Assembly (NCBI GenBank): GCA_002773395.1
Contig: PFBI01000006.1
Coordinates: 156,657-220,656 of the forward strand
Direction of reading: 5' to 3'
Origin: Candidatus Kaiserbacteria bacterium CG10_big_fil_rev_8_21_14_0_10_47_16
GTDB taxonomy: Bacteria > Patescibacteriota > Minisyncoccia > Phycocordibacterales > UBA918
Length of the DNA stretch: 64,000 nt
Part shown: in pieces, positions 1 to 64,000 of the stretch
How positions within the stretch are numbered: the first letter of the stretch is position 1
Layout: every line of letters starts with the position of its first letter
The notes under the pieces: model-generated
The model's input: only the letters and a program-made list of their open reading frames with translations
What the model was told of the DNA's origin: nothing
Databases searched by the model: none
Translations under genes and position numbers: made by a program

Positions 1-524
1 TTACGAATTTTATGTGCATCCCATGCATCTTGGAGCGTTGTGAAAGAGGTCGGGTTTGCTGACTTCAACTTTTCGCCAATTGTTGCGCCAGGGAACCCAG
101 CGCCTTCAAGTGTATCCTCAAGAAGAATGTCCGCTTCAATAATTGCAAGTCGCCAATCGTTTGGATTCTGTGATGCAACATGCGTCATCACTTCTTGCCA
201 TCGCACATTCGTACCTGTCTTCGAACCACCTCCATGAAGTTCATCCCATCGTTTTTCTCCTTCCTCAATTTGCGCATCCAAAATTTCACCAAGTTGGCCG
301 TATCGAATCTTTGCATAAATAAATCCTGCGAAAAAGAGGAGCGCGAGTGCAATAGCAATAATCGAATAGACTTGCCAAAAGTGACCAAGGAAAGTCAAAA
401 ATGACGAAAATCCGCCGGCGCTTGAAAGCGTATCGCCTCGGAAAAACGCAGTGACGCGCTCTACAATACCCACGATATCGAGTCCGCGGGTTTGATAGAT
501 GATGTCGTTGTCATCAGGAACCAT
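1..524 (-). CDS. hypothetical membrane-anchored protein, 5'-partial in window (runs off the left edge)
   Basis: Hand translation of the minus strand gives an open frame from an ATG at 522-524 (20 nt after the gatA stop, same frame) to position 1 with no stop: MVPDDNDIIYQTRGLDIVGIVERV...VYSIIAIALALLFFAGFIYA (one TM)...LQDAWDAHKIR. It is absent from the ORF track because it has no stop in the window. Confidence 0.45.
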   Translation of the reverse strand, partial: MVPDDNDIIYQTRGLDIVGIVERVTAFFRGDTLSSAGGFSSFLTFLGHFWQVYSIIAIALALLFFAGFIYAKIRYGQLGEILDAQIEEGEKRWDELHGGGSKTGTNVRWQEVMTHVASQNPNDWRLAIIEADILLEDTLEGAGFPGATIGEKLKSANPTSFTTLQDAWDAHKIR

Positions 525-542
525 ACTGGATAAGTTGAGGAC

Positions 543-1952
543 CTACAGCTCTCCATTCATCTTTTTACCAAAATCGAAGAGACGCGCGTCGCCCGCGTGC
601 GGTCCAATACATTGTACCCCAACCGGTAGGAGAACACCGTCACGATCTACTGTGCCTGCGGGGATAGAGAGCGCAGGAACACCAGTCAGGTTTGCGGGTA
701 CCGTGAAGATGTCTGCAAGGTACATCGAGAGTGGGTCACTCTTCTCGCCAATTTTAAATGCAGGTACCGGAGACGTTGGTGTGAGAAGAATATCGACATC
801 TTTAAATACCGCATCGAGTTCATCACGCATCATCTCACGCACTTGTTCTGCTTTGCCATAGTATGAATCGTAGTATCCCGCGGAGAGCACGTACGTACCG
901 AGCAAGATGCGACGCTTCACTTCTTCACCAAACCCTTGCGCACGCGTTAGCATGTAGTCATCGAGTAAATCAGCGCCGTCAACATGGAGGCCATACCGCA
1001 CGCCGTCAAATCGTCCGAGGTTCGAAGATACTTCTGCTGGCATCACGATGTAATACGCAGCAAGCCCTTTTTCCATAAGTGGAAGTGTTACATCAACAAT
1101 TTCATGACCAGCTTCTTTTAGTTTTGTGAGCGTTGATTCAAATACCGCAGAGACATCCGCATCAATACCTGTACCGAGAAAGTCTCGGGGTACTCCAATA
1201 CGGTACGTATCCTTAAGCGGTACAAGTGGGTATGTGTCAGCGTTAATTGTCGTTGCATCGAGAGGATCTTTCCCGGAAATGATGTTGTGAATTATTTCAG
1301 CATCAGCGACTGTGTTTGTGAGCGGACCTGCTTGATCGAGTGATGAGCCCATCGCGATAAGGCCCGAACGCGAGACACTTCCGTACGTCGGCTTATACCC
1401 CACAACACCGCAGAAGCTTGCCGGCTGTCGCACCGAACCACCTGTGTCAGTACCGAGCGCAGCGACCGCAGCACCCATCGCAACAGCAGCTGCCGATCCT
1501 CCTGATGATCCGCCGGGTACTCGAGATTCATCGACAGGATTTCGGGTAATACCAAACGCAGAACTCTCTGTTGAAGAACCCATGGCGAACTCATCCATAT
1601 TGGTAGCTCCTACAAAGAGTGCGCCTGCTTCCTTTAGTTTCGTAATAACAGTTGCATCGTATGTCGCGACATAATGTTCAAGCATCTTTGATGACGCAGT
1701 TGCTCGCTTCCCTTCAATTAAAATATTTGTCTTAATCGCAATCGGCATACCAAGGAGGGCTGGCGCATTTTCACCTTCTGTCTTGTAGCGCGCAGTCGCT
1801 TCTTCCGCAGACGCCATTGCATCGTCAAACACATCGACGAATGCGTTGATCGTTCCGTCACGTTCATCAATAACTTTTTGTATATCAGTAAGAGCGTCTA
1901 CTGGTGTGTAGCTCCCCTCAACAAATTTCTTTCGTAATTCTGAAATCGTCAT
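543..1952 (-). CDS. gatA: Glu-tRNA(Gln)/Asp-tRNA(Asn) amidotransferase subunit A (amidase signature family)
   Basis: 469 aa. Amidase-signature G/S-rich block GGSSGGSAAAVA...GTDTGGSVRQPA; its length and its position just downstream of gatC are typical. Confidence 0.9.
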   Translation of the reverse strand: MTISELRKKFVEGSYTPVDALTDIQKVIDERDGTINAFVDVFDDAMASAEEATARYKTEGENAPALLGMPIAIKTNILIEGKRATASSKMLEHYVATYDATVITKLKEAGALFVGATNMDEFAMGSSTESSAFGITRNPVDESRVPGGSSGGSAAAVAMGAAVAALGTDTGGSVRQPASFCGVVGYKPTYGSVSRSGLIAMGSSLDQAGPLTNTVADAEIIHNIISGKDPLDATTINADTYPLVPLKDTYRIGVPRDFLGTGIDADVSAVFESTLTKLKEAGHEIVDVTLPLMEKGLAAYYIVMPAEVSSNLGRFDGVRYGLHVDGADLLDDYMLTRAQGFGEEVKRRILLGTYVLSAGYYDSYYGKAEQVREMMRDELDAVFKDVDILLTPTSPVPAFKIGEKSDPLSMYLADIFTVPANLTGVPALSIPAGTVDRDGVLLPVGVQCIGPHAGDARLFDFGKKMNGEL

Positions 1953-1956
1953 ACTA

Positions 1957-2247
1957 TTATTTTCGCTCTCCCAAAATTTTCTTTACCTCTACATACTGCC
2001 CCTTCCGGACCGGCGCAGCTGCAAGGATACGTTCAGTGTATTCCCCCGGCTCATGATTTGGCACATCCTCTCGCATCACGTTATACAACGCACCAATTTC
2101 CTTTGGCTTTTCGGTTGCCGTGATGTCACCAATGGCACTCACGTATCCAAGAATATCAGTAATATTTTCTGCAAGATGGTCCTGCTCAGACTCCGTAAGT
2201 TTGATGCGCGCGAGGGTCGCGAGATGTGCGATATCTTCTCGTTTCAT
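1957..2247 (-). CDS. gatC: Glu-tRNA(Gln) amidotransferase subunit C
   Basis: 96 aa. Typical GatC N-terminus (MKREDIAHLATLARIKLTESE); 4-nt gap to gatA. Confidence 0.8.
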   Translation of the reverse strand: MKREDIAHLATLARIKLTESEQDHLAENITDILGYVSAIGDITATEKPKEIGALYNVMREDVPNHEPGEYTERILAAAPVRKGQYVEVKKILGERK

Positions 2248-2273
2248 ATGATGGCTATACTAGCATACACAGG

Positions 2274-5551
<3,278 letters not shown>

Positions 5552-5651
5552 TATGCGCCCATAGTGGCATAAATGGCCGAATAGGTAAATGTGTGGTATA
5601 TTCATCGCACTACACCAACCGCCCACACAGGGCGTTTTCCACTTTTGACCT

Positions 5652-7151
5652 ATGGCAAAGAAAGCAACCCCACAACCGCATATTACGAAGCGCCCACCCG
5701 TAGTAGTTATCATGGGACACATCGATCACGGCAAATCGACGCTCCTTGACTACATCCGTAAATCAAACGTCGTAGCAGGCGAAGCAGGCGGTATTACCCA
5801 ACACCTCTCAGCCTACGTTGTAGAGCACACCCCAAAGGAAGGTGAGCCTGAAACCATCACATTCCTCGATACCCCAGGACATGAAGCATTCCAAAAGATG
5901 CGTCTTCGTGGTGCCGACGTCGCCGATATCGCAATTCTCATTGTATCTGCAGAAGATGGCGTAAAGCCGCAAACACTCGAAGCCCTCGAGAGTATCAAGC
6001 AAGCAGAGATTCCATATGTCGTTGCAATAAATAAAATCGACCTCCCGAATGCAAACCTCGTCCGTACCCAATCATCACTCATCGAAAACGAAATCTATAT
6101 TGAAGGTATGGGTGGTGATATCCCATGGGTTGCCCTCTCTGCAAAGAGCGGTGAAGGCGTAGACGAGCTTCTCGATCTTGTGCTCCTCTCTGCAGAACTC
6201 GCAGAGCTGAAGGGCGATACCAATGCACCTGCAGAAGGTACCGTCATTGAAGGGCACCTCGATACCAAGCGCGGAACAACTGCAACACTCATCATTAAAA
6301 ACGGAACATTGAAGTCTGGTTCGTTTGCAGTTTCTGGAAAAACATTTGCACCAGTGCGCATCATGGAGAATTTCCTCGGAAAGACCATCAAAGAAGCAAG
6401 CCTCTCAGAACCAATCGGAATCGTAGGATGGAACGAAGTCCCTGAAGTGGGTGCATCTTTTTATACTGTAGGATCAAAGAAGGAAGCTGAAGTCGTTATT
6501 GCGGAAGCGTTGCTTAAAGAAACGATCCCTACACCAACACGATCAAGCCTTCCTACTATCCCACTCCTCATCAAGGCAGACGTGCTCGGTACACTCGACG
6601 CTATTGAACACGAACTCGATAAATTTACATCGGACCGAATCGCGGTACGTATTATTGATTCCGGTGTCGGTGACGTCACAGCGAGCGACGTACAAAACGT
6701 AAGCGCGACGAAGGATGCCATTATTGTTGGATTCAACGTAAAGATTGAACGCGCTGCGCAAGATCTTGCAGAACGACTCGGTGTTGAGATTGATACATTT
6801 GATATTATTTACGAACTTTCTGAGTGGCTCAACACCGCACTCAAGAATCGAACTCCAAAGCAAGAAGAGGAGCAAGTGACCGGACGCGCAAAAATCCTCA
6901 AGCACTTCAGTAGTCAAAAGAATGCTCACGTACTCGGTGGTCGTGCTGAAGAAGGAAGTCTCTCACGTGGACAACATGTACGTATACTCCGTCGTGATCT
7001 AGAAATTGGTCGAGGTGTCCTCAAGAACCTCCAGCAGCAGAAGTCTGACGTCCCTAAGGTGGAGACAGGAGAGTTTGGTATGCAGCTTGATTCACGAACT
7101 GAAGTTGCTGCCGGTGATTATATCGAGGCCTATACGACGGTTGTAACCTAA
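5652..7151 (+). CDS. infB: translation initiation factor IF-2 (short form lacking the N-terminal domains)
   Basis: G-domain motifs GHIDHGKST, DTPGH, NKID, followed by the beta-barrel and C-terminal domains. Only 499 aa. Confidence 0.85.
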   Translation: MAKKATPQPHITKRPPVVVIMGHIDHGKSTLLDYIRKSNVVAGEAGGITQHLSAYVVEHTPKEGEPETITFLDTPGHEAFQKMRLRGADVADIAILIVSAEDGVKPQTLEALESIKQAEIPYVVAINKIDLPNANLVRTQSSLIENEIYIEGMGGDIPWVALSAKSGEGVDELLDLVLLSAELAELKGDTNAPAEGTVIEGHLDTKRGTTATLIIKNGTLKSGSFAVSGKTFAPVRIMENFLGKTIKEASLSEPIGIVGWNEVPEVGASFYTVGSKKEAEVVIAEALLKETIPTPTRSSLPTIPLLIKADVLGTLDAIEHELDKFTSDRIAVRIIDSGVGDVTASDVQNVSATKDAIIVGFNVKIERAAQDLAERLGVEIDTFDIIYELSEWLNTALKNRTPKQEEEQVTGRAKILKHFSSQKNAHVLGGRAEEGSLSRGQHVRILRRDLEIGRGVLKNLQQQKSDVPKVETGEFGMQLDSRTEVAAGDYIEAYTTVVT

Positions 7152-7159
7152 ACATTTTC

Positions 7160-7504
7160 ATGCCCGATTTTGACCGACATGATCGTATCAATTCAATTCT
7201 CGCAACGCTTGCTGCTGAGTTTATTCGAGTTGAGGCAAACAGTAATCCTCTCATTACGGTAACCCACGTAACTATTTCTCCTGACTATCGCCGCACCACT
7301 ATTGGCTTCACGACCATTCCTGAAGATAAACAGGACGACGCCCTGATTTTTCTAAAGCGAAATGCATCTGAGTTCAGAAATTATATTAAAAAACACGCTC
7401 ACCTGAAGTTTATCCCCCACATTGAATTTGCGATTGATTACGGAGAACGCCACCGCCAACACATAGACGATGTGGTGAGAGATATTGAAGAGGGTAAAAA
7501 ATAA
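7160..7504 (+). CDS. rbfA: ribosome-binding factor A
   Basis: 114 aa immediately after infB (conserved infB-rbfA order); KH-like RbfA pattern (RINSILATLAAEF...VTHVTISPD). Confidence 0.8.
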   Translation: MPDFDRHDRINSILATLAAEFIRVEANSNPLITVTHVTISPDYRRTTIGFTTIPEDKQDDALIFLKRNASEFRNYIKKHAHLKFIPHIEFAIDYGERHRQHIDDVVRDIEEGKK

Positions 7505-7549
7505 TAATACAATCCTACGCCACAGGCGTAGGATTGTATTATTATTTTT
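7503..7549 (+). terminator. rho-independent terminator after rbfA
   Basis: Perfect long stem aatacaatcctacgcc/ggcgtaggattgtatt followed by a T-run. Confidence 0.7.
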
Positions 7550-7741
7550 GTGCGCGGGAGAGGACTTGATTCTTACAGAATCTGTTCAGGCTGCACCACA
7601 AGAGTACTTTGATTTTCTAAAACGCAAGCGTTAAGAAAATCTGGTCGTATGATATTTTTCATACCTCAAAATATCGACAACCTTTTCAAGTCCTCTCCAT
7701 ACAAAGAAACACCAGAGAGACTCTGGTGTTTCTTTACTTTG

Positions 7742-7823
7742 TGCGCGGGAGAGGACTTGAACCTCCACGGATTACTCCACCAGTTCCTAAGACTGGCGCG
7801 GCTACCAATTACGCCACCCGCGC
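7742..7823 (-). tRNA. tRNA-Leu (anticodon TAG), type II with long variable arm
   Basis: Manual cloverleaf on the reverse complement: acceptor GCGCGGG/CCCGCGC, anticodon loop CTTAGGA, long variable arm, T-loop TTCAAGT. Confidence 0.8.
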
Positions 7824-8009
7824 ATATTTGTGACCGGTGCAGAATATCATGATATGCGAGTATCGTCACGGGTTTTGTGTATGTCATCACGAGTCACTAA
7901 GTCGCTACGCTCATAAGTGCTGGCGATCCCGCCTCGTCTGTGGCAAAGCCGCATGACTCCGGCTCGGACAAGCTAAAATCCTGACGCAGGTCAGGATTTT
8001 AAACGCTTG

Positions 8010-8082
8010 TCCGCCCACTAGGACTCGAACCTAGGACCGTCTCGTTAAGAGCGAGCTGCTCTACCAACTGAGCTATGGGCGG
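8010..8082 (-). tRNA. tRNA-Lys (anticodon CTT)
   Basis: Reverse complement folds as CCGCCCA-TA-GCTC AGTTGGTA GAGC-A-GCTCG CTCTTAA CGAGA...CTAGG TTCGAGT CCTAG TGGGCGG A. Confidence 0.8.
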
Positions 8083-8221
8083 GACTGTACCATTGTGACT
8101 GCACTGTGCAGTCTGAGGAGTGCTCTTAATGTTAAGAGCGGTAGATGAGTCTAGTAGACTCATCTACCTCCACCACCTCCGCTATGGGCGGATGTAGGTC
8201 AGAGTGTACTAAATTACACCA

Positions 8222-8305
8222 CCGAAAACAAGCTATATAGTGTGTCTGGGGCGGGGATCGAACCCGCACGGTCTTGCGACCACGAAATTTTAAGTCTCGC
8301 GCGGC
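8222..8305 (-). tRNA. tRNA-Leu (anticodon TAA), type II
   Basis: Reverse complement: acceptor GTCTGGG/CCCAGAC, anticodon loop CTTAAAA, long variable arm TGGTCGCAAGACCGT, T-loop TTCGATC. Confidence 0.8.
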
Positions 8306-8397
8306 TACCAATTACGCCACCCAGACATGCCGAGCATCATATCATATTTCACTTGGTTATGACTCCAATGGATGATAAAGTAATCCTTGTCACAAAC

Positions 8398-8469
8398 GGC
8401 CAGGTGGCGAAGTGGTAACGCTTCGGTTTGCAAAACCGACATGCACGGGTTCGAACCCCGTCCTGGCCT
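8398..8469 (+). tRNA. tRNA-Cys (anticodon GCA)
   Basis: GGCCAGG-TG-GCG AAGTGGTAA CGC-T-TCGGT TTGCAAA ACCGA...ACGGG TTCGAAC CCCGT CCTGGCC T. CCA is not encoded. Confidence 0.8.
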
Positions 8470-8535
8470 CAAACGAAACGGAGTGAAGTGCAGAGGTCAG
8501 GACAAAAGCGACAACAGTCGCTTTTGTTGAGGTTC

Positions 8536-8616
8536 GAACGGCGGAGCGATGTTTTGGCTATTTCTAATGCCAAAACCGCGAGCCGCGTCCAGCATTCTTA
8601 TGAACGTAGTGAATTA
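8536..8616 (+). ncRNA. conserved ~80-nt hairpin element downstream of tRNA-Cys (copy 1 of 2)
   Basis: cggagcgatgttttggctatttctaatgccaaaaccgcgagccg...cttatgaacgtagtgaattag. It is near-identical to 56216-56300. The stem gttttggc/gccaaaac becomes gtttcggc/gccgaaac in copy 2 (compensatory change). Confidence 0.4.
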
Positions 8617-8682
8617 GAAAAAGCGGGACGAACCCCGTCCTGGCCTCAAACGAAAAACTGCCAGTATACTGGCAGTTTTTTG

Positions 8683-9729
8683 TTATCTTTTTATTGAAAG
8701 CCGATTCTTTTTGAATTGCTCTAATTTCTTCTTATGATTGTTCTTAATCAAACGCTTTTTTACAACCTGTGGAAGTGCATCAAACGTCATACATGTGTAT
8801 GAACAATACCCTTTCTTCTTTTCGATACATGCGGAACATCCGATAAACAAGACGTGGCACGCCTGATTTTTGCAGTGGTGATGCGTATCACACTTCTCCT
8901 TCTTGCAAAGATGGCACGTTGCAATAATGTCATTCCCTATCCGTTCCCCAAGTCGCTCATCGAAAACAAAGTTTTTCCCGAGAAACTTATTTGACAATCC
9001 TTCCCGCTGTACTTGGTGCGCGTAGTCGATGATTCCGCCGCGGAGGTGCCGTACGTTTTCAAATCCATTATGCTTCAGCCACGCACTTGCCTTCTCGCAT
9101 CGTATCCCGCCAGTACAATACAGTGCAATCTTTTTATTTTTATGAATCCTGAGTAACTCTGGAGCAATACTGAGTTCCTCACGGAAAGTGTCCACATCAG
9201 GAGTAATCGCATTCTCAAAATGTCCGATCTCGCTTTCGTACGCATTACGCATATCGACAACGACTGCATCAGGATCTTCAATATACGCATTCATCTCACG
9301 AGCGGTGAGATAGTCGCCCGTGTTTGTCACATCAAACGAACGGTCGTCGAGTCCATCAGCCACGATCTTATTTCGGACTTTGATAGTGAGTTTATAGAAC
9401 GAAATAATATCCGCCTCTTCCACTGCAATCTTATAGGGCATGCCGCGGAGTTCTGGGCGGGATTGTACAAACGCATCAAACTGATCCCAGTGCTCAGTTG
9501 GTACGTTCATTTGGGCGTTAATGCCTTCGTGCGCCACATAAATACGCCCCAAGCAGCCAAGTGCCTCGAACCGCTCATAAAGCTCGTCTCGAAACGCTAC
9601 AGGGTCTGCAATGTGTACATACCGGTAAAACGAGAGTGTGGTACGAGAAATAGCTTCACGAATGGCTCGCTCTTTTCGTTCTTTCCGAGAAAGAAACCGT
9701 TGTGGGTTATGATCTATTTTTATATCCAT
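8683..9729 (-). CDS. trhO: rhodanese-domain tRNA uridine(34) hydroxylase (YceA/UPF0176 family)
   Basis: Rhodanese active-site Cys in CTGGIRCEKASAWL plus a C-terminal Cys-rich tail. I place the start at MDIKIDHNP (ATG 9727-9729) rather than the track's 9777. Confidence 0.7.
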   Translation of the reverse strand: MDIKIDHNPQRFLSRKERKERAIREAISRTTLSFYRYVHIADPVAFRDELYERFEALGCLGRIYVAHEGINAQMNVPTEHWDQFDAFVQSRPELRGMPYKIAVEEADIISFYKLTIKVRNKIVADGLDDRSFDVTNTGDYLTAREMNAYIEDPDAVVVDMRNAYESEIGHFENAITPDVDTFREELSIAPELLRIHKNKKIALYCTGGIRCEKASAWLKHNGFENVRHLRGGIIDYAHQVQREGLSNKFLGKNFVFDERLGERIGNDIIATCHLCKKEKCDTHHHCKNQACHVLFIGCSACIEKKKGYCSYTCMTFDALPQVVKKRLIKNNHKKKLEQFKKNRLSIKR

Positions 9730-9812
9730 TCTTCTGTGACAGCCATCATACCGCACAGCGGTACTTGTGCAACACAAAACGGCCCTTGCGGGCCGTTTTG
9801 TGTTCTAGCTCT

Positions 9813-10115
9813 TTAGAGTGATTGTTGTGAACCACTAATCGGTATACCGAAGGTTCCAGCTGCAATCATGAGAATGGTATATGCCGAAACCATGATGAGT
9901 AGACCGATAACACCGTAGAGCATATGCTGCCGCCCTTTACTCTGCGCGCCGTCATTACCAGCATTGGCAATGAATTCAAATGCGCCCCACAGAAAAACGA
10001 GTAGTGCGACCGCGAGCATGAGTGTCATGAGCGGAAACAATATAACGTCGTTTATTTTTGCAAGGATCGACTGTGCAGCGGCTGTTGCCGATGCACTGTC
10101 AGCATACGCGATCAT
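9813..10115 (-). CDS. TrbC/VirB2-like T4SS-pilin-family small membrane protein (paralog 1)
   Basis: 100 aa; two hydrophobic helices separated by a short basic loop (...FLWGAFEFIANAGNDGAQSKGRQHMLYGVIGLLIMV...). Same architecture as the ORFs at 10122, 13185 and 13496. Confidence 0.55.
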   Translation of the reverse strand: MIAYADSASATAAAQSILAKINDVILFPLMTLMLAVALLVFLWGAFEFIANAGNDGAQSKGRQHMLYGVIGLLIMVSAYTILMIAAGTFGIPISGSQQSL

Positions 10116-10121
10116 AGGCGT

Positions 10122-10499
10122 TTAGTTGTTCGTGAGGTTTACGTTTGGAATACCTTGGATGTCTTGTTGGTTAAGACCGAGACCAGATGAGAGAAGGTTT
10201 ACAATTCCCCATACTGATACCATGATCACGAAACCTGCAATACCCCAAATCATGTAATCGCGTCCTTTTTCTTTTGCTGTTTCAGAATCACGTGAAAAGA
10301 TAAAGTATGTTGCAACTCCCCAAATGAAGAGAAGGAATGCAATTGCGAAGATGAGCGGTACAAGCGTGAAGTTAATGAAGGTTACAATGTTTGTAAAAAA
10401 CACCGTTACTCCATTAAAGTTTCCTGGGCTTGTCTGCGCAAACGCAGCTACCGCTGGGAAAAAACTGGCGAATGGAAGGGCTCGAGCTAAAAATTTCAT
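10122..10499 (-). CDS. TrbC/VirB2-like T4SS-pilin-family small membrane protein (paralog 2, with signal peptide)
   Basis: 125 aa; signal peptide MKFLARALPFASFFPAVAAFAQ, then TM1, loop SRDSETAKEKGRDYMIWG, TM2. Lies 6 nt upstream of paralog 1. Confidence 0.55.
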   Translation of the reverse strand: MKFLARALPFASFFPAVAAFAQTSPGNFNGVTVFFTNIVTFINFTLVPLIFAIAFLLFIWGVATYFIFSRDSETAKEKGRDYMIWGIAGFVIMVSVWGIVNLLSSGLGLNQQDIQGIPNVNLTNN

Positions 10500-10762
10500 A
10501 TATCGTTACAATTATTAATTAACTTCCTCTAATTATAGCTAAATTAGGCCTTTACAGTATAGCATCTGTGGATTACGGCCTTCCTCTTTCGGATATACGC
10601 CGTATATTGACTTTTTGACATATAAATGCTATAATATATACAGAGTCGGGGGTGGGTGAATCCACAAAAATTCCCCACTTCTCCTACATCATCAACCATT
10701 CGGACGCGGTAATAACCGCGCTCTGCGCGGTTCCCCGTCCTTTGACAAGAGGTACAAAGATC

Positions 10763-12049
10763 ATGGACACGTTCACAGATGTTCTCTCGTTTATCGTCAC
10801 TTTGCTGACGATACTCGTCGCAATACCGATCGGGGTATTTATACCCCTGTTTCTCTTCCCACTCATTCCGGGTGCGGTTGCATCGTTGGCAAACAACCCC
10901 AACAGGTTCCAACCGGAGAAAAACCCTAGTGTGCGTAATTACGAACCGAGCACATTCGGGTTCTTCACCACTCTGGCACCTGGCCAAGTGAAGCTCATCG
11001 AGCGCGGCAAGCGATTCATCGGCGGCATTATGCGGTTCGAAGGTCACAGCTTCGCTGGAGAGCAAGACAAAAAACTTGCTCGAAACACTCATGGGTATTG
11101 GGAGGTTACGAAAACAAATGGGGACGGAGAAGACACCCACCCCATTCCCAAGCCGAGCTGGGAAAAAGCCAAAAAAGACGGTGTGATTGGGGTCTTGCTT
11201 TACCCAGTCAAATGGATTTGGTGGAAATGGAAACGTTGGGTATACGAACTCACTGGGTACGTATTCACTGGCTTCTATCCGTTCCAACAGGTCCGCGTGG
11301 AAACGATCGACCGATACAAAAAAATCAAGCATGCTGATGGTTCTGAAGAAATCGTGTACATTGCCGACTATACAGACCATTTCCGTGTTGCCGATTTTCA
11401 GTTTCCGGTCATCATTCCGGATGCTGACACCCAAGACAAGATCCCGGTCAGAATGATCGTGGATACTGTTATGCGGTGTTTCAATCCGTACCTTGCCGCA
11501 TATGCAACAGATGACTGGTCGTCACGATCTACTACTTCAATAGGAGATGCGGTGACTCACTATACGCGGCCACGCAAACTTGACGTCGTCCTTTCAGCCG
11601 AAAGCACTGGTGACGTTCGCAAGATGGGAGAGGAAATATCCCAAATCGGTAATCGAACAATCCCAGAAGAGACTCAGACACCAAACAACATCGTCGCTTT
11701 CGGCTTCGAGGTTCGCCAGGTTCTGATACCTGACATATCTCTGGCAAACAAAGCTGATGCCAGACGACTGGGCGATGTTGCATTTGCCCGAGTTGACCGT
11801 GACGCCCAAGTGATACGTTCCGAGGGCACTGCCCAAGGTATCGCCTTACAAGCAAAGGCGGTCACCGAAGGTGGGGCTGCCGGCATGGCGGTACTCCTCT
11901 CAGAGCGGAATATAAAAACCGCAGATGTTGCGGGAGATAAGGCCATCGTGGTCATAGGTGGTGGGGCAGATCCTTTTGCAGCTGCCACATTCAAGGAGAT
12001 CAAGCAAATCAACGACAATACCAAGGGGACCAGTGATGGAAATACCTAG
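10763..12049 (+). CDS. SPFH/band-7 (stomatin/flotillin-like) domain membrane protein
   Basis: N-terminal TM (FIVTLLTILVAIPIGVFIPLFLF), then LAPGQVKLIERGKRFIG (SPFH start) and C-terminal ...VLIPDISLANKADARRLGDVAFARVDRDAQVIRSEGTAQGIALQAKA (the Ala/Glu-rich SPFH helix). Start taken at ATG 10763, downstream of an extended -10 box tgctataat at about 10623-10631. Confidence 0.5.
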   Translation: MDTFTDVLSFIVTLLTILVAIPIGVFIPLFLFPLIPGAVASLANNPNRFQPEKNPSVRNYEPSTFGFFTTLAPGQVKLIERGKRFIGGIMRFEGHSFAGEQDKKLARNTHGYWEVTKTNGDGEDTHPIPKPSWEKAKKDGVIGVLLYPVKWIWWKWKRWVYELTGYVFTGFYPFQQVRVETIDRYKKIKHADGSEEIVYIADYTDHFRVADFQFPVIIPDADTQDKIPVRMIVDTVMRCFNPYLAAYATDDWSSRSTTSIGDAVTHYTRPRKLDVVLSAESTGDVRKMGEEISQIGNRTIPEETQTPNNIVAFGFEVRQVLIPDISLANKADARRLGDVAFARVDRDAQVIRSEGTAQGIALQAKAVTEGGAAGMAVLLSERNIKTADVAGDKAIVVIGGGADPFAAATFKEIKQINDNTKGTSDGNT

Positions 12050-13112
12050 TATATCTGTCCCTATCTTCTTGTGGACGATAGGGGTGGTAGCAGCGCTCAT
12101 TGCTGCTGCCATAATCTTCTTCCTCTCATGGGGAGCACGTCAAGGGAGAAAGGCTGTGGAGAAACCTCAGAAAGAGAAGGATTCGGCAACCGAGTCTACA
12201 AAAGAAGTCAGCGAACCCGTCAACAAGAAGAAGGCTGGCAGCAGATGGGAGAAATTGAGGGTTCCTCGAAAGTATCTGATCTTTTTCCCGATTGTGCTGC
12301 TCTTCATCCTTCTGACAATATGGGGAGTAACCAGTCTCTTCGGCAGTTCCGACAAGGAAACAACAACCGCTTCCAACGTCGTCGCAGAAGAAACCACGAG
12401 TCCTCCAGCAGTGTCACCAAGTGAACCGAAAGCACCTACGGTGCAAAAAGAACACAAGGTGACACCGCAGGCGGCCCCAACAAGTACGGACGATGGAAAG
12501 GGGTGGCCACTGCTTCTTGCTGCGGTATTGTTTGCGGCAGGTATTTGGCTCATCAGCCTTGGAGCAAGGGCCAGAACACTATTCGGCTTCCTCCTCTGCA
12601 TTCCTCTTCTCTGGCTATCTTTACCCCTCGTTGGTATATCCTTCGATTCATGGGGTGGAATAACTCGCTGGGGAGGTCTTGGCCTACTCGCCTTACTCGG
12701 TGGGTTCATGGCTTGGAAATCCAACTCATGGATCGTGCGAGTGATTGGAGGCATTCTTGTATTGCCGATAATCATCGCCGCGCTATCCGGACCATCCGCT
12801 GGTGACCGTTTCGCCGACAACCTCGGCAAGACTGTCATTGACGCAAGTGATGGCGTCGGCGAAAAACTCGGCGGGCTTACGAGTGGTGAAGGGTCGACAA
12901 CTGGCACCATCAAGCTCAAGGGCGAGATAACGACAGTCTGGCTCGACGGCCATTGGCGCAATATGCCAATTCCTTCGGGCACCTGCACGCTCACGAGCCC
13001 TGGGAGTCTCATTGAATTTGAGTTCCCAAACCAAACTCTGACACGCATGCGTAGTCAGAGTGGTGAAAAGATCCAGGCGACGGTCACCATGAAGCCTTAC
13101 GGCACGTGTTGA
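12036..13112 (+). CDS. polytopic membrane protein (about 6 TM helices, S/T/P-rich loop, about 100-aa C-terminal soluble domain), function unknown
   Basis: ATG at 12036 overlaps the upstream stop by 14 nt, which suggests translational coupling. Multiple hydrophobic segments. Confidence 0.5.
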   Translation: MEIPSISVPIFLWTIGVVAALIAAAIIFFLSWGARQGRKAVEKPQKEKDSATESTKEVSEPVNKKKAGSRWEKLRVPRKYLIFFPIVLLFILLTIWGVTSLFGSSDKETTTASNVVAEETTSPPAVSPSEPKAPTVQKEHKVTPQAAPTSTDDGKGWPLLLAAVLFAAGIWLISLGARARTLFGFLLCIPLLWLSLPLVGISFDSWGGITRWGGLGLLALLGGFMAWKSNSWIVRVIGGILVLPIIIAALSGPSAGDRFADNLGKTVIDASDGVGEKLGGLTSGEGSTTGTIKLKGEITTVWLDGHWRNMPIPSGTCTLTSPGSLIEFEFPNQTLTRMRSQSGEKIQATVTMKPYGTC

Positions 13113-13184
13113 TCAGAGCCTTTGTACCTCTTGAATACAAACTGGACCCCCGCTGCTTCGGCAGTGTGTGGGTCCTTTTTCTTT

Positions 13185-13499
13185 TTATATACCAAATATT
13201 CCGCCGCGAAGAAGCGCGATGATCCCCCAAATACCAACCATGACCACGAGTACGAGTACTCCTGTTGTGATGATTTTCTTTCCTTTTTCAACTTGCGCTT
13301 CCTCTGCCCCACCAATTACCCATGTTCGAATGATTGCCCATACGAGTACGATGAAAGTGAGAGCGAAAATGAACGTAATCAACAAATTTATGATACTGAG
13401 GAAGAGATCCACAAGTGAACCGAAACTCTTTGGTGTTGCAACAGCTGCAGACGTCAGCATCGGTGTCATTACTATGAGAAGTGAGAGGAAGTATTTCAT
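13185..13499 (-). CDS. TrbC/VirB2-like T4SS-pilin-family small membrane protein (paralog 3)
   Basis: 104 aa: signal peptide, TM1, loop GGAEEAQVEKGKKI, TM2. Confidence 0.55.
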   Translation of the reverse strand: MKYFLSLLIVMTPMLTSAAVATPKSFGSLVDLFLSIINLLITFIFALTFIVLVWAIIRTWVIGGAEEAQVEKGKKIITTGVLVLVVMVGIWGIIALLRGGIFGI

Positions 13500-13954
13500 T
13501 TTGTAATTGCCGTAATAGTACCTTGTATAACTTCAAGGATTGCCCATGCGCCGAGTACAATGACGCCGCCAATAACCGCCCACGTAAGGGCTGCACGCGC
13601 TTTCTGGATTTGTGCTGGTTCACCACGTGCTGTTACAAAGAGGAATCCTGCGTACATGATAAAGAGCACGATAATAGGTATTGCAAAGACGAGAATAATC
13701 GCAATGACCGACTTGAGGAAATCAGTGAGATTGTAGTTTTCGCTTGAACTGAGTGGATTGGTAAGTTTTACTGTACCTCCTGAACCAGACCCAGGGTTTG
13801 CACCCGAAGGTACATTATCAGTTGGATTTGAACCTGAAGGAACTGAGTTACCCGAGTTGGAACCAGATGGAACAGTGTCCGCTGCAAATACCACCCCCTG
13901 TACAGGCACTATCATCATTGTAGTTACTACCGCTCCGATAAAAAAGTTTTTCAT
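13496..13954 (-). CDS. TrbC/VirB2-like T4SS-pilin-family small membrane protein (paralog 4, with N-terminal VPSGSN repeats)
   Basis: Start taken at MKNFFIG (ATG 13952-13954), 8 nt after the SBP gene stop. Repeats VPSGSNSGNSVPSGSNPTDNVPSGANP, then TM1, loop TARGEPAQIQKARAALTW, TM2. ATGA overlap with paralog 3. Confidence 0.55.
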   Translation of the reverse strand: MKNFFIGAVVTTMMIVPVQGVVFAADTVPSGSNSGNSVPSGSNPTDNVPSGANPGSGSGGTVKLTNPLSSSENYNLTDFLKSVIAIILVFAIPIIVLFIMYAGFLFVTARGEPAQIQKARAALTWAVIGGVIVLGAWAILEVIQGTITAITK

Positions 13955-13961
13955 AGTCTCA

Positions 13962-15266
13962 TTAAAATAATTGTTGCAATCTTCCAACTGCGTCTGTTAT
14001 CGATTCGCTCACTCGCTTGCGGCCACTCGTTACATCTTCGATCATCGTCTTAAAGACATTCTCACTGCCGAGCGCACTTGGGTCAAGCCACGCATGTGCA
14101 GTGAGTGCGGCGCGGTACAACACTTGTCTGTACGCACTCCCTGTTCCTAAAGCAATTTCAGCACGGACAACTGGTGCGAGGTTGAGTGCTTCGGTGAGCA
14201 TCAATGCGTTTGGCTGACTTGCAAGGACTTGTGCGGCTGCAAATCCGCCCTGCGGATTTGCAGCCGCACTTGGAATCGCAAACGCATAGAACGTACCAAA
14301 GTCACGCACCACATTTGCTCCCGCTCCTTGTGGCACCTGCGCAATATCGAAGTTTAAGTTTGGATTCGCACTTTGGAGTTCTTTGTATTCACTTCCCTTT
14401 CCAAAGTAGAGTGCAAGATCTTCTGAGAGGAATGCTTGCCGATCTTCCCTAAGCGAACGGTTCCATGAGTATGTCGTCCCCGAACTTTGTGAAAACTGCG
14501 TATAGAAAGAGAGTGCCGCCTGTCCTGGGGGAATATTATTGTTTGCTGATTTCCCAAGCGTAATCTCAATCCCTTGTGCGCCCGTTGAGACGATGTCTGT
14601 CCCCGCTTGCATAAAGAGCATCGAGAGAATGCTTTTTGCGTTTCTGATATTACTGTATTCACCGAGACCAACAGCGCTCTGGATAATCTCACGATTTGCA
14701 GCAACCTTGGTAACCGCAGGTGTCGTAACATTTACAAGCTCTTCCCATGTCGCCGGTGGCTGTGCTATCCCATTCTTCGCAAGGAGGTCGCGGTTCCAGT
14801 ACATGACGAGCGGATCCACCGCAAACGGAATTCCGTAGACGCCATCATTAAGCAAGAAGATGTCCGCACCATCAATATAAGAGTCTCTGAAGGTTCTCTC
14901 AGGGATTGTGGTAAACGATATTTTACTAAGTCGGTTTTGGTAGGTAAGTAAATCTTCACTTGAGAGGACGACGAGGTCTGGAGAACGCCCTGCCGCGATG
15001 GCGTTGAGTAATTCATAATCAAAAGTGTCTTTGTTTTTTTGTATGTAGTGCACTGCTTGAAACGCACTGTCACCACGACTGATTTCGTCGAGTACAACAC
15101 TGAACGCAGAAGCTGAGAATGTTCCCCACACCTCTACCGATTCCCCGTACAGTTGGCTCGTGCTTGAGCTCGATCCTCGAAACGTAATAAAAAAGATGAG
15201 CGCAACAATCGCGAGAAAACCGAACCCTCCTAAAAGAATGATTTGAAATGGTCGTATTGATGTCAT
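13962..15266 (-). CDS. extracellular solute-binding protein (ABC transporter substrate-binding, family 1 sugar-type)
   Basis: 434 aa, N-terminal TM anchor; overall composition and length of a periplasmic-binding-protein fold. Assignment rests on general resemblance, not a specific motif. Confidence 0.6.
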   Translation of the reverse strand: MTSIRPFQIILLGGFGFLAIVALIFFITFRGSSSSTSQLYGESVEVWGTFSASAFSVVLDEISRGDSAFQAVHYIQKNKDTFDYELLNAIAAGRSPDLVVLSSEDLLTYQNRLSKISFTTIPERTFRDSYIDGADIFLLNDGVYGIPFAVDPLVMYWNRDLLAKNGIAQPPATWEELVNVTTPAVTKVAANREIIQSAVGLGEYSNIRNAKSILSMLFMQAGTDIVSTGAQGIEITLGKSANNNIPPGQAALSFYTQFSQSSGTTYSWNRSLREDRQAFLSEDLALYFGKGSEYKELQSANPNLNFDIAQVPQGAGANVVRDFGTFYAFAIPSAAANPQGGFAAAQVLASQPNALMLTEALNLAPVVRAEIALGTGSAYRQVLYRAALTAHAWLDPSALGSENVFKTMIEDVTSGRKRVSESITDAVGRLQQLF

Positions 15267-15817
15267 ACGCGTCTAAACATTAATCCATAATGATGCTCCC
15301 CTGCAGGAAAGTCGTGTTCAAGACGAAATCCATGTGCTTCTGCCATACTCGTTACTGCTTTTTGATCAACGACATGATCCGGTCGTGGGCCAAGTCCTCC
15401 AAAGCTTTCTGTCCACTCGATGATAGCGAGCTTTCCGCCTGGGCGGATCACACGTGCAGCTTCAGTGAGTGCAACGCCTTTATCATCAACTTGGAAGAGC
15501 GTGTTGATGAATACCCCCATATCAAGCGTATTATCGGCAAGTCGAACTCCTTTTGGAGTTTCGAGATCGCACCACAGTGGCTCAACATTCGGGAGTCGTT
15601 CTGTCTGCGCTACTAGGGCGAGTGTTTCAACAAGATTCTTCTGGATCTCACACGCATACACGCGACCATCGAGACCTGCCGCGGTTGAGAGCGCACGGAG
15701 AAAGTATCCCGATCCCGCACCAAAGTCTGCCACACGGTCTCCCGGCCGCAGATGAAAGTGCGAAGTTACAACATCGGGTTTTACAAACCGAGAACCGCCT
15801 TCTGAATTCATGCACAT
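15263..15817 (-). CDS. class I SAM-dependent methyltransferase
   Basis: Motif I VADFGAGSGYF and a post-I acidic residue. Start placed at the ATG 15815-17, which has GGAG nine nt upstream, because the gyrA terminator hairpin abuts the longer ORF start. Confidence 0.65.
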   Translation of the reverse strand: MCMNSEGGSRFVKPDVVTSHFHLRPGDRVADFGAGSGYFLRALSTAAGLDGRVYACEIQKNLVETLALVAQTERLPNVEPLWCDLETPKGVRLADNTLDMGVFINTLFQVDDKGVALTEAARVIRPGGKLAIIEWTESFGGLGPRPDHVVDQKAVTSMAEAHGFRLEHDFPAGEHHYGLMFRRV

Positions 15818-15857
15818 AGTATAGCACTCCGTATAGTTAATAGCGGGCACCAAGACG

Positions 15858-15900
15858 TGGAAAGGCCCGAGAGATGCTTCGCATCTCTCGGGCCTTTCCT
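15858..15900 (-). terminator. rho-independent terminator downstream of gyrA (19-bp stem)
   Basis: ggaaaggcccgagagatgc-ttc-gcatctctcgggcctttcc. Confidence 0.7.
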
Positions 15901-15919
15901 ACCCCACATTTCAACAATC

Positions 15920-18433
15920 TTAACTAATGACGGTCGTCGCAATCGCATCCCCTGGGCGCAATTTCATAATGCGTACTCCCTGTGTCTGACGGCCGAGTGA
16001 TGGCACATCTTTGAGTGGCAGTTTGATAACTTGCCCCTTCTTACTCATGACCACGAGCTCACCTTCTTTCTTGTCTTCATCACCGAGTACCGCAGCGCCC
16101 ACCACCTTACCGGTCTTTGTGGTGATTTTTGCTGTCTTAATACCTGAGCCACCACGCTTTTGTACCTTGTATTCTTTCGCTGGAGTCATCTTTCCGTATC
16201 CATTTTCCATGACGACGAGAATGTCGCGATCCTTCTCACCATTTTTCAGTACATCAGCAGAGACAATGATATCTCCTTTCTTGAGCTTCATCGCCGTTAC
16301 TCCTGCCGCTGTACGACCCATTTCACGTACATCACTTTCCTTAAATCGAATTGCTTGTCCTTCAGTAGAGATGAGTGACACTTCGTCACCCTTACCAACA
16401 AAGCGTGCAGAGATGAGCGCGTCGTCGTCTTTGAGCTTGATTGCAATAAGGCCGCTGCGACGAACATCCTTAAACGATGCTGCATCTGACTTCTTCGCAA
16501 CACCATTCTTTGTGACCATCATAAGACTCCAGTCGCCTGCCCACGCATCCTTTTTGACCGCGAGTACTGACGTCACATGCTCCTCGGGAGTAAGCGGAAG
16601 GAAGTTCATGATTGACTTACCTTTCGTTGCGCGCCGCCCTTCTGGAATTTCATACATCTTTGACTGATACACCTTACCCATATCAGTAAAGAAGAGGAGA
16701 TCACTGTGTGCTGATGTCGTGAGTAACATCGTTACTACGTCTTCTTCTTTAGTATTTAAATCAACAACACCAACGCCACCGCGCTTTTGTACCTTGTATT
16801 CACTTGGGTTTGTACGCTTTACGTATCCACCTTGTGTGAGAACGAGAACACTTTCATCATCAGGGACCAAGTCCTCTTGACTGAGCTGCTTCACGCCGCC
16901 TTTGATGATCTTTGTACGACGATCATCTCCGTATTTTTCTGCAGCTTCTGCAAGCTCTGTTTTCACAATACTTTGCATCTTCGCCTTGCTCTTCAAAATT
17001 CCTTCAAGTTCCTTAATGAGTGCCTGCACTTCTTTGAGTTCATCCTCGATCTTCTTACGTTCAAGGCCTGCGAGCTTTTGCAGACGCATATCAAGAATTG
17101 CCTGCGCTTGTCGCTCAGAGAATTTGAACTCCTTCATGAGCGCAGCGTGCGCAGAAGGGACATCTTTCGCTGCACGAATCAGCTTGATGATTGCATCAAT
17201 GTGGTCGAGCGCCTTCTTGAGTCCAAGGAGAATGTGTTCTCGGTCTTTTGCTTTTGCAAGATCGTACTCAGTACGACGACGGACAACCTCAACACGGTGC
17301 TTCACGTACTCTTCGAGAATACTCTTCAGTGACAATGTCTGCGGAATACCGTCAACAAGCGCCACCATGTTGTAGTGGAAGGTATCTTCAAGCTGTGTGT
17401 GCTTGTAGAGTTTGTTAAGTACTGTCTGTGGTTGTGCTGATGCCTTGAGTTCGATAACGACACGAATGTCAGACGTCGACTCATCACGCATTTCTTTAAT
17501 ACCTTCAATTTTTTTATCACGTACCAAACCTGCGATCTTTTCAAGCATGTCCGCCTTGTTTACGCGGAATGGAATAGAGGTAATGATAATAATAAAGTTG
17601 CCTTTCTTGTCTTCAGTAATTTCTGCTTCACCACGAACCACGACGCCACCCTTCCCGTTTGCGTAGGCGTGAGCGATATCTTTTTGATTGAATGCAACTG
17701 CGCCCATCGGAAAGTCTGGGCCTTTCACAAATTGCAGGAGGTCGTTTGTCGTCGCTGCTGGTGTATCGATAAGATGGGCAATAGCAGCTGCAATTTCTCG
17801 CAGGTTGTGTGGCGGGATATTCGTCGCCATACCTACCGCAATACCGAGTGTTCCATTGAGGAGGAGGTTTGGAAGTCCGGCAGGGAGTACCGACGGCTCT
17901 TTCTTCGTACCGTCAAAGTTTGGTCGCCACGCAACGGTATCTTTTTCAAGATCACGGAGCATTTCTTCTGCAACCTTCGACATCTTTGCTTCGGTGTAAC
18001 GATACGCAGCAGCACTATCTCCATCGATTGAGCCGAAGTTTCCTTGTCCGATGACGAGTGGGTATCGTGTATTAAATTGCTGCGCAAGTTTTACCATCGC
18101 TTCATACACAGAAATATCACCATGCGGGTGGAAACTACCGAGTACGTCTCCCACTACTGTTGCAGACTTTTTGAATCGGGCGGTGGACGTGAGTCCATTG
18201 AGACGCATCGAATAGAGAATGCGTCGATGTACTGGCTTAAGTCCATCGCGCACATCAGGAAGTGCGCGCGAGGTAATCACGCTCATTGCGTAGTCAAGGT
18301 ATGCGGCTTGCATCTCTCCCGTAATACTCTGTGCTTGCACACCGATAGCCGTACGGGTACCCATTTCTAATGCGGCATCACTGCCTTTTTTCTTTGGTTC
18401 GTTTTCAGAATTATCGTTCTTTTTTGCCGCCAT
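15920..18433 (-). CDS. gyrA: DNA gyrase subunit A
   Basis: 837 aa; N-terminal ...[34 protein letters not shown] (active-site Tyr region) and C-terminal beta-pinwheel repeats. Confidence 0.95.
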
Positions 18434-18494
18434 ACTATGTTATTTCGTGTGGTCTATTATACCAGAAATCGCCTGTAAAACCTAGTTTATTCCA

Positions 18495-18899
18495 CTACTC
18501 CATCGTGCTTTTTGCGGAGCTCGTGCCGATGAGAACGACGTTGGCAGGAGCTGCTTTCGGAGTAGTTGTTGTTGCCGCATTAAAATTAAGTACGGGGACC
18601 AGTCCTTGGTCTTTTGTCGCACCACTCGGCGTAGGTTGCTCTGTGTTTTTACCCGACTCCGTTGACGAAGCGGCACCGAATGCTGCACCGAGTTGTGTGC
18701 GAACGTTGCCAAAAAATGAACTGAACGGCCCGACTGTTTCTTTTGCCGTCTCTGCAATCGGTGCGTTTTGTGTAAATTGTGATGGGAGCGTTGCAGTCCA
18801 CATAAGCGCAATAATACCGACAATCGCAAAGGCCGACCAAAATGAAATGTGGGCTTTCATTGTCGGTGACTGTGATTTTATTTTTTCGAGGAAGCTCAT
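18495..18899 (-). CDS. hypothetical small membrane-anchored protein
   Basis: 134 aa, one TM (FWSAFAIVGIIALMW), S/T/A-rich tail; no recognizable domain. Confidence 0.4.
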   Translation of the reverse strand: MSFLEKIKSQSPTMKAHISFWSAFAIVGIIALMWTATLPSQFTQNAPIAETAKETVGPFSSFFGNVRTQLGAAFGAASSTESGKNTEQPTPSGATKDQGLVPVLNFNAATTTTPKAAPANVVLIGTSSAKSTME

Positions 18900-18932
18900 A
18901 GTGTCTCAAGTATACTACGTGGCGCGCACATA

Positions 18933-18973
18933 CAAAACGTGGCCGGAAGCGAAGCTTCCGGCCACGTTTTGTA
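18933..18973. terminator. bidirectional terminator hairpin (18-bp stem)
   Basis: caaaacgtggccggaagc-gaa-gcttccggccacgttttg with flanking A- and T-runs. Confidence 0.65.
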
Positions 18974-18987
18974 TACACTCCCCCGCC

Positions 18988-19608
18988 CTACCCTTTCAGG
19001 ACAATCACTTCCCCTTCCATCGTCAAAAGTTCTTTCTTCTTTATCGTGAGTTTTTCTTCAGGCTTCCCATTTGTTGAACCTTCCTCTTTCAGAAACGCTT
19101 CGAGCGATTTTGCATCGTAGTGCATTGGAATAATAACGCGTGCCTCAAGCTTCGCACCGAGCTTCGCTGCGGCCGGAACATCAAGCACATCCCCGCCACC
19201 AATAGGAACAAAGAGGATATCAATATCACCAAATTCACTCAGAATCTTAGAATCAATGTCAGAGCTAGAGAGCGCGCCGAGGAACACCATATTGATTCCT
19301 TCGAGCGTGATTTGGTAAATCGTATTAAATCGTTCTTGTTTGTCGTACGTTGTCTGTACGCCGTATCCACGAGCGGTCACTTCACCTACTTCATACTCTC
19401 CGGGACCATCAACAACGAATGGTTGCTTTGCGCCAAACGCAACCTCATCAGCACCATCAAAGTCAGGGTGGTGCATTGAGATAAATGCAACGTCTGCACC
19501 AAACTTCACCGGAGTGAGATCTGACTTCTTTGAAATAGGGTTAAGGGCGAGCGTGGTGTTTCCAAATGCCACTTTAAAACACTCGCCGCCGTGATGTGTG
19601 ATTACCAT
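18988..19608 (-). CDS. MBL-fold metallo-hydrolase (UPF0173-like)
   Basis: MVITHHGGECFKV...FISMHHPDF...LFVPIGG. Start taken at M50 (ATG 19606-08), because the longer track ORF overlaps structured non-coding sequence. Confidence 0.65.
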   Translation of the reverse strand: MVITHHGGECFKVAFGNTTLALNPISKKSDLTPVKFGADVAFISMHHPDFDGADEVAFGAKQPFVVDGPGEYEVGEVTARGYGVQTTYDKQERFNTIYQITLEGINMVFLGALSSSDIDSKILSEFGDIDILFVPIGGGDVLDVPAAAKLGAKLEARVIIPMHYDAKSLEAFLKEEGSTNGKPEEKLTIKKKELLTMEGEVIVLKG

Positions 19609-19877
19609 AGTGCAGCAAGTATACCAGACTCCTTCTCTGTTTGACAAAGCAAGAGAATATTCGTATATTACGTGTCCCTGTGGAGCGTTGTACGTCCCTT
19701 GTCCTTCACGGGGTGCAGGACAGGCGGCCAGTCGATCGACCATGTTTTCCAACATAGTCCAGCTCCAACTAGACTATGCGATGAAGACGAAATCCTTCGG
19801 CTGGCCGCCGCACCTACGTTCTTGGTTTCCTTCCGGAAACACAATCCTGCTGGACCTTCGGTCCGGCTTTTTTAATA

Positions 19878-20151
19878 TTGACAAAATGATTCATTGTAGT
19901 AGAGTAATGATGGTTTGCGCGCACAGGCCAAACAGCAGCGAAGCCGATCGGCAAAGTTCGTTTTAGAGCTTTATGGTTCACCACATCCCCTCCCTTGGTG
20001 GTAATCATACCTTTCATTGCGGAATCTCCCGCCTGTCGGACCCCCCTCCTGACAGAAAAGATGAGAGAGTGCCGGTCGGCCAGCCGCCGACCTTATCTGT
20101 ACGCAATTAAGTACGCCCCATGCCCGAGTATGCTTCATACTCGGCTTTTTT
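19878..20151 (+). ncRNA. candidate sRNA 1: promoter TTGACA-N16-TAGAGT through a rho-independent terminator
   Basis: -35 at 19878-83, -10 at 19900-05. Terminator ccgagtatg-ctt-catactcgg + TTTTTT at 20124-20151. Internal hairpins have C-rich loops containing CCUCC (caccacatcccctcccttggtgg; ctgtcggacccccctcctgacag). Confidence 0.35.
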
Positions 20152-20168
20152 ATTATCCACAGGCATTC

Positions 20169-20390
20169 TTGACGCTTGGTAAAGACAGGGGTAGACTACT
20201 TGTATTGGTCTTCATCGGGGAGTTATCCAATCGCGGAATCACACAGATTCCACAAAGGTCAGCTCCTTCAAAAAAACCAATCTCTGCAAAGCGCAGATTC
20301 GTTCTTTAGAAGCTTCGGCTTCCACCACATTTGAGACATTAGTCTCATTCCATCGTCCACAAACGCCTATCTCCGATACGGCGTTTTTTG
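20169..20390 (+). ncRNA. candidate sRNA 2: promoter TTGACG-N17-TAGACT through a terminator
   Basis: -35 at 20169-74, -10 at 20192-97. Terminator aacgcctatc-tcc-gatacggcgtt + TTTTTTGTTG at 20361-20390. Confidence 0.3.
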
Positions 20391-20418
20391 TTGTCAAAAC
20401 AGATGTTTTATAGTATTA
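20390..20418 (+). promoter_or_regulatory. sigma-70-type promoter of rpsA (TTGTCA-N17-TATTAT)
   Basis: -35 at 20390-95 overlaps the T-tract of the upstream terminator; -10 at 20413-18; about 120-nt 5' UTR. Confidence 0.5.
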
Positions 20419-20538
20419 TCTCGCCACCTGAAAAGGTTTATTAATTTCTAGCGGGGTGTGCTAACCCTGTCCTCACGAACACGGCCAGAGAAACGCTTGG
20501 ACAGAAACATACCGCCGGATACAAATACATAGTTTTAT

Positions 20539-21750
20539 ATGCCAGAAGAAAAAGCATCGGTCCTCGACCGCATTGTTTCTGCAGTAACCTCAAAGAATGA
20601 GAGTGACGCAGACGTAGCACCCGCTACACCAAAAGCATCTGAAGATGAAGAACCCGAAGATGCAGCAGACAAGAAGCTCAGTCTCATGCAAACATTGCTT
20701 GTAGACAGCCCGACACCTCCAAAGGAAGGTGACATTATTGAAGGTACCGTATCAGCAATTGGTCGCGCTCGTGTATACATCGACTTGCCACCATTTGGTA
20801 CTGGTCTCTTGTACGGACGTGAATTCATGAACGCTCGAGATATCCTCCGTAAGGTAGGTATCGGTGATAGTATCGCAGCGAAAGTTGTTGATGCTGGAAA
20901 CGAAGATGGCTACATTGAGCTTTCACTCAAGGAAGCTCGACAAGCACTCATCTGGAGTGATGCTGAAGCAGGTGCAAAGAATCAGACTGTCATGAGTCTT
21001 GAGGTCAAAGAAGCAAACAAGGGTGGTCTCATCCTTGATTGGCAAGGTATCCAAGGATTCCTCCCAGCGTCACAGCTTGCAGCTGAACACTACCCACGTG
21101 TTGAAGACGGTGATAAGGATAAAATCCTTTACGAACTTCAAAATCTCGTTGGTCAATTCCTTTCAGTAATTATCATTACTGCGGATCAGAAAGAAGGTAA
21201 GCTCATCTTCTCTGAAAAGGGGCCACAAGAAAAAGAAGAGAAGGAAGAGAAAGTACGAAACTACGAAGTTGGTGATACGCTCTCAGGAGAGATCACTGGT
21301 GTTGTAGACTTCGGTGTCTTCGTCAAGCTTGAGGAAGGACTTGAAGGTCTCGTACACATCTCAGAACTCGACTGGGGACTCGTTGAAGATACTCGCAGTA
21401 TGTACAAGGTTGGTGATCGCGTACAGGTGAAAGTGATTGAAGTAAAGGATGACAAGATTTCTCTCTCAATCAAACAGCTCCGCGAGAACCCTTGGGTATC
21501 TGCAGGAAACAAATACAAGAAAGAACAGGAAGTACAGGGTGTTATCATCAAGTACAACAAGCACGGTGCGCTCGCATCTATCGAGGAAGGTGTTGCTGGT
21601 CTCGTACACATCTCAGAATTTGAGAGTGAAGAAGATCTTAAGAACAAGCTTTCACTCGGACAGAGCTATCCGTTTACCATTACACTCTTTGAACCAAAGG
21701 AACAGCGTATGACGCTTTCGTTTAAGAAAGAGGAGGAAGTGAAGAAGTAA
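20539..21750 (+). CDS. rpsA: 30S ribosomal protein S1 (short, 4 S1 domains)
   Basis: Repeated S1 domains (GEITGVVDFGVFVKLEEGLEGLVHISELDW..., GVIIKYNKHGALASIEEGVAGLVHISEF). Confidence 0.85.
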   Translation: MPEEKASVLDRIVSAVTSKNESDADVAPATPKASEDEEPEDAADKKLSLMQTLLVDSPTPPKEGDIIEGTVSAIGRARVYIDLPPFGTGLLYGREFMNARDILRKVGIGDSIAAKVVDAGNEDGYIELSLKEARQALIWSDAEAGAKNQTVMSLEVKEANKGGLILDWQGIQGFLPASQLAAEHYPRVEDGDKDKILYELQNLVGQFLSVIIITADQKEGKLIFSEKGPQEKEEKEEKVRNYEVGDTLSGEITGVVDFGVFVKLEEGLEGLVHISELDWGLVEDTRSMYKVGDRVQVKVIEVKDDKISLSIKQLRENPWVSAGNKYKKEQEVQGVIIKYNKHGALASIEEGVAGLVHISEFESEEDLKNKLSLGQSYPFTITLFEPKEQRMTLSFKKEEEVKK

Positions 21751-21767
21751 GGTACAGGAGAATACAA

Positions 21768-21797
21768 AAAGCCCCGCGCCTTTGGCGCGGGGCTTTT
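21768..21797. terminator. bidirectional terminator between rpsA and pth
   Basis: aaaagccccgcgcc-tttg-gcgcggggcttttt. Confidence 0.7.
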
Positions 21798-21804
21798 TGT
21801 ATTC

Positions 21805-22383
21805 CTACGCGTTATACGCATTCATCGTTTTTGCAACACCCTCTTCCACAATCATCTTGAGCGCCGCAACCATGTCTGGCATGCGTGCCTCTAATCTCGA
21901 GCGTTCTCGCTTCGTGAAGTCCTTTAACACAAAATCAGCAATACGATCCCCTTTTGGTCGATGCGCGTTCCCAAAGAGTGAAACGGGGCAAATACCAACT
22001 CGCAGTCTGATGAATTCCTGTGAACCCAGTGAACGAACAACTGACTCAACACCATTATGTCCCCCACTTCCACGCCCAACACTTACCTTAAATGCGCCAA
22101 TGGGAATATCGAGATCATCGTGTACCACAATAATACTATCTGCGTCAGATACTGCCTTTTTTACCGATGCGCCACTCGCATTCATAAAAGTATTCGGAAG
22201 AAGTACTCGAACGTTCGTACCTGAGAGAGTCCCCTCGGACATATCCGCGACGAGCGCGCTCGAAGGCACAAAGTTTGGGAGACCGACAGTTTCCACAAAA
22301 CTGGCTACGACGAGCGCACCAGCATTGTGTCGTGTGTTTGCGTACGGAGGAGTAGGGTTTCGAAGTCCAACAATTGTGTACAT
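21805..22383 (-). CDS. pth: peptidyl-tRNA hydrolase
   Basis: MYTIVGLRNPTPPYANTRHNAG (Pth N-terminal signature with catalytic His); start at M11 of the track ORF. Confidence 0.85.
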   Translation of the reverse strand: MYTIVGLRNPTPPYANTRHNAGALVVASFVETVGLPNFVPSSALVADMSEGTLSGTNVRVLLPNTFMNASGASVKKAVSDADSIIVVHDDLDIPIGAFKVSVGRGSGGHNGVESVVRSLGSQEFIRLRVGICPVSLFGNAHRPKGDRIADFVLKDFTKRERSRLEARMPDMVAALKMIVEEGVAKTMNAYNA

Positions 22384-22417
22384 ATGTGTACTTGTATTGT
22401 ACACGATTTGCATAAAC

Positions 22418-22446
22418 TTGCTCCTATCAGAGCAAGCGACTATAAT
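22418..22446 (+). promoter_or_regulatory. promoter of lepB (TTGCTC-N17-TATAAT), nearly leaderless
   Basis: -35 at 22418-23, -10 at 22441-46, ATG at 22462. Confidence 0.45.
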
Positions 22447-22461
22447 GGTCTACATTCAACT

Positions 22462-23106
22462 ATGGAACAGCCACTACACAGTACCGTTGAAGCAAAAGAC
22501 AGTGCTGTTACCCCTGTATCCAGTCCCCTATCACCTAAAGAAAAGAAAGAACCGTCATTTCTCGGCGAATTCTTTCGTTTCTCTCTTATTGCAATCATCA
22601 TTGTGGTACCCATCCGTTTCTTTGTTGCACAACCATTTATTGTTTCTGGCGCATCAATGGAAAACACGTTTGAAACCGGCGAATACCTCATCGTTGATCA
22701 AGTGACCTACAAGCTCTCTGAGCCAAGTCGCGGTGACGTCATTGTATTTCACTACCCGAAAGATCCTTCAAAGTTCTACATCAAGCGTGTTATTGGTCTT
22801 CCGGGCGACACCGTATCTATAGTCGATGCGCAGGTAACCATCACGAACACCGAACACCCTGAAGGAGTGGTTCTCGATGAACCATACATCAAGCATATGT
22901 CCCCCGCAGCACCCTCATCAGTCACACTCGGTACCGACGAATACTTCGTTATGGGTGACAATCGCGACAAGAGTTCTGACTCCCGCATATGGGGAGTGCT
23001 CACACGTGAGGGCATTGTCGGTCGCGCATACCTCAGACTCTTCCCGATCACAAACGCTGCATACCTCCCCGGAACATACGATATCAATAGCGAAGTTAAT
23101 CAATAA
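22462..23106 (+). CDS. lepB: signal peptidase I
   Basis: Catalytic Ser box GASMENTF, ...GDVIVFHYP..., YFVMGDNRDKSSDSRIWG (Lys box). Confidence 0.8.
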   Translation: MEQPLHSTVEAKDSAVTPVSSPLSPKEKKEPSFLGEFFRFSLIAIIIVVPIRFFVAQPFIVSGASMENTFETGEYLIVDQVTYKLSEPSRGDVIVFHYPKDPSKFYIKRVIGLPGDTVSIVDAQVTITNTEHPEGVVLDEPYIKHMSPAAPSSVTLGTDEYFVMGDNRDKSSDSRIWGVLTREGIVGRAYLRLFPITNAAYLPGTYDINSEVNQ

Positions 23107-23110
23107 ATCT

Positions 23111-24277
23111 ATGTCACTCATTTCTTCAGTTGATTTTCTCAAGCACGGCGTAAACACGATTAGACATTTTGGATTTAAATCAGTCGATGAACTCAAAAAC
23201 GACCCGCTCTGCAGAGAATGTAAAAAAAGAGTTGATGACAAAACATCCGCTGTCGACAAACGTGTAGACGGTCTTCATGGCATGCTCACGGGCGGCGCTG
23301 CAACATACTTCGGCAGTCGATTGAATGCAATTGAAGGACCAGTACTTTTCTATACAACAGAAACCGTTCCGCGCACCGGAGACGCTGCCCTCTCTCTCCA
23401 CATATTTGGTGTAGAAAAGAGCATCGCTGAAGCGCTCCTTATTCAAACAATGCGCGCACTCGCAAATGAAAGCGGTTTCCCGAACCACAGTGTCCGCATC
23501 AATTCCCTTGGAGACGATGACTCCGTAGCGCGCTACACGCGTGAACTCACAAACTATCTTCGAAAGCGTGCCGACGTATTGCCTCCTGCTGCGCGTGAAC
23601 TCATGAAGGAACATGCATTCTCAGCACTCATGCACCTTATCGAACGTGATGACGAACTCGCACGCAAGAGTCCAAACTCTCTTGAGTATCTCAGTGACCC
23701 AAGTCGAAAACATTTTCGCGAGATTATCGAATACCTCGATATGAGTCAAACCCCATACGAAATTGATTCATCACTCATCGGACACCACCAGTGTTACTCA
23801 GATGCACTCTTTGCATTTGACCTCTTTGATGAAGAATCAAACAAACTCAAAGAACAACCACTCTACATCCGCGGTGGCCGATACGGCACCTTTGTAAAAC
23901 GAATGAGCGGACTCACGGTACCCGCAGTATCTGCAGTCGCAGTCCTTCGTGATAAGAAAGCTCCGACCCACCTTCCGAAGATGAAGATACCTACACCATC
24001 AGTCTTTGTGGTACAGCTTGGCTTTGGACCAAAAATAAAAAGTCTCCTTCTCATCAACGAACTCCGTGAAGCAGGTATTCCAGTATTCCAAAATCTCACC
24101 AGCGACTCACTTTCAGGACAACTCCTTGAAGCTGCAGAACGCAATACACGCTTTGCACTCATTGTCGGACAGAAAGAATTTATTGACGACAGTGTTATAC
24201 TGCGAGATCTCCACGCACAATCACAAGAAAGCGTCCCTATCAGTGGCATCGTACGGCGTCTCCAGCGCGTTCTCTAG
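23111..24277 (+). CDS. histidyl-tRNA synthetase-like class II aaRS paralog with degenerate motif 2 and intact anticodon-binding-like domain (HisZ-like)
   Basis: Matches the HisRS mid/C-terminal regions: HIFGVEKSIAEALLIQT...INSLG, NSLEYLSDPSRK (resembling LNPLRILDSK), RGGRYGTF (resembling GGRYD) and a C-terminal alpha/beta anticodon-binding fold (VFVVQLGFG...ALIVGQKEF). Where the motif-2 arginines (FRYERPQ.GRYRQF) should be, the sequence reads LFYTTETVPRTGDAALSL. Confidence 0.5.
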   Translation: MSLISSVDFLKHGVNTIRHFGFKSVDELKNDPLCRECKKRVDDKTSAVDKRVDGLHGMLTGGAATYFGSRLNAIEGPVLFYTTETVPRTGDAALSLHIFGVEKSIAEALLIQTMRALANESGFPNHSVRINSLGDDDSVARYTRELTNYLRKRADVLPPAARELMKEHAFSALMHLIERDDELARKSPNSLEYLSDPSRKHFREIIEYLDMSQTPYEIDSSLIGHHQCYSDALFAFDLFDEESNKLKEQPLYIRGGRYGTFVKRMSGLTVPAVSAVAVLRDKKAPTHLPKMKIPTPSVFVVQLGFGPKIKSLLLINELREAGIPVFQNLTSDSLSGQLLEAAERNTRFALIVGQKEFIDDSVILRDLHAQSQESVPISGIVRRLQRVL

Positions 24278-24348
24278 AGAGAAAAGCCTCGTGATATACT
24301 AAAAACAAGGGTGGGTTATCACCTTTTATACATAGTTATATTTATAGT

Positions 24349-24759
24349 ATGAACAAGTTTTTTCAGCATATGCTTTGGGATACACACGCACTTCTCGTTG
24401 CACGTGTACTCATGGGAGGTATGTTTTTGCTCGCAGGTATCGATAAACTACAAAACATCGACGGCATCGCCCTCATGATTGCGGGCGCAGGTCTTCCTGC
24501 TGCCGGTCTCCTTGCATGGCTTTCAGGGATTTTTGAAGTACTTGCAGGAGCAGCAATTATCGTTGGGTATCACTTCCGCGAAGCTGCTGTGCTTCTCGCC
24601 CTCTTCACATTGGTGGTAGCGTTTCTCTTTCATACCCCAACCTCATGGACAGAGAGTCCAATCCAGAAAGTATTCTTTATGAAAGACATGGCGATCTTTG
24701 CAGGTCTCCTCTTTATGGCCGCACACGGATCAGGAAATACGTGGAAGGTACGAAAGTAA
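24349..24759 (+). CDS. DoxX-family membrane protein
   Basis: 136 aa, 4 TM; hydrophobicity pattern and size resemble DoxX; no diagnostic motif identified. Confidence 0.55.
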   Translation: MNKFFQHMLWDTHALLVARVLMGGMFLLAGIDKLQNIDGIALMIAGAGLPAAGLLAWLSGIFEVLAGAAIIVGYHFREAAVLLALFTLVVAFLFHTPTSWTESPIQKVFFMKDMAIFAGLLFMAAHGSGNTWKVRK

Positions 24760-24774
24760 CCGATATGTATATAA

Positions 24775-24806
24775 AAGGCCGAGAGCGAAGCTCTCGGCCT
24801 TTTATA
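24775..24806. terminator. bidirectional terminator (doxX / fba convergent)
   Basis: aaaaggccgagagc-gaag-ctctcggcctttt. Confidence 0.7.
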
Positions 24807-24819
24807 ATACGTTTCTATA

Positions 24820-25839
24820 TTATCCTTTGTCTTCTGATGCGTTGTACTTTCCTTGTTGTGCGAGACTGTTCATTTTTGTGCGATAGAGCAATGCTTGTTG
24901 TGCTTTCTCGATGTTTCCATCTTTTCCCTGCCATGCGGTCAAGACCGGTTCCTCAAGTGCGCGAGAAAACGATGACGAGATTGGCCATGGCTGCTTCCCC
25001 ATTTTTGCAATCGCATGTAAATTTTCGGTTGCACGTTTTGGTGCCTGCCCACCGGACAGAAATACGATACCCCCGACGTCATGCGGAACCCCGAGCCGTA
25101 GTGTGCGGAGCGTACTATCAGCAACCTCTTCTGGTGTAGACGGTGTCTTGTACATATCTCCCGCAAGTACCATCGATGTTTTGAGAATAAGACCTTTGAA
25201 GTCAACACGGTACATACGAAGTTTCGTAAACAATATTTGTAGCGCACGTGTTGTTACTTCTTCGGCACGTTGTAGGGAATGGTTGCCTGCAAAGATAACT
25301 TCCGGCTCAACCATTGGAACAATACCTGCAGCCTGCGCGAGCGCAGCATAGCGTGCAAGCATGATTGCGTTTATCTCCAAACACTCGTCCGATGGGAGTG
25401 TGTCTCCGTCGATAGTAATGACCGCCCGCCACTTGGCAAACCGTGCACCGAGCGTGTAATACTCCTTAAATCGGTCGGCGAGACCATCGAGTCCTTCGGT
25501 CACCACTTCTCCATCAAATCCTTCAAGTGGTACCGTGCCGGTATCAACCTTTATTCCTGGAATAATACCGCGAGCGGCAAGTACGTCAGCAAACGGCACT
25601 CCACCTTTTGTTTCTCCTCGTATGGTTGAGTCGTATAAAATAACACCCGAGAGATACTCCTCAATGCCTGGTGCAGTAAAAAGGAGTTCACGAAACGCAC
25701 GACGATGTTCAATTTCATTTGGAAGATGGACCATTTCGAGTCGCTTTCCTGCAGTCCCATCACTCTCATCTGCAGCAAGAATTCCCTTACCGCTCTCCAT
25801 CATCTGTGCAACAATTTTATAAAGATCGTTTTGATTCAT
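24820..25839 (-). CDS. fba: class I fructose-bisphosphate aldolase
   Basis: 339 aa; ...GKGILAADESDGTAGKRL... (class I FBA N-terminal signature). Confidence 0.8.
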   Translation of the reverse strand: MNQNDLYKIVAQMMESGKGILAADESDGTAGKRLEMVHLPNEIEHRRAFRELLFTAPGIEEYLSGVILYDSTIRGETKGGVPFADVLAARGIIPGIKVDTGTVPLEGFDGEVVTEGLDGLADRFKEYYTLGARFAKWRAVITIDGDTLPSDECLEINAIMLARYAALAQAAGIVPMVEPEVIFAGNHSLQRAEEVTTRALQILFTKLRMYRVDFKGLILKTSMVLAGDMYKTPSTPEEVADSTLRTLRLGVPHDVGGIVFLSGGQAPKRATENLHAIAKMGKQPWPISSSFSRALEEPVLTAWQGKDGNIEKAQQALLYRTKMNSLAQQGKYNASEDKG

Positions 25840-25869
25840 ACAAAAATAATATCATGCTTACTGCACTCG

Positions 25870-26607
25870 CTACGCGCGGATTTTCCACCCGATCTTAAAG
25901 AGGTATGTCACGAGTGCTGCGAGACCTACAAGCAGACCCCCAATAACGAGTAGTCCAACCCCCGGATTTGCTTCACTCACACCAATCATTGAACTACGGA
26001 TACCATCCACAAAATAGAAGAACGGATTGATGTGTGTCAGAAGCTGTGCAGATTGCGGAAGCATCGTCACTGAATAGAAGATACCGCCGAGATACGTAAA
26101 CGGGGTGATGATAAAGGTATTGAGAATAGTAAGTTGTTCAAAGCCGTCTGCCCACAATGCCACCAACATACCAAGCAGTGAAAAGATTCCAGAAACGGCA
26201 ATCACGTACAGTACAAATCCAATAGGATTAACGAGCGTCACTGCGCCGAAGAAGAGTCCGACAACGAGAATAAGGAACGCAACAATAAGTGCTCGAAGGA
26301 CTGCACCGAACATATATCCAAAAATCATTTCCACATACGAGAACGGTGCGAGAAGAATTTCTTCAATACCTTTTACAAAGCGTGCGAAGTAAAGTGATGA
26401 AGAACTACTCGAGAATGACGCATTGATAATACTGAGCATCAAAATACCCGGAAACACGAACGTGATGTACGGAACCCCTACAATATTTTCAATACGTGAA
26501 CCAACCACAAACCCGAAGATGAATATGTATAGTGTCGCCGAAATAACCGGTGCGAGTACCGTCTGTACAACAACGCGCATCGTTCGTTCAACTTCACGTC
26601 GTACCAT
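25870..26607 (-). CDS. ABC-2 family transporter permease
   Basis: 6 TM segments. Start taken at MVRREVERTM (ATG 26605-07), because the longer ORF N-terminus overlaps a 17-bp inverted-repeat element. Confidence 0.65.
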   Translation of the reverse strand: MVRREVERTMRVVVQTVLAPVISATLYIFIFGFVVGSRIENIVGVPYITFVFPGILMLSIINASFSSSSSSLYFARFVKGIEEILLAPFSYVEMIFGYMFGAVLRALIVAFLILVVGLFFGAVTLVNPIGFVLYVIAVSGIFSLLGMLVALWADGFEQLTILNTFIITPFTYLGGIFYSVTMLPQSAQLLTHINPFFYFVDGIRSSMIGVSEANPGVGLLVIGGLLVGLAALVTYLFKIGWKIRA

Positions 26608-26629
26608 CGTATAGACTCCTATCCAGTTT

Positions 26630-26728
26630 ACCCCGTTAGAAATTATTGAGCGGTTTCTTTTGTTTTCAATATTTTGTGTGTTGTTCATACTTATGTACAT
26701 TGACGCTTTTGATAATTTCTAACGGGGT
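26630..26728. repeat. MITE-like element: perfect 17-bp terminal inverted repeats (accccgttagaaattat / ataatttctaacggggt) enclosing 65 nt, between the ABC ATPase and permease genes
   Basis: Arms at 26630-26646 and 26712-26728 are exact reverse complements. The arms resemble those of the element at 59900-60022. Confidence 0.45.
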
Positions 26729-26741
26729 TAATTCCCATACG

Positions 26742-27485
26742 CTAAAATGTTTCTCCTTTAGTAATTTCTAAATACCGTTGTTCAAGCGACTTTCCACCTG
26801 CAATAAACTCATTTTTTGTCCCTTCTGCAATAATCTTTCCATTGTTAATGATAGCAATGTCATTACAAAGCATCTCAATCTCTTCAAGATAGTGTGACGT
26901 CAAAATGATAGTCTTGCCTCGCTGCTCATTGAGCTCACGGAGATACGCCCAGAGTTCATGACGCTGCTCTACATCCACTCCTGCCGTTGGTTCATCAAGG
27001 ATAAGGAGATCTGGCGCATGCACGAGTCCGCGCGCAAGCATGACACGACGCTTCAATCCTCCTGAGAGGTGCTGAAACTTTTTGTTGCGGTGTGCTTCTA
27101 AATCAAAGCGTGCAATGAGTTCATCAATGCGAGATTGCCGTTCACGCTTCGGCATACCGTAGTAGCCACCAACATAATCGAGGAGCTGATCAGGTGTTGA
27201 GAAGATATCTACATTGAACTCCTGTGGTGAGAGACCGACTTTTTTACGGGCAGTCTTGTACTCTTTCACTACATCAGTACCATCAATCATAATTGAACCG
27301 CTTGTTATCTTTGCAATTCCGGTAATGCAGTGAATCGTACTTGATTTCCCTGCACCATTTGGACCAAGTAAACCAAAAAATGCACCCCGTGGGATACGGA
27401 GTGAAAGGTCTGCGACCGCGGTCTTATCGCCATACTTCTTTACAAGGTGATCGATCACCAAAATATCATCTGTTGCCTTTTGCAT
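26742..27485 (-). CDS. ABC transporter ATP-binding protein
   Basis: Walker A GPNGAGKSST, signature LSGGLKRR, Walker B LLILDEP. Confidence 0.85.
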   Translation of the reverse strand: MQKATDDILVIDHLVKKYGDKTAVADLSLRIPRGAFFGLLGPNGAGKSSTIHCITGIAKITSGSIMIDGTDVVKEYKTARKKVGLSPQEFNVDIFSTPDQLLDYVGGYYGMPKRERQSRIDELIARFDLEAHRNKKFQHLSGGLKRRVMLARGLVHAPDLLILDEPTAGVDVEQRHELWAYLRELNEQRGKTIILTSHYLEEIEMLCNDIAIINNGKIIAEGTKNEFIAGGKSLEQRYLEITKGETF

Positions 27486-27509
27486 GGCTATAGCATAGCA
27501 TGGCGATGC

Positions 27510-28253
27510 ATGACAGACGAAGAAACGTGGATACTCCGAGATAAATATAACGGCCAGAAATGCGAAGCATTTCTGGCCGACGTAAAACGCCTCAACGGAG
27601 GCGAGCCATTAGGGTATATCATCGGGTATGTCCCCTTTCTTGATACAAAGATATTCCTTGATTCAAAACCACTCATTCCACGTTCCGAAACAGAATTCTG
27701 GACACATACCGTCATCCAAGATATCGAAACAAAAGCCCCGCATATCCTCGATTTGTGCGCAGGCTCGGGATGCATTGGTATTGCACTTGCGAAGCATTTC
27801 GACCACGCACTCGTTGAGTTTGCAGAAATTGAACAAACGCATCACAAAACCATCAGACGCAATCTGGAAGAAAATGGAATTGATAGCACCACCGTACCTA
27901 TATACGGAGGGAGCTTATTTGAGGAAATACCCACAACGAAACAATACGATCTGATCGTGAGTAATCCGCCCTACATAGATCCTGCACTTGATCGCACGGA
28001 GTCATCTGTACGTAATTTTGAGCCACAGGTTGCACTCTACGGTGGTGAGCGTGGTTTGGTGCTCATTGAGCAAATTATCGCCGAGAGTCCGCAACACCTC
28101 ACCGTTGGCGGTGTCCTTTATATCGAACATGAACCTGAGCACGTAGAAGACATTGAACGCCTCGGTGCCACGTTCGGTTTTACTGTAGAAGTACACCCCG
28201 ACCAGTACGGGGTAAAAAGATATTCAAAACTCACGTACACGAGTTCCCTTTAG
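27510..28253 (+). CDS. prmC: release factor glutamine N5-methyltransferase
   Basis: NPPY motif (VSNPPYI), SAM motif LDLCAGSGCIG, N-terminal ...IPRSETE. Start could also be 27447. Confidence 0.75.
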   Translation: MTDEETWILRDKYNGQKCEAFLADVKRLNGGEPLGYIIGYVPFLDTKIFLDSKPLIPRSETEFWTHTVIQDIETKAPHILDLCAGSGCIGIALAKHFDHALVEFAEIEQTHHKTIRRNLEENGIDSTTVPIYGGSLFEEIPTTKQYDLIVSNPPYIDPALDRTESSVRNFEPQVALYGGERGLVLIEQIIAESPQHLTVGGVLYIEHEPEHVEDIERLGATFGFTVEVHPDQYGVKRYSKLTYTSSL

Positions 28254-28270
28254 TATGGCAAAATAGTCAT

Positions 28271-28489
28271 ATGCAGACAGATGCTTCCCTCACGACCCTC
28301 ATACAACTCGGCGCGCAGGGAATTTTTTATATTCTCTTACTTATCTTTGCGATCCATCTTCTCATTCTGAGCTATCACTGGTTTACGTACGGAACGAGTC
28401 GTGCGTCAGGTCTCACGGCACTCTTTATATATCTCGGCGGTTCCGTACTCTGTTTCAGCATCATGTTGGTAAGCCTCAGCGCCCTTTAA
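28271..28489 (+). CDS. small two-TM membrane protein (hypothetical)
   Basis: 72 aa, two hydrophobic helices; lies 10 nt before the next gene. Confidence 0.3.
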   Translation: MQTDASLTTLIQLGAQGIFYILLLIFAIHLLILSYHWFTYGTSRASGLTALFIYLGGSVLCFSIMLVSLSAL

Positions 28490-28499
28490 TTTCTCCGTC

Positions 28500-29063
28500 A
28501 TGATTTTCGACAAAATACAATTTGAATCCGATGAAAAGATACTCGTTTCGACCCGCAGACATTGGTTTGTGCTTTTTGTTGACTTCTTCGGTCTCGTTCT
28601 CATGGCAGTCACTCCACTGATTCTCCTTCTTGTCATAAACATTTCAACGCTCCCTATTGGGAACCTCCTTACAACGTACACTCCGATACTTAGTTTTCTC
28701 TATGCGGTATGGATCTTACTACTCTGGATCAGTGCATTTAACGCATGGACCAACTATTACCTCGACCTTGTCACCATCACCAATCGTCGCGTTATCGTCA
28801 TAAATCAAAAAGGATTTTTTCGACGAAGTCTCTCGAGCTTCAGACTCGAACGCCTGCAAGATATGAACGTTGAAATCAATGGTCTTATTGAAACCATGCT
28901 TGATTTCGGAGAGCTCCACGCAGAAACCGCTGGTGCCGATGATGATGAATTCCGTATTACGGGAATGCCAAACCCTCGCAACCTTAAATCAATCATTGTA
29001 AAAGCATCAGACGACATGCTCGACAAGTACCGTGTTCCAACGAGCGTTATCGACGGAGTGTAA
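28500..29063 (+). CDS. bacterial PH-domain (bPH_2, YdbS/YdbT-like) membrane protein
   Basis: Two N-terminal TMs, then WTNYYLDLVTITNRRVIVINQKGFFRRSLSSFRLERLQDMNVE (bPH_2-like). Confidence 0.55.
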   Translation: MIFDKIQFESDEKILVSTRRHWFVLFVDFFGLVLMAVTPLILLLVINISTLPIGNLLTTYTPILSFLYAVWILLLWISAFNAWTNYYLDLVTITNRRVIVINQKGFFRRSLSSFRLERLQDMNVEINGLIETMLDFGELHAETAGADDDEFRITGMPNPRNLKSIIVKASDDMLDKYRVPTSVIDGV

Positions 29064-29081
29064 TCCTGAAGCAAGAAGTGA

Positions 29082-29792
29082 GTGCTACAATATGCATATT
29101 ATTCTATGCCGGTCTTTCTCATAGCATTTCTCGGTGGTCTCATTCCAGCTCTCTTCTGGCTGTGGTTCTGGTTGCGAGAAGATAAAGCTCGTCCAGAACC
29201 GCGCCTCCTTATCTTTTCATCGTTCGTTGCCGGCATGCTCGTGGTACCACTTGTACTTCCGCTTCAACAATTTGCTGTCGAACGCTTTGTCGGTGACAAC
29301 CTCATCTTTGTCTGGGTGGTTATTGAGGAAGTCCTCAAGTACAGCGCGGCGCTCCTCGTTGTACTTTGGAACAAAGAAGTGGATGAACCCATTGATTGCA
29401 TCATTTACATGATCACCATTGCACTCGGTTTCTCTGCAGTGGAGAACGCTCTCTTTCTCTTCGCACCACTCACACACGGCGATACAATCAACTCTCTCCT
29501 CACGAGTAACTTCCGTTTCTTAGGTGCAACACTCCTGCATATTCTTGCATCAGGTACTGTAGGAGTCGCGATGGCACTCTCATTTTATAAGCGAGACATC
29601 ACAAGAATCATCTATGCTACAGTAGGGTTATGCATAGCCATCGTATTGCATGCTCTTTTTAACTTTTTTATAATGAGAGCAAGCGGAGGATCAATCCTCA
29701 GCGTCTTCTTTTTTGTCTGGATTGGAATTATTGTTCTATTCTTCCTCTTTGAAAAAGTAAAATTCCTCGAACGGTACAAACATATCATTTAA
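29082..29792 (+). CDS. PrsW-family intramembrane metalloprotease
   Basis: EExxK motif (IEEVLKYSAA), FSAVENALF, HxxxN (HALFNFF); 7 TM. The GTG at 29082 or the ATG at 29106 could be the start. Confidence 0.6.
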   Translation: MLQYAYYSMPVFLIAFLGGLIPALFWLWFWLREDKARPEPRLLIFSSFVAGMLVVPLVLPLQQFAVERFVGDNLIFVWVVIEEVLKYSAALLVVLWNKEVDEPIDCIIYMITIALGFSAVENALFLFAPLTHGDTINSLLTSNFRFLGATLLHILASGTVGVAMALSFYKRDITRIIYATVGLCIAIVLHALFNFFIMRASGGSILSVFFFVWIGIIVLFFLFEKVKFLERYKHII

Positions 29793-29802
29793 TTTGTTCA
29801 TT

Positions 29803-30288
29803 ATGAAAAAGCCATCATTCCTCGAACGCCTCACCGGTTCAACGCACACAGATCCGTACGAAGACGAGGATTTTGATGCTGTCGAAACATTCGAGGATGA
29901 CGTAACAGAGGAAGGAGCCGCCCATAGTACGTGGCAAGAAGAATCAATTCCCCAGCCAGAGGGGGAACTCCCTATTGATATGTACCAGACTGGTGACGCG
30001 ATCATCATCCGTGCGCTCGTCGCCGGAGTAAACCCAAGCGATCTCGATATCGCTATCACACGAGATATGGTAACGCTTCGCGGCAGTCGTGAAGAGATTC
30101 AAGAAGCACCAGACGAAAACTATTTCCACCGTGAACTCTTCTGGGGATCATTCTCACGAACCATTCTCCTTCCCGACGAAGTGGTTATCGACGAAGCTGA
30201 AGCTCGCGAGAAACATGGACTCCTCGAAATCATCTTGCCGAAGGTTGATAAGGACAGAAGTACGAAACTCAAAGTAGCAGTGAAGTAG
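29803..30288 (+). CDS. Hsp20/alpha-crystallin small heat-shock protein
   Basis: ACD core ...IIIRALVAGVNPSDLDIAITRDMVTLRG...FSRTILLPDEV...GLLEIILPK. Confidence 0.8.
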   Translation: MKKPSFLERLTGSTHTDPYEDEDFDAVETFEDDVTEEGAAHSTWQEESIPQPEGELPIDMYQTGDAIIIRALVAGVNPSDLDIAITRDMVTLRGSREEIQEAPDENYFHRELFWGSFSRTILLPDEVVIDEAEAREKHGLLEIILPKVDKDRSTKLKVAVK

Positions 30289-30290
30289 AA

Positions 30291-30325
30291 CAAAGGCCTC
30301 CCTTCGGGAGGCCTTTGTTCTTATA
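30291..30325 (+). terminator. terminator after hsp20
   Basis: aacaaaggcctccc-ttcg-ggaggcctttgtt + T-run. Confidence 0.7.
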
Positions 30326-30390
30326 TAAAAAAATATCCCGCCGCAGCGCTGGTGCGCTGGGCGGGGAATTTTGGTGGGCGGTATATGATT

Positions 30391-30654
30391 TTATTCATTG
30401 CCGCTCACCCTGATGGGTATTTGCTGGGTGAACTTACTGTTCTTCTTCTCCAGCTTTTTGCAGATCTTCCTCTGGAGGAAGTCTCCAGGACGAGAGCAAA
30501 CTTCGCTCTTGACCTGATGTCCAAGTTTCGGTCGGTGTTCCGGCTGCATTGACCAACCGACAAAGACTGCTACGGCGACAAGGGCCATGGCGGTCATCAC
30601 CGCTTTGAGGTTACCAAAGCCCGCTTGTGTGTTCATTCTCCTTCCTTTCTTCAC
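30391..30654 (-). CDS. hypothetical small membrane protein
   Basis: 87 aa, one TM; followed by its own terminator hairpin at 30338-30366. Confidence 0.3.
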   Translation of the reverse strand: MKKGRRMNTQAGFGNLKAVMTAMALVAVAVFVGWSMQPEHRPKLGHQVKSEVCSRPGDFLQRKICKKLEKKNSKFTQQIPIRVSGNE

Positions 30655-30753
30655 GAATCGAAACCACCATGGTCCGATTTCCTATATACAGTGACATCTC
30701 AAGCCATTTGTGTCAATGGACCTTATTGGATCCAATTCGCCACCTCTCCTCCT

Positions 30754-30951
30754 TTAGGATTCAATGGGGGCCAGGACGTCGTACTGGCACCTAATATCCC
30801 CTTCTTCCGTCACACCTACCGCATGCCCTTTTATTCCTGCATGTACGCAGAAGTGGTCAAATTCGGAATACGGTGATCCTGTGAAGAACACCGCGTATAC
30901 CGTACCAGCAATAATGCTGAGCACCGCACCAATCAAAAGTTGCTTTCGCAT
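30754..30951 (-). CDS. hypothetical small secreted protein
   Basis: 65 aa with an N-terminal hydrophobic segment. Confidence 0.25.
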   Translation of the reverse strand: MRKQLLIGAVLSIIAGTVYAVFFTGSPYSEFDHFCVHAGIKGHAVGVTEEGDIRCQYDVLAPIES

Positions 30952-31022
30952 GGAATAATCTCCTTCTTTTCCAATGTTTTTATAGCATATTTGGATAGTT
31001 TGTCAATATACGGTGCTTGGGG

Positions 31023-31367
31023 CCGGGCTCGGTCACGAATCACTAAGTATATTTTTGCTACGCTAAAATATACTTAGTGTTCTCGACCCGTGAAAAGCAA
31101 TTCAATATTGCTTTTCACCACGCCTCCCTCGTCCACAGGACGCGGCGCTCCGGCTTTCGAGCCGAGGCTCGGCGTCTAACTCTAGTTCACTACGTTCACA
31201 AGAGTTACCTGCCCGAGCATTTGAATTCTTGCATTAGAAATAGCAAAAATATACAAATGCTTTTCGAGCCCGACCGTAGGACGCGCCTGCGTCCTACTCC
31301 CCAAGCACACATACACAAAAACCGCCCTGAGGCGGTTTTTGTGTATGTGTGCTTGGGGCCGGGCTCG
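31023..31367. repeat. ~307-bp insert next to tRNA-Phe, flanked by an exact 19-nt direct repeat of the tRNA 3' end (gtgcttggggccgggctcg at 31023-31041 and 31349-31367)
   Basis: The direct repeat is visible in the sequence. The interior is hairpin-dense and includes a 28-bp perfect palindrome at 31299-31358 that incorporates the tRNA acceptor end. Confidence 0.5.
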
Positions 31368-31422
31368 AACCGGCGACCCCTTCCTCTTCAGGGAAATGCT
31401 CTACCAACTGAGCTACCCAAGC
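31350..31422 (-). tRNA. tRNA-Phe (anticodon GAA)
   Basis: Reverse complement: GCTTGGG-TA-GCTC AGTTGGTA GAGC-A-TTTCC CTGAAGA GGAAG-GGGTC-GCCGG TTCGAGC CCGGC CCCAAGC A. Confidence 0.8.
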
Positions 31423-31496
31423 ATTTGGTTTCCGAACGCTGCTTGGGCAAGCTGTGCTTACCCAAGCAAGTGAGTACTAGAATACCAAAAAAAGTC

Positions 31497-31793
31497 TTAT
31501 TCTCCAACTTCCCCACCAAAGAACTCCTGAAAGGCTCTCACCCCAGGAATCTCGTTAAGACCAACCTGAAACGTATCATACGAAGACCCGAACGCGTTGA
31601 AGTATGGTTCCAACACATAGAAGTAGAGTGCGAACGGAAGTCCAATGAGCACAACGTACCACAGTACACGGAGAATACCGTTAAAGATACTCCAGTGGTA
31701 GAGACGCTTGAGTATCTTATTGTTGTCTTCAAGGACTCGGTTGTTTCGCTCAATGAGTTGACGTAGGAGTGTATGGTCATCTTGTTCTGACAT
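31497..31793 (-). CDS. hypothetical membrane protein
   Basis: 98 aa, two TM helices. Confidence 0.35.
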   Translation of the reverse strand: MSEQDDHTLLRQLIERNNRVLEDNNKILKRLYHWSIFNGILRVLWYVVLIGLPFALYFYVLEPYFNAFGSSYDTFQVGLNEIPGVRAFQEFFGGEVGE

Positions 31794-31831
31794 AGGAACA
31801 GTATATCAAAGGGTTTTAAAGAGATCTGGAG

Positions 31832-33661
31832 TTATCCTATCAGTTTCCCGAATGCAACAATGTCTTGTTCGAGTGACTCCAAACTTTCGAGGAATGTTTT
31901 TGTTTTTGTTGCGTCAATCCCAATAGACCCGAAAATATTCTCAACCGTGTCGCTCCCGCCAGCGCAGAGAAACGCATCAATGTTTGTAATGTATGAAGAA
32001 TCTGCCTTAAAACGCCGCGCCATGATACTACTCATGAGAATGCCGTACGCGTACGAGTACACGTAGAAACCATAACGGAAGTGTGGGATGTAGACGTACG
32101 ACGCTCCATCACGATACGTCACATCAACTGCGGGGCCGAGATACGCCTGCAGGTGCTTCTGCATCATCTTTTGCAATTCTTCTTTGGTAACTGCGCCGTG
32201 TTCACGAATCGTCCGATGTACATCGAGTTCATAATTGAAGAATGCAATCTGTCGTTGAATCGTTGCAATGTCCCGTCCGATGCGATCATGAAGAAACACA
32301 CGTGCATCTTCCGCAGTTGCTTGCGCAAGAATAGCGTCACCCACAAGCTGCTCGAAGAGTGTACTCGCTGTTTCTGCCGTCACCGTAGAGAAGTCTTGGT
32401 AAATGGTCGGTTGCCCCTTGCTTCGTTCTGCATGAATCGCATGTCCCATTTCATGAGCGAGCGTTTCAAGCGATTTAAAGTTATTGGTGTGATTGAGGAA
32501 CACAAATGTTGGCATGTTTACTGCTGCTGACATAAATGCCCCACCCCGCTTCCCAGATTTTGGATACACATCAATACTTCCGTCAGTGAGCATACGATCG
32601 AAGATTTCTCCGTACTCTTTCTTCAGTCCATAGAAGACATCCCGACAAATCTCTACCGCCTTCTCAAAGGGTATTGCGGGCGTTACACCGATACTGTCGT
32701 ACTTATTGATGTACGGGATCTTTGCTTTTTTGTGGTACTTCGCCTTGAGTTTGTAGAACTTCTTACTCAAATCAAAACCTTTTGTGCTGATTGCATTCAC
32801 CAGTGCCATCACTGACTTCTCGTTATTTTCATATCCTTCAATCGTTGCTGAATACGGTTCTTTGTATGCACGCAATTCATCAGACACTTTCTTGTGTGTC
32901 ACGATAGCGTTAAATTCGTTCTCTGCGACTTCTCCAATTTGTTCCATTTCATTCAGAATCAACTCCCAGAGTTTTTGCTTTTCTTCTGGAGCAACCATTT
33001 CAATTTCTTCCAACGCTTCAGGAATCGCAATAGTATTCTTCTTCCACACGATGGTGCGGTTACTCAAAATCTTTGATGTCCCTGACACCCACATACCATA
33101 GGACGTACTTGAACGAAGACTCATGATTCGTTCCTCTGCTTCTGTGAGCGTATGCTTCGCTTCAAGAAATACACGTGAGAGAAAGTATCGATATTTTGCA
33201 AGGGTTGGTTCAGCGAGGTATTTCTTCTGCAACGCTGTTGGGATCTTTCCAAGAACAAGCGTAAAGAAAATGATTTCATTTCCCACTTTCGTCAATCGGT
33301 CATCGAGGAGGTTACCCCGCTTTTCTGCGACATGATCTTTTGCATTAACCTCATGACGGAATGCAAAATAGCGACTCGCGCGCGCTGCCTCAGGCATTGC
33401 CGCAAGTGTTTCGTACTCTTTGAGTGCAGGAAGGAGCTTCTTCGCAGTACTGGTAAAATCCTTTCCTTTATACTTTTTTGCAAATGCGTGATACGTCTTC
33501 TCTGTCATCGCAACGTCTTTTTCAATCTTCGGATCCTTTTCAGAACGATAGTAGTGGTGTGCGAGATTCCACGATGTTTGCACTTTGCCGAGCGTTGGCA
33601 ACTTCTGTGTTGGTGTGTATGCAAATGTTTTCTTAGCTGTGCTGTGCTTCTTTTTGGACAT
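31832..33661 (-). CDS. pepF: oligoendopeptidase F (M3B family)
   Basis: 609 aa, zinc motif HEMGHAIH. Confidence 0.85.
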   Translation of the reverse strand: MSKKKHSTAKKTFAYTPTQKLPTLGKVQTSWNLAHHYYRSEKDPKIEKDVAMTEKTYHAFAKKYKGKDFTSTAKKLLPALKEYETLAAMPEAARASRYFAFRHEVNAKDHVAEKRGNLLDDRLTKVGNEIIFFTLVLGKIPTALQKKYLAEPTLAKYRYFLSRVFLEAKHTLTEAEERIMSLRSSTSYGMWVSGTSKILSNRTIVWKKNTIAIPEALEEIEMVAPEEKQKLWELILNEMEQIGEVAENEFNAIVTHKKVSDELRAYKEPYSATIEGYENNEKSVMALVNAISTKGFDLSKKFYKLKAKYHKKAKIPYINKYDSIGVTPAIPFEKAVEICRDVFYGLKKEYGEIFDRMLTDGSIDVYPKSGKRGGAFMSAAVNMPTFVFLNHTNNFKSLETLAHEMGHAIHAERSKGQPTIYQDFSTVTAETASTLFEQLVGDAILAQATAEDARVFLHDRIGRDIATIQRQIAFFNYELDVHRTIREHGAVTKEELQKMMQKHLQAYLGPAVDVTYRDGASYVYIPHFRYGFYVYSYAYGILMSSIMARRFKADSSYITNIDAFLCAGGSDTVENIFGSIGIDATKTKTFLESLESLEQDIVAFGKLIG

Positions 33662-34229
33662 AGGTTATAAATTTTTTATATTCGTCAAAGACGTGGTTAA
33701 ACTCGTGGATGATGTCATTTTGAAGGCGACGATTTAATACGTTGCTGATTTCCTGATACATACGCACACGATCTTCAAGAGAACCGCCAAACTCCTCCAT
33801 AAATCGTTCGTGCTCGGTGTAGTATTCCTCAATGATTGACCGCATGTTATGGATCTTATCCGCGGCAGACACAATAAGTGATCCTTCCGGTGCTTTATCA
33901 AGCAATTTTGCGTATTGTTCTTTGCGTTCCTTCCAATCTGCCACCACTGCTTCACTCCCATCCTGCTCAGAAACATGGAGTACATACTCCGTAACAGTGT
34001 TTCCAAAGTCTGCACGTAATTCTCTTTCCGTGTAGTCAGTATCCTCAAGTGTGTCGTGGAGGAGCGCGGCAATAATCACATCTTCTTCATTCGTATAATC
34101 CGACACAATGAGCATTACTGACACAAGGTGTGTAAGGTACGGGAACGGCACTTTTCCCTTCCGAACCTGCCCCTCATGGAGCACGGCAGCAGCTCTAATT
34201 GCCTGTTCTATACGGTAGGAATAAATCAT
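33633..34229 (-). CDS. HD-domain phosphohydrolase ((p)ppGpp-hydrolase-like, small alarmone hydrolase type)
   Basis: H...LHDTLEDT HD motif in the RelA/SpoT-like context. Confidence 0.6.
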   Translation of the reverse strand: MIYSYRIEQAIRAAAVLHEGQVRKGKVPFPYLTHLVSVMLIVSDYTNEEDVIIAALLHDTLEDTDYTERELRADFGNTVTEYVLHVSEQDGSEAVVADWKERKEQYAKLLDKAPEGSLIVSAADKIHNMRSIIEEYYTEHERFMEEFGGSLEDRVRMYQEISNVLNRRLQNDIIHEFNHVFDEYKKFITYVQKEAQHS

Positions 34230-34327
34230 GAAAAGTATGTAAATGGAGATCGTCGGTACTGTACTTGGTTATACCGTACATAGGCTATTTTACACGATTT
34301 TAGGGCTTTGGGGAGGCACTGGGAGCC

Positions 34328-34996
34328 CTATAGCCAGTCTATAGGGTCTTTCCCCTGTTTTATCAAATAGTCGTTGGTTTGACTGAAGTGTGTATTCCCA
34401 AAAAAGCCCCCATATGCAGAAAAGGGTGATGGGTGTGCCGATTCAAGAACAAGGTGCTTTTCGCGATCAATATGTGCTCCTTTTGCCTTTGCATAGTTCC
34501 CCCAGAGCAGAAAAACGAGATTCTCTCGTTTTTCTGAGAGCACCTTGACGACTGCGTCGGTAAATTGCTCCCACCCTTTTCCCTGATGTGATCCGGGAAG
34601 GTGTGCACGGACCGTGAGCGTAGCGTTTAGCAGAAGGACTCCCTGTTCTGCCCAGCGCGCCAAATCGCCGCTTCGGTTTGCAAGTGGCTTCCCAAAATCA
34701 CTTTCAATTTCTTTAAAAATATTTTTCAGCGACGGAGGAAGTTTCTGATCCTCACCGACCGCAAAACAGAGTCCGTTCGCCTGCCCTTCTCCATGATAGG
34801 GATCTTGTCCAAGAATGACCACCTTCACATTCTCAAACGGACACAGTTCAAACGCACGAAAGATATGTGCCGGCGCTGGATAGACAACTTCGTTCTGATA
34901 CGCCCCTTTTATAAAATCAGTAAGCTCCTTGAAATACGGCTTCTCAAATTCATCCGAAAGCTGCTCTTTCCACGATGGATGAATTTTTATATCCAT
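34328..34996 (-). CDS. ung: uracil-DNA glycosylase (family 1)
   Basis: VKVVILGQDPYHG, GVLLLN, HPSP motifs. Confidence 0.85.
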   Translation of the reverse strand: MDIKIHPSWKEQLSDEFEKPYFKELTDFIKGAYQNEVVYPAPAHIFRAFELCPFENVKVVILGQDPYHGEGQANGLCFAVGEDQKLPPSLKNIFKEIESDFGKPLANRSGDLARWAEQGVLLLNATLTVRAHLPGSHQGKGWEQFTDAVVKVLSEKRENLVFLLWGNYAKAKGAHIDREKHLVLESAHPSPFSAYGGFFGNTHFSQTNDYLIKQGKDPIDWL

Positions 34997-34998
34997 GG

Positions 34999-35298
34999 TT
35001 ACGCTGCCTTCTTATCATTCCAATGATCCTCTTTATGATCTTTTTTATCTCGCTCAATTCGTTCTTGAATTTGTCGCTGCATTCGCTCAAGAGCTGCCTT
35101 ATGTTCTCTGATTTGAGTTTCTAGGTCTTGTTCTTTGTCTGACATTTTTTCAGCTTCCTTTGCCGCATCCTCAAACTCTTTTTTTTCTTTCTCTTCCTTT
35201 CGTTGCGCTCGAGCGTCTTGACTCTTTGCTTCACGGAGCCTGTTCTCAAGATCATCAAGTTTCTTTTCAGCGGCTTTGAATTCTTGTTCTAAATCCAT
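34999..35298 (-). CDS. hypothetical coiled-coil protein (K/E-rich)
   Basis: 99 aa, heptad-like KEE repeats; 2-nt gap to ung. Confidence 0.4.
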   Translation of the reverse strand: MDLEQEFKAAEKKLDDLENRLREAKSQDARAQRKEEKEKKEFEDAAKEAEKMSDKEQDLETQIREHKAALERMQRQIQERIERDKKDHKEDHWNDKKAA

Positions 35299-35302
35299 AT
35301 AT

Positions 35303-35563
35303 TTATTTGCATATTACTCCTTCTGCTTCTAATATTTTACGCTTTTGGCTCACCCCTCCTCGGTTATATCCACCGAGAGAGCCATCACTCCTAATCACAC
35401 GGTGGCACGGGATTTCAGGATCATAATTTGCTGCCATAACCTTGGCAACAGCGCGTGCTGCCTGCGGGTTCCCTGCGGCTATTGCCACCTCCTTGTATGT
35501 ACGCACAGATCCTTTCGGGATCTCTCTCACGACTGCGCGTACCTTTTCTTGGAAATGACTCAT
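35303..35563 (-). CDS. MGMT-family DNA-binding domain protein (O6-alkylguanine alkyltransferase C-terminal domain only, Cys retained: PCHRV)
   Basis: 86 aa; HTH plus IPCHRVI active-site motif. Confidence 0.6.
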   Translation of the reverse strand: MSHFQEKVRAVVREIPKGSVRTYKEVAIAAGNPQAARAVAKVMAANYDPEIPCHRVIRSDGSLGGYNRGGVSQKRKILEAEGVICK

Positions 35564-35569
35564 ACGTAA

Positions 35570-36352
35570 TTATGATAGCTTTTTGTGTAACGCCTGCAAC
35601 TTCTTTCCAGACGCTTCACGGTACGGACAGTACTCGCACTTTTCACCTGATGGCGGAATGTGCTCCTTTTCGAGACATTCCTTGATATCCCCAAGGACCG
35701 GCTCAATCCAGTCAGCAGTTCCGACGCACGGTACGAGCGTTGTCTCAAAGATAAGTTTATTATCGAACGCATCCTCCTCACTTGAGGCATTTGCATACAC
35801 GAAGTACGCAGTATCGAGTACCGTAAATCCTTTCTGACGAAGGAGCCATTGGTACACACCAACCTGTCGCTTGTACTGATCCTCCCATGAAGAATCTGAA
35901 AGTGTTTCAATCGTCCCTATCTTTGATGTTGCCTTATAGTCAACAACGATGAGTTCATCGTTCGGTGTTATCCAAATGTCGTCTACTGCACCCGACACCA
36001 TAAGCCCTGTCGGTTCATGGAGAAACTGAACACCGTCAAAGTTATCACGCCAACGATCCATGTCTTTGTGTACAAACGGCACTGCATCGACGTGGTACTG
36101 CTCCATAATTGGGTGCTTCGTGCCAGCTTTGCGATGCACATCAAACTCTTTTTTGAAGAGTGCATCAACAGCGATATTGAGATTGAACGATGGCATTCCT
36201 GGACGCTTTGTGCCGAGTTTATTATCCAAATAAAAACAGCGTGGGCATTCAATGAAAAGATCTATCTTGGAACGAGATAATTTCCATTTTTCACCACCAT
36301 AATTCCATTCACTACTTCGGTTCGGGTTATATCTTTTCGTATACTCTGCCAT
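35570..36352 (-). CDS. PD-(D/E)XK nuclease superfamily protein, Cas4/RecB-like, with Cys ligands (CPRC...CEYC) as in Fe-S Cas4-type nucleases
   Basis: VVDYKATSK (D-x-K), N-terminal IECPRCFY and C-terminal CEYCPY. Confidence 0.55.
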   Translation of the reverse strand: MAEYTKRYNPNRSSEWNYGGEKWKLSRSKIDLFIECPRCFYLDNKLGTKRPGMPSFNLNIAVDALFKKEFDVHRKAGTKHPIMEQYHVDAVPFVHKDMDRWRDNFDGVQFLHEPTGLMVSGAVDDIWITPNDELIVVDYKATSKIGTIETLSDSSWEDQYKRQVGVYQWLLRQKGFTVLDTAYFVYANASSEEDAFDNKLIFETTLVPCVGTADWIEPVLGDIKECLEKEHIPPSGEKCEYCPYREASGKKLQALHKKLS

Positions 36353-36376
36353 ATAGAGACTAGTATATCATGCACA

Positions 36377-36410
36377 AAAAAGCCCCTCTGCGGGGCTTTT
36401 TTGTGCATGA
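36377..36410. terminator. terminator hairpin
   Basis: caaaaaagcccctc-tgc-ggggcttttttg. Confidence 0.65.
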
Positions 36411-36429
36411 GCATGCTCTCTTAACCGAC

Positions 36430-36972
36430 TTATTGTGCAACGAATGTTCCTGAAACACCCGCGACCTCGAGGTCAACTGATGTATCAAATACTTTATCGC
36501 CGTTATCAGTGAAGAATACAACATCATAACTTGTTCCTACTTCTGTTGAACGGAGAAGCTCAACAGATTGTGGGATAAGTCCGATTGTTGTATCAAAGCG
36601 TGCTGCACCGAGAATTGATCCTTCAGATTCTCGAACAACAACCCATCCACTTGAGATTGGGTAGGTTGCTCCATCAAGAACAACGACTTCCCCTGCAACT
36701 TGGTTACCAACCTGCAGTGAAGCATCCGCCGGCGCAGTGACGTCTGCCATAGCTGGCGCACTTGGCGCTGCTGGTGAATTTACGTCACTCTTTTTCGAAT
36801 CATCTTTTGAAACTGCCATTGCAGAATCATCTGATGATTCTTTCATTGCACTATCATCTGTATCTGTTGGGGATGAAAATACCCATACAAGGAGACCTCC
36901 GATAAGGAGACCGGCAACGAACGCAACTACGGTCTTCTGACTTTCTTGTTTTTCTGTCGTATTCATACGCAA
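36430..36972 (-). CDS. hypothetical membrane-anchored secreted protein
   Basis: 180 aa, N-terminal TM, acidic S/D-rich linker, about 90-aa C-terminal beta-rich domain. Confidence 0.4.
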   Translation of the reverse strand: MRMNTTEKQESQKTVVAFVAGLLIGGLLVWVFSSPTDTDDSAMKESSDDSAMAVSKDDSKKSDVNSPAAPSAPAMADVTAPADASLQVGNQVAGEVVVLDGATYPISSGWVVVRESEGSILGAARFDTTIGLIPQSVELLRSTEVGTSYDVVFFTDNGDKVFDTSVDLEVAGVSGTFVAQ

Positions 36973-37049
36973 CGAATATCTGAATTATTATGTAATATGC
37001 CTCCAGAGCAGATATAGTATCTGACCCTACTCTAGGCATTGTACCATCT

Positions 37050-37886
37050 TCATTTTTGAGCACAAAGTTTCCTCGCTTCTTCGAGTGCCTCACCCATTTT
37101 AGACGATGAAATCCCCTTTCCTTCAAGCATTTCTGGCCGCGCGACGATATCACGACACAGAATCACACCTGACGCAAGCAAACGTTCTTTCTGGCTACTT
37201 GAGAGGCTTGCAAGTACCGTAATCGGATACATGCCGGCTCGTTCGATGCGATTTTGTAGTGAGTTTCCTTTTGGCGCATTCCATCCAATAAGTTCGATGC
37301 CACTGCAGCGTGCGTAGTCGATTGCTGCTTTGGTGAATTTTGTATTCGTGACCACGTAGAGTGACACGACACCACATACATCATCCCGACACACTGCCGT
37401 TGATTTCAAATCGAGGTACCGTGCGTATGAGTACATTGCGACCTGTAGATCAGATTTAATACCAGGATGACCATGAAACTTTGCTTCCGCTACAAAGCTG
37501 TGATCTGCGCGATATCCTGCAACATCAATTTCATGTGTTGCGCACTTTCCTCGGAGTGTGAGGCGTGTTTTTGTTTTATATCCTTCTGCTTCAAAGAGAC
37601 GCGCAAGAAAGTCTTCAAAGGGAAACCCTGTCGGACCAAGTCCAAAGAGCGCACGGCGAAGCGAGTACTTTGCGGCAACCGGTCGCGTACTCTCACGAAG
37701 GAGCGCAAACGCAGCACGATAGATTTCGTCAGTCTTCATCCCTTCACTTAATGAAGCTTCTATCTGTCCTACAATACTTTCTACCTCCGCTTTCGCAGCT
37801 CCCGCGCGCCGGAGTGAGCGGCGTAATTTATTTGAATCAAACAGCTCTCTCGTCCCATCCGCTTTTGTAATAACTACGTTTTTCAT
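37050..37886 (-). CDS. ATP-cone domain fused to Mrr-like restriction-endonuclease-fold (PD-(D/E)XK) domain
   Basis: N-terminal VVITKADGTRELFDSNKLRRSLRRAGA (ATP-cone); ...FEDFLARLFEAEGY...HEIDVAGY...VAEAKF (Mrr_cat D...EAK). ATGA start/stop overlap with mnmA (37883-37886). Confidence 0.6.
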   Translation of the reverse strand: MKNVVITKADGTRELFDSNKLRRSLRRAGAAKAEVESIVGQIEASLSEGMKTDEIYRAAFALLRESTRPVAAKYSLRRALFGLGPTGFPFEDFLARLFEAEGYKTKTRLTLRGKCATHEIDVAGYRADHSFVAEAKFHGHPGIKSDLQVAMYSYARYLDLKSTAVCRDDVCGVVSLYVVTNTKFTKAAIDYARCSGIELIGWNAPKGNSLQNRIERAGMYPITVLASLSSSQKERLLASGVILCRDIVARPEMLEGKGISSSKMGEALEEARKLCAQK

Positions 37887-38935
37887 TCTGTAATGATACC
37901 TCCCCCGAGACACTCTGTGCCTACGTAGAGCACGCACGACTGTCCTGGCGACGGTGTTTCAATATCTACTAACACTTCTAGCGTACCATGGGACCCCTCA
38001 CCTGCCATAAAACGTACGGGGAATGGTGTTTGCCGATAACGTATCTGTGCCTCGTACGTTTCACCGATCGTGAGCGGGGTAAGAATATTCATATCAGTAA
38101 GTGAAAGCGTTTTGGTCTGTCCCCGCTGCGGCATATTTCCCACCGTGATCGTGTTCTTTTTCAAATCCTTTCCAATAACATAATGTGGCATCTCGTCTCT
38201 CCCTCTCACCGTCACCGTAAATCCATGTCGCTGTCCGAGCGTGTAATAGAGCGCGCCATCGTGTGTACCGATACATTCTCCGCTCTCATTTAACACATCT
38301 CCCGCTTCAGTGGTGATGTAATGTGAGAGAAAATCTTTCATATCTACCTGTCCAAGGAAACAAATTCCCTGACTGTCATGTTTTGTGGCAGTCGGCAGTC
38401 GCGCACGAAGCGCCTCATCTCGAATCACTGACTTTGGCGAGTCACCCACCGGAAACAGAATGTGATTAAGCTGGTCATTCGTGAGCGTCCACAGAAAATA
38501 ACTCTGATCTTTTTCAGAATCGTTTCCACGGAGGAGATGTCTCCCGTGCTCATCGGTACTATTCTGCGCGTAGTGACCCGTTGCAACAAAATTTGCACCC
38601 TCAGCTTTTGCAAAAGTGAGAAATGCACCAAACTTTACCTCTTTGTTACACATAACATCAGGATTCGGGGTTCTCCCCGCTTCATACTCAGCAATCATAT
38701 AGTCGGCAACTCCTTTCTTATACGCTTCTTCTGCATCAAATGTGAGGAATGGAATGCCAAGGTGTGCCGCAACGCGCATTGCATCGAGTCGTTCTGCTTC
38801 CCAATTACACGAAATGAAATCCGGCTGCCACGTTTTAATAAATACACCCACAACCTCGTGACCAGCATGAAGGAGTCGCAATGCTGCGACTGAAGAATCT
38901 ACTCCCCCTGAAAGGCCGACAAATACTTTCGCCAT
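37883..38935 (-). CDS. mnmA: tRNA 2-thiouridine(34) synthase
   Basis: PP-loop SGGVDSS and overall MnmA collinearity. Confidence 0.9.
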   Translation of the reverse strand: MAKVFVGLSGGVDSSVAALRLLHAGHEVVGVFIKTWQPDFISCNWEAERLDAMRVAAHLGIPFLTFDAEEAYKKGVADYMIAEYEAGRTPNPDVMCNKEVKFGAFLTFAKAEGANFVATGHYAQNSTDEHGRHLLRGNDSEKDQSYFLWTLTNDQLNHILFPVGDSPKSVIRDEALRARLPTATKHDSQGICFLGQVDMKDFLSHYITTEAGDVLNESGECIGTHDGALYYTLGQRHGFTVTVRGRDEMPHYVIGKDLKKNTITVGNMPQRGQTKTLSLTDMNILTPLTIGETYEAQIRYRQTPFPVRFMAGEGSHGTLEVLVDIETPSPGQSCVLYVGTECLGGGIITE

Positions 38936-38964
38936 ATGGTCAAGACCATACCACAGAGAAGTCG

Positions 38965-39999
38965 TTACGGTAAGTGTCTCGCTTTGTTTCGCTTATGCTC
39001 TGCGAAAGTCTCCGCATAATAGAAGACGCCGTCGGGTGCAGTCAGATAGAAGAAGTCCTTTGATTCAATTGGATCAAGTACCGCCTCAATGGAGTCGAGT
39101 CCCGGGTTTGAAATTGCTGTCGGTGGCAACCCTTTATACAGATAGGTGTTGTATGGAGAATCAAATGCAAGGTCTGCTTTTGTGAGTTCTGAACTCGCCT
39201 TCCCAAAGAGATAGTAGAACGATGCATCAACCTGCAGTGCCATGCCCATATTGAGACGGTTGAGTATGATGCCGGCAATGCGTCGTTTCGACTCCACTGT
39301 AGATCCCTCACGCTCAATGATGGACGCAATGATAATCACTTCGTCTTCGGTAAGTCCTGAGGCTGCCATAGCCGGACGGAGTGGCCCCACTTTGTTTTCG
39401 TAGGTTCTGAGCATCAACTGAATAAAGTCTTCTTCGGTGTAGTCGCGTGGAATGTAGTACGTATCAGGAAAGAGATATCCAATATGTTCATCAAAGGGTT
39501 CCGCTGAGAGTCGTGGGGCTTCGTCATACAAGAACGTGTCTTGAAGTATTTTCACAATCTGTGCACCAACAAGTCCTTCTGGAATAAGAACTCTCGTCGG
39601 CGGAACAACATATGTACCTGACGTGATCGCAGACGCAATTTCACCGACAGAGAGTGCCTTATCGAAACGGTATTCTCCTGCCTGAATGTATTCATCCTTA
39701 TGAAAGATTGCGAGTATAAAGTTAAGAAGACCACTTGAACGAACAACGTGTGCTTCTTCCAAATGACGCACCGCGTCAGGTACCGACATACCTGTTTCAA
39801 GATTCACGATAACGTACCGCGGAAATTTCTGAGGCGGGAGCGACAAAAAAGCGACGAGCGCAAACACGCCAAAAATAAATACTGCTACGCCAAAGAGTAT
39901 GTGGTGCCGTGTGTATTTTCTCCTCCACAGTGCCTCAATAGGCATCGTAAGCGTGGCCCAGAGCGCACGGAGAGATTGGGTGATAGATTTTTGTTCCAT
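38965..39999 (-). CDS. mltG: endolytic murein transglycosylase (YceG family)
   Basis: N-terminal TM plus YceG-like domain (...LNRLNMGMALQVD...YNTYLYKGLPPTAISNPG). Start at M37 (ATG 39997-99), directly after the upstream gene's stop. Confidence 0.75.
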   Translation of the reverse strand: MEQKSITQSLRALWATLTMPIEALWRRKYTRHHILFGVAVFIFGVFALVAFLSLPPQKFPRYVIVNLETGMSVPDAVRHLEEAHVVRSSGLLNFILAIFHKDEYIQAGEYRFDKALSVGEIASAITSGTYVVPPTRVLIPEGLVGAQIVKILQDTFLYDEAPRLSAEPFDEHIGYLFPDTYYIPRDYTEEDFIQLMLRTYENKVGPLRPAMAASGLTEDEVIIIASIIEREGSTVESKRRIAGIILNRLNMGMALQVDASFYYLFGKASSELTKADLAFDSPYNTYLYKGLPPTAISNPGLDSIEAVLDPIESKDFFYLTAPDGVFYYAETFAEHKRNKARHLP

Positions 40000-40000
40000 A

Positions 40001-41389
40001 CTAAGATGCAATTGGAAGATTCGGTGGTGCTTCGCTTCGTGTTGACGGAATACGACCGACAGTCGGTGTGGTAACGACCTTGCCTGGAATATGGAATATT
40101 GTCGCAAGCTCCTCTGTCGTCATTATTTTCTTTCCATCCTTCGCTCCTCGCTGGGAGTATGACCGAAGTTTATACTCACGAAGCTCATCCTTCTTCCACG
40201 CCTGCTTCTTGCGACCACTCGGATCTTGCCACCAGTTCCAGTCATAGTCAGTGCGCCACCGCACGCCAAGCGCGTTGCGATTAATGTCGTCATATCCACG
40301 CCACGAAGTAATGAGCGAACCAATACGCTCCCCTGGCGTATACGCTTCGTTGGTCGCAATGTACATACCTCGAATAGCCACGTTAAACGCGTTCTTACCA
40401 AGACTTCGCTCCACTGCCTTAATAGTGTCTTTTTCGGTATCGGTAAGCTGCTGCATCACATTGCCTCCCGCATTTTCACCTGCACGCTTCTGAGCATCTG
40501 CAATCATCTTTTGAATAAAGGCATTCGCGGCAGGCTTCCAGTCTGATTGCTTCGTAAGCGACCCTTCCTTGAAACCGACATCTCGGTTTGCATCGATGAG
40601 AATCTGCGCCCAAAAATATTCGCCAGGACCAATCGCAGCAAACGGCTCGAGCATAGTGGTGATTGGATCAATTTTTTCTTCTTCCTTCGGCATAGTGTGC
40701 ATGCCGTATTCAATATATGTTTTGAGCGGCAATGCATCATCTTTCTTAAGATTGAAGTGGAGTGAGAAGTAGCTAAATCGACTCGGGTCCCACGGAATTT
40801 CTGACGTGTAATCCACATCAAGTTCAATCATTTCAACACCCGGATACTGCGAATAGAAACCTGCCTCTGCAATATTCTTAAATTTCTTCCGTGGGACATT
40901 AATATAGAAACGTACATCGCCACCTCGTGAAACAATTTCAAGACTGGTGACCGGAGGATGTTTTCCGTCCCAATACGTCTGGATATGGTTGTCCGGTGCA
41001 GCCGTTTGGTGGAGCTGATTGAGAATAAGCTCCATTACTTCTGGTGATTTAAATACTTCCTGCGGAATACGAATTTCGAGCGTAACTCTCCCCTGCTTCA
41101 GGTCAAACTCTCGTCGCACAAATTCAAGCCAGTACTCATAAAAAAGACCGAATGTAATGACGGGAAGCCATACTGGTGACGTAATGAGTATGATCTTTAC
41201 GGTCGCACTCGAAGATACATCGAGTGTAAAAAAAGCTGCACCGATCGCAATAATACCCAGCACCACCAATATGATGCCGCCGTTTGCTCCGAGATCCTCT
41301 AGTTTACTGAGCATGTGTACACATTGTATCGTAAAATCCCCGTGGATGCGCAAAAACGTCGGGAATAACGACACCTGACCTTTGCGCAC
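40001..41389 (-). CDS. hypothetical membrane protein (N-terminal TM pair, about 380-aa soluble domain), unknown family
   Basis: 462 aa; no recognizable catalytic motif and no Walker A; stop lies 1 nt before the mltG start. Confidence 0.45.
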   Translation of the reverse strand: MRKGQVSLFPTFLRIHGDFTIQCVHMLSKLEDLGANGGIILVVLGIIAIGAAFFTLDVSSSATVKIILITSPVWLPVITFGLFYEYWLEFVRREFDLKQGRVTLEIRIPQEVFKSPEVMELILNQLHQTAAPDNHIQTYWDGKHPPVTSLEIVSRGGDVRFYINVPRKKFKNIAEAGFYSQYPGVEMIELDVDYTSEIPWDPSRFSYFSLHFNLKKDDALPLKTYIEYGMHTMPKEEEKIDPITTMLEPFAAIGPGEYFWAQILIDANRDVGFKEGSLTKQSDWKPAANAFIQKMIADAQKRAGENAGGNVMQQLTDTEKDTIKAVERSLGKNAFNVAIRGMYIATNEAYTPGERIGSLITSWRGYDDINRNALGVRWRTDYDWNWWQDPSGRKKQAWKKDELREYKLRSYSQRGAKDGKKIMTTEELATIFHIPGKVVTTPTVGRIPSTRSEAPPNLPIAS

Positions 41390-41432
41390 AACAAAAAACC
41401 AGCAGTGTGACTGCTGGTTTTTTGTTTATGTC

Positions 41433-42458
41433 TTACTCCAATACAATGTATGACCCGTCAGGGAGACGCTTGAACAGCGCTGGATCCTGTAGATTGACCA
41501 CAATCGTATTGTCCTTTACATATCGTTCTTTCCGAACCTTATCGATGATTTCTTCACGCGTCAGTGGACCGTGTTTCTGAAGAATATCCTGAAGCACATC
41601 CTTTACCACTCCTGCTGAGTATCCCCATTCTGTGAGCGCGTAGAGTCCGCGTCCAACAAGGACGAAGCGCTCATCTTTAATAAGTTCATTGTGCGTTGTC
41701 GCAGTATGCGCCTTCTTATCAAAGAGTTCGCCAATTGCTCCTGCAACTTCCTTAAAGTGCATTGGTGAACCGTGTCGCTTTACCGCGAGGTATGCATAAT
41801 CACGAATTCCCTTTGCACGCACATTTGGACTCTGGGCAGGTCCCCATTCACCGAGCGGATTGCATCCAATGTTCTTTGAAAGACGGAGCCAACGACGAAG
41901 CACTTCTTCTTTTCGGTATCGCTCTTCTACATCACCAAGTTCTTTTTGGAGACGTGCGATAATTTCATCTTCTGGCACAAGTTCATCTTCAGAGAGTGAA
42001 GAAAATACTTTTTCAAGTGCTCGTTCTACGGTATTAGAAACTTTCTGTTCGATATACCACCGATGATGGAATTCGTTGTTTTCTTTATTTCGGTAAAATG
42101 GACTACCGAGTACGAGAAGGAAATAGAGATGATTACGGGTTACTTCGTCTTTCGCAAGTTCTGAGAGGAGGTCTTCCTCAGAAACAACGGCACCGAGGCC
42201 ATCAATCGCAGCACGCATTTCATCAAACACCACCTGGAACTCATCGTAGGCTGGTGACTTCTGAATTGACTGGATAGCGTAGTTCTCAATCTGACGAACA
42301 CGCTCACGGGTGATCCCGTATGTCTGCCCAATTGATTCAAGGGTCTGCGCCTTTGTGTTCTTGCCGAGTCCGTAGCGCTTTTCAAGCACATCACGAGCAC
42401 GGTCAGGAAGCACTGCAAGCAGCTTCTTTGTGACCTGTTTTGGTGCAAATGTAACCAT
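41433..42458 (-). CDS. DNA-binding regulator: sigma-70 region-4-like HTH followed by two HARE-HTH domains
   Basis: LPDRARDVLEKRYGL...TLESIGQTYGITRERVRQIENYAIQSI (sigma region 4). Two HARE-HTH units (...HGSPMHFKEVAGAIGEL... and ...HGPLTREEIIDKV...). GGAGG RBS 14 nt upstream of the ATG at 42456-58. Confidence 0.55.
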   Translation of the reverse strand: MVTFAPKQVTKKLLAVLPDRARDVLEKRYGLGKNTKAQTLESIGQTYGITRERVRQIENYAIQSIQKSPAYDEFQVVFDEMRAAIDGLGAVVSEEDLLSELAKDEVTRNHLYFLLVLGSPFYRNKENNEFHHRWYIEQKVSNTVERALEKVFSSLSEDELVPEDEIIARLQKELGDVEERYRKEEVLRRWLRLSKNIGCNPLGEWGPAQSPNVRAKGIRDYAYLAVKRHGSPMHFKEVAGAIGELFDKKAHTATTHNELIKDERFVLVGRGLYALTEWGYSAGVVKDVLQDILQKHGPLTREEIIDKVRKERYVKDNTIVVNLQDPALFKRLPDGSYIVLE

Positions 42459-42590
42459 ATTTATTAATATTATTTCCTCCTGTAATACATCGATTTCCGA
42501 GAAAATCAACTATTGATAGATCTATTTTTATCACGCCTTTCAAGATAAGTCAAGGCATCCAGATACCTCCCTCCCCGTATGTAGCGGTAG

Positions 42591-42618
42591 TTGACAATGT
42601 ACCTATATATGCTATAAT
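42591..42618 (+). promoter_or_regulatory. strong sigma-70 promoter (TTGACA-N16-TATAAT with TG extension) giving a leaderless transcript for the 42628 gene
   Basis: -35 at 42591-96, -10 at 42613-18, ATG at 42628. Confidence 0.55.
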
Positions 42619-42627
42619 GCATTCAAT

Positions 42628-43371
42628 ATGACAGAAGAAGGAAAAGGGCGCCTTGTCACAGGGCTTACCATACTTGGCTTTATAGCGGTGCTGGCACTGT
42701 GTGTTTTTGCTGCAGTTAAGCTCGTTCAACTTACTCCTAACATCTTCTCTTCCCTTGCGAACGTAACCGTCGGTACACAGGATGAATCCGACAGTACAGT
42801 AGCTACTACCGACACCACTAACGGTCCCTCTACCGTTACTATTATTCGGAATCCTGCGACAAGTACGCCCCCAACAGTAACTCCTGCAACAAGCACGCCG
42901 CAGCAACGACCGCCAGTTACACCACCGACGACACCGCAGCAACCTCCTGTGACGCCACAGCCACAACCCGAAACCTATACATACAATTACACATATCTTC
43001 CAACGTCAGATCCAAACGGGTACACCGACCTCGTCGCGCGTGTATACGCAACAGGGTACGTGCGTAATCACACCTTCGTTGAAAGTCCGTACGTTGATAC
43101 GAATGATACCGCCGCGGTGCAGATATCAGTGAAAAATACGGGTACCAAAACATCTGACCGTTTCGATGTTGATATCACACTTCCAACCGGCGATGACTTC
43201 TCGCTTGATAACCAGGCAGGTATTCAGCCAAATGAAGAAGTGATCATCACCTTCTCGTTTGATCCACGAAGCCTCTCAGGTACCCGATCATTTGATGGAC
43301 GAGTCTCTGTATCGAACGATGTAAATGTTTCAAGCAACTCATTCTACGGAACCGTACAATTTCGAAACTAA
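42628..43371 (+). CDS. hypothetical secreted protein with Pro/Thr-rich linker
   Basis: Signal anchor, then TSTPPTVTPATSTPQQRPPVTPPTTPQQPPVTPQPQP, then about 130-aa beta-rich domain. Confidence 0.45.
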   Translation: MTEEGKGRLVTGLTILGFIAVLALCVFAAVKLVQLTPNIFSSLANVTVGTQDESDSTVATTDTTNGPSTVTIIRNPATSTPPTVTPATSTPQQRPPVTPPTTPQQPPVTPQPQPETYTYNYTYLPTSDPNGYTDLVARVYATGYVRNHTFVESPYVDTNDTAAVQISVKNTGTKTSDRFDVDITLPTGDDFSLDNQAGIQPNEEVIITFSFDPRSLSGTRSFDGRVSVSNDVNVSSNSFYGTVQFRN

Positions 43372-43376
43372 ATAAG

Positions 43377-43412
43377 AAAAGCCCCGCGGCAGAGCCGCGG
43401 GGCTTTTCTTAT
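43377..43412. terminator. bidirectional terminator (convergent with gyrB)
   Basis: aaaagccccgcggc-agag-ccgcggggctttt. Confidence 0.7.
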
Positions 43413-43424
43413 TTAAAAACAGTT

Positions 43425-45518
43425 CTAAACGTCGACGTTCGCAAGACGAGCATTGGACTGGATAAACGACTTCCGGTTTGATACGTCTGTCCCCATCAAG
43501 ATATCAAATACCTTATCTGCTTCCTGTGCATCTTCAACGTGAACCTGCTTAAGTAAGCGGTTTCCTGGATTCATAGTCGTTTCCCAAAGCTCATCGGGGT
43601 TCATTTCCCCCAGTCCCTTATATCGTTGGATACGAACACGCGACGCCTTCTTTGTTGACTCTACTTCTTCATCTTCCTCTGGAAGCGGTTCTGGTTCCTC
43701 ACCATCTTCACTCACGACCTCAACTTCAACAACCTCTTCCCCGAGACTCTTGAGTATCGCAACCTTCTCTTCATCGGTATATGCGTAGTGGGTTTCTTTA
43801 CCCTTTTGAATCTTATAGAGTGGCGGTTGCGCAATGTAGAGATACCCACCATCAATAATCGGACGGAAATATCGGAAAAAGAGTGTGAGGAGCAGCGTAC
43901 GAATGTGGGCTCCATCGACGTCCGCATCCGTTGCAATGATGATTTTGTGGTATCGAAGTTTTGTAATATCGAATACGTCACCAATAGCAGTGCCGAGCGC
44001 AACGACGAGATTCTTAATCTGTTCAGAGCCAAGCATGCGGTCAATACGTGCACGTTCAACGTTGAGAATTTTTCCACGGAGCGGAAGGATTGCCTGTGTA
44101 CGACGATCACGTCCCATCTTTGCAGAACCACCCGCAGAGTCTCCCTCTACAATGAAGAGCTCTGACTCTTCAGCACTCTTTGTCTGACAGTCTGCGAGCT
44201 TACCTGGCAGCGTCATTCCTTCGAGAACTCCCTTACGGAGTACCGAGTCTTTCGCTGCCTTCGCTGCCTTACGCGCCTTTACCGCAATAACCACCTTGTT
44301 GATGACTGCCTTTGCGTCATCAGGGTTCTCTTCGAGGAACATTGAAAATGCTTCACCAAAGACTGACTCCACCGCACTGCGCGCTTCTACAGAACCAAGC
44401 TTCGCTTTCGTTTGGCCTTCAAACTGAATCTCGGGCATCTTTACCGATACCACCACCGTGAGACCTTCGAGCACGTCGTCACCGGTAAATCCATCGTCTT
44501 TATCTTTAATCAGATTGTTCTTCTTTCCGTACGTATTGAGTGTTCGCGTGAGTGCCGTCTTGAATCCAGTGATATGAGTCCCGTGTTCACTGTTATAGAT
44601 ATTGTTTGCAAACGCAGAAATGCGTGCAGAAATATCGTCTACGTACTGAAGCGCTATTTCTACCGACTGTACGTCCGAATCATACGGCTCATCAATTGTT
44701 CCCTTTTCAACATAAAAAATATTCTTGTGTACCGGTTTCTGATAGTGGTTATTGAATGCCACGAGTGACTTCAGTCCTCCTTCAAAATAGAAGGTTTCAC
44801 TTGGCACCTCGTGTTTTTCATCCGCAAGATAAATAACATCTTCGAGTGACTCGGGGTCAAGCTTTGCATCAGATTCGCGTGCGTCGATTACAGAAAGGCG
44901 CATTCCTTTTACGAGATATGCTTGCTGCCGCAAGTGAGCAACGATTCGCTTCCATTCATATTTAATCTCTGTAAAGATAACAGGGTCAGCTTGGAACATG
45001 ACAATCGAACCATTGAATTTTGTGGCAGATAGTTTCTTCACTCGAGCCTTCGCCTTACCAATGTTGTACTCCTGCATGTGGTGCCCACCATCCTTGTGCA
45101 CATCAACGCGCATGTGCGTAGAGAGTGCATTTACTACAGAAGAGCCCACACCGTGAAGACCTCCTGATACTTTGTATCCTGTGTCCTCCCCACCGAACTT
45201 ACCTCCGGCATGGAGCGTTGTCATAATCGTCTCGAGTGCAGACACTTTTGTCTGCTTGTGAATATCAACAGGAATGCCGCGCCCGTTGTCGACGACACGA
45301 ATGTAGTTATCAGGGAGAAGTGCAACTTCTACTCGGTCAGCAAAACCACCCATCGCTTCATCGCGTGAGTTATCAAAGATCTCCCAAATAAGGTGATGGA
45401 GTCCATCGGGCCCTGTAGTACCGATGTACATACCCGGTCGCTTTCGCACTGGTTCGAGACCTTCTAGGATTTGGATTGATGAAGCACTGTACCCTCCTTT
45501 TTCAGATTTTTTTGCCAT
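43425..45518 (-). CDS. gyrB: DNA gyrase subunit B
   Basis: MAKKSEKGGYSASSIQILEGLEPVRKRPGMYIG..., GHKL ATPase, Toprim (EGDSAGGSAK). Confidence 0.95.
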   Translation of the reverse strand: MAKKSEKGGYSASSIQILEGLEPVRKRPGMYIGTTGPDGLHHLIWEIFDNSRDEAMGGFADRVEVALLPDNYIRVVDNGRGIPVDIHKQTKVSALETIMTTLHAGGKFGGEDTGYKVSGGLHGVGSSVVNALSTHMRVDVHKDGGHHMQEYNIGKAKARVKKLSATKFNGSIVMFQADPVIFTEIKYEWKRIVAHLRQQAYLVKGMRLSVIDARESDAKLDPESLEDVIYLADEKHEVPSETFYFEGGLKSLVAFNNHYQKPVHKNIFYVEKGTIDEPYDSDVQSVEIALQYVDDISARISAFANNIYNSEHGTHITGFKTALTRTLNTYGKKNNLIKDKDDGFTGDDVLEGLTVVVSVKMPEIQFEGQTKAKLGSVEARSAVESVFGEAFSMFLEENPDDAKAVINKVVIAVKARKAAKAAKDSVLRKGVLEGMTLPGKLADCQTKSAEESELFIVEGDSAGGSAKMGRDRRTQAILPLRGKILNVERARIDRMLGSEQIKNLVVALGTAIGDVFDITKLRYHKIIIATDADVDGAHIRTLLLTLFFRYFRPIIDGGYLYIAQPPLYKIQKGKETHYAYTDEEKVAILKSLGEEVVEVEVVSEDGEEPEPLPEEDEEVESTKKASRVRIQRYKGLGEMNPDELWETTMNPGNRLLKQVHVEDAQEADKVFDILMGTDVSNRKSFIQSNARLANVDV

Positions 45519-45596
45519 AGTATAAAAAATGAGCAAACTGCTCAGACCCTTAGATTATAGCAAATAATACATAAAAAGCATACCGAAAAATGATGA

Positions 45597-45635
45597 AAAA
45601 GCCCTGAAATTGCAAGGCAATTTCAGGGCTTTTTC
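45597..45635. terminator. bidirectional terminator (13-bp stem), ancestral rpoD terminator
   Basis: aaaaa-gccctgaaattgc-aag-gcaatttcagggc-ttttt. Confidence 0.65.
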
Positions 45636-45836
45636 TAGTACGATTTGAGCGTCGTCGAGCTTGGAGAAACAATGAGCTATGATAATAGCGATTATGTTTC
45701 TCCAGTCGTCGAGCCAAAAGAAATTAAGGAAATGCCAATGGCATTGACTATAATTTCTCTGTGCCAGACCTTTTGAATTTTTGACAAATTCCCTGTCAAA
45801 AATTCAAAAGCAAATCGTACCTTAGTACGATTTGAG
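45636..45836. repeat. ~173-bp insert at the extreme 3' end of rpoD, flanked by a 14-nt direct repeat (tagtacgatttgag at 45636-45649 and 45823-45836) that contains the rpoD K-S-Y-stop codons
   Basis: The interior has two copies of gtcgtcgagc, an inverted repeat ggagaaaca/tgtttctcc, and a perfect 17-bp palindrome cttttgaatttttgaca-aattccc-tgtcaaaaattcaaaag (45773-45813). Confidence 0.45.
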
Positions 45837-47168
45837 ACGTCTGGCCTTCTCGTGTTGCCGAATCTTCTCGAGGGCTTTTGCCTCAATCTGACGAATACGC
45901 TCTCGCGTTACACCGAACTCTTTCCCTACCTCTTCGAGTGTATGGTAAGTACCATCAATGAGTCCGTGACGCATTTCAAGAATCTTCCGCTCCTTCTCTG
46001 ACAATGTGTCGAGAATTTCCTGCATCTGATCCGCAAGAATACGGTGTGCAACTTCTTGGTCTGGAGAGATGATTTTGTCGTCTGAGATAAAGTCAGAGAG
46101 ACGTGAACGATCATCATCGTCAGCTCCCACCGGCAGCTCGAGTGAGATGGTATCCTGACTAATCTTTTCAATTTGGTAAATCTTTTCTACTTCAACGTTC
46201 ATTTCAGTTGCGATCTCTTCTGGCATTGGATCACGCCCAAGATCTTGTGCTAACCGTCGTGACACCTGCTTGTACTTCGCCATTGTTTCCACCATGTGCA
46301 CCGGAATACGAATCGTACGCGATTGGTCAGCGAGCGCTCGGGTAATTGCCTGACGAATCCACCATGTTGCATAGGTCGAGAACTTGAATCCCTTTTCATG
46401 ATCAAATTTATCAACAGCCTTAAAGAGACCGAGGTTCCCTTCCTGAATAAGGTCGAGGAGTGTTAAGTCGGGAGACCGACCAACATACTTCTTTGCAATC
46501 GAAACCACGAGACGGAGGTTTGCGCGCGCAAGCAAGTTGCGAGCCTCTTCATCCTCCTCAATAATACGCTTCGCAAGATCTCGCTCTTCCTGTGCTGAGA
46601 GGAGTGGGTACTGTCCAATTTCTCGGAGGTACATTTGAATAGAGTCGTGTCCGTTATCAGAACGTTTGTAGACGTTGCGCTTATCGTGCAACATGTCGCT
46701 CACGTCATCCCCAAGCATTCCTCCGCTTTCAAGAATATCAACACTTGCCGTCGCGAGACGTTCGTAGAGATCTTCAAGAAATGGTACGTCGCGCTCAATC
46801 TGTGGAAACGCTTTGAGAATTTCGTCGTATGTGACATATCCACGATCACGCCCTGCTTGCAGGAGCTGCTGCGCTTTACTTTCGTTTTCTTTTTCGAGCT
46901 TTGTGCGTTTCTTCGGCTTCGCAGGTACGACGCGCTTTGCCGCTTTCTTTGCAGTTTTCTTAGGTGCTGTCTTCTTTACTGGCTTCTTGGTAGCTTTCTT
47001 CACTACCTTCTGAGTCTTCTTTTTGGCTACTTTTTTAGTAGTTTTCTTCGTTGTTTTTTTGGCAGTTGTGTTTTTAGCTTTCTTTGAAGCCACTTTTTTT
47101 GTTGCCTTTTTTACGGTTTTTTTGACCGCTTTTTTTACTACTTTTTTTGTTGCCTTTTTGGCAGCCAT
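45822..47168 (-). CDS. rpoD: RNA polymerase sigma-70 factor with about 100-aa lysine/alanine-rich (AKK-repeat) N-terminal extension
   Basis: Regions 2-4 (...[18 protein letters not shown]..., ...[24 protein letters not shown]...). N-terminus [21 protein letters not shown].... Confidence 0.9.
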
Positions 47169-47223
47169 AGTGAAGCCCACTATACCTTACACCAGAGAAA
47201 AGTCCAGAGCCCCGAGGATTCTC

Positions 47224-48933
47224 TTAAAGGGTAATCGTAATATGTAACTGATGTTGCGAATCCGTCATTTCACCAATCAAGGCTGGGATATCGTCCGAGT
47301 CTCCTCGTCGCTCCGCTTCTTGGATGCGTGAGCGGATGTCTGCAGCACGTCTTCGTGCCATAAGTCTCGCACACTCGGTCAGTCGATCTGAAAGTTCTTC
47401 ACGCAATTGCCGATCACTATAAGCACTAAACTCCTCTTCGAGTGTGAAGGCGAGTTTATTACGTCGTCCAATATCTGAATGTATTTCTTCGGTGATACCG
47501 AGTGTTTGTAAATGTTTCTCAAGTGCTTCCCCGAGTGTTTTTCGGTCGGAGGACAAGAGCAGGTCGCGCATGACAAGGAAATAGGTGACCAAATCCTCGT
47601 ACCGTGTGTTTGTCTGGACTGGCTCTTGCGCCATCGCGCGATACTCATCTGCCGGTTCTCCTTTTCCTTCCTCATTCAATCGCTCCACTTCAAAATGTAT
47701 CCCCTCTTTTGTTGTCTCGAGTGCTTTGGCAATAACGTTTTCAAAATGTTCACGGTCAATGCGATTTGGCATTCGTGCAAGGATCGGAAGAATTTCTTCT
47801 CGCACCTGTAGTTTATAGGTACGATCATCCTTCAAATCTCGCTTCAGTACACTAAGCAAGAACTCAACAACATGGAGTGCTTCCCCCACCATGTGTTTAA
47901 AGCGCTGCGAATCTTCTTTAATAATATCTGCCGGATCTTTCCCATCTTCAATATTCACTACCTTCACGTCCATACCGCGCGCAAGCATCATACCCGACGC
48001 ACGCTTCACTGCTGCAATGCCTGCTCTATCTGAATCAAGCGCAAGTACCGCTCTATTTGAGAGTCGCTGTAGTAGCTCAATATGATGCGCTGTAAGCGCA
48101 GTGCCTGAAACCGCAACCGTATTGCTATAGCCTGCTTGGTGCGCGAGCACAAGATCAAACTGTCCCTCCACAAGGATAGAAAAATCGAACTTACGAATGC
48201 TCTGCTTCGCCTTATCGTACCCAAAAAGAATATCTGACTTTTGATAAAATTCTGTCTCTGGAGAGTTTACGTACTTTGGTGTTTCTTTATCTTGCGAAAG
48301 CGTTCGTCCTGAGAAGGCAACGATGCGCCCACTGTTGTCGGCAATCGGAAACATAATGCGGTTTCGAAATACATCATAGGGCTCTTTGCCTCCGTCGGCT
48401 GTTTTGATAAGGCCTGCACTCTGTATCTGCGCATCCGTATACCCCTTCTCTTGCAAGTGCTCACGGAGTGAACGCCATGCATCAGGCGCAAAGCCAATGC
48501 GCCACGTGTGTATCGTCTTACCAGAGACACCGCGATCCAAGACGTAATCCTGTGCACCTTTGGTATTTACTCCCTGCTGAAAGAAGAATTTCGTTGCGTC
48601 TTCAATGAGTACATACTGCGTATCACGCGCATCACGCTTTTGCGGATCTTCTTGTACGAGTTCCACTCCCGCCTTTTCTGCAAGAATAGCGAGCGCTCCT
48701 TTGAAATCGACTCCCTCCATCTTTTCTATAAACGTAAAGACATCTCCCCCTTGATTCGATGAAAAACAATAGTACATCCCGCGGTCCGGAGAAACATAAA
48801 ATGAGGGTGTCTTCTCAGTCGTAAACGGTGACTTCCCTTTATAATTCTTCCCCGCTTTGTGAAGCTCGACATATGACGAAACCACATCGAGAATGGAGAG
48901 TCTCTCTTTGATTTTCGTTACATTGTCATTCAT
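47224..48933 (-). CDS. dnaG: DNA primase (zinc-finger ligand positions substituted)
   Basis: TOPRIM (...VEGQFDLV...), preceded by GKNYKGKSPFTTEKTPSFYV...YYCFSSNQGGDVFTF where the canonical CPFH...CFGC ligands read S,T,C,S. Confidence 0.85.
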   Translation of the reverse strand: MNDNVTKIKERLSILDVVSSYVELHKAGKNYKGKSPFTTEKTPSFYVSPDRGMYYCFSSNQGGDVFTFIEKMEGVDFKGALAILAEKAGVELVQEDPQKRDARDTQYVLIEDATKFFFQQGVNTKGAQDYVLDRGVSGKTIHTWRIGFAPDAWRSLREHLQEKGYTDAQIQSAGLIKTADGGKEPYDVFRNRIMFPIADNSGRIVAFSGRTLSQDKETPKYVNSPETEFYQKSDILFGYDKAKQSIRKFDFSILVEGQFDLVLAHQAGYSNTVAVSGTALTAHHIELLQRLSNRAVLALDSDRAGIAAVKRASGMMLARGMDVKVVNIEDGKDPADIIKEDSQRFKHMVGEALHVVEFLLSVLKRDLKDDRTYKLQVREEILPILARMPNRIDREHFENVIAKALETTKEGIHFEVERLNEEGKGEPADEYRAMAQEPVQTNTRYEDLVTYFLVMRDLLLSSDRKTLGEALEKHLQTLGITEEIHSDIGRRNKLAFTLEEEFSAYSDRQLREELSDRLTECARLMARRRAADIRSRIQEAERRGDSDDIPALIGEMTDSQHQLHITITL

Positions 48934-48942
48934 ATACGTTGT

Positions 48943-49398
48943 CTAACTTACGTCACTGAGTACTTCACCTGCGTGTACTGCAGGTTTTACCTTTTCGTAT
49001 ATCTTTGCAATCTTCCCTGCTTCATCAATTAAAAAACTTCTGCGTACAATACCTTCGTACTCCCGGCCGTACATTTTCTTCTTCTGCCACACACCGTAGG
49101 CTTGTACCACCTTTTTATCTTCATCTGCAAGGAGTGGGAACGGGAGTGTAAACTTCTCTGCAAATCTTTTGTGACTTGCAACCGAGTCAGCACTCACCCC
49201 AAAAATAACGAGTCCGTTCTTTTTAAAGTCTTTGTACCCATCACGAAAATTGCAGGCTTCGGTGGTGCATCCCGATGTGTCGTCCTTTGGATAGAAGTAG
49301 AGTAAAACCTTTTTTCCTGCGTAGTCTTTCAAAGAATGGACCGTCCCATTCTGGTCCTTAAGTTTAAATGCTGGAGCTTTTTTCCCAATCTGTATCAT
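48943..49398 (-). CDS. bcp: thioredoxin-dependent peroxiredoxin (Bcp/AhpC-TSA family)
   Basis: PKDDTSGCTTEAC active-site motif. Confidence 0.8.
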   Translation of the reverse strand: MIQIGKKAPAFKLKDQNGTVHSLKDYAGKKVLLYFYPKDDTSGCTTEACNFRDGYKDFKKNGLVIFGVSADSVASHKRFAEKFTLPFPLLADEDKKVVQAYGVWQKKKMYGREYEGIVRRSFLIDEAGKIAKIYEKVKPAVHAGEVLSDVS

Positions 49399-49537
49399 AA
49401 ATATTTTCTACCTCGCGCGTACAATCAGTGACATACGAGGAGCACAAGAAAAATAAAACGAGACGTACTTTGATGGTACGATGATTTTTATGTTTCGTAG
49501 TGCGACAAAATAGGTCGCGATTGTATGTGCGCTGTTA

Positions 49538-49780
49538 CTATAGTAGCACAGTCACTAAACCCCTACTTACCTCGAGCATTCCGCCATTTGCTTCAAAGAA
49601 AAGCTCTGTTCCCTCGGGAGTGCGGACCGTAATAGCCCCCTTTTTCAGTGGTGAAATGAGGGGTGTATGCTCTGCAAGAATCGTCATTTCCCCTTCAACG
49701 CCAGGTACGATCATAGACGCCGCATCTCCGCGAAAGAGCGCTTCATCTACTTTTGCAATGGTGAGTGGAAATGTTTTCAT
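49538..49780 (-). CDS. atpC: F-type ATP synthase subunit epsilon (N-terminal beta-sandwich only, 80 aa)
   Basis: Position after atpD; ...IVPGVEGEMTILAEHTPLIS.... Confidence 0.6.
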   Translation of the reverse strand: MKTFPLTIAKVDEALFRGDAASMIVPGVEGEMTILAEHTPLISPLKKGAITVRTPEGTELFFEANGGMLEVSRGLVTVLL

Positions 49781-49784
49781 GTAA

Positions 49785-51185
<1,401 letters not shown>

Positions 51186-51257
51186 TCACTCTGTTCTCTA
51201 TTAATACTCTTGAGAACTGTAACCAAAGCACCTCGTGAGGCGCGCTCGTTACAGCAC

Positions 51258-52166
51258 TCAAACTTCCTTCATCGCCTCCATACCACCACTGATCTCTGAT
51301 ACTTCAGCAGTAATAACCGCCTGACGTTCCTTATTGAACTTCAGCGTCAGCGACTTAATCATTTCTTTTGTCTTATCGGTTGCGTTCTTCATTGCGATCA
51401 TACGCGCAGAATGTTCGCAGGCCTTACTCTCGATCAACATATGGAAAATCATAATGTTGATGAGCTGCGGCATGAGACTCTTAAGAACCGTCTCAGCGTC
51501 CGGCTCATACGTGTAATCACTCCCCCGCATAAGCTCGCTTTCATCTCCCGCAAACATTCCTTCCTTTGGACGAATACCGGCAACGATATCGCGCAGTACT
51601 GACGGCTTCAGTGGAAGAAGTTGCTGTGACGTTGGCCGCTGTTCAAAGGTTGAGACAAATGTTTGATAATTCACATGTACCTCTTTATACACACCACTTG
51701 CAAACGCATCCGAAATTTTTGTTGCGATATCTTCAACATCAGCAAGTGTGAAGTCGTCGGCAACACCGACATACTCCGCGATGACCTTTCCTTTTAGTTG
51801 GCGCCGCGCAAACTCAACAGCTTTGCGTCCAATACAAATCGAGTCGCACGCATCCATACCAATGTACTGCTCAGCTTGTTTCAATACCGCACTGTTGACG
51901 CTTCCTGCGAGCCCTTTATCACTGGTGACAAGCACAAGAAGAATACGTCCTTCAGGACGACTCTCAATATACGGAAGGAGCGCGCGATCACCCGTCACCG
52001 ATAGGTGCTCAAGCATACGTGCAGCGGCATGTGCGTACGAACGACTGGCAAGCGCACGTTCCTGACTCTTGCGCATTTTCACTGCAGACACAGCCTCCAT
52101 AGCCTTGGTCACTTGGCCGGTTTTCTTTGTCGCAACTATTTTGTTTTTAATGTTTTTGAGTGCCAT
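51258..52166 (-). CDS. atpG: F-type ATP synthase subunit gamma
   Basis: 302 aa, position, conserved N/C-terminal helices. Confidence 0.85.
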   Translation of the reverse strand: MALKNIKNKIVATKKTGQVTKAMEAVSAVKMRKSQERALASRSYAHAAARMLEHLSVTGDRALLPYIESRPEGRILLVLVTSDKGLAGSVNSAVLKQAEQYIGMDACDSICIGRKAVEFARRQLKGKVIAEYVGVADDFTLADVEDIATKISDAFASGVYKEVHVNYQTFVSTFEQRPTSQQLLPLKPSVLRDIVAGIRPKEGMFAGDESELMRGSDYTYEPDAETVLKSLMPQLINIMIFHMLIESKACEHSARMIAMKNATDKTKEMIKSLTLKFNKERQAVITAEVSEISGGMEAMKEV

Positions 52167-52184
52167 AACGTACTGCGTGTGTGC

Positions 52185-53753
52185 TTACTTTGATGTGTAG
52201 AGGTCGCTGTGTGTGTCCTTAAAATCTGCAATCGCTACATCCATCTTCGCTGCGTCTTCATCGGTGAATGACTGTTCCTTTTCGATTGTATCGAGGAGGT
52301 TCTTTCGGTCACGTTCAACGAAGGCAACATACTTCTCTTCAATTGCAGAAACATTCTCTACTGGTGCTCCGTCCATGATGCCGTTGTTTGCTGCATAGAG
52401 CATGAGTACTTGCTTATGGAACGCAATCGGTTGATTACGACGCTGTTTGAGAAGTTCGGTAAACTTGCGGCCGTTCTCAATACGCTTCTTCGTATCATCG
52501 TCGAGGTCTGCAGCAAACTGCATGAATGCTTCAAGCTCTCGGAACTGTGCGAGCTCGAGACGAATCTTTCCTGCCACCTTCTTCATCGCCTTTGTCTGCG
52601 CTGAAGATCCCACACGTGATACCGAAATACCTACGTTGAGTGCTGGACGCACACCTTTGTTGAAGAGATCCATTTCAAGGAAAATCTGTCCGTCAGTAAT
52701 TGAAATCACGTTTGTTGGAATGTACGCAGATACGTCACCTTCCTGTGTTTCAATAATTGGAAGTGCGGTAATAGAACCGCCGCCAAGCTCTTTTGAAAGC
52801 TTTGCAGAACGCTCAAGAAGACGTGAGTGAAGGTAGAAAATATCTCCAGGATACGCTTCACGTCCTGGTGGTCGACGAAGAAGGAGTGACATCTGGCGGT
52901 ACGCAACCGCATGCTTTGAAAGGTCATCAAATACCACCACGACGTCACGCCCCTTCAACATGAAGTACTCAGCAATCGCAACTCCTGCAAACGGTGCAAG
53001 GAAGAGAATCGGTGATGCTTCTGATGCTGATGTTGAAACGACAACGGTGTACTCCATCGCACCTGCTTCTTCAAGCGTTCGCACAATGTTTGCGGTCTTT
53101 GATTGCTTCTGACCAATTGCAACGTAAATACAAATTGGACGCTTTTCCTTTGGCTCGTATTTCTGATTGATGATCGTGTCGATTGCAATCGTTGTCTTTC
53201 CGGTGCCACGGTCACCAATGATGAGCTCTCGCTGTCCGCGACCGATTGGGATCATTGAATCAATTGCTTTGATACCGGTGTGTATCGGCTCATTCACACT
53301 ACTGCGTTCCATAACACCAAACGCGACACGCTCAATCGGCATATCCTCGTCTGCTTTAATAGCACCACGGTCATCGAGTGGTTCCCCGAGAGGATTCACT
53401 ACACGTCCGACGATGTCTTCACCTACAGGAATAGAGAGTAGCTTTCCGGTACGCTTCACCGTCATTCCCTCTTTCACGGAATCACCACCTCCGAGAATTA
53501 CCACCTTCACCGTCTCTTCCTCGAGATTGAGAATGAGTCCGAGCGGTGATTCACCCGATTCGATTGCGTCTTTCAGGCTTTGACCACCTGCAGTATCGAA
53601 CGCCACCATCTCCATCATCTGCGCTGATTGAAGACCTTCGATTTCAGCAATACCATCAGCCACGCTGATGACGGTACCAATTTCTTTTGCTTCATTCCCT
53701 ACTTCAAGAGATGCGATCTCTTTTTTTATTCGTTCGATAACTGCTGTGCTCAT
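52185..53753 (-). CDS. atpA: F-type ATP synthase subunit alpha
   Basis: GDRGTGKT P-loop. Confidence 0.95.
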
Positions 53754-53762
53754 AGTGTGTAA

Positions 53763-54155
53763 TTAATAACTAATGCTCTTCTGATAAAGTGAAAGTAATT
53801 TTGTTCGGTAGCTCGCGTCAACTTCTGTGTTTTTGTGTCGTACGATAAATCCGCCGGTGAGGCGTTCATCAACAACATCCTTTGTGTGTCCTTCCCCTGC
53901 TCCCGTCGTATCAAGTGCTGCCGAGATGGCGGTCTTGAGGCGTTTGAAGTCTCCCTCTTTCGCAACAGTCACCACTGGCGTCTCTGACGATTCACGAAGT
54001 GCCTCGTACTTACGAAGTTGTGCGTAGATTGAGGTGCGAAGCTTCTGGTGTCCTCGTTTTTCAAGAACCGTATCAAGTCGCGCAAGAACATCCTTCGGCT
54101 GAAGGCCATCAAGCATTGCGTCGTATGTTGCTATTGCGTACGATTTTGACAACAT
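53763..54155 (-). CDS. atpH: F-type ATP synthase subunit delta (short, 130 aa)
   Basis: Position between atpF and atpA; OSCP-like C-terminus ...TGGFIVRHKNTEVDASYRTKL. Confidence 0.6.
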   Translation of the reverse strand: MLSKSYAIATYDAMLDGLQPKDVLARLDTVLEKRGHQKLRTSIYAQLRKYEALRESSETPVVTVAKEGDFKRLKTAISAALDTTGAGEGHTKDVVDERLTGGFIVRHKNTEVDASYRTKLLSLYQKSISY

Positions 54156-54160
54156 AGGTA

Positions 54161-54604
54161 TTATTTTTCTGCGAGCACTCGCTCTGCAGCAAGGACTGCG
54201 AGCTTGGCGATTTCTGCCTCACTCTCCTTCTCGGCTTTCGCTTTTATCTCTACTCCCTTTTTCTCAGCATCCACAATAAGCGCCTGTGCCTTTGCTTCCG
54301 CGACACCTACGAGTTCAACAGACTTTTCTGCAGCGTGTGCCTTTGCCTTTTCGGCAACGACCTCAGCTTCCTTTTGTGCTTTCGTGAGGAGACTGATTCG
54401 TTCTGCTTCTGCGTTCTCCTTCAGTGCCTTCGCATCTTCAGCATCCTGCAGCCCTTCATCGATGGTCTTCTTTCGATCATCGAGAAGCTTCAGTACTGGT
54501 GTGTAAAGGAAGTACCACAACGCACCTGCAAGCACGGCGAAGTTAAGGATCTGAATTGCGACAAGTCGCGTATCAAGTCCAAATGCATTAATGAGATCTT
54601 CCAT
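54161..54604 (-). CDS. atpF: F-type ATP synthase subunit b
   Basis: N-terminal TM plus long charged helix. Confidence 0.7.
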   Translation of the reverse strand: MEDLINAFGLDTRLVAIQILNFAVLAGALWYFLYTPVLKLLDDRKKTIDEGLQDAEDAKALKENAEAERISLLTKAQKEAEVVAEKAKAHAAEKSVELVGVAEAKAQALIVDAEKKGVEIKAKAEKESEAEIAKLAVLAAERVLAEK

Positions 54605-54793
54605 GATGTGTGATGCTTATGAGTAAGAGATTGGGCTTCGAGTGGGATAAAACGAGTTAGATGGCGTTTAAAGCTTTTCAGATTGCTTCGCATGCTAGGC
54701 GGACAAGGAAAATGATGTAAAACGTACTTGTCGTACGGTGAACATTATTTTACCGCAGTCCAACAACGCAGACGAAGTAAGCCTGAAAAGGCT

Positions 54794-55087
<294 letters not shown>

Positions 55088-55149
55088 TTACTTTATTCAC
55101 CGTAGCGAATAAATGAGAACGCACCGTGCGCGCTCTCATTTACCAACTA

Positions 55150-55956
55150 CTAATGGGGCTCTTCTACTGCAAGTTTGATGAAGAACAACGTCAAAATTGC
55201 AAAGATAAAGGCCTGAATGAACCCAACGAAGATCTCAAAGGCCATGAGCGGCACAGGTAGGAAGTACGGTAAGAAAAACAGTACCACGAGAATGAGGGTC
55301 TTTCCAGCAAAAATGTTTCCGAAGAGACGGAATGAAAAAGAGATAAGACGGGCCAATTCACTGATGAACTCAATGATTCCAATAGCGAACGCGAGCGGTG
55401 AGGAGAAGTTGAAGAACTTTCGGAAGTATTTAAAGAATCCAATCGTTACGACGCCGGCAATCTCAATGGCGAAGAACGCAATGAGCGCAAATGCGAGCGT
55501 GATGTTGAGGTCAGCTGCTGCGGGGTGGAAAAGTGTAATGGTGTCCTTTGCACTCTCACTGCCGTGCTCTACCACGGTCGTAAATGTGATTGCTTCAAGT
55601 CCTGGGACCTGCGCCACCCAGTTGATAGCGAGAATAAAGATAAAGATCGTCATAATCAGCGGAAAGTACTGTCGCGCAAGCTTCTTACTTTCAAGTACTT
55701 CTGCAATGTAATTGAACGAGAACCCGATAAGTTCTTCAACAATCAATTGGAACCGTCCCGGACGGAGCGCAAGCTTTGACCGAAGGATAATGACGAGAAT
55801 AATAACGATTGCCATCGCAAGCCACGCCGTGAGGAGGGTGTTGGTGATAGGTAGCCCGAAAAAGTGTCCGAGTATCTCTGGAGATAGATGGATAGGAAGC
55901 GCTGCTCCCTCTGATGCCGTATTTTCTGCTGCGTGTGCTACTGCTATAAATCCCAT
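55150..55956 (-). CDS. atpB: F-type ATP synthase subunit a
   Basis: 268 aa, 5-6 TM, conserved Arg-containing helix (...RLISFSFRLFGN...). Confidence 0.8.
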   Translation of the reverse strand: MGFIAVAHAAENTASEGAALPIHLSPEILGHFFGLPITNTLLTAWLAMAIVIILVIILRSKLALRPGRFQLIVEELIGFSFNYIAEVLESKKLARQYFPLIMTIFIFILAINWVAQVPGLEAITFTTVVEHGSESAKDTITLFHPAAADLNITLAFALIAFFAIEIAGVVTIGFFKYFRKFFNFSSPLAFAIGIIEFISELARLISFSFRLFGNIFAGKTLILVVLFFLPYFLPVPLMAFEIFVGFIQAFIFAILTLFFIKLAVEEPH

Positions 55957-56099
55957 ATTTTGCGCGCGTATTCTAACAGATTTAGAGTATTAAATAAAGC
56001 CGATGTTGTGGGCAGAATAATAAGAAAACGTTGCATTGCATTACCCTACGCAAAATACTATAATCGGAGGCACTGTTTCGGAGTATTTCTCTAAAACCT

Positions 56100-56170
56100 G
56101 CGGCCATGGTTAAGTGGTATAACGAGTCCTTGCCAAGGATTAGTCGGGAGTTCGATTCTCCCTGGCCGCA
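56100..56170 (+). tRNA. tRNA-Gly (anticodon GCC)
   Basis: GCGGCCA...AGTCC TTGCCAA GGATT...GGGAG TTCGATT CTCCC TGGCCGC A. Promoter TTGCAT-N17-TATAAT about 30 nt upstream. Confidence 0.8.
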
Positions 56171-56215
56171 CAAACGCGTTAAAAAGACCTCCCCTGCGGG
56201 AGGTCTTTAGCGTTT

Positions 56216-56300
56216 GTGAGCCGGAGCGATGTTTCGGCTATTCCTAATGCCGAAACCGCGAGGCCGGGGAGGAAGTGCTTATGAGCGTAAGCGAATTAGC
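56216..56300 (+). ncRNA. conserved ~80-nt hairpin element downstream of tRNA-Gly (copy 2 of 2)
   Basis: ccggagcgatgtttcggctattcctaatgccgaaaccgcgaggccg...cttatgagcgtaagcgaattag; preceded by a long terminator hairpin (56176-56214). Confidence 0.4.
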
Positions 56301-56338
56301 AACTTGACCCCAATATAGAAAACGTGTGACCCATCCTT

Positions 56339-57088
56339 CTAAATATTTTTCAACGTTTTTTCTCTCAGCTCTTCGTTTTTTCTCTCTAAAGTAGAATACT
56401 TTTCTTTAAAGTCACTACATAATGTAACTAAAGGGTAGTCCTCTACAGCACGATTTACTAAACCCAAAATACCAATTCCTAGATTTGCAGTCATCCAAAG
56501 ATCGGCTTTGTAGTATTTCTCATCTACTACCTCAAAAAATGACACGCTGAATTTACCCTCATTAGTTACCTTCACACCTCTCCACGCATCGATGATATTT
56601 GCATGAACAGATTGAAGCGACGCCCTTTCTTTAAACCCCTTGAGAGAAGAGCTTCCAACTGGATACTGCGCACTCAGCCAGTTGAACATTTTTGTCCTTA
56701 ATTTATCGGACGCTTCAAAAACCCCATTTTTACTCTTTTTTGCAAATTTTCCATGCTCATCAGGGTGAGCTAGGGCAAAAATAGCCCACGCACCAGCTTC
56801 TGAAGCTTGGCGTATATTGAACGCCGTTTGAGATCGATGACGACGGATACTCGAGAGCGCAGCCAACATCAAGTGTTTCTGAGCGAACGAAAAGAAGGTG
56901 ATGAAAATATGAGCATTCTTTCCAGTGTCAACTATTGAAGAGTTCATAAAATTAAAAACTTCCTGAGTATGGATATATAACTCAGTATTTCTAACATCAG
57001 TCTGCATTAATATTTTATTTTCAGTCTCTGCCATCAAAAGTATGTGGTCTGGACTTGAAATAAATAATCTTTTAATTCTGTTCCACAT
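56339..57088 (-). CDS. hypothetical protein, AT-rich orphan gene adjacent to tRNA-Gly
   Basis: 249 aa, no recognizable domain; local GC is visibly lower than the flanks. Confidence 0.45.
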   Translation of the reverse strand: MWNRIKRLFISSPDHILLMAETENKILMQTDVRNTELYIHTQEVFNFMNSSIVDTGKNAHIFITFFSFAQKHLMLAALSSIRRHRSQTAFNIRQASEAGAWAIFALAHPDEHGKFAKKSKNGVFEASDKLRTKMFNWLSAQYPVGSSSLKGFKERASLQSVHANIIDAWRGVKVTNEGKFSVSFFEVVDEKYYKADLWMTANLGIGILGLVNRAVEDYPLVTLCSDFKEKYSTLERKNEELREKTLKNI

Positions 57089-57097
57089 AGTATTCTA

Positions 57098-57130
57098 ATA
57101 TTACCAAAAAACCGGCTCTCGCCGGTTTTT
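57098..57130. terminator. bidirectional terminator
   Basis: caaaaaaccggctctcgccggtttttt. Confidence 0.65.
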
Positions 57131-57133
57131 TAT

Positions 57134-59821
57134 TTACACTGCCACCTTACTCTTTGAATCCTTTTTCTTTAGACTCTTTCGATCTCCTTTCTTCTTTATA
57201 TCGAAGTCTACTTCACCCTTCTTCATTGAGACTGAAACACTTCCCCCTTGGAGCATTCCTTCTCCAACCATCATTGAAGCAACAGGAGTGAGGATCTTTG
57301 ACTGAATCACACGCTTGAGTGGACGCGCACCAAACTTTGGATCGTATCCTTCCTTGGCGATGTAATCGAGCACATCGCGCGTGACGGTAAGTTTAATATC
57401 TTTGTTGTGTAGACGCTTCTGAATGATTTCAATCTGCATCTCAACAATACTGCGAATCGTTTCTGGACTGAGGAGATCAAAGACAATGATCTCATCGAGA
57501 CGGTTGAGGAACTCTGGTCGGAAGTAGGTCTTGAGACTTTCAAGCACCTTGCCTTTCGCCTGTCCATATTGTTCGCCCTCATCGCTGTTTGAGAATCCAA
57601 ACTTCGACATACGGTCAATGTGCTCTGCGCCGATGTTTGAAGTCATGATGACAACTGTGTTTTTGAAGTTTACGCGGCGACCCTTTGCGTCAGTTAAATG
57701 TCCTGAATCAAGTACCTGCAAGAGAATGTTAAAGACTTCAGGGTGCGCCTTTTCAATTTCGTCAAAGAGAATGACTGAGTACGGTCGGTGTCGTACAATT
57801 TCTGTTATCACTCCGCCCTCCTCATGACCAACGTACCCTGGAGGTGATCCAATGATTTTAGACACAGAGTGCTTCTCCATGTACTCACTCATGTCGATCC
57901 GGATGAGTGCTTTCTCATCATCAAACATAAACTCAGCAAGTGCACGTGAAAGCTCTGTCTTCCCCACACCTGTTGGACCAAGGAAAAGGAATGAACCAAT
58001 CGGACGGTTCGGGTCTGCAATACCTGCTCGTGAGCGCTTCACGGCGTCTGCAACAAGCTTTACGGCGTGACCTTGTCCCACAACACGCTTCGTGAGTTCT
58101 TCTTCCATACGAGAGAGTTTCTTCGCTTCTTCTTCGAGCATGCGGGCTACCGGTACACCTGTCCAACGTGATACGACGAGCGCGATGTCTTCTTCAGTCA
58201 CCTCTTCTTTAAGAAGACGACGTGTACGATGGAGCTTCTTCATACGCGCAATCTTATCTTCGAGTTCTTTCTCAAGTTTTGGAATGCGATCGTATCGAAT
58301 TTCTGCAGCACGCGTAAGATCGGCAATTGCTTCTGCCTGCTCTGCTTCAACACGAAGTTCCTCAAGTGTCTTTTTCATTTCACGAATCTCGTTGAGTACG
58401 TCGCGTTCGTTATTCCACTTTGTTTCAAGCGCTTTGGTCATTTCACGAAGTTCACCAATTTCCTTATCGATTTCTCGAAGTCGCTTCCGGAGTTGTGTTT
58501 TCTTTTCAGTGATTTCTTCTTCTTTCTTAAGTGCTTCCTTTTCAATTTCAAGACGACGAACCTTACGATCAGAGACCACAAGTTCCTCTGGCTTATTCTC
58601 AAGTGAGATACGGAGTGCTGATCCAGCTTCATCAATAAGGTCAACTGCCTTGTCAGGAAGGAATCGGTCGGTGATATAGCGTGCAGATAGATTTACCGCT
58701 GCCACAATAGCGTCGTCAGTAATACGGACGCCGTGGAAGAGCTCATACTTCTCCGCAACACCTCGCATAATCGCGATTGCATCTTCGATAGATGGTTCAT
58801 TTACATGGACAGGTTGGAAACGACGGGTAAGTGCTGGGTCTCGTTCAATATATTTTTGATATTCCTTCAGTGTTGTCGCGCCAATAACACGAAGCTCACC
58901 ACGCGCGAGCGCTGGCTTCAGCATGTTTGATGCGTCCATTGTTCCTTCCGCCTGCCCTGCACCGACAATAGTGTGGAGCTCGTCGATAAAGAGAATTACA
59001 TGTCCAGCAGACTGTTCCACTTCTTTCATCACTGCCTTGAGGCGCTCTTCAAATTCTCCGCGGAACTTTGTTCCTGCAACGAGGAGTCCGAGATCGAGTG
59101 AAAGAATTTCTTTATCCTTCACTGATTCTGGAACGTTGCCCTGTACGATTGAAAGTGCGAGACCTTCTGCAATAGCAGTCTTCCCGACACCCGCTTCACC
59201 GATGAGTACGGGGTTGTTCTTCGTTCGGCGAGAGAGAATCTGTACGACGCGTTGGATTTCAACATCACGCCCAATGACGGGGTCGAGTTTATTTTCTTGT
59301 GCAAGCTTTGTGAGGTTGCGTGAGTATTTGCCGAGTGCACGGTATTTCTTCGGTTGTGTTGCATCGTCAATACCACCTTCACGAATTTCAGTGAGTGCGT
59401 TTTCAACCTGCTTCTTATTTACACCCGATTGCTCGAGCGCTTCGATAGCGGGACCTGGGTACTCGAGGAGTGCGAGGAAGAGGTGTTCAACCCCAACGTA
59501 TGCATCATGGAATCCTTCCGCAATGCGGCCTGATTTCTCAATGGCGCTCGCAAGGTCTGGTGTGAGATAGAGTTGGTATGATTGTGAAATAGCACCTCCC
59601 ATCTCTGGACCATCAAGTGCTTCGAGGAGCAGGTCGGTGAGAGCGATGACGTCGATGTCGAGTCGGTCCAAAATAGCAATAACGGTGTTCTCTTCCTGCA
59701 TCACCAAAGCAGCCAACAGGTGGGTTGGACTGACGTGATTTTGACCGCGTTCAATAGCGATTTCATGGGCTTTTCGGATTGCCTCTTTCGCGCGGGATGT
59801 GAAGTTGTTGAAATTTGGCAT
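57134..59821 (-). CDS. clpB: ATP-dependent chaperone ClpB
   Basis: 895 aa, two AAA+ modules (GEAGVGKT..., GPTGVGKT...), long coiled-coil M-domain. Confidence 0.95.
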
Positions 59822-59899
59822 AACTACAAATAGAAGCTAATAACTCCATGATGCAACAGAATGGCGAGTGAGTCAACTTTTAGATTTGCTCAACTCCCT

Positions 59900-60022
59900 C
59901 TAATTCTCTAAACGAGATGAGATGCGCGGCGTCGACGAACGAAGCTTCGAGGCGTACTTTGTCGTACGACGAGAAACTTCGTGAGGAAGACAACAAAGCA
60001 GGTCGCTCGTTTAGAGAATTAG
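59900..60022. repeat. MITE-like element: perfect 17-bp terminal inverted repeats (ctaattctctaaacgag / ctcgtttagagaattag) enclosing 89 nt, in the leuS-clpB spacer, overlapping the leuS stop codon
   Basis: Arms at 59900-59916 and 60006-60022 are exact reverse complements; the leuS stop TAA lies at 60011-60013. Confidence 0.45.
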
Positions 60023-62365
60023 ATTTAGGATTTTGCCCGGCTTATAAATGATTTTCTTAATCTCCTCTTTTTCAAGACGCTCTACGAGTGATTTACTTTC
60101 ACGAACTGCAGCGAGCGCTTCTTCTTCGGTTGCGTCTGGTGCAATCGTGATATCACCACGTGATTTTCCGTTTATCTGCACACCAATGGTGACGACATCA
60201 TCTTTTGCAAGCGCCGCATCGTACTCTGGGAATGACTGACGGTGAATCAATTCGCTCTCTCCTGCCTCGTGCCACAACTCTTCGGTGAGATGCGGTGCAA
60301 ACGGCGCAAGGAGCGTGAGGAATATTTTGTACGTTGTCTCTGTAACTCCTTCTTTCTCCGCAACGTTGAGGAAGATCATCATGCTGCTGATTGCGGTATT
60401 GAATTTGAAGGCTTCGATATCGTCACGGACTTTCTTGATTGTCTTGTGGAGTGTGCGGGTTACCTCTTCAGAATCAGAGTCGACAATATGACCCCCAAGA
60501 CCATTCACTCTCTCGAGGAATCGTTGCGCACCCACAATACCATCTGAGCTCCATGCGATCGTATTCTCAAAAGGACCCATGAACATTTCGTATACACGAA
60601 GTGCATCGGCACCATTTCGTTTTACGATATCGTCTGGATTGATGACGTTCCCCCATCGCTTCGACATCTTCTTTCCATCTTCTGCAAGAATGAATCCGAG
60701 GAATTCAAGTCGCTGAAATGGTTCAATCGTATGCACAACGCCGAGGTCGTAAAGGAACTTGTGCCAAAATCGCGCGTAGATAAGGTGGCGTACCGCATGA
60801 TCTCCTCCAACGTACACATCGACGGGCGCCCACTTCTTTTCTTTTTCTGGGTCAATGAGTGCTGCATCGTTTTTCGGATCAATGAAACGGAGGTAGTACC
60901 ACGATGAACCTGCCCACTGCGGCATCGTGTTTGTTTCTCGCTTCCCTGCGCCGCCACACTTCGGACACTCAACGTTCACCCACGCATCAATATTCGCGAG
61001 TGGTGATTCGCCTGTTCCTGTTGGCTCATAGTGCTCTACGTCAGGAAGAGTAACCGGAAGTTGATCTTCTGGCACAGGTACCACACCGCACTTCTCACAG
61101 TGAATCACTGGAATTGGTTCCCCCCAGTAACGCTGGCGTGAAAACACCCAGTCATTGAGACGATACGTACTCGTCATCTTTCCACCAACCTTTGCGGTGA
61201 TTGCAGCCTTCGCTTCTTCAGAATTCATGCCATTGAATTCACTAGACTCAACCAGTGTGCCTGCTTCATCCACTACTGTCTTAATCGATAGATTAAATTT
61301 TTCTGCAAATTCATGGTCGCGCTCGTCATGCGCTGGGACTGCCATAATCGCGCCCGTACCATACCCAGCAAGAACGTAATCGGCGATGAACACGGGAATC
61401 TCTTCTCCGTTTGCAGGATTCGTTGCGGTTATTCCCTCAAGCTTCACACCTGTCTTTTCTTTCGTCGCGTTGAGACGGTCTTGTTCACTCTTTTCTTTAC
61501 TTAGTACGATATATCGTACTACCTCGTCCCAATTTTGGATTGTATCCTTCAGTTCTGTAATAAGTTCATGTTCTGGAGCAAGTACAAGATATGTAGCACC
61601 AAAGAGCGTGTCGGGGCGTGTAGTAAATACTTTTACCTCTTCTCCTGTAGAGAGTTTGAATGTTATTTCAGCACCTTCACTCCGTCCAATCCAATTGCGC
61701 TGTGCTTCTTTGATATGTTCTGGCCACTGTGTAAGTGTGTCTAGGTCAGCAAGCATTCGGTCTGCGTAGTCGGTAATCTTAAGTACCCACTGGCGCATCG
61801 GCTTCTTTTCTACTGCACTTCCACAACGCTCGCACGTACCATCGCTCTCAAGGTCTTCGTTTGCAAGACCTGTCTGACATGATGGGCACCAGTTGATTGG
61901 TTCATGCGATTCATATGCAAGACCTTTTTCAAGGAGCTTCAGAAAAATCCACTGCGTCCACTTATAGTACGCAGGGTCAGTCGTATTTATTTCACGTGTC
62001 CAATCGTAGTTGAAGCCGAGGTGTGCAAGCTGCGCTTTGAAGTTTGCAATGTTTTTCTCTACGGCATCGCGTGGATGGATTTTGTTTTTGATCGCAAAGT
62101 TCTCTGCAGGAAGTCCGAACGCATCCCAACCCATCGGATGCAAAACCTCATAGCCCGACATTTTCTTAAAGCGAGAGTAGACGTCGGTTGCGATGTAGCC
62201 CTTCGGGTGCCCAACATGGAGCCCTTCCCCTGATGGGTACGGGAACATATCGAGAACGTAGACCTTTTCTTTATTAGAGGAGTCGTCTGTCGTATACAAG
62301 TCACTGTCGCGCCATGCTTCCTGCCATTTCTGTTCTATTTCAGCGTGATTAAATTTCTTATGCAT
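60011..62365 (-). CDS. leuS: leucyl-tRNA synthetase
   Basis: 784 aa, HIGH (HVGH) and KMSKS (KMSKR) motifs, CP1 editing domain. Confidence 0.95.
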   Translation of the reverse strand: MHKKFNHAEIEQKWQEAWRDSDLYTTDDSSNKEKVYVLDMFPYPSGEGLHVGHPKGYIATDVYSRFKKMSGYEVLHPMGWDAFGLPAENFAIKNKIHPRDAVEKNIANFKAQLAHLGFNYDWTREINTTDPAYYKWTQWIFLKLLEKGLAYESHEPINWCPSCQTGLANEDLESDGTCERCGSAVEKKPMRQWVLKITDYADRMLADLDTLTQWPEHIKEAQRNWIGRSEGAEITFKLSTGEEVKVFTTRPDTLFGATYLVLAPEHELITELKDTIQNWDEVVRYIVLSKEKSEQDRLNATKEKTGVKLEGITATNPANGEEIPVFIADYVLAGYGTGAIMAVPAHDERDHEFAEKFNLSIKTVVDEAGTLVESSEFNGMNSEEAKAAITAKVGGKMTSTYRLNDWVFSRQRYWGEPIPVIHCEKCGVVPVPEDQLPVTLPDVEHYEPTGTGESPLANIDAWVNVECPKCGGAGKRETNTMPQWAGSSWYYLRFIDPKNDAALIDPEKEKKWAPVDVYVGGDHAVRHLIYARFWHKFLYDLGVVHTIEPFQRLEFLGFILAEDGKKMSKRWGNVINPDDIVKRNGADALRVYEMFMGPFENTIAWSSDGIVGAQRFLERVNGLGGHIVDSDSEEVTRTLHKTIKKVRDDIEAFKFNTAISSMMIFLNVAEKEGVTETTYKIFLTLLAPFAPHLTEELWHEAGESELIHRQSFPEYDAALAKDDVVTIGVQINGKSRGDITIAPDATEEEALAAVRESKSLVERLEKEEIKKIIYKPGKILNLIL

Positions 62366-62395
62366 ACGAGTATAGGTGAAGGTTCATTATAAAGA

Positions 62396-62436
62396 AAAGA
62401 GCCGCGAGAATCAAAGATTCTCGCGGCTCTTTTCTC
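62396..62436. terminator. terminator hairpin
   Basis: aaaagagccgcgagaatc-aaag-attctcgcggctctttt. Confidence 0.65.
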
Positions 62437-62439
62437 ATC

Positions 62440-63438
62440 CTACGGATCAGTCCTGAAATCATCTACCGGGGCACACTCGAGCACATCGTCACCATCATCG
62501 TACTGAACGCAGAGCGTAAAGTAGTATCGTTCATTGTTGTCGAGACCATTAAGGGTCATCGTGTAGCTTCGACTTCCATCGAGACTGCTGTCGACACGCT
62601 CTTTCTGAAGATCATCTCCATCCTCGTCTAGATCGTTGTACGTATCATAATCTTGCGCAATATCTTCAACCTGACTTTGATCTTGTCCATACACGAAGAA
62701 GACGATGCCGTTATCAAAATCGTTCATATCCACACGTCCCCGCAATTCTGCTCGTCGATCAGTCACATTACGCGCAGACTCAATCGTTACATCTGGATCA
62801 TCGTTCCGACTACTTCCACTGCCGTCGGTTTGGAAGTTTCGTATAGCACCGTAATCGAGTCGTCCTGACTCATCTTCACCTATAGCGCGGAAGTAGTATC
62901 GCTCGTTGCGATCAAGATTTGTAATACGAACACTGTATGTGTCGTCGTTATCGTTATACCGAATATGTGACGTGGTTCGATTTAAATTATTTTGGTTTGT
63001 CCCCCACTCAAACCACGCGTATGCATATCGGTCTGAATTGAAATCAATACTCCCGCGAAGTCTCGCCTCATCACGATCAATATTCGTTGCCGAGAGTGTG
63101 GTAACGTCGATGTCCGAATACCCACTGTACGTAACTCCTGCCACTTGGCCGCAGAGCCCTGCACTGCAGAGTGACGCAAGCTGTGCCTGCAACTGCCGCA
63201 ATACGGCGAGAAGATACTCAACCTGCGATTGATTCGTATACTGATTCTGCGGTACATACTGATATTGGTAGTACGTTTGTACCGGCGTAGTGTATGGCGA
63301 TGTATACCCTGGCGTCGTGTAGTAATAGTAGTACGGCGTCTCTACCGCCGCATGAACGGGAACACTGCCAAAAAAGACTGCTGCGACAAGTGCTCCAACA
63401 ACGCTTATAACCACCTTTTGTACTGAGAGTGTATCCAT
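62440..63438 (-). CDS. hypothetical secreted protein with Tyr-rich N-terminus and two or three internal ~100-aa beta-rich repeats (Fn3-like?)
   Basis: Signal peptide, YYYYYTTPGYTSPYTTPVQTYYQYQY, repeated blocks ...ATNIDRDEARLRGSIDFNSD.../...ARNVTDRRAELRGRVDMND... ending ERYYF. Confidence 0.45.
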   Translation of the reverse strand: MDTLSVQKVVISVVGALVAAVFFGSVPVHAAVETPYYYYYTTPGYTSPYTTPVQTYYQYQYVPQNQYTNQSQVEYLLAVLRQLQAQLASLCSAGLCGQVAGVTYSGYSDIDVTTLSATNIDRDEARLRGSIDFNSDRYAYAWFEWGTNQNNLNRTTSHIRYNDNDDTYSVRITNLDRNERYYFRAIGEDESGRLDYGAIRNFQTDGSGSSRNDDPDVTIESARNVTDRRAELRGRVDMNDFDNGIVFFVYGQDQSQVEDIAQDYDTYNDLDEDGDDLQKERVDSSLDGSRSYTMTLNGLDNNERYYFTLCVQYDDGDDVLECAPVDDFRTDP

Positions 63439-63517
63439 ATATACATCATACCCCCGCATGAAGTGCGGGGGTATTGACATACACTGCTTTAAAAAGCCTG
63501 TTTTCTAAGCGGAGAGA

Positions 63518-63937
63518 CTATAGCGGCGCTACTGTTCGTTCAAAGCATGTCTCTCCTACACCGTGATCCCAGTTGTATGGATTGACGATACCGCCCTTTT
63601 CCATCATTGGTGATGCAATTGAACGAGACTGATCCGTAGATTCTGCGGCAAACGTTGCGCATAACTCAAACGTTGTATTACTCATACGTTCATAGGTGTA
63701 CGCAGCACGTCCCTCAGGCGCTACCGGCGCACTCACCTCGGTATACACCTCAGTAAGTGAGACTGGAAGAGCTGCGTTCACTCGGTAATAATCCTCTATA
63801 CGCCACTGTATCTCAGAAAGGTTCTGTACTTGCTGATCATCGATACGCGAGTCACGCACCTGTGATGGAGCATCGATCTGATAAAACCCAAGGACGATAG
63901 CAGCAATCGCAACAACTACTGATGCCGCACCGAACAT
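63518..63937 (-). CDS. hypothetical membrane-anchored protein
   Basis: 139 aa, N-terminal TM, no known domain. Confidence 0.4.
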   Translation of the reverse strand: MFGAASVVVAIAAIVLGFYQIDAPSQVRDSRIDDQQVQNLSEIQWRIEDYYRVNAALPVSLTEVYTEVSAPVAPEGRAAYTYERMSNTTFELCATFAAESTDQSRSIASPMMEKGGIVNPYNWDHGVGETCFERTVAPL

Positions 63938-64000
63938 CTTTGAAGCACTCTCGTGCGTATTCCAGTACCCTCGTACATCGAGTATGTAGTATTCAAGTGC

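Follow-up and report, generated by a model that had tools for sequence, protein, structure and literature searches.

Integron attC cassettes and the CTX-phage/IMEX elements are short modules or att sites that fold as single strands, and in dicistronic tRNA-snoRNA genes the processing is carried out by RNase Z. Genomic islands that target tRNA genes restore the target tRNA and leave a displaced fragment of it behind (PMC4383910), and the attB of such elements can be located in the T-loop (PMC1762012). Partial tRNA genes derived from integration are common in prokaryotes (PMC9897764), and bacterial Y RNAs are tRNA mimics (PMC4201824). Here, we analyzed a tRNA-Phe locus of Candidatus Kaiserbacteria within a 64-kb stretch of DNA (the window), at which an exact repeat of the tRNA 3′ end, a long palindrome and further hairpins lie close together.

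The tRNA-Phe locus and its two fused cassettes

The tRNA-Phe(GAA) gene (31349-31422, minus strand) encodes no CCA, and both ARAGORN and the Rfam tRNA model RF00005 (68.4 bits at 31350-31422) called it in full, an intact target as at island-type elements that regenerate their tRNA; its sequence is the same in the relative L018. The 19-mer GTGCTTGGGGCCGGGCTCG occurs exactly twice in the 64 kb against a chance expectation of 0.01, and none of 100 shuffled windows reached two copies. The proximal copy, reading CGAGCCCGGCCCCAAGCAC on the tRNA strand (31349-31367, minus strand), begins at T-loop nucleotide 56 and continues 1 nt past the discriminator, this last nucleotide being counted as tRNA by ARAGORN and as lying outside it by Rfam. 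The distal copy (31013-31031, minus strand), a displaced or mimicking tRNA 3′ segment, is exact over 19 nt and supplies the direct repeat characteristic of island-type elements. The original prediction had recognized both copies, one of them at the tRNA 3′ end, but placed the distal one at 31023-31041 and gave a spacing of 326; the measured repeat-to-repeat spacing is 336 nt, with an insert of 317 bp between the repeats. Read from the sequence, a promoter-like TTGACA-17-TATAAA of a 65-aa ORF comes after the distal repeat.

Immediately 3′ of the tRNA lies a perfect 28-bp palindrome (31299-31358), made up of the tRNA 3′ end, a terminator-like hairpin and the 5′ framing strand of a cassette. Its arms (31299-31326 and 31331-31358) are 28 nt each, 100% complementary and separated by a 4-nt loop, and the right arm overlaps the last 10 nt of the called tRNA, so that the claimed stem including the acceptor 3′ strand proved exact. 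An independent assembly (L134) covers the tRNA, the palindrome and both repeats at 100% identity, and the locus is therefore not an assembly artifact. Metagenome assemblies break at such partial tRNA copies and perfect palindromes: the contigs of three other, independent assemblies end at 31358-31361, the palindrome edge. Such copies and palindromes can also mislead tRNA and genomic-island annotation. No credible ORF was found inside the 317-bp insert, and a 229-aa ORF at 31077-31766 (plus strand) was rejected as spurious, as it crosses the tRNA in antisense orientation.

Between the repeats, the 317 bp comprise two fused members of a family whose structured units measure ~110 to 200 nt. Many units are framed by antisense and direct copies of the tRNA end, which accounts for both the repeat and the palindrome; these two features and the T-arm-like fragment described earlier belong together as the helix that frames a recurrent cassette and are not separate oddities. 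Directly 3′ of tRNA-Phe, CCGCC-TCAG-GGCGG is followed by TTTTT, and the hairpin core AAAAACCGCC-CTGA-GGCGGTTTTT (31317-31340) reads as a bidirectional, intrinsic-terminator-like element. A consensus terminator scan did not list this hairpin, probably because its stem runs through the T tract, itself paired in the long palindrome. Hairpins with a GC stem and a T tract, but of other sequences, follow the tRNA in L018, L042, L052, L056, L085, and L118.

The first part of the 5′ framing strand, GTGCTTGGGG (31299-31308, minus strand), complements the acceptor 3′ strand in antisense and can pair with the tRNA end or with the distal repeat; in the predicted fold it pairs with 31013-31022. The framing strand is split by a hairpin, hp1 (GTAGGACGC-loop-GCGTCCTAC, 31276-31297, minus strand), and other units have a hairpin at the equivalent position. 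The second part, GGTCGGGCTCGAA (31263-31275, minus strand), was identified by repeat search and in the predicted fold and is antisense to T-loop/T-stem nucleotides 56 to 66, with one G.U pair. It corresponds to the T-arm-like fragment TTCGAGCCCGACC, which is indeed present, although at 31263-31275 and not at 31265-31277 as first given.

The core of cassette 1 (31163-31281, minus strand) was recovered by a covariance model of the family, R1 (77 bits, E 1e-17), by nhmmer and in the alignment. It contains one hairpin with the conserved loop UAUUUCUAAU and one with the loop GAACGUAGUGAA, and its own 3′ tRNA copy is reduced to CGAGCC. At the cassette junction (GACGCCGAGCC/TCGGCTCGAAAGCC, 31152-31176, minus strand), the repeat, terminator and 5′ frame expected for cassette 2 are absent, and from comparison with complete arrays such as L056 we infer that a palindromic segment was probably deleted here. 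The core of cassette 2 (31013-31140, minus strand; R1, 65.6 bits, E 1e-14; nhmmer, E 2.6e-29 over 31013-31164) terminates in the conserved end CTTAGTGATTCGTGAC, and its 3′ end is also found in L118, L098, and L110. It includes two of the hairpins that had been described as perfect, which holds for the 12 bp at 31090-31118 but not for the 18 bp at 31041-31079, where there is one mismatch. For the unit from 31310 to 31013, the predicted fold has a free energy of −150 kcal/mol (z = −11.75) with both ends paired.

The original prediction raised the question of whether the palindrome could sequester the acceptor stem; on that reading, it would be a regulatory 3′ trailer that controls tRNA-Phe maturation. 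When the transcript was folded with the whole palindrome, the minimum-energy structure was indeed a predicted 27-bp hairpin replacing the acceptor stem (−73.6 kcal/mol), and palindromes running into the tRNA end recur with other sequences in L085, L118, L052, and L042 and at the tRNA-Lys gene of the window. The U tract precedes the distal arm, however, and a transcript ending at that tract is predicted to keep the cloverleaf next to a 12-bp terminator-like hairpin, so acceptor sequestration would be confined to a read-through transcript. The distal arm moreover doubles as the 5′ strand of the cassette's closing helix. In the closest relative, L018, the palindrome enters the identical tRNA by only 2 to 3 nt; the inverted copy is also absent within about 45 nt of the tRNA in 42 of 54 distinct tRNA-Phe loci. 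We therefore give the trailer hardly any credence.

A family of units behind tRNA genes

Patescibacteria genomes are among the smallest and most streamlined, yet four of the six tRNAs in the window (Phe, Cys, Gly, and Lys) carry units and thus trail 100 to 340 bp of conserved non-coding structure. The dense structure at tRNA-Phe, thought at first to be unusual for this genome, is matched by homologous units behind the other three. A sister cassette follows tRNA-Cys (8471-8655, plus strand; R1, 91.5 bits) and terminates with 27 nt that exactly repeat the end of its tRNA (8452-8478 and 8629-8655), next to which comes a terminator (8653-8680). Behind tRNA-Gly(GCC) there is a sister module of terminator and core (56171-56312, plus strand; R1, 82.7 bits) without a distal tRNA copy. 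The third is a sister cassette behind tRNA-Lys(CTT) (7877-8008, minus strand; R1, 54.6 bits), whose terminator palindrome extends into the tRNA end (CGGACAAGC at 7965-7973; GCTTGTCCG at 8005-8013).

Searching with nhmmer gave 23 non-redundant matches, 22 of which lie 45 to 256 nt downstream of a same-strand tRNA; the remaining one (L104) is cut by the contig start. In 576 kb of Patescibacteria DNA, the R1 model made 31 matches, and except for one that is tRNA-Phe itself and two at contig edges, all were located no more than 330 nt 3′ of a tRNA (Phe, Val, Gly, Arg, Cys, or Lys). These results established family membership and tRNA linkage: across the 576 kb, the units are almost confined to the 330 nt 3′ of same-strand tRNA genes.

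A complete member has five parts, namely, (i) often, a terminator hairpin of its own; (ii) a 5′ segment antisense to the last ~19 to 21 nt of the neighboring tRNA, often split by a hairpin; (iii) a conserved two-domain core; (iv) the motif ..GAC(N)C; and (v) a direct tRNA copy running from T-loop nucleotide 56/57 to the end. The 19-nt repeat noted at tRNA-Phe is thus part v, and the palindrome is the tRNA end plus parts i and ii. Arrays of two or three units are present in L056, L092, L052, L109, and the window. The module behind tRNA-Gly of the window and that behind tRNA-Phe of L018 are identical at 124 of 141 positions (88%), compared with 49 to 66% for other unit pairs.

In six tRNA genes representing five isoacceptors, the distal copies start at T-loop nucleotide 56/57 (Phe, 19 nt; Cys, 27 nt in the window and 19 nt in L145; Val; Gly-CCC, with three copies; and Arg-CCT). 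Their right boundary is variable, and each copy is followed by its own, different terminator. A fixed-length target-site duplication was accordingly rejected, the flanking repeats being 11, 19, 19, and 27 nt long with a constant left and a variable right end. No distal tRNA copy is present at tRNA-Gly and tRNA-Lys of the window, tRNA-Phe of L018 or tRNA-Val of L090, and the copies in L098, L062, L085, L109, and L067 are degenerate without compensation.

The combination of a regenerated tRNA and a displaced 3′ fragment that begins within the T-loop is the hallmark of islands (PMC4383910), and the frequent degeneration of distal copies is likewise what one would expect if the units were CIME-like decay scars of large integrative elements or prophages, of which only the att-flanking arms remain. 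We consider such an origin improbable. The same core of ~120 nt, with compensatory substitutions, stands behind six kinds of tRNA in many lineages, and random deletion remnants would hardly share a covarying fold. Within one housekeeping window, four of six tRNAs have units; among 105 loci of up to ~15 kb, none has repeats far apart around an integrase; and neither viral contigs (for the 19-mer and core motifs) nor phage and plasmid sequences (for the unit) gave a match. The latter searches comprised IMG/VR, which yielded neither the 19-mer nor either of two core motifs, and blastn of the unit against INPHARED and PLSDB, which returned no match. Six 17-mer matches in IMG/VR were dismissed as chance, having no covariance-model match and no adjacent tRNA.

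The Pfam scan covered 46 of the 50 window ORFs of at least 130 aa. Most of the scanned ORFs are housekeeping genes and about ten have no Pfam match; no integrase, transposase or reverse-transcriptase family was found among the 46. With Rfam 15 at gathering scores, only tRNA passed in the window and 20 loci, and in E-value mode the type A and type B unit regions gave only tRNA, generic hairpin (miRNA-like) or terminator-like matches. YrlA, tmRNA, SRP, 6S, known ribozymes, and OMEGA/HEARO RNAs were ruled out as identities, as no Rfam 15 model of these matched the units. Literature on tRNA-like RNAs, structured RNAs, MITEs and small RNAs of Patescibacteria/CPR yielded no description of them. The family is thus undescribed, being absent from Rfam 15 and from the searchable literature. 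Three resemblances were also discarded: a hammerhead-like core (CUGACGC does not match CUGANGA), a T-box specifier (UUC in the hairpin loop also occurs in Cys and Gly units) and a retroviral primer-binding site (the pairing partner of the antisense segment is the genomic trailer CAC and not CCA).

Folding, turnover, and possible origins of the units

The units have a covarying structure. In a model-independent MAFFT alignment, compensatory changes were seen in 12 of 17 RNAalifold pairs. In the model-fitted alignment, 93.8% of cells pair versus 69.9% in shuffles, double changes occur at 14 of the 17 pairs, none of 500 shuffles reached the observed covariation score, and slid controls gave 28 to 44% pairing. 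Folding favors the sense strand in 20 of 25 units (mean, −4.3 kcal/mol; p = 2e-4). Counting non-canonical pairs in the core (14 G.U versus 10 A.C) was indecisive as a strand test, the energy comparison being clearer. Conserved loops include UAUUYCUAAU, GAACGUAGUGAA and CUUAG...UUAG. In the predicted folds of window and L056 units, the 5′ antisense segments pair with the 3′ tRNA copy to give acceptor-like and T-like stems; the prediction for L056 units combines three arms with a T-like stem and an acceptor-like stem of 8 bp (−73.4 kcal/mol, z = −7.25). The covariation and sense-strand bias fit an RNA function and a DNA function equally well.

One reading of these folds is that the units are genes for tRNA-like noncoding RNAs, in which a conserved core sits on a scaffold copied from the adjacent tRNA (acceptor-like plus T-like stems), the repeat and the antisense segment being the two strands of the closing helix. 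Such RNAs would be made by co-transcription or terminator read-through and released by RNase P and RNase Z, and gain, loss and arrays would come from ordinary recombination between repeats; the RNA reading is compatible with mobility. The reading predicts discrete unit RNAs from GCUUGGGG to ..CAAGCA with a non-templated CCA. It agrees with the invariable position of the units directly downstream of a tRNA on the same strand, with the better folding of the sense strand and the conserved loops, with the tRNA-like L056 fold, and with six closing helices whose non-Watson-Crick pairs are all G.U on the tRNA-sense strand. At tRNA-Cys of the window, L043, L048, and L094, moreover, no terminator separates tRNA and unit and one follows the unit, and the frame keeps to the local tRNA-Cys sequence in two genomes. 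At tRNA-Phe and many other loci, however, a terminator-like hairpin with a U tract stands between tRNA and unit and leaves no room for a promoter, so that expression of the unit would need read-through. The uncompensated decay of distal copies in the five loci named above, the imperfect closing helices of type B, the many members without any acceptor-like frame, and a copy number and turnover odd for a housekeeping RNA also speak against it, and we regard it as unlikely, though deserving serious consideration.

Presence, absence and swapping of units are evident among relatives. The window and L145 both have a unit at tRNA-Cys, but the site is empty in the closest relative there, L144; likewise, a unit is present in L048 and absent from L072, both of which share the downstream terminator and hsp20 gene. 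L085 and L109 are 92% identical upstream and share the distal end, and their terminators and unit types differ. At tRNA-Phe, L018 carries different units and is not an empty site; its terminator palindrome also differs although the tRNA is identical, contrary to the conserved tRNA-Phe terminator without insert polymorphism that would have refuted the original prediction. The insert behavior suggested by the original prediction is therefore upheld for the family, but not as polymorphism within the species, since five same-species assemblies are identical at the tRNA-Phe locus. GTDB representatives reached through the neighboring pepF were set aside as too distant (≤57% identity) and without a tRNA-Phe nearby; in relatives with 63 to 72% pepF identity, pepF is followed by alaS instead.

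The frames follow the local tRNA. Between the window and L145, both the distal copy and the 5′ antisense strand track the five substitutions that separate the two tRNA-Cys genes, which requires re-insertion, gene conversion or selection on an RNA helix. Local framing would also result from hairpin-driven template switching (quasipalindrome extension or correction) at tRNA terminators, by which the tRNA end is copied repeatedly, first inverted and then in direct orientation, into neutral, self-perpetuating palindromic clutter. A palindrome perfect at 28 of 28 positions in a fast-evolving spacer, an inverted copy in L057 that extends far into the tRNA where the contig ends, and the probable loss of a palindromic segment at the unit junction near 31165 are consistent with this process. 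It does not explain why core and loops are conserved, with compensatory changes, in different lineages and behind different kinds of tRNA, why the left boundary is always at T-loop nucleotide 56/57, or why a whole module is 88% identical behind two different tRNAs, and we judge it very improbable as the source of the family.

Our preferred, still tentative interpretation, which we would put just short of an even chance, is that these small, ORF-less, base-paired cassettes are non-autonomous insertion elements targeting tRNA 3′ ends in Patescibacteria. In its favor are the tRNA linkage, the covarying structure, the displaced tRNA fragments, the turnover among relatives and the spread of one module between tRNAs. 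They would be non-autonomous because the units hold no ORFs and the scanned window ORFs no recombinase families. Cassettes may enter and leave by recombination between the T-loop and the tRNA 3′ end, with the enzyme supplied in trans; the tRNA would be regenerated and a displaced 3′ fragment left, by analogy with tRNA-targeting integrative elements. The strand-specific fold would recreate the duplex tRNA gene end and could then act as the substrate for recombination, in the manner of integron attC or CTX-phage attP. At tRNA-Phe, an older distal and a newer proximal cassette may have become joined when the intervening palindromic segment was lost. An excised circle would show the permuted junction ..GTGAC-CGAGCCCGGCCCCAAGCAC-ACATACAC.., with no tRNA body flanking it.

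Several observations weigh against mobility. Neither an excised nor a circular form was seen, and no recombinase was linked to the units among the 46 window ORFs. The invariance of the tRNA-Phe locus in five assemblies, the members without a distal tRNA copy and the tracking of the local tRNA-Cys substitutions count in the same direction. On the 5′ side of the distal copy, Phe-type units have ..GTGAC or ..GACGC, which provides no T-stem partner with the spacing expected for a recombinase; the distal junction is thus unlike a canonical core site. A simple attP model faces one core behind different tRNAs with a matching tRNA end each time; it would thus need tRNA-specific lineages or copying from the target. 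A broader form of the mobile-cassette interpretation holds that the fold is either a single-stranded recombination substrate or a tRNA mimic hijacking transcription and RNase P/Z processing, and that such tRNA-framed cassettes have colonized about a fifth to a third of tRNA genes in our biased sample; this we consider somewhat less likely than not.

If mobile, the units would be the smallest tRNA-targeting integrative elements described and would suggest a T-loop recombination system acting in trans, possibly via folded single strands. If they are RNAs, they would form a new tRNA-mimicking family expressed together with tRNAs; the RNA biology of these organisms is nearly unexplored.

Comparison with known systems

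Like MITEs and REPINs, the units are small, non-coding, multi-copy and hairpin-rich, with inverted terminal segments, and vary among relatives; unlike them, they lie strictly at the tRNA 3′ flank in one orientation. Their termini are not constant as in MITEs, since they vary with the neighboring tRNA (Phe, Cys, Val, Gly, Arg) and are missing in several members, and they have a variable flanking repeat of 19 to 27 nt in place of a fixed short target-site duplication. We know of no parent transposase for them. With integron attC, CTX and IMEX systems they share arrays at one entry site, imperfect palindromes that refold into a duplex site and one strand that folds better. The entry site, however, is a tRNA gene end and not attI or dif, the cassettes have no ORFs, and a conserved branched core replaces the simple attC; in the 64-kb window, no integrase (46 ORFs, Pfam) and no link to IntI or Xer was found.

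CIMEs, the non-autonomous att-flanked derivatives of ICEs, resemble the units in having att-like repeats and no recombination module, and in that they would rely on an enzyme in trans (PMC5704250). Each CIME is what remains of a specific ICE after degeneration and is usually single-copy and kilobases in length, unlike the units, a multi-copy family with a conserved structure of its own. As in tRNA-targeting islands and prophages with tyrosine integrases and a T-loop attB, the tRNA is intact and a direct copy of its 3′ end stands at the far end (PMC4383910, PMC1762012), and there is tandem accretion at one tRNA as well as filled and empty sites among relatives, the latter seen for sister units (tRNA-Cys versus L144; L048 versus L072). 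In contrast to such islands, the units measure 110 to 340 bp and not kilobases, carry no integrase or ORF, contain a covarying folded core with an internal antisense copy of the tRNA end, and form one core family over at least six tRNA species, many members being without a distal copy. Finally, the predicted acceptor-like stem stacked on a T-like stem recalls YrlA, the tRNA-like domain of tmRNA, plant t-elements and dicistronic tRNA-snoRNA transcripts. As with tRNA-linked co-transcripts, the position behind a tRNA would permit release by RNase P/Z (PMC4201824). The units differ from these tRNA-like RNAs in that their frame copies whichever tRNA adjoins and a terminator often lies in between.

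The tRNA-Phe repeat and palindrome

ARAGORN places a tRNA-Phe(GAA) gene on the minus strand (31349-31422; Rfam, 68.4 bits), and the 19-mer GTGCTTGGGGCCGGGCTCG (plus strand) occurs in exactly two copies, at 31013-31031 and 31349-31367, versus 0.01 expected by chance, with none of 100 shuffles giving two. The original prediction of a duplicated tRNA 3' end was right about the two copies; its spacing of 326 instead of 336 came from setting the distal copy 10 nt further right than it lies. In tRNA orientation the sequence is CGAGCCCGGCCCCAAGCAC, which runs from T-loop nucleotide 56 through the 3' strands of the T stem and the acceptor stem to the discriminator plus a single extra nucleotide; this last nucleotide belongs to the tRNA according to ARAGORN and lies outside it according to Rfam.

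The perfect 28-bp palindrome predicted beside the gene was fully matched (31299-31326/31331-31358), and the T-arm-like fragment was found at the corrected position 31263-31275. The palindrome centre, AAAAACCGCC-CTGA-GGCGGTTTTT, looks like an intrinsic terminator for both directions; this hairpin was absent from the list of a consensus terminator scanner, and "terminator" is therefore a reading of the sequence. Folding bore out the suggested sequestration of the acceptor in part, since the acceptor stem was displaced only if the whole palindrome was transcribed, and the cloverleaf was kept in a transcript ending at the U tract. One independent assembly spans the entire stretch at 100% identity, and in three further independent assemblies (JGI 3300004210, 3300004209 and ENA ERZ27293414) contigs start or stop at 31358-31361, the palindrome edge; such cassettes fragment metagenome assemblies.

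The cassettes, or units, are structured noncoding blocks of about 110 to 200 nt located 3' of a tRNA gene, many of them framed by a 5' segment antisense to the neighboring tRNA end and a 3' direct copy of it. A distal unit has the distal 19-mer as its 3' frame. In the palindrome, the tRNA end makes up the right arm, a proximal unit's 5' frame makes up the left, and the terminator occupies the tip. A hairpin (31276-31297) interrupts that 5' frame, whose second half is the T-arm-like fragment. The 317 bp hold two cores (31163-31281 and 31013-31140), joined at about 31165 between GACGCCGAGCC and TCGGCTCGAAAG. Relative to complete arrays, this junction lacks the distal unit's repeat, terminator and 5' frame, a palindromic segment that was probably deleted. 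L018, the contig locus of the closest relative found (83% pepF identity, gene order as in the window), carries an identical tRNA-Phe, a different long terminator palindrome in place of the conserved one considered as the opposing case, and, past this palindrome, a block with homology to window 31140-31215.

The window belongs to a 396-kb JGI groundwater contig of a Patescibacteria (Parcubacteria-like) genome. Genes near tRNA-Phe are ordinary (M3 peptidase, Hsp20, PrsW and small ORFs). A Pfam scan of 46 of the 50 window ORFs of at least 130 aa gave no match to an integrase, transposase or reverse-transcriptase family; most of the 46 are housekeeping and about ten had no match. Gene order breaks at tRNA-Phe (window 31497-33661 versus L022, L023, L026 and L027): pepF and a small ORF precede alaS in relatives with 63 to 72% pepF identity, and precede tRNA-Phe, cassettes and a convergent hsp20 in the window and L018. 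In the 5' leader, the hairpin TGCTTGGGTAAGC-ACA-GCTTGCCCAAGCA (31440-31468, minus) mimics the acceptor stem, and TACCCAAGCA, the first 10 nt of tRNA-Phe (31414-31423), is duplicated 45 nt upstream (31459-31468); the L018 leader is without this stretch of about 47 nt. A 65-aa ORF (30754-30951, minus) with a TTGACA/TATAAA promoter-like site and a ribosome-binding site lies between the cassettes and a conserved 81-aa ORF. L018 lacks the 65-aa gene and has the 81-aa orthologue, read as a 69-aa ORF on the tRNA strand (L018:7564-7773), where the gene caller put an ORF on the opposite strand.

Units behind tRNA genes

Scanning metagenome contigs for the 19-mer gave 105 loci, several with two or three direct copies 170 to 250 nt apart. 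At one contig locus, L056, the same ordered set follows the tRNA twice: terminator, GCTTGGGG (matching the 5' acceptor strand of the tRNA), hairpins, GTCCGGGTAGG, a long hairpin, GACAC and CGAGCCCGGCCCCAAGCAC. The sole difference between the two copies lies in one hairpin, at a position that is hairpin-forming in both. A profile from such units returned 23 nonredundant matches. In 22 of these the match follows a tRNA on the same strand after 45 to 256 nt, and the remaining one is truncated where its contig starts. With a covariance model, 31 matches were obtained over 576 kb; one was tRNA-Phe itself, two lay at contig edges, and all others followed a tRNA on the same strand by no more than 330 nt. 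Units were present in the searched loci at Phe (16/54), Val (3/4), Gly (2/19), Arg (1/35), Cys (1/1) and Lys (1/1), and in the window behind tRNA-Phe (two fused copies), tRNA-Cys, tRNA-Gly and tRNA-Lys and nowhere else. Among 54 distinct tRNA-Phe loci, 12 have the inverted GTGCTTGGGG no more than about 45 nt away from the gene (leaving out four matches inside the hsp20 gene), and in 12 the tRNA end is repeated in direct orientation.

Besides the core type treated so far (type A), core types B and C occur in other loci in the same frame. Type B (..GGGGTCGGG-hairpin-CCCGTGGAGGAAGG..GGAAAACCGWGGGTTTCCCAG..; L048:3470-3600, L028, L094, L116, L109 and L111), which had no match in Rfam, has the end of tRNA-Phe as its frame, in antisense and in direct copy. 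Behind a tRNA-Gly(CCC), an array with three copies of GATTCTMGCATCCCGCAC (L092:1600-2041, minus) combines a unit with a third kind of core and a type A unit, each preceded by TTTCGAGCGCTTGACA. The 159-nt spacer between tRNA-Leu(TAA) and tRNA-Lys (window 8083-8241, minus) was not detected by the unit model and may be another cassette type; in it lie three near-perfect hairpins, along with a sequence that partly copies the 5' end of tRNA-Lys (ccgctatgggcgg versus gagctatgggcgg). The motif GAACGTAGTGAA, or variants like AAACGAAG, forms hairpin loops inside units (window 31180-31195 and 8600-8612) and the first bases after several tRNA genes (L048, L043, L028 and L094), and may represent a shared recognition or processing signal. 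At L057:2012-2083, tRNA-Phe and a terminator are followed, up to the contig end, by the inverted tRNA 3' part, of which 27 nt or more extend into the T arm; it represents either another copy of the tRNA in convergent orientation or an artifact of fold-back during assembly.

Core structure and exchange of units

RNAalifold on a plain MAFFT alignment of 19 units yielded 17 consensus pairs, with compensatory double changes in 12. In the model-fitted alignment of the 31 matches, 93.8% of cells pair versus 69.9% in shuffles, double changes occur in 14 of the 17 pairs (110 cells), the covariation score was reached by none of 500 shuffles, and sliding the partners lowered pairing to 28 to 44%; since this alignment leans on the model and the sequences are related, the numbers lend support but do not amount to formal proof. 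Single-stranded motifs that are conserved include the loop sequences UAUUYCUAAU and GAACGUAGUGAA, and CUU...UUAG is invariant around the third hairpin. Three explanations, that the units are scars of large elements, that the palindrome is a purely regulatory trailer, or that palindromes grew neutrally, each account for part of the data but leave this conserved core unexplained. For the window unit at 31310-31013 the folding energy is -150 kcal/mol (z = -11.75), and the segments GUGCUUGG and GGUCGGGCUCG from its 5' part are predicted to pair with the repeat at its 3' end. In 20 of 25 units, folding is more favorable for the tRNA-sense strand than for the complementary one (mean, -4.3 kcal/mol; Wilcoxon p = 2e-4); core G.U versus A.C pairs (14 versus 10) do not decide the strand.

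Behind the window tRNA-Cys, the unit closes with 27 nt that duplicate the tRNA end exactly (8452-8478 and 8629-8655). The window's closest relative here, L144, has the orthologous tRNA-Cys, 30 nt with only a terminator, and then trhO. The more distant L145 has a homologous unit, in which both the 19-nt distal copy and the antisense 5' strand agree with the tRNA-Cys of L145 itself; that gene and the window tRNA-Cys differ at five positions in the copied stretch. Near trhO lie small T4SS-pilin-like proteins (Pfam PF18895; window 13496-13987, also L144, L145 and L147), in tandem in relatives (two in L144, three in L145 and L147), with one seen in the window. L048 has a type B unit and L072 none, the tRNA, terminator and downstream hsp20 being common to both. 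L085 and L109 are 92% identical upstream and have different terminators and unit types with the same degenerate distal end. The terminator-plus-core modules of the window tRNA-Gly and the L018 tRNA-Phe are identical at 124 of 141 positions, with compensatory changes in two hairpins; remaining unit pairs share 49 to 66% identity. For Val, Gly-CCC (three copies) and Arg-CCT as well, T-loop nucleotide 56 or 57 is where the distal copies start, with variable right ends and some mismatches.

The strand bias of folding, and a frame that tracks the local tRNA, favor the main rival explanation, in which a unit would give a tRNA-like RNA that is coexpressed with its tRNA and cut free by RNase P/Z; this would be compatible with cassette mobility. 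However, a terminator often intervenes between tRNA and unit, and distal copies decay without compensation. Our preferred reading is that the units are nonautonomous cassettes specific for tRNA 3' ends, which would be moved by an enzyme supplied in trans, possibly via a folded single strand.

Comparison with tRNA-targeting integrative elements

The units matched no Rfam family and none of the viral, phage or plasmid sequences searched, and no description of them was found in the literature searched. Integrative elements that target tRNA genes are marked by a regenerated tRNA plus a displaced 3' fragment from the T-loop (PMC4383910, PMC1762012). The units share this signature, their fragment starting in the T-loop, as well as different terminators per copy, arrays and, at sister loci of the one behind tRNA-Phe, presence/absence polymorphism. 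There is a substantial chance that they are a new class rather than a variety of such insertions. Unlike the known elements, they are ten to a hundred times smaller, encode nothing, have a common covarying core and an internal antisense copy of the tRNA end, and stand behind many tRNA species with a matching frame each time.

Follow-up and report, generated by a model that had tools for sequence, protein, structure and literature searches.

Recurrent hairpin-forming inserts with a duplicated gene end at rpoD in Patescibacteria, possibly a family of miniature mobile modules

In the window, by which we mean the whole 64-kb stretch of DNA analysed here, from an uncultured member of the Patescibacteria (Paceibacteria, or 'Parcubacteria'), the rpoD gene is followed by an insert that separates two copies of its own 3′ end by ~187 nt and contains no conserved open reading frame. 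Inserts of this kind recur at rpoD in relatives with a patchy distribution, fold into a structure supported by covariation, occur as tandem units in some genomes and as remnants in others, and are flanked by gene-end copies that have both been coding. We interpret these observations as a family of miniature, gene-less hairpin modules, each carrying a surrogate rpoD end, that would be gained, lost and stacked by recombination at this site and exchanged between lineages; we put the chance that this interpretation is correct at about even. The product of rpoD is the essential housekeeping sigma factor, and the genomes of Patescibacteria are among the smallest and most streamlined in bacteria; a module of ~125 nt that repeatedly swaps the last codons of rpoD would mean that even streamlined genomes host active, tiny selfish or regulatory DNA, and would provide a concrete marker of DNA exchange between lineages. 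If the segments of the module that are complementary to the gene end direct insertion, they would represent a new targeting principle and a potential tool, and if they act in RNA, they would form a new 3′-UTR structure partly built from coding sequence. Judged from Rfam and literature comparisons, the module family appears to be previously undescribed.

On the minus strand of the window, the gene order is dnaG (47224–48933), rpoD and gyrB (43425–45536), and the sigma factor on record that is identical to the product of this rpoD has 448 aa and Sigma70 r1–r4 Pfam domains. An exact direct repeat of 14 nt, TAGTACGATTTGAG, lies at 45636–45649 and 45823–45836. Read on the coding strand, the upstream copy is CTCAAATCGTAC-TAA, the true end of rpoD (stop codon, 45822–45824), and the downstream copy is CTCAAATCGTAC-TAG (codons CTC AAA TCG TAC TAG), with the G of its TAG serving as the first base of the terminator stem. 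Next to the downstream copy, GCTCGACGA specifies Ala-Arg-Arg, so that ARRLKSY-stop as a whole is duplicated; once a nested insertion is allowed for, the duplicated segment, X, comprises the seven final rpoD codons and the stop codon (24 nt), and we refer to its upstream and downstream copies as X1 and X2. The initial annotation had described a duplication of the final rpoD codons with the second copy against the terminator, which our analysis confirms and extends to seven codons plus stop. The terminator, a G+C-rich hairpin with a U-run that matches the definition of an intrinsic terminator, is, judged by its homology to the terminator found closely 3′ of rpoD in the relatives L202–L205, the one that ended rpoD before the insertion. 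An exact repeat of only 14 nt might suggest chance or an assembly artefact, an explanation to which we assign a negligible probability: the repeat is unique in the window (no third copy of TAGTACGATTTGAG in 64 kb, where ~0.3 matches are expected even at two mismatches), an independent public record is identical over 6.5 kb (a 396-kb JGI contig matches the window base for base over the ~6.5 kb compared), and the arrangement recurs in assemblies from other samples. A search for strain polymorphism placed the identical RpoD protein at one distinct location only.

Table 1. Features at the 3′ end of rpoD in the window.
Feature	Positions	Strand	Sequence or basis
rpoD (primary sigma factor)	45822–47180	−	ORF; database gene call starts at 47168
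X1, last seven codons and stop of the working gene	45822–45845	−	GCC AGA CGT CTC AAA TCG TAC TAA; pairs with a′ and b′
a′, Lys-Ser-Tyr codons inverted	45811–45820	−	10-bp hairpin with X1, stop codon in 4-nt loop
P2, perfect 17-bp hairpin (arms 45770–45786 / 45794–45810)	45770–45810	−	inverted repeat; consensus helices; MFE fold
b′, GTCTGGC	45763–45769	−	complements GCCAGAC of the X1 Ala-Arg codons; closes three-way junction
P3/P4, second hairpin (M2 module)	45719–45759	−	stem GAGAAATTA / TAATTTCT; consensus helices
X2, displaced, decaying earlier rpoD end	45635–45714	−	repeats; similarity to native end of L026
Bidirectional intrinsic terminator	45595–45635	.	19-bp stem; A-run on one side, T-run on the other

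The insert is built around base pairing with the end of the gene (Table 1). The sequence GTACGATTTG is present a third time, inverted, as segment a′. Segments a′ and b′, like the Ala-Arg-Arg codons beside the downstream copy, had gone unnoticed in the initial annotation. The 7-nt loop of P2 reads GGGAAUU on the sense strand, and this hairpin forms the third arm of the three-way junction. P3/P4, which follows, has an internal loop (UAGUC / UCC) and an apical hairpin, AATGCC-ATT-GGCATT. The window RNA alone folds into the consensus structure described below (−116.6 kcal/mol, z = −14), and the covariance model R1 matches positions 45718–45809 (27.4 bits, E = 0.005), the sole copy in the window. 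The 17-bp-arm palindrome that the initial annotation had reported, and had proposed as an operator, corresponds to P2; it is real, with a position three bases to the left of the 45773–45813 first given. Its stem sequence varies freely among units with pairing kept, double changes being seen at 6/6 pairs of the lower stem, and there is no promoter-like site between 45400 and 46000. Because pairing is kept, sequence is not and no promoter is nearby, we regard the palindrome as a structural stem rather than an operator.

X2 has been disrupted. Its GCTCGACGAC at 45705–45714 is broken by insertion of a nested hairpin (arms 45662–45671 / 45695–45704), which is flanked on its other side by a second GCTCGACGAC (45651–45660), followed by G and then CTCAAATCGTAC-TAG (45635–45649); X2 also carries a 2-nt indel. 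With the nested insert and the indel removed, X2 reads GCT CGA CGA CTC AAA TCG TAC TAG. Of the internal repeats noted earlier, the direct repeat GTCGTCGAGC is present (45651–45660 and 45705–45714), and the inverted repeat measures 10 bp (45662–45671 / 45695–45704) instead of 9. A plus-strand ORF at 45672–45776 (34 aa, with GGAG upstream) covers P3/P4 together with the nested part of X2, which is specific to the window and has no counterpart in other genomes; we took this ORF to be a chance occurrence. P2 is followed by no U-run, and the X1:a′ hairpin with the subsequent CUUUUGAAUU is a weak terminator match. There is no terminator between X1 and X2, and the unit should therefore be co-transcribed with rpoD. 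In Rfam searches of the window and 13 related loci, only tRNAs and one 5S rRNA passed the gathering threshold, and relaxed searches returned only generic hairpin matches far below threshold.

For comparison with relatives, we collected rpoD loci from one genome per species, giving ~30 loci with flanks of up to 4 kb on each side. The order of parts 3′ of the rpoD stop codon, consisting of X, a′, P2, b′, a short linker, P3/P4, a second ARRLKSY-stop and a terminator, was found in L009, L010, L011, L013, L014, L015, L016 and L018, with a variant form in L006. Two tandem units are present in L014, and the metagenome contig L124 carries two tandem units with three X copies, bringing the carriers besides the window to at least 10–11 Paceibacteria genomes or contigs. 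The distance from one X start to the next is ~125 nt. In the window, the DNA between the copies is not random spacer but holds one copy of a structured module of ~105 nt. In ten loci (L001, L003, L017, L020, L021, L024, L026, L206, L207 and L213), the terminator directly follows the stop codon and there is no insert. In the rpoD tree, carriers are interspersed with genomes that have no insert, and the window and L015, both of which carry the type-B form of the unit, lie far apart in it. None of the rpoD loci showed a second ARRLKSY-stop farther out within the retrieved flanks, which reached up to 4 kb on each side.

Loci with the same downstream neighbour can differ in whether they carry the insert. 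L018 has the insert and L026 does not, with a gene for a Na+/H+ antiporter downstream in both; likewise, L011 and L013 have it and L012 does not, with a gene for a UvrD-like helicase downstream in all three, and the native end and flank of L012 align with X2 and the downstream flank of L011. L013 equals L014 minus one circularly permuted unit, and units therefore recombine through internal homology and not only at X. The closest syntenic relative of the window (L202–L205; dnaG-rpoD-gyrB order, 91% protein identity) has a homologous terminator only ~60 nt past the stop codon, and its spacer is shorter by 164 nt, in line with the proposal in the initial annotation that the insert lies at the rpoD stop and that the downstream copy is the displaced earlier end. 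The insert is present in some relatives and absent from others, and its proposal thus withstands the refuting condition that it had set, namely that related genomes with identical rpoD C-termini would carry the full spacer with no duplication polymorphism. L202–L205 keep X, which differs by one synonymous change, as well as a′ and part of the 5′ strand of P3, and lack P2, b′ and X2; this state may be a decayed unit or, equally, an earlier stem-loop that later received the rest. Between the window and L202, X is conserved at 20/21 positions, which is not exceptional relative to neighbouring bins (14–20).

The two X copies differ from each other as alleles of a coding sequence would. Among ten pairs of adjacent X copies, 45 of the 49 differing codons are synonymous, compared to an expected synonymous share of ~25% under random single-base change. 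The differences include multi-base swaps (AGA/CGC and CGT/AGG), several of which break the pairing with b′ and keep the protein. Because these differences are nearly all synonymous, both copies must have functioned as real gene ends until recently, and one of them would therefore have arrived with the insert from another lineage. A target-site duplication made on insertion is ruled out by the same differences.

The allelic character of X also bears on whether the arrangement could have arisen in place, by snap-back template switching at palindromes (tandem inversion duplication) and with no mobility. The order X, inverted X, X with hairpins at the junctions is a signature of this process, an inverted copy directly follows the terminator hairpin at tRNA-Phe, tRNA-Leu and the 5S gene, and the stems of the unit are nearly pure Watson–Crick. 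Copies generated by template switching would start out identical and drift randomly, however, whereas the differences seen are nearly all synonymous; moreover, the same conserved core, unrelated to the target, lies between the copies in many genomes, and covariance-model matches together with the rpoD tree suggest movement between lineages. We consider a purely local error to be very unlikely. Such an error could explain the first origin of the unit, but not its distribution.

X1 is probably the copy brought by the module, as judged by pairing and codon usage. Segments a′ and b′ fit the X immediately upstream better than the X downstream, and the upstream fit is perfect in L009, L010, L013 and the two units of L124. 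The repaired X2 of the window matches the native end of the insert-free L026 at 23/24 positions, and its GCT CGN CGN codons are common to L206 and L207; the GCC AGA CGT of X1, by contrast with these affinities of X2, is common to the type-B carriers or remnants L015, L004 and L202, which come from different parts of the rpoD tree. Because of the fit of a′/b′ and these codon affinities of X1 and X2, we take the unit to comprise X followed by a′, P2, b′ and P3/P4, inserted immediately 5′ of the resident X. A test for the native copy using the nearest insert-free relative gave mixed results and had little power, with relatives all ~80% identical in rpoD DNA. X2 is visibly decaying in the window, L015, L016 and L018, as is the last copy of L124, which fits the idea that decaying downstream copies mark older insertions.

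Aligning 12 units yielded a consensus structure in which the 21 nt at the end of rpoD are paired with a′ and b′, P2 branches between these segments, and P3/P4 follows. Over 46 pairs, 92% of cells are paired and 31/46 pairs show double-sided changes; none of 500 shuffles reached any of the main measures, and pairing falls to 35–46% when partners are slid by 1–3 columns. The X1:a′ helix is 98% paired, with double changes at four pairs, and four of the seven pairs in the X1:b′ helix show double changes. In the lower stem of P2, all six pairs have compensatory changes, and the sequence is not conserved. Conservation of sequence is found at the apex of P2 (CUCCCUNGGUAGGUCGAA, motif M1, in most units) and in the internal loop of P3/P4 (UAGUC … UCC, motif M2). 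Type-B units (window and L015) have no M1 and instead carry a plain long stem with a GGAAU-containing loop. A pseudoknot between GACU of X and AGUC of the P3/P4 loop showed no covariation by eye in the 12-unit alignment.

These results raise the question of whether the structure acts in RNA or DNA. Summed fold energies are −571 kcal/mol for the sense and −606 kcal/mol for the antisense strand, so that the antisense strand folds at least as well. G-U pairs make up 2–3% of pairs and are about as frequent as A-C mismatches (11 versus 12). Because the stems are nearly pure Watson–Crick and the antisense strand folds at least equally well, the unit does not look like a typical one-strand RNA structure by these folding measures. 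The data fit a role for the hairpins in DNA (single-stranded or cruciform), on both strands, or their persistence as palindromes kept by template switching. An old, vertically inherited 3′-UTR RNA structure, with a basal helix formed by the last codons of rpoD, repeated losses and a second X needed by the RNA, would account for the maintenance of rpoD-end pairing by compensatory change in two unrelated insert families (see below for the second, type D), for the presence of this pairing even in the minimal state of L202 and L004, and for co-transcription of the unit, as expected from the lack of a terminator between X1 and X2. The swaps in X2 from AGA to CGC and from CGT to AGG tell against this explanation, however; because they break b′ pairing but keep the protein, X2 has been constrained as coding sequence and not as an RNA partner. 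In addition, X2 is visibly decaying in several genomes, one module type occurs in distant rpoD clades, both strands fold equally with few G-U pairs, and the M1–M2 hairpin pair occurs in both orientations relative to genes. We regard an inherited RNA structure as improbable.

The module interpretation can be stated as a sequence of steps. A unit of ~125 nt, consisting of its own X, a′ and b′ around P2 (which together form a three-way junction, the stop codon lying in a small loop), a linker and P3/P4, would enter immediately 5′ of the resident 24-nt gene end, keeping the reading frame, and the working gene would therefore end in the X of the unit (X1 in the window). The resident end would be left as a useless copy, X2, at the old terminator, where in the window it would have acquired the 2-nt indel and the nested hairpin. 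We infer that X1 is the incoming copy and that units move between lineages. Units would be gained, lost and multiplied in tandem when the short X repeats, or homologous stretches within units, recombine. As nothing is encoded in the unit, such recombination would depend on general host recombination after DNA uptake or on a trans-acting enzyme. Pairing of X with a′ and b′ would reflect either a folded single-stranded DNA or RNA form that the module needs, or a palindrome kept perfect by template switching. A 24-nt repeat at 70–85% identity is a poor substrate for homologous recombination, which counts against this model, as does the fact that no excised or circular form, same-species empty-site allele or enzyme was seen.

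Displacement of a gene end by an incoming one is known from prophage e14 at the Escherichia coli icd gene, in which prophage sequence completes the gene, leaving a C-terminal pseudo-copy (icdC) at the far end of the prophage (PMC13626634). The e14 and icd ends differ mostly by synonymous changes, and loss of the prophage by recombination gives a chimeric working gene (PMC13626634). As with e14 and phage 21 at the 3′ end of E. coli icd, the rpoD insert supplies a substitute 3′ end and the original is displaced; the window and 10 other genomes have flanking repeats of the target 3′ end, with the element-side copy completing the gene, and the copies differ as coding alleles (45/49 synonymous). 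The rpoD unit differs from e14 in several respects. It has no integrase or recombinase gene of its own, is ~125 nt long and encodes nothing, compared to ~15 kb with an integrase and an excisionase for e14; its substitute end is base-paired with the unit, and units stack in tandem. The same resemblance raises the possibility that the two X copies are the attL/attR scar of a large, integrase-bearing phage or island that integrated at the rpoD 3′ end and was then mostly deleted. Both the layout and the synonymous differences are those of e14 at icd (PMC13626634) and of islands that integrate at tRNA genes. Independent deletions would not, however, produce a ~125-nt unit with the same parts in more than 10 genomes and in tandem; in addition, there is no outer ARRLKSY-stop within 4 kb and no integrase nearby, and scans of viral contigs gave nothing relevant. 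We therefore consider a scar of this type quite unlikely.

Non-autonomous elements flanked by att repeats offer another comparison. Cis-mobilizable elements (CIMEs), which reportedly adjoin ICESt1/ICESt3 at the 3′ end of the housekeeping protein gene fda of Streptococcus thermophilus, lack a recombinase and form tandem arrays by accretion; they are kilobases long and derive from integrative conjugative elements with a known tyrosine integrase. Units at rpoD are similarly non-autonomous and stackable (tandem units between X copies in L014 and L124), but each consists of a set of hairpins. In searches for an autonomous partner element, we found none in the flanks (up to 4 kb) of ~30 rpoD loci or in viral contigs, and scans of viral contigs with module motifs and rpoD-end patterns returned only chance or coding matches. 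Lacking an integrase gene, and with no autonomous partner in the flanks and viral contigs searched, the rpoD insert does not appear to belong to the e14-type or CIME families.

Small palindromic elements share other properties with the unit. REP/BIME elements, MITEs and palindromic elements derived from IS200/IS605 are short, multi-copy, hairpin-forming, free of protein-coding genes and intergenic in either orientation, and the M1–M2 hairpin pair described below is dispersed in the same manner. Elements of the REP, MITE and IS200 types have terminal inverted repeats and short duplications, or a fixed 4–5-nt site without duplication, and they are not known to carry the 24-nt substitute gene end and the long target complement that rpoD units possess. 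We rejected assignment as a MITE, given the 24-nt flanking repeat with synonymous differences, unit ends that are not mutual inverted repeats and the unduplicated flanks of dispersed copies. Assignment to the IS200/IS605 type was also rejected, as a 24-nt repeat flanks the units and the left flanks of dispersed copies show no fixed tetranucleotide by eye. Integron attC sites and the CTX attP site used by XerCD resemble the units in that structure is conserved over sequence, a hairpin rebuilds a target-like duplex, and the sites occur at gene 3′ ends or in tandem arrays; unlike them, the rpoD units have no dif-like site, no integron integrase nearby and targets without a common sequence. A regular-expression search of the 12 units for attC motifs found one stray GTTRRRY and no RYYYAAC core.

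The M1–M2 hairpin pair extends beyond rpoD. A metagenome scan for M1 gave 120 matches, ~90% of which are chance occurrences in high-GC coding DNA and ~14 of which are real, on AT-rich, CPR-like contigs. Most of the real matches belong to a class-2 form of ~76 nt, in which M1 sits in a GTTCC…GGAAC stem and M2 follows directly; these copies are without X and without a′/b′. A covariance model built from both forms scores 36–96 bits on them and 23 bits on L015. Class-2 copies are intergenic and occur in both orientations relative to genes, with examples immediately 5′ of efp, an mreB-like gene and dnaG, and no flanking duplication was found at dispersed copies. L185 has two M1+M2 units downstream of a 5S rRNA gene. 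There, a repeat of the 5S end plus trailer (AACATTAAGTTTTC) lies beyond the units, and its inverted copy (GAAAACTTAATGT) comes after the terminator of the 5S gene, giving a direct, inverted, direct layout with the same hairpin motifs at a different target; the complement lies ~170 nt from the conserved hairpin.

Analogous arrangements occur at tRNA genes. For tRNA-Leu(UAG), tRNA-Cys and tRNA-Phe of the window, the 3′ end is exactly duplicated (over 23, 27 and 19 nt) at a distance of 177–336 nt downstream, and the parallel with rpoD that the initial annotation had drawn from the shared layout is borne out at these three genes. A complementary segment lies close to the first copy at each locus; in the cases of tRNA-Phe and tRNA-Cys, a hairpin divides this segment in two, as at rpoD. 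The core shared by the tRNA inserts (for example, CTTATGARCGTAGYGAAYTAG) is unrelated to M1 and M2. The suggestion that one recombination system targets gene 3′ ends generally fared less well: the conserved cores differ, the targets share no motif and no recombinase adjoins these inserts in the window. Specifically, we found no recombinase or integrase gene beside the rpoD or tRNA inserts, and their neighbours in the window are housekeeping genes (dnaG and gyrB at rpoD). A fourth type of insert, type D (L007, L019, L058 and L212), lies between the rpoD stop codon and the complementary segment, shows compensatory changes and has no second X. Its presence within the X:a′ helix with no second X is an observation that weighs against the module model; it may mean that the pairing belongs to the host and not to a mobile unit. 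The A/B units with M1 and M2, type D and the tRNA-linked core constitute at least three undescribed families of structured elements, and we found no description of such elements in Patescibacteria in the literature searched.

Recurrence of target complements in these families is what would be expected if base pairing guides insertion, with a′/b′ acting as a guide that picks the 3′ end of the target and the hairpins as a scaffold for a protein supplied in trans. Segments that complement the upstream gene at its 3′ end occur with four targets and three unrelated cores, the targets being rpoD (types A/B and D), tRNA-Leu, tRNA-Cys, tRNA-Phe and tRNA-Gly in the window and the 5S rRNA gene in L185. 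The complement is split around a hairpin in rpoD units, tRNA-Phe and tRNA-Cys, and the complementary parts vary while the P2 apex (CUCCCUNGGUAGGUCGAA) and the P3/P4 loop are conserved. Against guided insertion, no partner protein was found, class-2 copies have no complementary segments, the complement in L185 is ~170 nt away, and complementarity next to a hairpin can arise through quasi-palindrome template switching or selection on folding. We rate guided insertion as rather unlikely at rpoD. The broader proposition, that module families in Patescibacteria find the 3′ ends of conserved genes (rpoD, tRNA and 5S rRNA) by base pairing, with a split complement beside a conserved hairpin serving as a programmable guide for an enzyme provided in trans and a spare gene end making the insertion harmless, seems to us similarly doubtful. 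The tRNA-linked core is also found after tRNA-Gly and tRNA-Lys, where no second copy was detectable, and in L210 it lies downstream of rpoD in the inverse orientation.

Exact second copies of the tRNA 3' end are present 177–336 nt downstream of tRNA-Leu(UAG), tRNA-Cys, and tRNA-Phe in the window, and near the first copy at each of these genes is a segment complementary to the tRNA 3' end. At tRNA-Phe, the tRNA is followed by a terminator hairpin, GTGCTTGGGG, a hairpin, GGTCGGGCTCGAA, a core, and the second copy. This conserved non-coding core, GGAGCGATGTTTYGGCTATTYCTAATGCCRAAACCGCGAG … CTTATGARCGTAGYGAAYTAG, is found downstream of five tRNA genes of the window and had no Rfam match. Downstream of the 5S rRNA gene of contig L185 are units carrying M1, a motif conserved in the apex of hairpin P2 of most rpoD modules, and M2, a motif conserved in the internal loop of their hairpin P3/P4. 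After the gene come first a terminator and then the 5S 3' end in inverted orientation; two M1+M2 units in tandem follow, and next a direct copy of 14 nt from the 5S 3' end and trailer, with additional partial copies in between.

Four relatives carry a structured insert of about 100 nt that differs from the rpoD modules (type D). It is bordered on one side by the rpoD stop codon and on the other by a sequence able to pair with the final codons of rpoD, with compensatory changes; a second gene-end copy is absent. Several relatives (L008, L012, and L013) also share another hairpin-rich repeat, …GGTGTAATACCTCGC…GCCGCTATGCTCGAAGC…, in the spacer downstream of rpoD, where it can lie in either orientation.

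Within the displaced rpoD end, the second copy of the gene end next to the terminator, is a nested hairpin with perfect 10-bp arms and a 23-nt centre, with a 10-nt direct repeat, GCTCGACGAC, on both sides. Its arm sequence has no further copy within the window, and the hairpin looks like a separate tiny insertion.

Coordinates of repeats, duplications, and inserts in the window and in fetched loci
Feature	Locus	Position	Details
tRNA-Leu(UAG) 3'-end duplication	window	7547-7823	exact copy, 23 nt
tRNA-Cys 3'-end duplication	window	8398-8655	exact copy, 27 nt
tRNA-Phe 3'-end duplication	window	31013-31422	exact copy, 19 nt
tRNA-linked core	window	7824-8008, 8471-8628, 31033-31348, 56172-56330	
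tRNA-linked core	L210	about 2530-2650	downstream of rpoD, opposite orientation
5S-linked M1/M2 array	L185	9321-9752	minus strand, downstream of 5S rRNA gene
Type D	L007, L019, L058	first ~140 nt past rpoD stop	
Type D	L212	2434-2560	
Nested hairpin	window	45651-45714	inside displaced rpoD end
Compact two-hairpin repeat	L004	2050-2130	
Compact two-hairpin repeat	L109, L136, L139, L154, L180, L189, L111, L119		
rpoD N-terminal extension	window	46900-47170	
20-nt repeat in extension	window	47092-47111, 47140-47159	spacing 48 nt

A compact repeat of ~76 nt is scattered through the intergenic DNA of CPR-like contigs in both orientations, frequently just 5' of start codons (efp, a mreB-like gene, dnaG), and consists of a first hairpin, GTTCCAG…CUCCCUYGGUAGGUCGAAU…GGAAC, followed by a second, AAAUUC…AUAGUCGCUACGCUCG…CAUUU. 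In viral contigs L070 and L072, an M2-like segment, AGCGCTAAGCAACTCCTTAATTAA, directly adjoins an M1-like motif, CCCCCCTGGTAGGTCGAAAA, which is the reverse of their order in the units. The rpoD gene itself has a long N-terminal extension that is rich in lysine, alanine, and threonine and contains a 20-nt repeat; relatives differ in the length of this region.

Follow-up and report, generated by a model that had tools for sequence, protein, structure and literature searches.

Single-gene proteins of defence islands and of abortive infection, such as the HEPN-type proteins AbiU2 and AbiV and the products of genes in Shedu neighbourhoods, are small, stand alone, are AT-rich relative to the host and are patchily distributed. 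A different kind of accessory DNA is the tRNA-integrated island, which has a tyrosine integrase and attL and attR sites. The genomes of the CPR/Patescibacteria are tiny, and phage resistance in these organisms is little understood. Herein, we analysed a 64,000-nt stretch of a Candidatus Kaiserbacteria genome, referred to as the window, in which an open reading frame, ORF249, is found between a tRNA-Gly gene and clpB. ORF249 is likewise small, standalone, AT-rich and of patchy distribution. It also resembles the cargo of a tRNA-integrated island in its position 3' of a tRNA and in its atypical composition; unlike such islands, the locus has neither an integrase nor an att repeat, spans only about 0.9 kb, and its tRNA-proximal DNA is part of an older non-coding element. 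The explanation that we favour, with moderate confidence, is that ORF249 is a horizontally acquired accessory gene, most likely for a standalone protein of the defence or abortive-infection type, and is independent of the adjacent element. According to this explanation, a Kaiserbacteria-like (Patescibacteria) genome would have acquired a real, expressed-looking gene horizontally, with no detectable part played by tRNA-site-specific integration. The product would be an all-alpha protein of about 230-250 aa from a widespread, unnamed family whose members would recur as single genes in defence islands and small integrase-bearing islets, and the hairpin and motif next to ORF249 would form an independent non-coding element trailing many tRNA genes of the lineage.

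The gap between clpB (57134-59821, minus strand; 895 aa with the Pfam domains Clp_N, AAA, AAA_2 and ClpB_D2-small) and tRNA-Gly(GCC) (56100-56171, plus strand) measures 0.9 kb, and its sole ORF is ORF249 (56339-57088, minus strand). clpB lies upstream of ORF249 and in the same orientation, and the 3' end of ORF249 points to the motif and the tRNA, with which it is convergent. On the far side of tRNA-Gly and divergent from it lies atpB, which encodes ATP synthase subunit a and is the first gene of the atp operon (55150-55956, minus strand). The initial annotation had reported a 249-aa ORF between atpB and clpB, which is real, and the order tRNA-Gly, hairpin and then a motif of about 80-100 nt (56216-56315), which was borne out. 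ORF249 encodes 249 aa if translation starts at M1 and 231 aa if it starts at M19, the latter (ATG at 57032-57034) being the start called in JGI contigs. Directly before the first ATG lies a putative -10 region (57089-57105, minus strand), ATTAGAATACT, which is similar to the box upstream of atpB, GTTAGAATACG; a consensus scan called no sigma-70 site at 57089-57105. No Shine-Dalgarno sequence precedes ORF249, and other genes of the window lack one too. A bidirectional, intrinsic-terminator-like hairpin with a 4-nt loop (AAAAAACCGGC / GCCGGTTTTTT; 57106-57131) separates the clpB stop from the ORF249 start, so that the terminator at which the ORF had been said to end sits at its beginning instead. 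A second, longer hairpin (56171-56216, plus strand; arms 56171-56193 and 56198-56216) begins at the last base of tRNA-Gly and reads CAAACGC...AAAAAGACCTCCC CTGC GGGAGGTCTTT...GCGTTTG. It had been described as a terminator following tRNA-Gly, but it is not private to this gene: the same CUGC-type tetraloop hairpin occurs at other copies of the motif, as a conserved module of the tRNA-trailing element. With 5 T on the minus strand, it could also terminate the two convergent transcripts.

ORF249 had been regarded as an orphan. An exhaustive HMMER/phmmer search refuted this, retrieving 348 homologous clusters (50% identity) at E<=1e-3 and 204 at E<1e-10; a word-indexed search had missed the family, returning ORF249 alone, or 10 proteins when a profile was used as the query. 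No orthologue above about 38-40% identity was present among about 15 billion proteins. The earlier statement that no domains are recognizable holds as far as curated families are concerned, since ORF249 gave zero family matches in Pfam, NCBIfam, PADLOC (PADLOC-DB 2.0) and PHROG, but it overlooked the homologous family. Similarly, for 83 family members, nothing usable emerged from Pfam, NCBIfam, PADLOC and PHROGs, and PADLOC gave scattered single matches at E>=0.0019; in this respect ORF249 is unlike the defence families that PADLOC and Pfam describe. Extended family members carry no Pfam domain as a fusion, and our literature search found no description of the family. A phage collection contained no homologue, and the plasmid homologues amount to just one, on the Caulobacter plasmid pCB4.

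Across the 83 homologues, R82, E97 and H162 are invariant, E23, S79, H84, Q87, R93, W137, K153, F185 and D186 are conserved in at least 90%, and the family motifs are LSxxRxHxxQ and NxxxAHAN. AlphaFold (AF2) was uninformative on the single sequence (pLDDT 39), whereas with the family alignment it produced a confident all-alpha model (pLDDT 92.9, pTM 0.89). The remote-homology search proposed by the initial annotation thus yielded a large family and a confident fold, but no named family and no fold match: Foldseek found nothing significant for the model in PDB or BFVD (best E 0.13 and 0.31, respectively). HEPN-containing entries (6qzt and 2q00, the latter of which we take to be a HEPN protein) matched the model weakly, with a probability of only 0.38-0.60, and unlike the HEPN superfamily, the ORF249 family has no canonical Rx4-6H motif. 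A sequence-profile search of the PDB gave only spurious designed armadillo repeats and weak aldehyde decarbonylase matches. Like Abi-type effectors, the family is all-alpha and conserves Arg, His and Glu residues, and some members bear N-terminal transmembrane segments. The conservation of R82, E97 and H162, together with H84, Q87, R93, K153 and D186, hints at a pocket for catalysis or ligand binding, which may possibly be that of a nuclease or RNase. Our best guess is that ORF249 would act as a standalone defence effector or sensor.

The gene neighbourhoods of ten homologues agree with the earlier suggestion of defence-type cargo. Six of the ten, in what is a small and non-random sample, contained defence or mobile-element genes, among them Shedu SduA, Schlafen-type proteins, AbiU2, AbiE and integrases; occurrence in defence islands and integrase islets is a trait shared with Abi and Shedu-neighbourhood genes. 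The richest example (locus L184) is flanked by PLDc_2/RE_NgoFVII, SduA_C, PDDEXK_1, SLFN_AlbA_2, DUF2726 and Zeta toxin. In locus L179, within an integrase/HTH islet, the homologue overlaps a HEPN_AbiU2 gene by 4 nt in an operon-like manner; an hhalign comparison with this adjacent AbiU2 protein was negative (prob 0.3%). Other homologues adjoin a MazG-like gene and an SLFN-g3 helicase/S24 gene (L180), a phage integrase (L006) or, on pCB4, an AbiEii toxin with a TIR protein nearby, and a pP_pnuc_1-like nuclease is found near another (L182). The remaining four contexts are plain housekeeping neighbourhoods, and one homologue overlaps dnaE by 4 nt. A tRNA was near the homologue in only one of the ten contexts, namely tRNA-Gly(CCC) at 1.8 kb.

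The GC content of ORF249 had been noted as visibly low, and the scan of the window ORFs confirmed that it is extreme: at 0.380 it is the lowest of 64 (mean 0.470, sd 0.028, z = -3.3). GC3 (0.357, rank 6/64, z = -1.45) and codon usage (rank 8/64) are only moderately unusual, and amino-acid composition therefore accounts for part of the low GC. These moderate values would also suit the strongest alternative, that ORF249 is specific to the lineage, native to it and vertically inherited, has a housekeeping or niche role unrelated to defence, and owes its low GC to its amino acids and to fast evolution. The native-looking -10 box shared with atpB, the several homologues among housekeeping genes and the absence of mobility genes nearby fit it as well. 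Yet a native gene would have to be the most GC-poor ORF of the window and have no orthologue found in any relative, while its family is scattered over unrelated hosts, is more AT-rich than the host in all eight loci and appears enriched in defence neighbours (in the small, non-random sample of ten contexts). We consider a native origin unlikely. At each of the seven homologue loci measured, the family gene exceeded its surroundings in AT content, by up to 0.116, and its hosts span GC 0.38-0.64 in a patchy distribution. Given the atypical composition, the patchy hosts and the defence neighbours, it is supported that ORF249 is a horizontally acquired gene of the defence-island type; the horizontal acquisition proposed by the initial annotation is thereby upheld.

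Synteny was compared with relatives. In the nearest one, present in SRR26786840 and its sister runs (AtpB 76% identical), the atp operon was sampled on 23 contigs; tRNA-Gly and the element are present, and the contigs end directly after tRNA-Gly. In more distant relatives, atpB has different genes upstream and tRNA-Gly/clpB synteny is lacking, and among the GTDB species representatives, whose relationship is distant, neither clpB nor tRNA-Gly lies near atpB. No relative with an empty site was found among those sampled.

The motif that follows tRNA-Gly belongs to a non-coding element of about 150-200 nt with strong secondary structure at the 3' ends of genes. Its core at tRNA-Gly (56216-56315, plus strand; 91 bits, E 1.8e-20), delineated with covariation and comparison with a relative (L047), consists of CGGAG, a variable hairpin and CGAG, followed by a stem closing a conserved CUUAUGAGCGUAAGCGAAUUAG hairpin. 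It is the best-scoring copy of the window, with a degraded target-derived outer stem. A second core (8536-8633, plus strand) follows tRNA-Cys (8398-8470), a third and diverged one (7881-7967, minus strand) follows tRNA-Lys(CTT) (8009-8082, minus strand), and a fourth (31167-31265, minus strand) follows tRNA-Phe (31349-31422, minus strand), where a weaker tandem core at 31034-31128 precedes a copy of the tRNA-Phe 3' end. After the second core, 8629-8655 repeats the 3' end of tRNA-Cys (8452-8478) directly and without a mismatch over 27 nt, and this duplication brackets only the non-coding element of about 150 nt, with no cargo. In about half of the element copies, direct copies of the target 3' end form the brackets and an antisense copy lies inside, giving a long palindrome. 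The element is Patescibacteria-wide, trails tRNA, clpP and fusA genes, and was found in at least 118 metagenome stretches. Paired cells amount to 97.4% in the alignment versus 76.0% in shuffles, the covariation score is 0.53 versus 0.148 in shuffles and at most 0.095 with slid partners, and 11 of the 18 base pairs show double changes. It is a covarying structured element, and the compensatory changes support a common fold, with tandem G-A internal loops and a GNRA-type loop in the core.

Integrase-less cis-mobilisable elements (CIMEs), MITEs, folded-hairpin recombination sites such as integron attC and the attP of CTX-phi, and structured RNAs that are tRNA-like or linked to terminators appear to resemble this element in size, position, target-copy brackets and structure. 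The element appears to differ from them in having no associated recombinase, in the RNA-like covariation of its core, in its use of any isoacceptor as well as clpP and fusA, and in having no match in Rfam 15. When the Rfam 15 covariance models were run on the motif, tRNA alone passed, and nothing else covered the motif even at E<=10; our literature search found no description of it. Several candidate identities were rejected: a small peptide ORF (its reading frame lacks conservation), domains V/VI of a group II intron (too short, upstream domains absent), a hammerhead or other ribozyme (no Rfam match, core misfit), a retroviral-type primer-binding site (which would call for an antisense segment anchored at the tRNA 3' terminus, unlike the one seen) and a tmRNA or tRNA-like domain (the same layout also stands behind protein genes). 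In viral contigs, four of five matches were chance-like, and one (L055) is a weak possible copy of 30 bits.

The motif had been read as the marker of a tRNA-targeted islet. Four of the six tRNAs of the window are followed by it, and none of 80 other motif loci has an ORF249 homologue within reach. In this lineage, a shared motif next to a tRNA is no sign of an island, since the motif commonly trails tRNA genes, and a false lead is removed. The relative L047 carries the same element after its tRNA-Gly, and by this comparison the copy at tRNA-Gly was probably already present in the common ancestor with the nearest sampled relative.

Integration at the tRNA had also been proposed, and it is unsupported. 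An integrase, recombinase or pseudogene was absent between tRNA-Gly and clpB, where ORF249 has no Pfam match, and no meaningful repeats flank ORF249. A direct repeat of the tRNA-Gly 3' end was absent from 56186-57400, with best scores of 15-19 against a background mean of 19.6, while tRNA-Cys, the positive control, scored 54. These results weigh on a further alternative, that ORF249 is the last cargo of a decayed island which integrated at tRNA-Gly, lost its integrase and suffered erosion of attR. Such an island would account for a compositionally atypical gene beside a tRNA, and it is consistent with the homologues in integrase-bearing islets and with the one near tRNA-Gly(CCC); the tRNA-Cys locus shows that 3'-end duplications occur in the same genome. 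That duplication, however, encloses no cargo, and the lineage-wide element, which predates the divergence from the nearest relative, fully explains the sequence from tRNA-Gly to ORF249. With a 0.9-kb gap that holds no repeat above background and no mobility gene, we regard a decayed island as distinctly improbable.

Far less probable still is that ORF249 is a partner of the element or the tRNA and binds, processes or mobilises the tRNA-trailing element. The two are convergent and only about 25 nt apart, and their transcripts could overlap; against this stand the 80 other motif loci, the rarity of tRNAs near homologues, and the four homologue contexts scanned with the covariance model, all of which were motif-free. 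No protein family recurs beside the element at those 80 loci except the upstream genes clpP and fusA. That ORF249 is no gene but a frame left open by chance in AT-rich spacer DNA, which would fit the lack of a Shine-Dalgarno sequence and of a curated domain, is practically negligible given the homologous clusters, the conserved motifs, the confident fold and the other window genes that lack a Shine-Dalgarno sequence.

For the favoured reading of ORF249 as an acquired defence-type gene, a broader and more tentative version is that it represents a new single-gene anti-phage or anti-plasmid family, with a fold absent from PDB and BFVD, in ultra-small Patescibacteria, and that the element is an undescribed, Patescibacteria-wide structured coloniser of 3' ends, both of tRNA genes, whatever the isoacceptor, and of the highly expressed clpP and fusA; we think this joint reading possible but doubtful. 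Testing this compact single-gene family, whose fold is unmatched and whose members recur beside Shedu, Schlafen-like and Abi genes, would be an inexpensive way to look for a new defence activity. More surprising still is the element, which covaries strongly, is absent from Rfam, is abundant in metagenomes and carries locus-specific copies of target 3' ends. Its antisense and direct copies of the target's own 3' end point either to an insertion mechanism that copies its target and lacks an associated recombinase or to an RNA switch acting in cis on the formation of 3' ends; if the element is mobile, the mechanism would lie outside the standard ones.

One Pfam family, DUF5677 (PF18928), was matched by more than three members of the ORF249 family. 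The matches came from 6 of the 83 members (best E 0.0088) and were all sub-threshold, and ORF249 itself did not match. DUF5677 is, like the ORF249 family, an uncharacterised bacterial family, and a DUF5677 ORF was chosen as an anti-phage test candidate in a 2025 preprint (PMC12632615).

ORF249, the AT-rich gene of 249 aa between tRNA-Gly and clpB, is genuine and foreign in composition, and belongs to a family without annotation that is associated with defence islands. The greatest novelty of the region lies not in this gene but in the structured non-coding element that trails its tRNA neighbour. The gene order is leuS, clpB, ORF249, tRNA-Gly, the atp operon, ahpC, dnaG, and rpoD. By its best AtpB matches, the source is a Kaiserbacteria-like Patescibacterium. 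ORF249 (56339-57088, minus strand) has clpB (57134-59821) upstream on the same strand, and its 3' end is convergent with tRNA-Gly(GCC) (56100-56171, plus strand; ARAGORN and Rfam agree). The identical gene on JGI contigs of the same organism, the longest of 624 kb, starts at M19 and encodes 231 aa. A 46-nt hairpin with a CTGC loop and arms CAAACGC..AAAAAGACCTCCC and GGGAGGTCTTT..GCGTTTG starts at the last base of tRNA-Gly, and the conserved motif follows 3' of it. The initial annotation had the ORF ending at a bidirectional terminator; the perfect 11-bp hairpin (57106-57131), flanked by an A-tract and, on its opposite side, a T-tract, lies at the start of ORF249, separating it from clpB. The sequence just 5' of ATG-1 of ORF249 (ATTAGAATACT) is similar to the -10-like box before atpB (GTTAGAATACG), and a Shine-Dalgarno sequence was found in none of seven genes checked (set inspected: atpB, atpE, atpF, atpA, clpB, leuS, infB, and ORF249). 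Because of this atpB-like box and the lack of Shine-Dalgarno sequences in the genes checked, ORF249 appears to be adapted to local expression signals. A TTAGAATAC box near the start codon is common to atpB and ORF249, and is possibly a local -10 element used with short or absent leaders.

The composition of ORF249 was ranked among 64 window ORFs, chosen to be non-overlapping and 80 aa or longer. The low GC initially noticed by eye was borne out by the scan: ORF249 had the lowest GC content of the 64 (0.380; mean 0.470, sd 0.028, z = -3.3), and the sliding GC profile showed the same trough. Its GC3 was 0.357 (rank 6, z = -1.45), and its codon-usage likelihood was the eighth lowest of the set. 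Part of the AT-richness comes from codon positions 1 and 2, that is, from amino-acid composition.

ORF249 gave no match in Pfam, NCBIfam, PADLOC, or PHROGs, in keeping with the initial finding of no recognizable domains, and a word-indexed homologue search returned only ORF249 itself. An exhaustive phmmer scan over 1.84 billion cluster representatives, however, overturned its status as an orphan, yielding 348 homologues at E<=1e-3, of which 204 also passed E<=1e-10 and 7 passed E<=1e-30. With few exceptions they are 230-270 aa long, align over their full length, and share 22-38% identity with ORF249. In an alignment of 83 family sequences, R82, E97, and H162 were invariant and ten residues (E23, L75, S79, H84, Q87, R93, W137, K153, F185, and D186) near-invariant, giving the family motifs LSxxRxHxxQxxxxLRxxxE and NxxxAHAN. 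With the family alignment, AlphaFold2 produced a confident all-alpha model (pLDDT 92.9, pTM 0.89), compared with a pLDDT of 39 without it. DUF5677 was the only Pfam family matched by several members (6 of 83; best E 0.0088), each below threshold. No known domain was fused to any family member. Two homologues, P0053 and P0085, are extended at the N-terminus by a segment predicted to contain several transmembrane helices, which hints that the domain works at the membrane in some systems.

Ten neighbourhoods of homologues, all outside the source organism, were inspected. In one CPR-like genome (L184, homologue P0009), the gene is flanked on one side by PLDc_2/RE_NgoFVII, SduA_C (Shedu), PDDEXK_1, and SLFN_AlbA_2 genes and on the other by DUF2726 and Pif1/RNase H, with a Zeta toxin nearby; in another (L180, P0004), a MazG-like gene and a SLFN-g3-helicase/Peptidase_S24 gene lie just upstream. 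P0003 (L179) and the stop of a HEPN_AbiU2 gene (E 1.2e-17) overlap by 4 nt, in an islet that additionally holds three HTH proteins and a phage integrase; hhalign detected no relation between the family and this adjacent AbiU2 protein. P0005 (L182) has a pP_pnuc_1-like nuclease two genes away and a tRNA-Gly(CCC) at 1.8 kb, P0070 (L006) a phage integrase and unannotated genes, and the copy on Caulobacter henricii plasmid pCB4 (L054) adjoins an AbiEii/AbiGii toxin and a primase-polymerase and lies 8 kb from a TIR protein. Ordinary housekeeping genes surround P0153 in Anaerolineae (L003-L005), P0002 (L178), and P0014 (L183), the last overlapping dnaE by 4 nt. Each of the seven loci measured had a lower GC content in the family gene than in its remainder (-0.009 to -0.116), across host GC contents of 0.38-0.64. 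One homologue was found among 72,556 plasmids and none in the phage collection. Patchy spread, systematic AT-bias, occurrence as a single gene, and neighbours linked to defence or mobile elements in 6 of the 10 contexts, a raw count from a small sample, together fit the pattern expected of a defence-island gene.

The islands at L184 (5184-13672) and L180 (6890-10729), which comprise Shedu SduA_C, a PLD-type restriction enzyme, PDDEXK, Schlafen AlbA_2, DUF2726, and MazG plus SLFN helicase, lie within about 10 kb of a dnaG-rpoD pair. In the window, this pair lies beyond the atp operon. The dnaG-rpoD vicinity may be a conserved variable region in small Patescibacteria-like genomes.

Our best guess, from context and conservation, is that ORF249 would act on its own in defence or in the manner of abortive infection, through a putative polar active or binding site centred on R/E/H residues. 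The earlier observation is confirmed in part, and the proposal of horizontally acquired defence-type cargo gains partial support: for the foreign composition and the defence-island family, but not for delivery by a tRNA integrase or for a link to the motif. We regard the combined description, a horizontally acquired, defence-island-type accessory gene, as an even bet, and any specific enzymatic activity as considerably less likely.

Nothing found here indicates that ORF249 was put into the gap by a tRNA-specific integrase. The 0.9 kb between clpB and tRNA-Gly contain no integrase and no ORF besides ORF249. Alignment of the tRNA-Gly 3' half, extended by 14 nt of trailer, with both strands of 56186-57400 gave scores of 15 and 19, no higher than those of random window segments (mean 19.6, 95th percentile 22), so tRNA-targeted integration finds no support in a repeat above background. 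The same test at tRNA-Cys scored 54, with an exact 27-nt repeat. No repeats bracket ORF249. Among 40 GTDB species representatives with related AtpB (<=62% identity, plus one partial match at 72%), none had clpB, tRNA-Gly(GCC), or ORF249 near atpB, and in two relatives with AtpB 65-66% identical, the place upstream of atpB is taken by an adenine glycosylase gene and murein genes. The closest relative (AtpB 76% identical) shares the downstream synteny through gyrB and has tRNA-Gly(GCC) and the element upstream of atpB (L047 1-172; Logan SRR26786840). All of its contigs read (L047, L048, and L049) end no more than about 310 nt upstream of atpB, in or just after the tRNA and element, a pattern suggesting that short-read assembly breaks at the repeated element. 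Also telling is that no protein in the collection exceeds 38% identity to ORF249, though the genes of this relative were included.

The element copy at tRNA-Gly (56171-56315, plus strand) has the best-scoring core (91 bits) and is without tRNA-derived arms. It reads TGAGC-CGGAG where the L047 copy reads GCGAGCCAGGGAGAATCGAAAGG-CGGAG, which suggests a deletion between two GGAG repeats. The element thus already occupied tRNA-Gly when the two species split. It stops about 10-25 nt short of the ORF249 stop codon, and ORF249 is therefore not its cargo. The motif, once taken as support for an islet, is unrelated to the gene: none of 80 other motif loci has an ORF249 homologue beside it.

The element spans about 150-200 nt and follows four of the six window tRNAs. 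Besides the tRNA-Gly copy, there are a copy after tRNA-Cys (element at 8479-8655, plus strand), with a 41-nt core 93% identical and compensatory hairpin changes (GTTTCGGC/GCCGAAAC vs GTTTTGGC/GCCAAAAC); a diverged copy after tRNA-Lys (element at 7881-8008, minus strand); and one after tRNA-Phe (element at 31034-31348, minus strand), found by the covariance model, with two tandem cores, the weaker at 31034-31128 (E 0.08). Rfam 15 had no match over the motif even at E<=10, and no description of it was found in the literature. A two-block pattern (CGGAG N35-60 CTTATGARCGTA N2-3 GAMTTAG) matched at least 118 metagenome stretches. Among 84 instances analysed, 50 lay downstream of a tRNA on their own strand, at a distance of 47-305 nt (median 84 nt), and these tRNAs represent 29 different anticodons; others followed the clpP stop codon at 6 loci and that of fusA/EF-G at 4. 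The metagenome loci (L060-L139) had no recurrent recombinase, transposase, or reverse transcriptase nearby. The covariance model matched the Patescibacteria relatives L009, L011, L027 (three times), L039, and L052, and gave no match in the Chloroflexota, Nitrospirota, Thermodesulfobacteriota, and Bacillus loci scanned. A weak match (30 bits, E 1.4e-4) occurred on a predicted viral contig (IMGVR_UViG_3300043676_000033; L055 3177-3257, minus strand); the other four viral pattern matches lie within other sequence and look like chance.

Alignment of 68 distinct copies, in which the retrieval blocks are conserved by ascertainment, supports two stems around a GGA/GA internal loop and a long irregular hairpin bearing a conserved CUUAUGAGCGUA(A)GCGAAUUAG, which self-pairs, forming a tandem G-A loop and capped by GUA or GUAA. 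Paired cells amounted to 97.4%, against 76.0% in shuffles; the covariation score was 0.53, against 0.148 in shuffles and <=0.095 with slid partners, and 11 of 18 element pairs showed double changes. The order is the gene 3' end (X) with its trailer or terminator; an antisense copy X', with an inserted CUGC-type tetraloop hairpin, that together with X makes up a giant palindrome with the gene's terminator at its centre; the covarying core; and a direct copy X'' of the gene 3' end, in many cases with a second terminator behind it that is homologous to the first though diverged. Of 46 tRNA-adjacent copies, 24 had a direct copy (>=12 nt) of their own tRNA 3' end downstream and 25 an antisense copy upstream, compared with no direct or antisense copies in controls with other tRNAs. 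Loci L060-L139 illustrate these arms, for example L127, L068, L087, L096, and L100. Possible analogies for arm acquisition are folded-hairpin recombination sites, snap-back or template-switch synthesis at terminators, retro-insertion, and a cis-acting RNA switch. At tRNA-Cys, the two units of the exact 27-nt direct repeat of the 3' end plus trailer (8452-8478 and 8629-8655; CGAACCCCGTCCTGGCCTCAAACGAAA) bracket the element, the intrinsic terminator proper (8656-8682) follows the second, and the pair looks like an att-type duplication without cargo or integrase.

Follow-up and report, generated by a model that had tools for sequence, protein, structure and literature searches.

Genomic Organization of the leuS-clpB Region

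The window analysed in this work, which is the whole stretch of 64,000 nucleotides and not the locus alone, belongs to a Paceibacteria/Kaiserbacteria-like (CPR) genome, and the closest relatives of its LeuS and ClpB proteins were found in Kaiserbacteria and Paceibacteria. The two genes are adjacent and lie on the minus strand, with a quasi-palindromic element at the end of the first and upstream of the second. The features of the region are the following:

60011..62365, minus strand: leuS, 784 aa, with a canonical C-terminus
60006..60023, minus strand: leuS-side arm of the repeat, 5' on the transcript and in register with the end of leuS in the related locus L092
59917..60005, minus strand: interior of the element, 89 nt, imperfectly palindromic, its centre being a 10-bp helix
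59899..59916, minus strand: clpB-side arm of the repeat, 3' on the transcript and exactly reverse-complementary to the leuS-side arm
59899..60023, minus strand: whole quasi-palindrome, 125 nt, predicted to form one long imperfect RNA hairpin at the 3' end of the leuS mRNA
59848..59876, minus strand: clpB promoter, TTGACT (59876-59871), 17 nt, CATCAT (59853-59848)
57134..59821, minus strand: clpB, 895 aa

The 18-nt arms TCTAATTCTCTAAACGAG (59899-59916) and CTCGTTTAGAGAATTAGA (60006-60023) are 100% complementary, with 89 nt in between. The initial annotation of this DNA had described an exact inverted repeat at 59900-59916 and 60006-60022, and our analysis bore this out with one base more on each side. 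A perfect 18-nt inverted repeat with a spacer of 20-400 nt was found in none of 100 dinucleotide shuffles of the window, and the repeat was confirmed as real and far beyond chance. In addition, the 500 nt around the locus showed zero differences across six places in separate public records (JGI, Logan, ENA) and, therefore, an assembly artefact is unlikely. Another long-spaced repeat of the window (18357/18570), the third detected, was taken as a chance occurrence, its arms being located within coding sequence and only 79% complementary.

On the transcript, the arm at 60006-60023 comprises the last base of an Asn codon, CTA ATT CTC (L I L), TAA and ACGAG. The leuS TAA stop is read from the tta at 60011-60013, so that the overlap between repeat and stop codon reported initially was also found here. 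The clpB-side arm is 22 nt from the -35 box of clpB and 77 nt from its ATG, in agreement with the earlier placement of the element less than 80 nt upstream of the clpB start. The G+C content of the 89-nt interior is 54%, vs. 47% for the window. A small ORF of 44 aa on the plus strand (59917-60051) had no match in Pfam.

Perfect inverted repeats around a short segment adjoining a promoter region are also what would be expected of an inverton, in which the arms would act as recombinase sites that flip the 89-nt segment. It must be noted, however, that one and the same orientation was found in all six public-record places and that no promoter-like site was detected in the 89 nt on either strand. 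Besides, 89 bp is short with respect to the familiar invertible segments. An inverton is thus extremely unlikely. An integron attC site was likewise considered and rejected. The outer core sites of attC have the form RYYYAAC ... GTTRRRY on an imperfect palindrome. The corresponding sequences of the arms, TCTAAAC and GTTTAGA, each exceed this consensus by one base.

Searches for Further Copies

The initial annotation had proposed to look for further copies of the element. Several collections were searched, and all of these searches were negative. No second copy was found in the 64-kb window together with approximately 1.1 Mb of other loci, a search that covered ~72 kb of the source genome, the largest contig of which measures 624 kb. 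The scans of metagenome and viral collections with 18-20-mers gave chance seeds only (the metagenome collection apparently being without the source genome), and blastn against phage and plasmid collections gave no match to the element. The element is therefore single-copy in all the data searched. With respect to its 89-nt interior, the 20-mer scans of metagenomes gave zero matches in one and three chance matches in the other, and nothing similar was found with blastn-short and tblastx in the window and all the loci.

Predicted Hairpin

The 125-nt element folded on the transcribed strand with a predicted free energy of -56 kcal/mol (z = -6.9), a stability that 0/200 shuffles reached. The plus strand gave an equally good fold, which indicates that the symmetry is at DNA level. 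Folded by itself, the 89-nt interior was a weak palindrome (z = -2.1). The predicted stem consists of an 18-bp perfect helix prolonged by an imperfect one, the stem criterion for RNase III being about two turns of dsRNA. After the hairpin, the transcript continues with GGGAGUUGAGCAAAUC, in which there is no U-tract. No Rfam family matched the window at gathering score, nor 59700-60200 at E values up to 10.

Intrinsic terminators share with the element a strong hairpin placed between the stop of a gene and the next promoter, but they have a short G+C-rich stem, a small loop and a U-tract, while the stem of the element is 125 nt long, bulged, A+T-rich at its base and without a U-tract. The terminator scan revealed nothing at the repeat element, and this candidate was rejected. 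The other clear hairpins of the window have perfect stems of 15-28 bp with loops of 3-5 nt, and mostly end in A/T runs. The longest of the many perfect hairpins of the window, with a 28-bp stem and a 4-nt loop, was located at 31299-31358, where it overlaps by ~10 nt the 3' end of the gene for tRNA-Phe (31349-31422, minus strand).

In Escherichia coli, REP-type and other stable stem-loops located just past stop codons stabilise the upstream mRNA or impede terminating ribosomes. The leuS-clpB element resembles them in the great stability of its helix and in the location of this helix, at or over the stop codon of the first of two genes that run in the same direction. Unlike them, its helix starts 10 nt before the stop, not after it, and it does not belong to a repeat family.

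Comparison with Related Loci

Among the GTDB species-representative genomes, the best LeuS match was 63% identical and none had clpB downstream. Kaiserbacteria with 78% LeuS identity keep the genes upstream of leuS (YchF, DsbB, DUF5671 and others), and downstream of it they carry, with short spacers, a sigma-like gene, DUF8128, YceG and MnmA; no long hairpin was found downstream of leuS in them. The sigma-like, DUF8128, YceG and MnmA genes are present in the window at 42458-38971, on the same strand as leuS. A block of ~17.5 kb (about 42460-60010) separates them from leuS. Its first gene is clpB, and it also contains a hypothetical gene, a tRNA-Gly gene, the ATP synthase operon and other genes. 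For its part, clpB is preceded by an aminotransferase gene in ClpB relatives with identities of 85% or lower. The presence in distant relatives of this aminotransferase gene upstream of clpB, and of the sigma-like gene downstream of leuS, argues that the leuS-clpB junction is a derived rearrangement.

The same adjacency of leuS and clpB as in the window was found in the closest ClpB relative (P0122, 91% identical; loci L092-L095). LeuS of L092 ends in ..KILNILV*, at the same position as LeuS of the window, and both flanks of the spacer align well. The spacer itself measures 68 nt in L092, in which no inverted repeat was found, vs. 189 nt in the window. This difference is made up of ~107 nt at the element and 12 nt more in the window farther downstream. 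The nearest relative with the adjacency lacks the repeat, and the element is lineage-specific.

In the alignment to L092, the models in which a single arm was kept as native scored 48 and 46, while the model with no native arm scored 39. A difference of ~107 nt has room for the 89-nt interior and one 18-nt arm only, and the other arm must therefore be native sequence. It follows that the extra DNA, taken alone, is without terminal repeats. From this alignment, the inverted repeat is seen to arise because the extra DNA reproduces exactly, at one of its ends and in inverted orientation, the adjoining native 18 nt. As the outgroups do not have the leuS-clpB adjacency, the difference itself could be due either to an insertion in the window lineage or to a deletion in the L092 relative.

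The C-terminus of LeuS

LeuS of the window ends in ..KPGKILNLIL*. In 80 related loci of species-representative genomes, the protein ends in ..PGK[LI][VLI]N[LI][VI][VLI](K)*, and several CPR relatives stop at the identical position, with NLVV*, NIVV*, NIVL* or NIVI*. The end ILNLILG* was found in the relative L091. According to this alignment, ..KPGKILNLIL* is a canonical LeuS C-terminus, and the proposal that its last residues might be specific to this lineage did not hold when this check was run.

Two further traits of LeuS were observed. Compared with that of L088, a typical Kaiserbacteria locus, the protein of the window is a mosaic, with 80-96% identity in residues 1 to ~620 and only 50-68% in the last ~170. 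The opposite was observed against L092, where the identity was 41-68% over the N-terminal part and higher, 70-82%, at the C-terminus. This mosaic points to a probable recombination breakpoint within leuS of one of the lineages. On the other hand, many LeuS proteins of Kaiserbacteria (P0002, P0004, P0011 and others; L091 4001-6844) have a NUDIX domain inserted within the synthetase and are about 905-1107 aa long, most of them 920-960 aa. The NUDIX domain is not present in LeuS of the window.

Native Arm of the Repeat

The register with L092 is satisfactory for each of the two arms. With the leuS-side arm as native, CTA ATT CTC TAA ACGAG stands in register with ATT CTT GTA TAG ACGAAC of L092; with the clpB-side arm as native, CTC GTT TAG AGAATT AGAGGG stands in register with CTT GTA TAG ACGAAC ACAGGG. 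The identities to L092, counted by eye, were 18/29 for either arm, and the alignment scores (48 for the leuS-side arm and 46 for the clpB-side arm) are a tie. Of the two, the leuS-side arm is favoured as the native one, since otherwise three hydrophobic codons, directly followed by a stop that gives the protein its canonical length, must have come from a reverse-complemented flank.

The opposite assignment would mean that the insertion took place inside leuS, three codons before its stop. The clpB-side arm would then be the original end of leuS and CTA ATT CTC TAA would be new, the former N-I-L-V* having become N-L-I-L* by means of an inverted copy of the former end of the gene and its 3' flank. 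In this regard, CTC GTT TAG of the clpB-side arm and CTT GTA TAG of L092 are alike in two residues and the TAG stop, the distance of 6 nt to A[CG]AGGG is equal in both, and the overall identity to L092 equals that of the alternative model. Against this assignment, three hydrophobic residues followed by a stop at the canonical length would be expected by chance in ~1 of 1000 cases (a rough estimate, before selection), ILNLIL is also found in L091, and ACGAG after the stop is in register with ACGAA of L092, as expected of a native leuS-side arm. An insertion inside leuS is consequently a possible but doubtful origin of the repeat. Only in this form survives the suggestion of the initial annotation that the element may have supplied or altered the end of LeuS.

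The clpB Promoter

The proximity of the element to clpB had raised the expectation of a heat-shock operator at this position. A regulatory site for clpB, either an operator bound by a heat-shock repressor or an RNA thermometer or leader, would be consistent with the dyad symmetry and with its distance to the clpB ATG. The clpB promoter, TTGACTC..TTG[CT]ATT[AG]T, is kept in six lineages, irrespective of whether the upstream gene is leuS or the aminotransferase gene, but the repeat is present in this lineage only, and lineages that share the promoter lack it. In the direction of clpB, the -35 box comes after the entire repeat element, and the clpB transcript made by that promoter therefore does not include the element, which goes against a leader or thermometer; moreover, physiological temperatures would be far from sufficient to open a helix of -56 kcal/mol. 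A distance of 89 nt between half-sites does not resemble that of known operators. The CIRCE consensus, already reported as absent, had zero matches with up to three mismatches, and no HAIR or CtsR pattern was found in the leuS-clpB spacer, matches elsewhere in the window being at chance level only. Judging from these comparisons, the repeat element is not a conserved clpB operator, the operator position suggested at first does not stand, and any role as a clpB regulatory site is very unlikely.

Between the element and the promoter, at 59877-59898, the window has 12 bases more than L092, and these give rise to another AGTTGA(G), located 17 nt before the AGTTGAC of the -35 box. The -35 region of clpB appears to have undergone a small local duplication.

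A Second Repeat-Flanked Insertion in the Window

In another element of the window, at 26627-26731, the perfect repeats are 16 nt long (CCCCGTTAGAAATTAT), and the TTAA/TAAA on either side of them has the appearance of a target duplication. In the relatives L107 and L110, the stop of an ABC ATPase gene and the ATG of an ABC-2 permease gene are 1 nt apart. In the window, 134 nt lie between the ATPase stop and the first conserved Met of the permease, ~101 nt being inserted after permease codon 4. On this comparison, the 26627-26731 element is a lineage-specific insertion that splits an ABC transporter gene pair taken to be translationally coupled.

Several observations were made around this insertion. 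It leaves a 15-codon mini-ORF (MGINPVRNYQKRQCT*), and an ORF that starts at ATG 26700 or 26688 runs in frame through its 3' arm into the permease. An alternative restart of the permease is the ATG at 26607, behind a new AGGAG. Furthermore, a 16-mer at 20441-20456, TTAATTTCTAGCGGGG, has two mismatches to the repeat of this element and is located within the leader, ~130 nt long, that precedes the gene at 20539-21750. No partner arm accompanies this 16-mer, and ~0.03 such matches are expected by chance (an estimate). The leader of this gene had no Rfam match at gathering score.

The arms of the leuS-clpB element had been considered related to this second element (given as 26630-26728). The best local alignment between them scored 16, a value of at least 16 being reached by 67% of random windows, and the resemblance is of the wrong polarity, as the outer end of one matches the inner end of the other. 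The relationship was consequently not upheld. The two elements are different things, and the one at 26627-26731 looks more like a true MITE than the one at leuS-clpB.

Bacterial MITEs and palindromic repeats (ERIC, Correia, Rickettsia palindromic elements, REP/BIME) have in common with the leuS-clpB element an imperfect palindrome of ~100-130 nt at a gene boundary, cotranscription with the flanking gene, RNA hairpin potential and overlap with coding ends. A MITE of the ERIC, Correia or Rickettsia palindromic element type, with 18-nt terminal repeats, that replaced the last codons of leuS would account for the size of 125 nt, the perfect terminal repeats, the hairpin potential and the lack of an element at the orthologous site of the nearest relative, and the window has in the unrelated 26627-26731 insertion another repeat-flanked sequence of MITE-like appearance. 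However, unlike those families, the leuS-clpB element is single-copy in every search, has no target-site duplication (its flanks, ..CCTAAA / element / GGGAG.., have no direct repeat) and carries as one arm the conserved end of the host gene, an arm that encodes the canonical LeuS end. In addition, the ~107-nt indel holds one arm only, and the poorest alignment was that of the model with two foreign arms. A MITE at leuS-clpB is, in attention to the above, quite unlikely.

Origin and Possible Role of the Element

The leuS-clpB element is an orphan quasi-palindromic insertion, and not a member of a mobile-element family, a heat-shock operator or a new system. The explanation that we consider best, with a rough probability of 0.55, is that a quasi-palindromic sequence, templated by the locus itself, was inserted at an old rearrangement junction and now forms either a stem-loop at the 3' end of the leuS mRNA or a nearly neutral scar. 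The leuS and clpB blocks were joined in a common ancestor of the window and L092 lineages, and the element lies at that junction. Either at the junction or later, a replication or repair template switch of the fold-back, quasi-palindrome type would have copied the neighbouring strand in inverted orientation.

In E. coli, the conversion of imperfect inverted repeats into perfect ones by template switching is an established mechanism (PMC7202029). The quasipalindrome mutations of this bacterium (PMC7202029, PMC6357072) share with the element a native arm and another one that is its exact inverted copy, as well as an imperfect inverted repeat with one perfectly complementary stretch, as if the nascent or opposite strand had been copied. 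They differ in being corrections of a few bases in a small existing palindrome, while at leuS-clpB 18 nt would have been copied with 89 nt in between, by a mechanism that we infer. What was found here, an arm that aligns as native and an exact inverted copy of it adjoining new DNA, is what is expected of a quasi-palindrome. A point against a fold-back origin is that a pure local fold-back predicts local sequence, and the 89-nt interior matches none. Besides, perfect arms (18/18) beside a weak interior palindrome (z = -2.1) do not fit a uniform neutral decay, and the perfect basal arms would suggest either that the event is recent or that the basal helix is under selection.

With regard to its action, the stem predicted on the leuS mRNA would begin 10 nt before the stop, and a terminating ribosome would melt it and let it re-form behind. 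As there is no U-tract, a 3'-end stem-loop is likelier than a classical terminator. Such a stem-loop would hinder 3' exonucleases and read-through and might be a substrate of RNase III, and it would partly uncouple the transcription of the housekeeping gene leuS from that of the separately promoted clpB. The element may equally be a tolerated, nearly neutral scar.

The importance of the finding is limited and it does not open a long-standing question. It provides a natural example of a mobile-element-like inverted repeat built from the end of the host gene itself, and it advises caution against annotating MITEs by their terminal repeats alone. Should the doubtful reading of an insertion inside leuS be true, a self-templated palindromic insertion would have repaired the reading frame of the essential gene that it broke and, together with the unrelated insertion at 26627-26731, it would suggest that small palindromic insertions reshape gene ends in these reduced genomes. 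If the hairpin is functional, the element would represent the insulation of a housekeeping gene and a stress gene that were joined by rearrangement in a small CPR genome.
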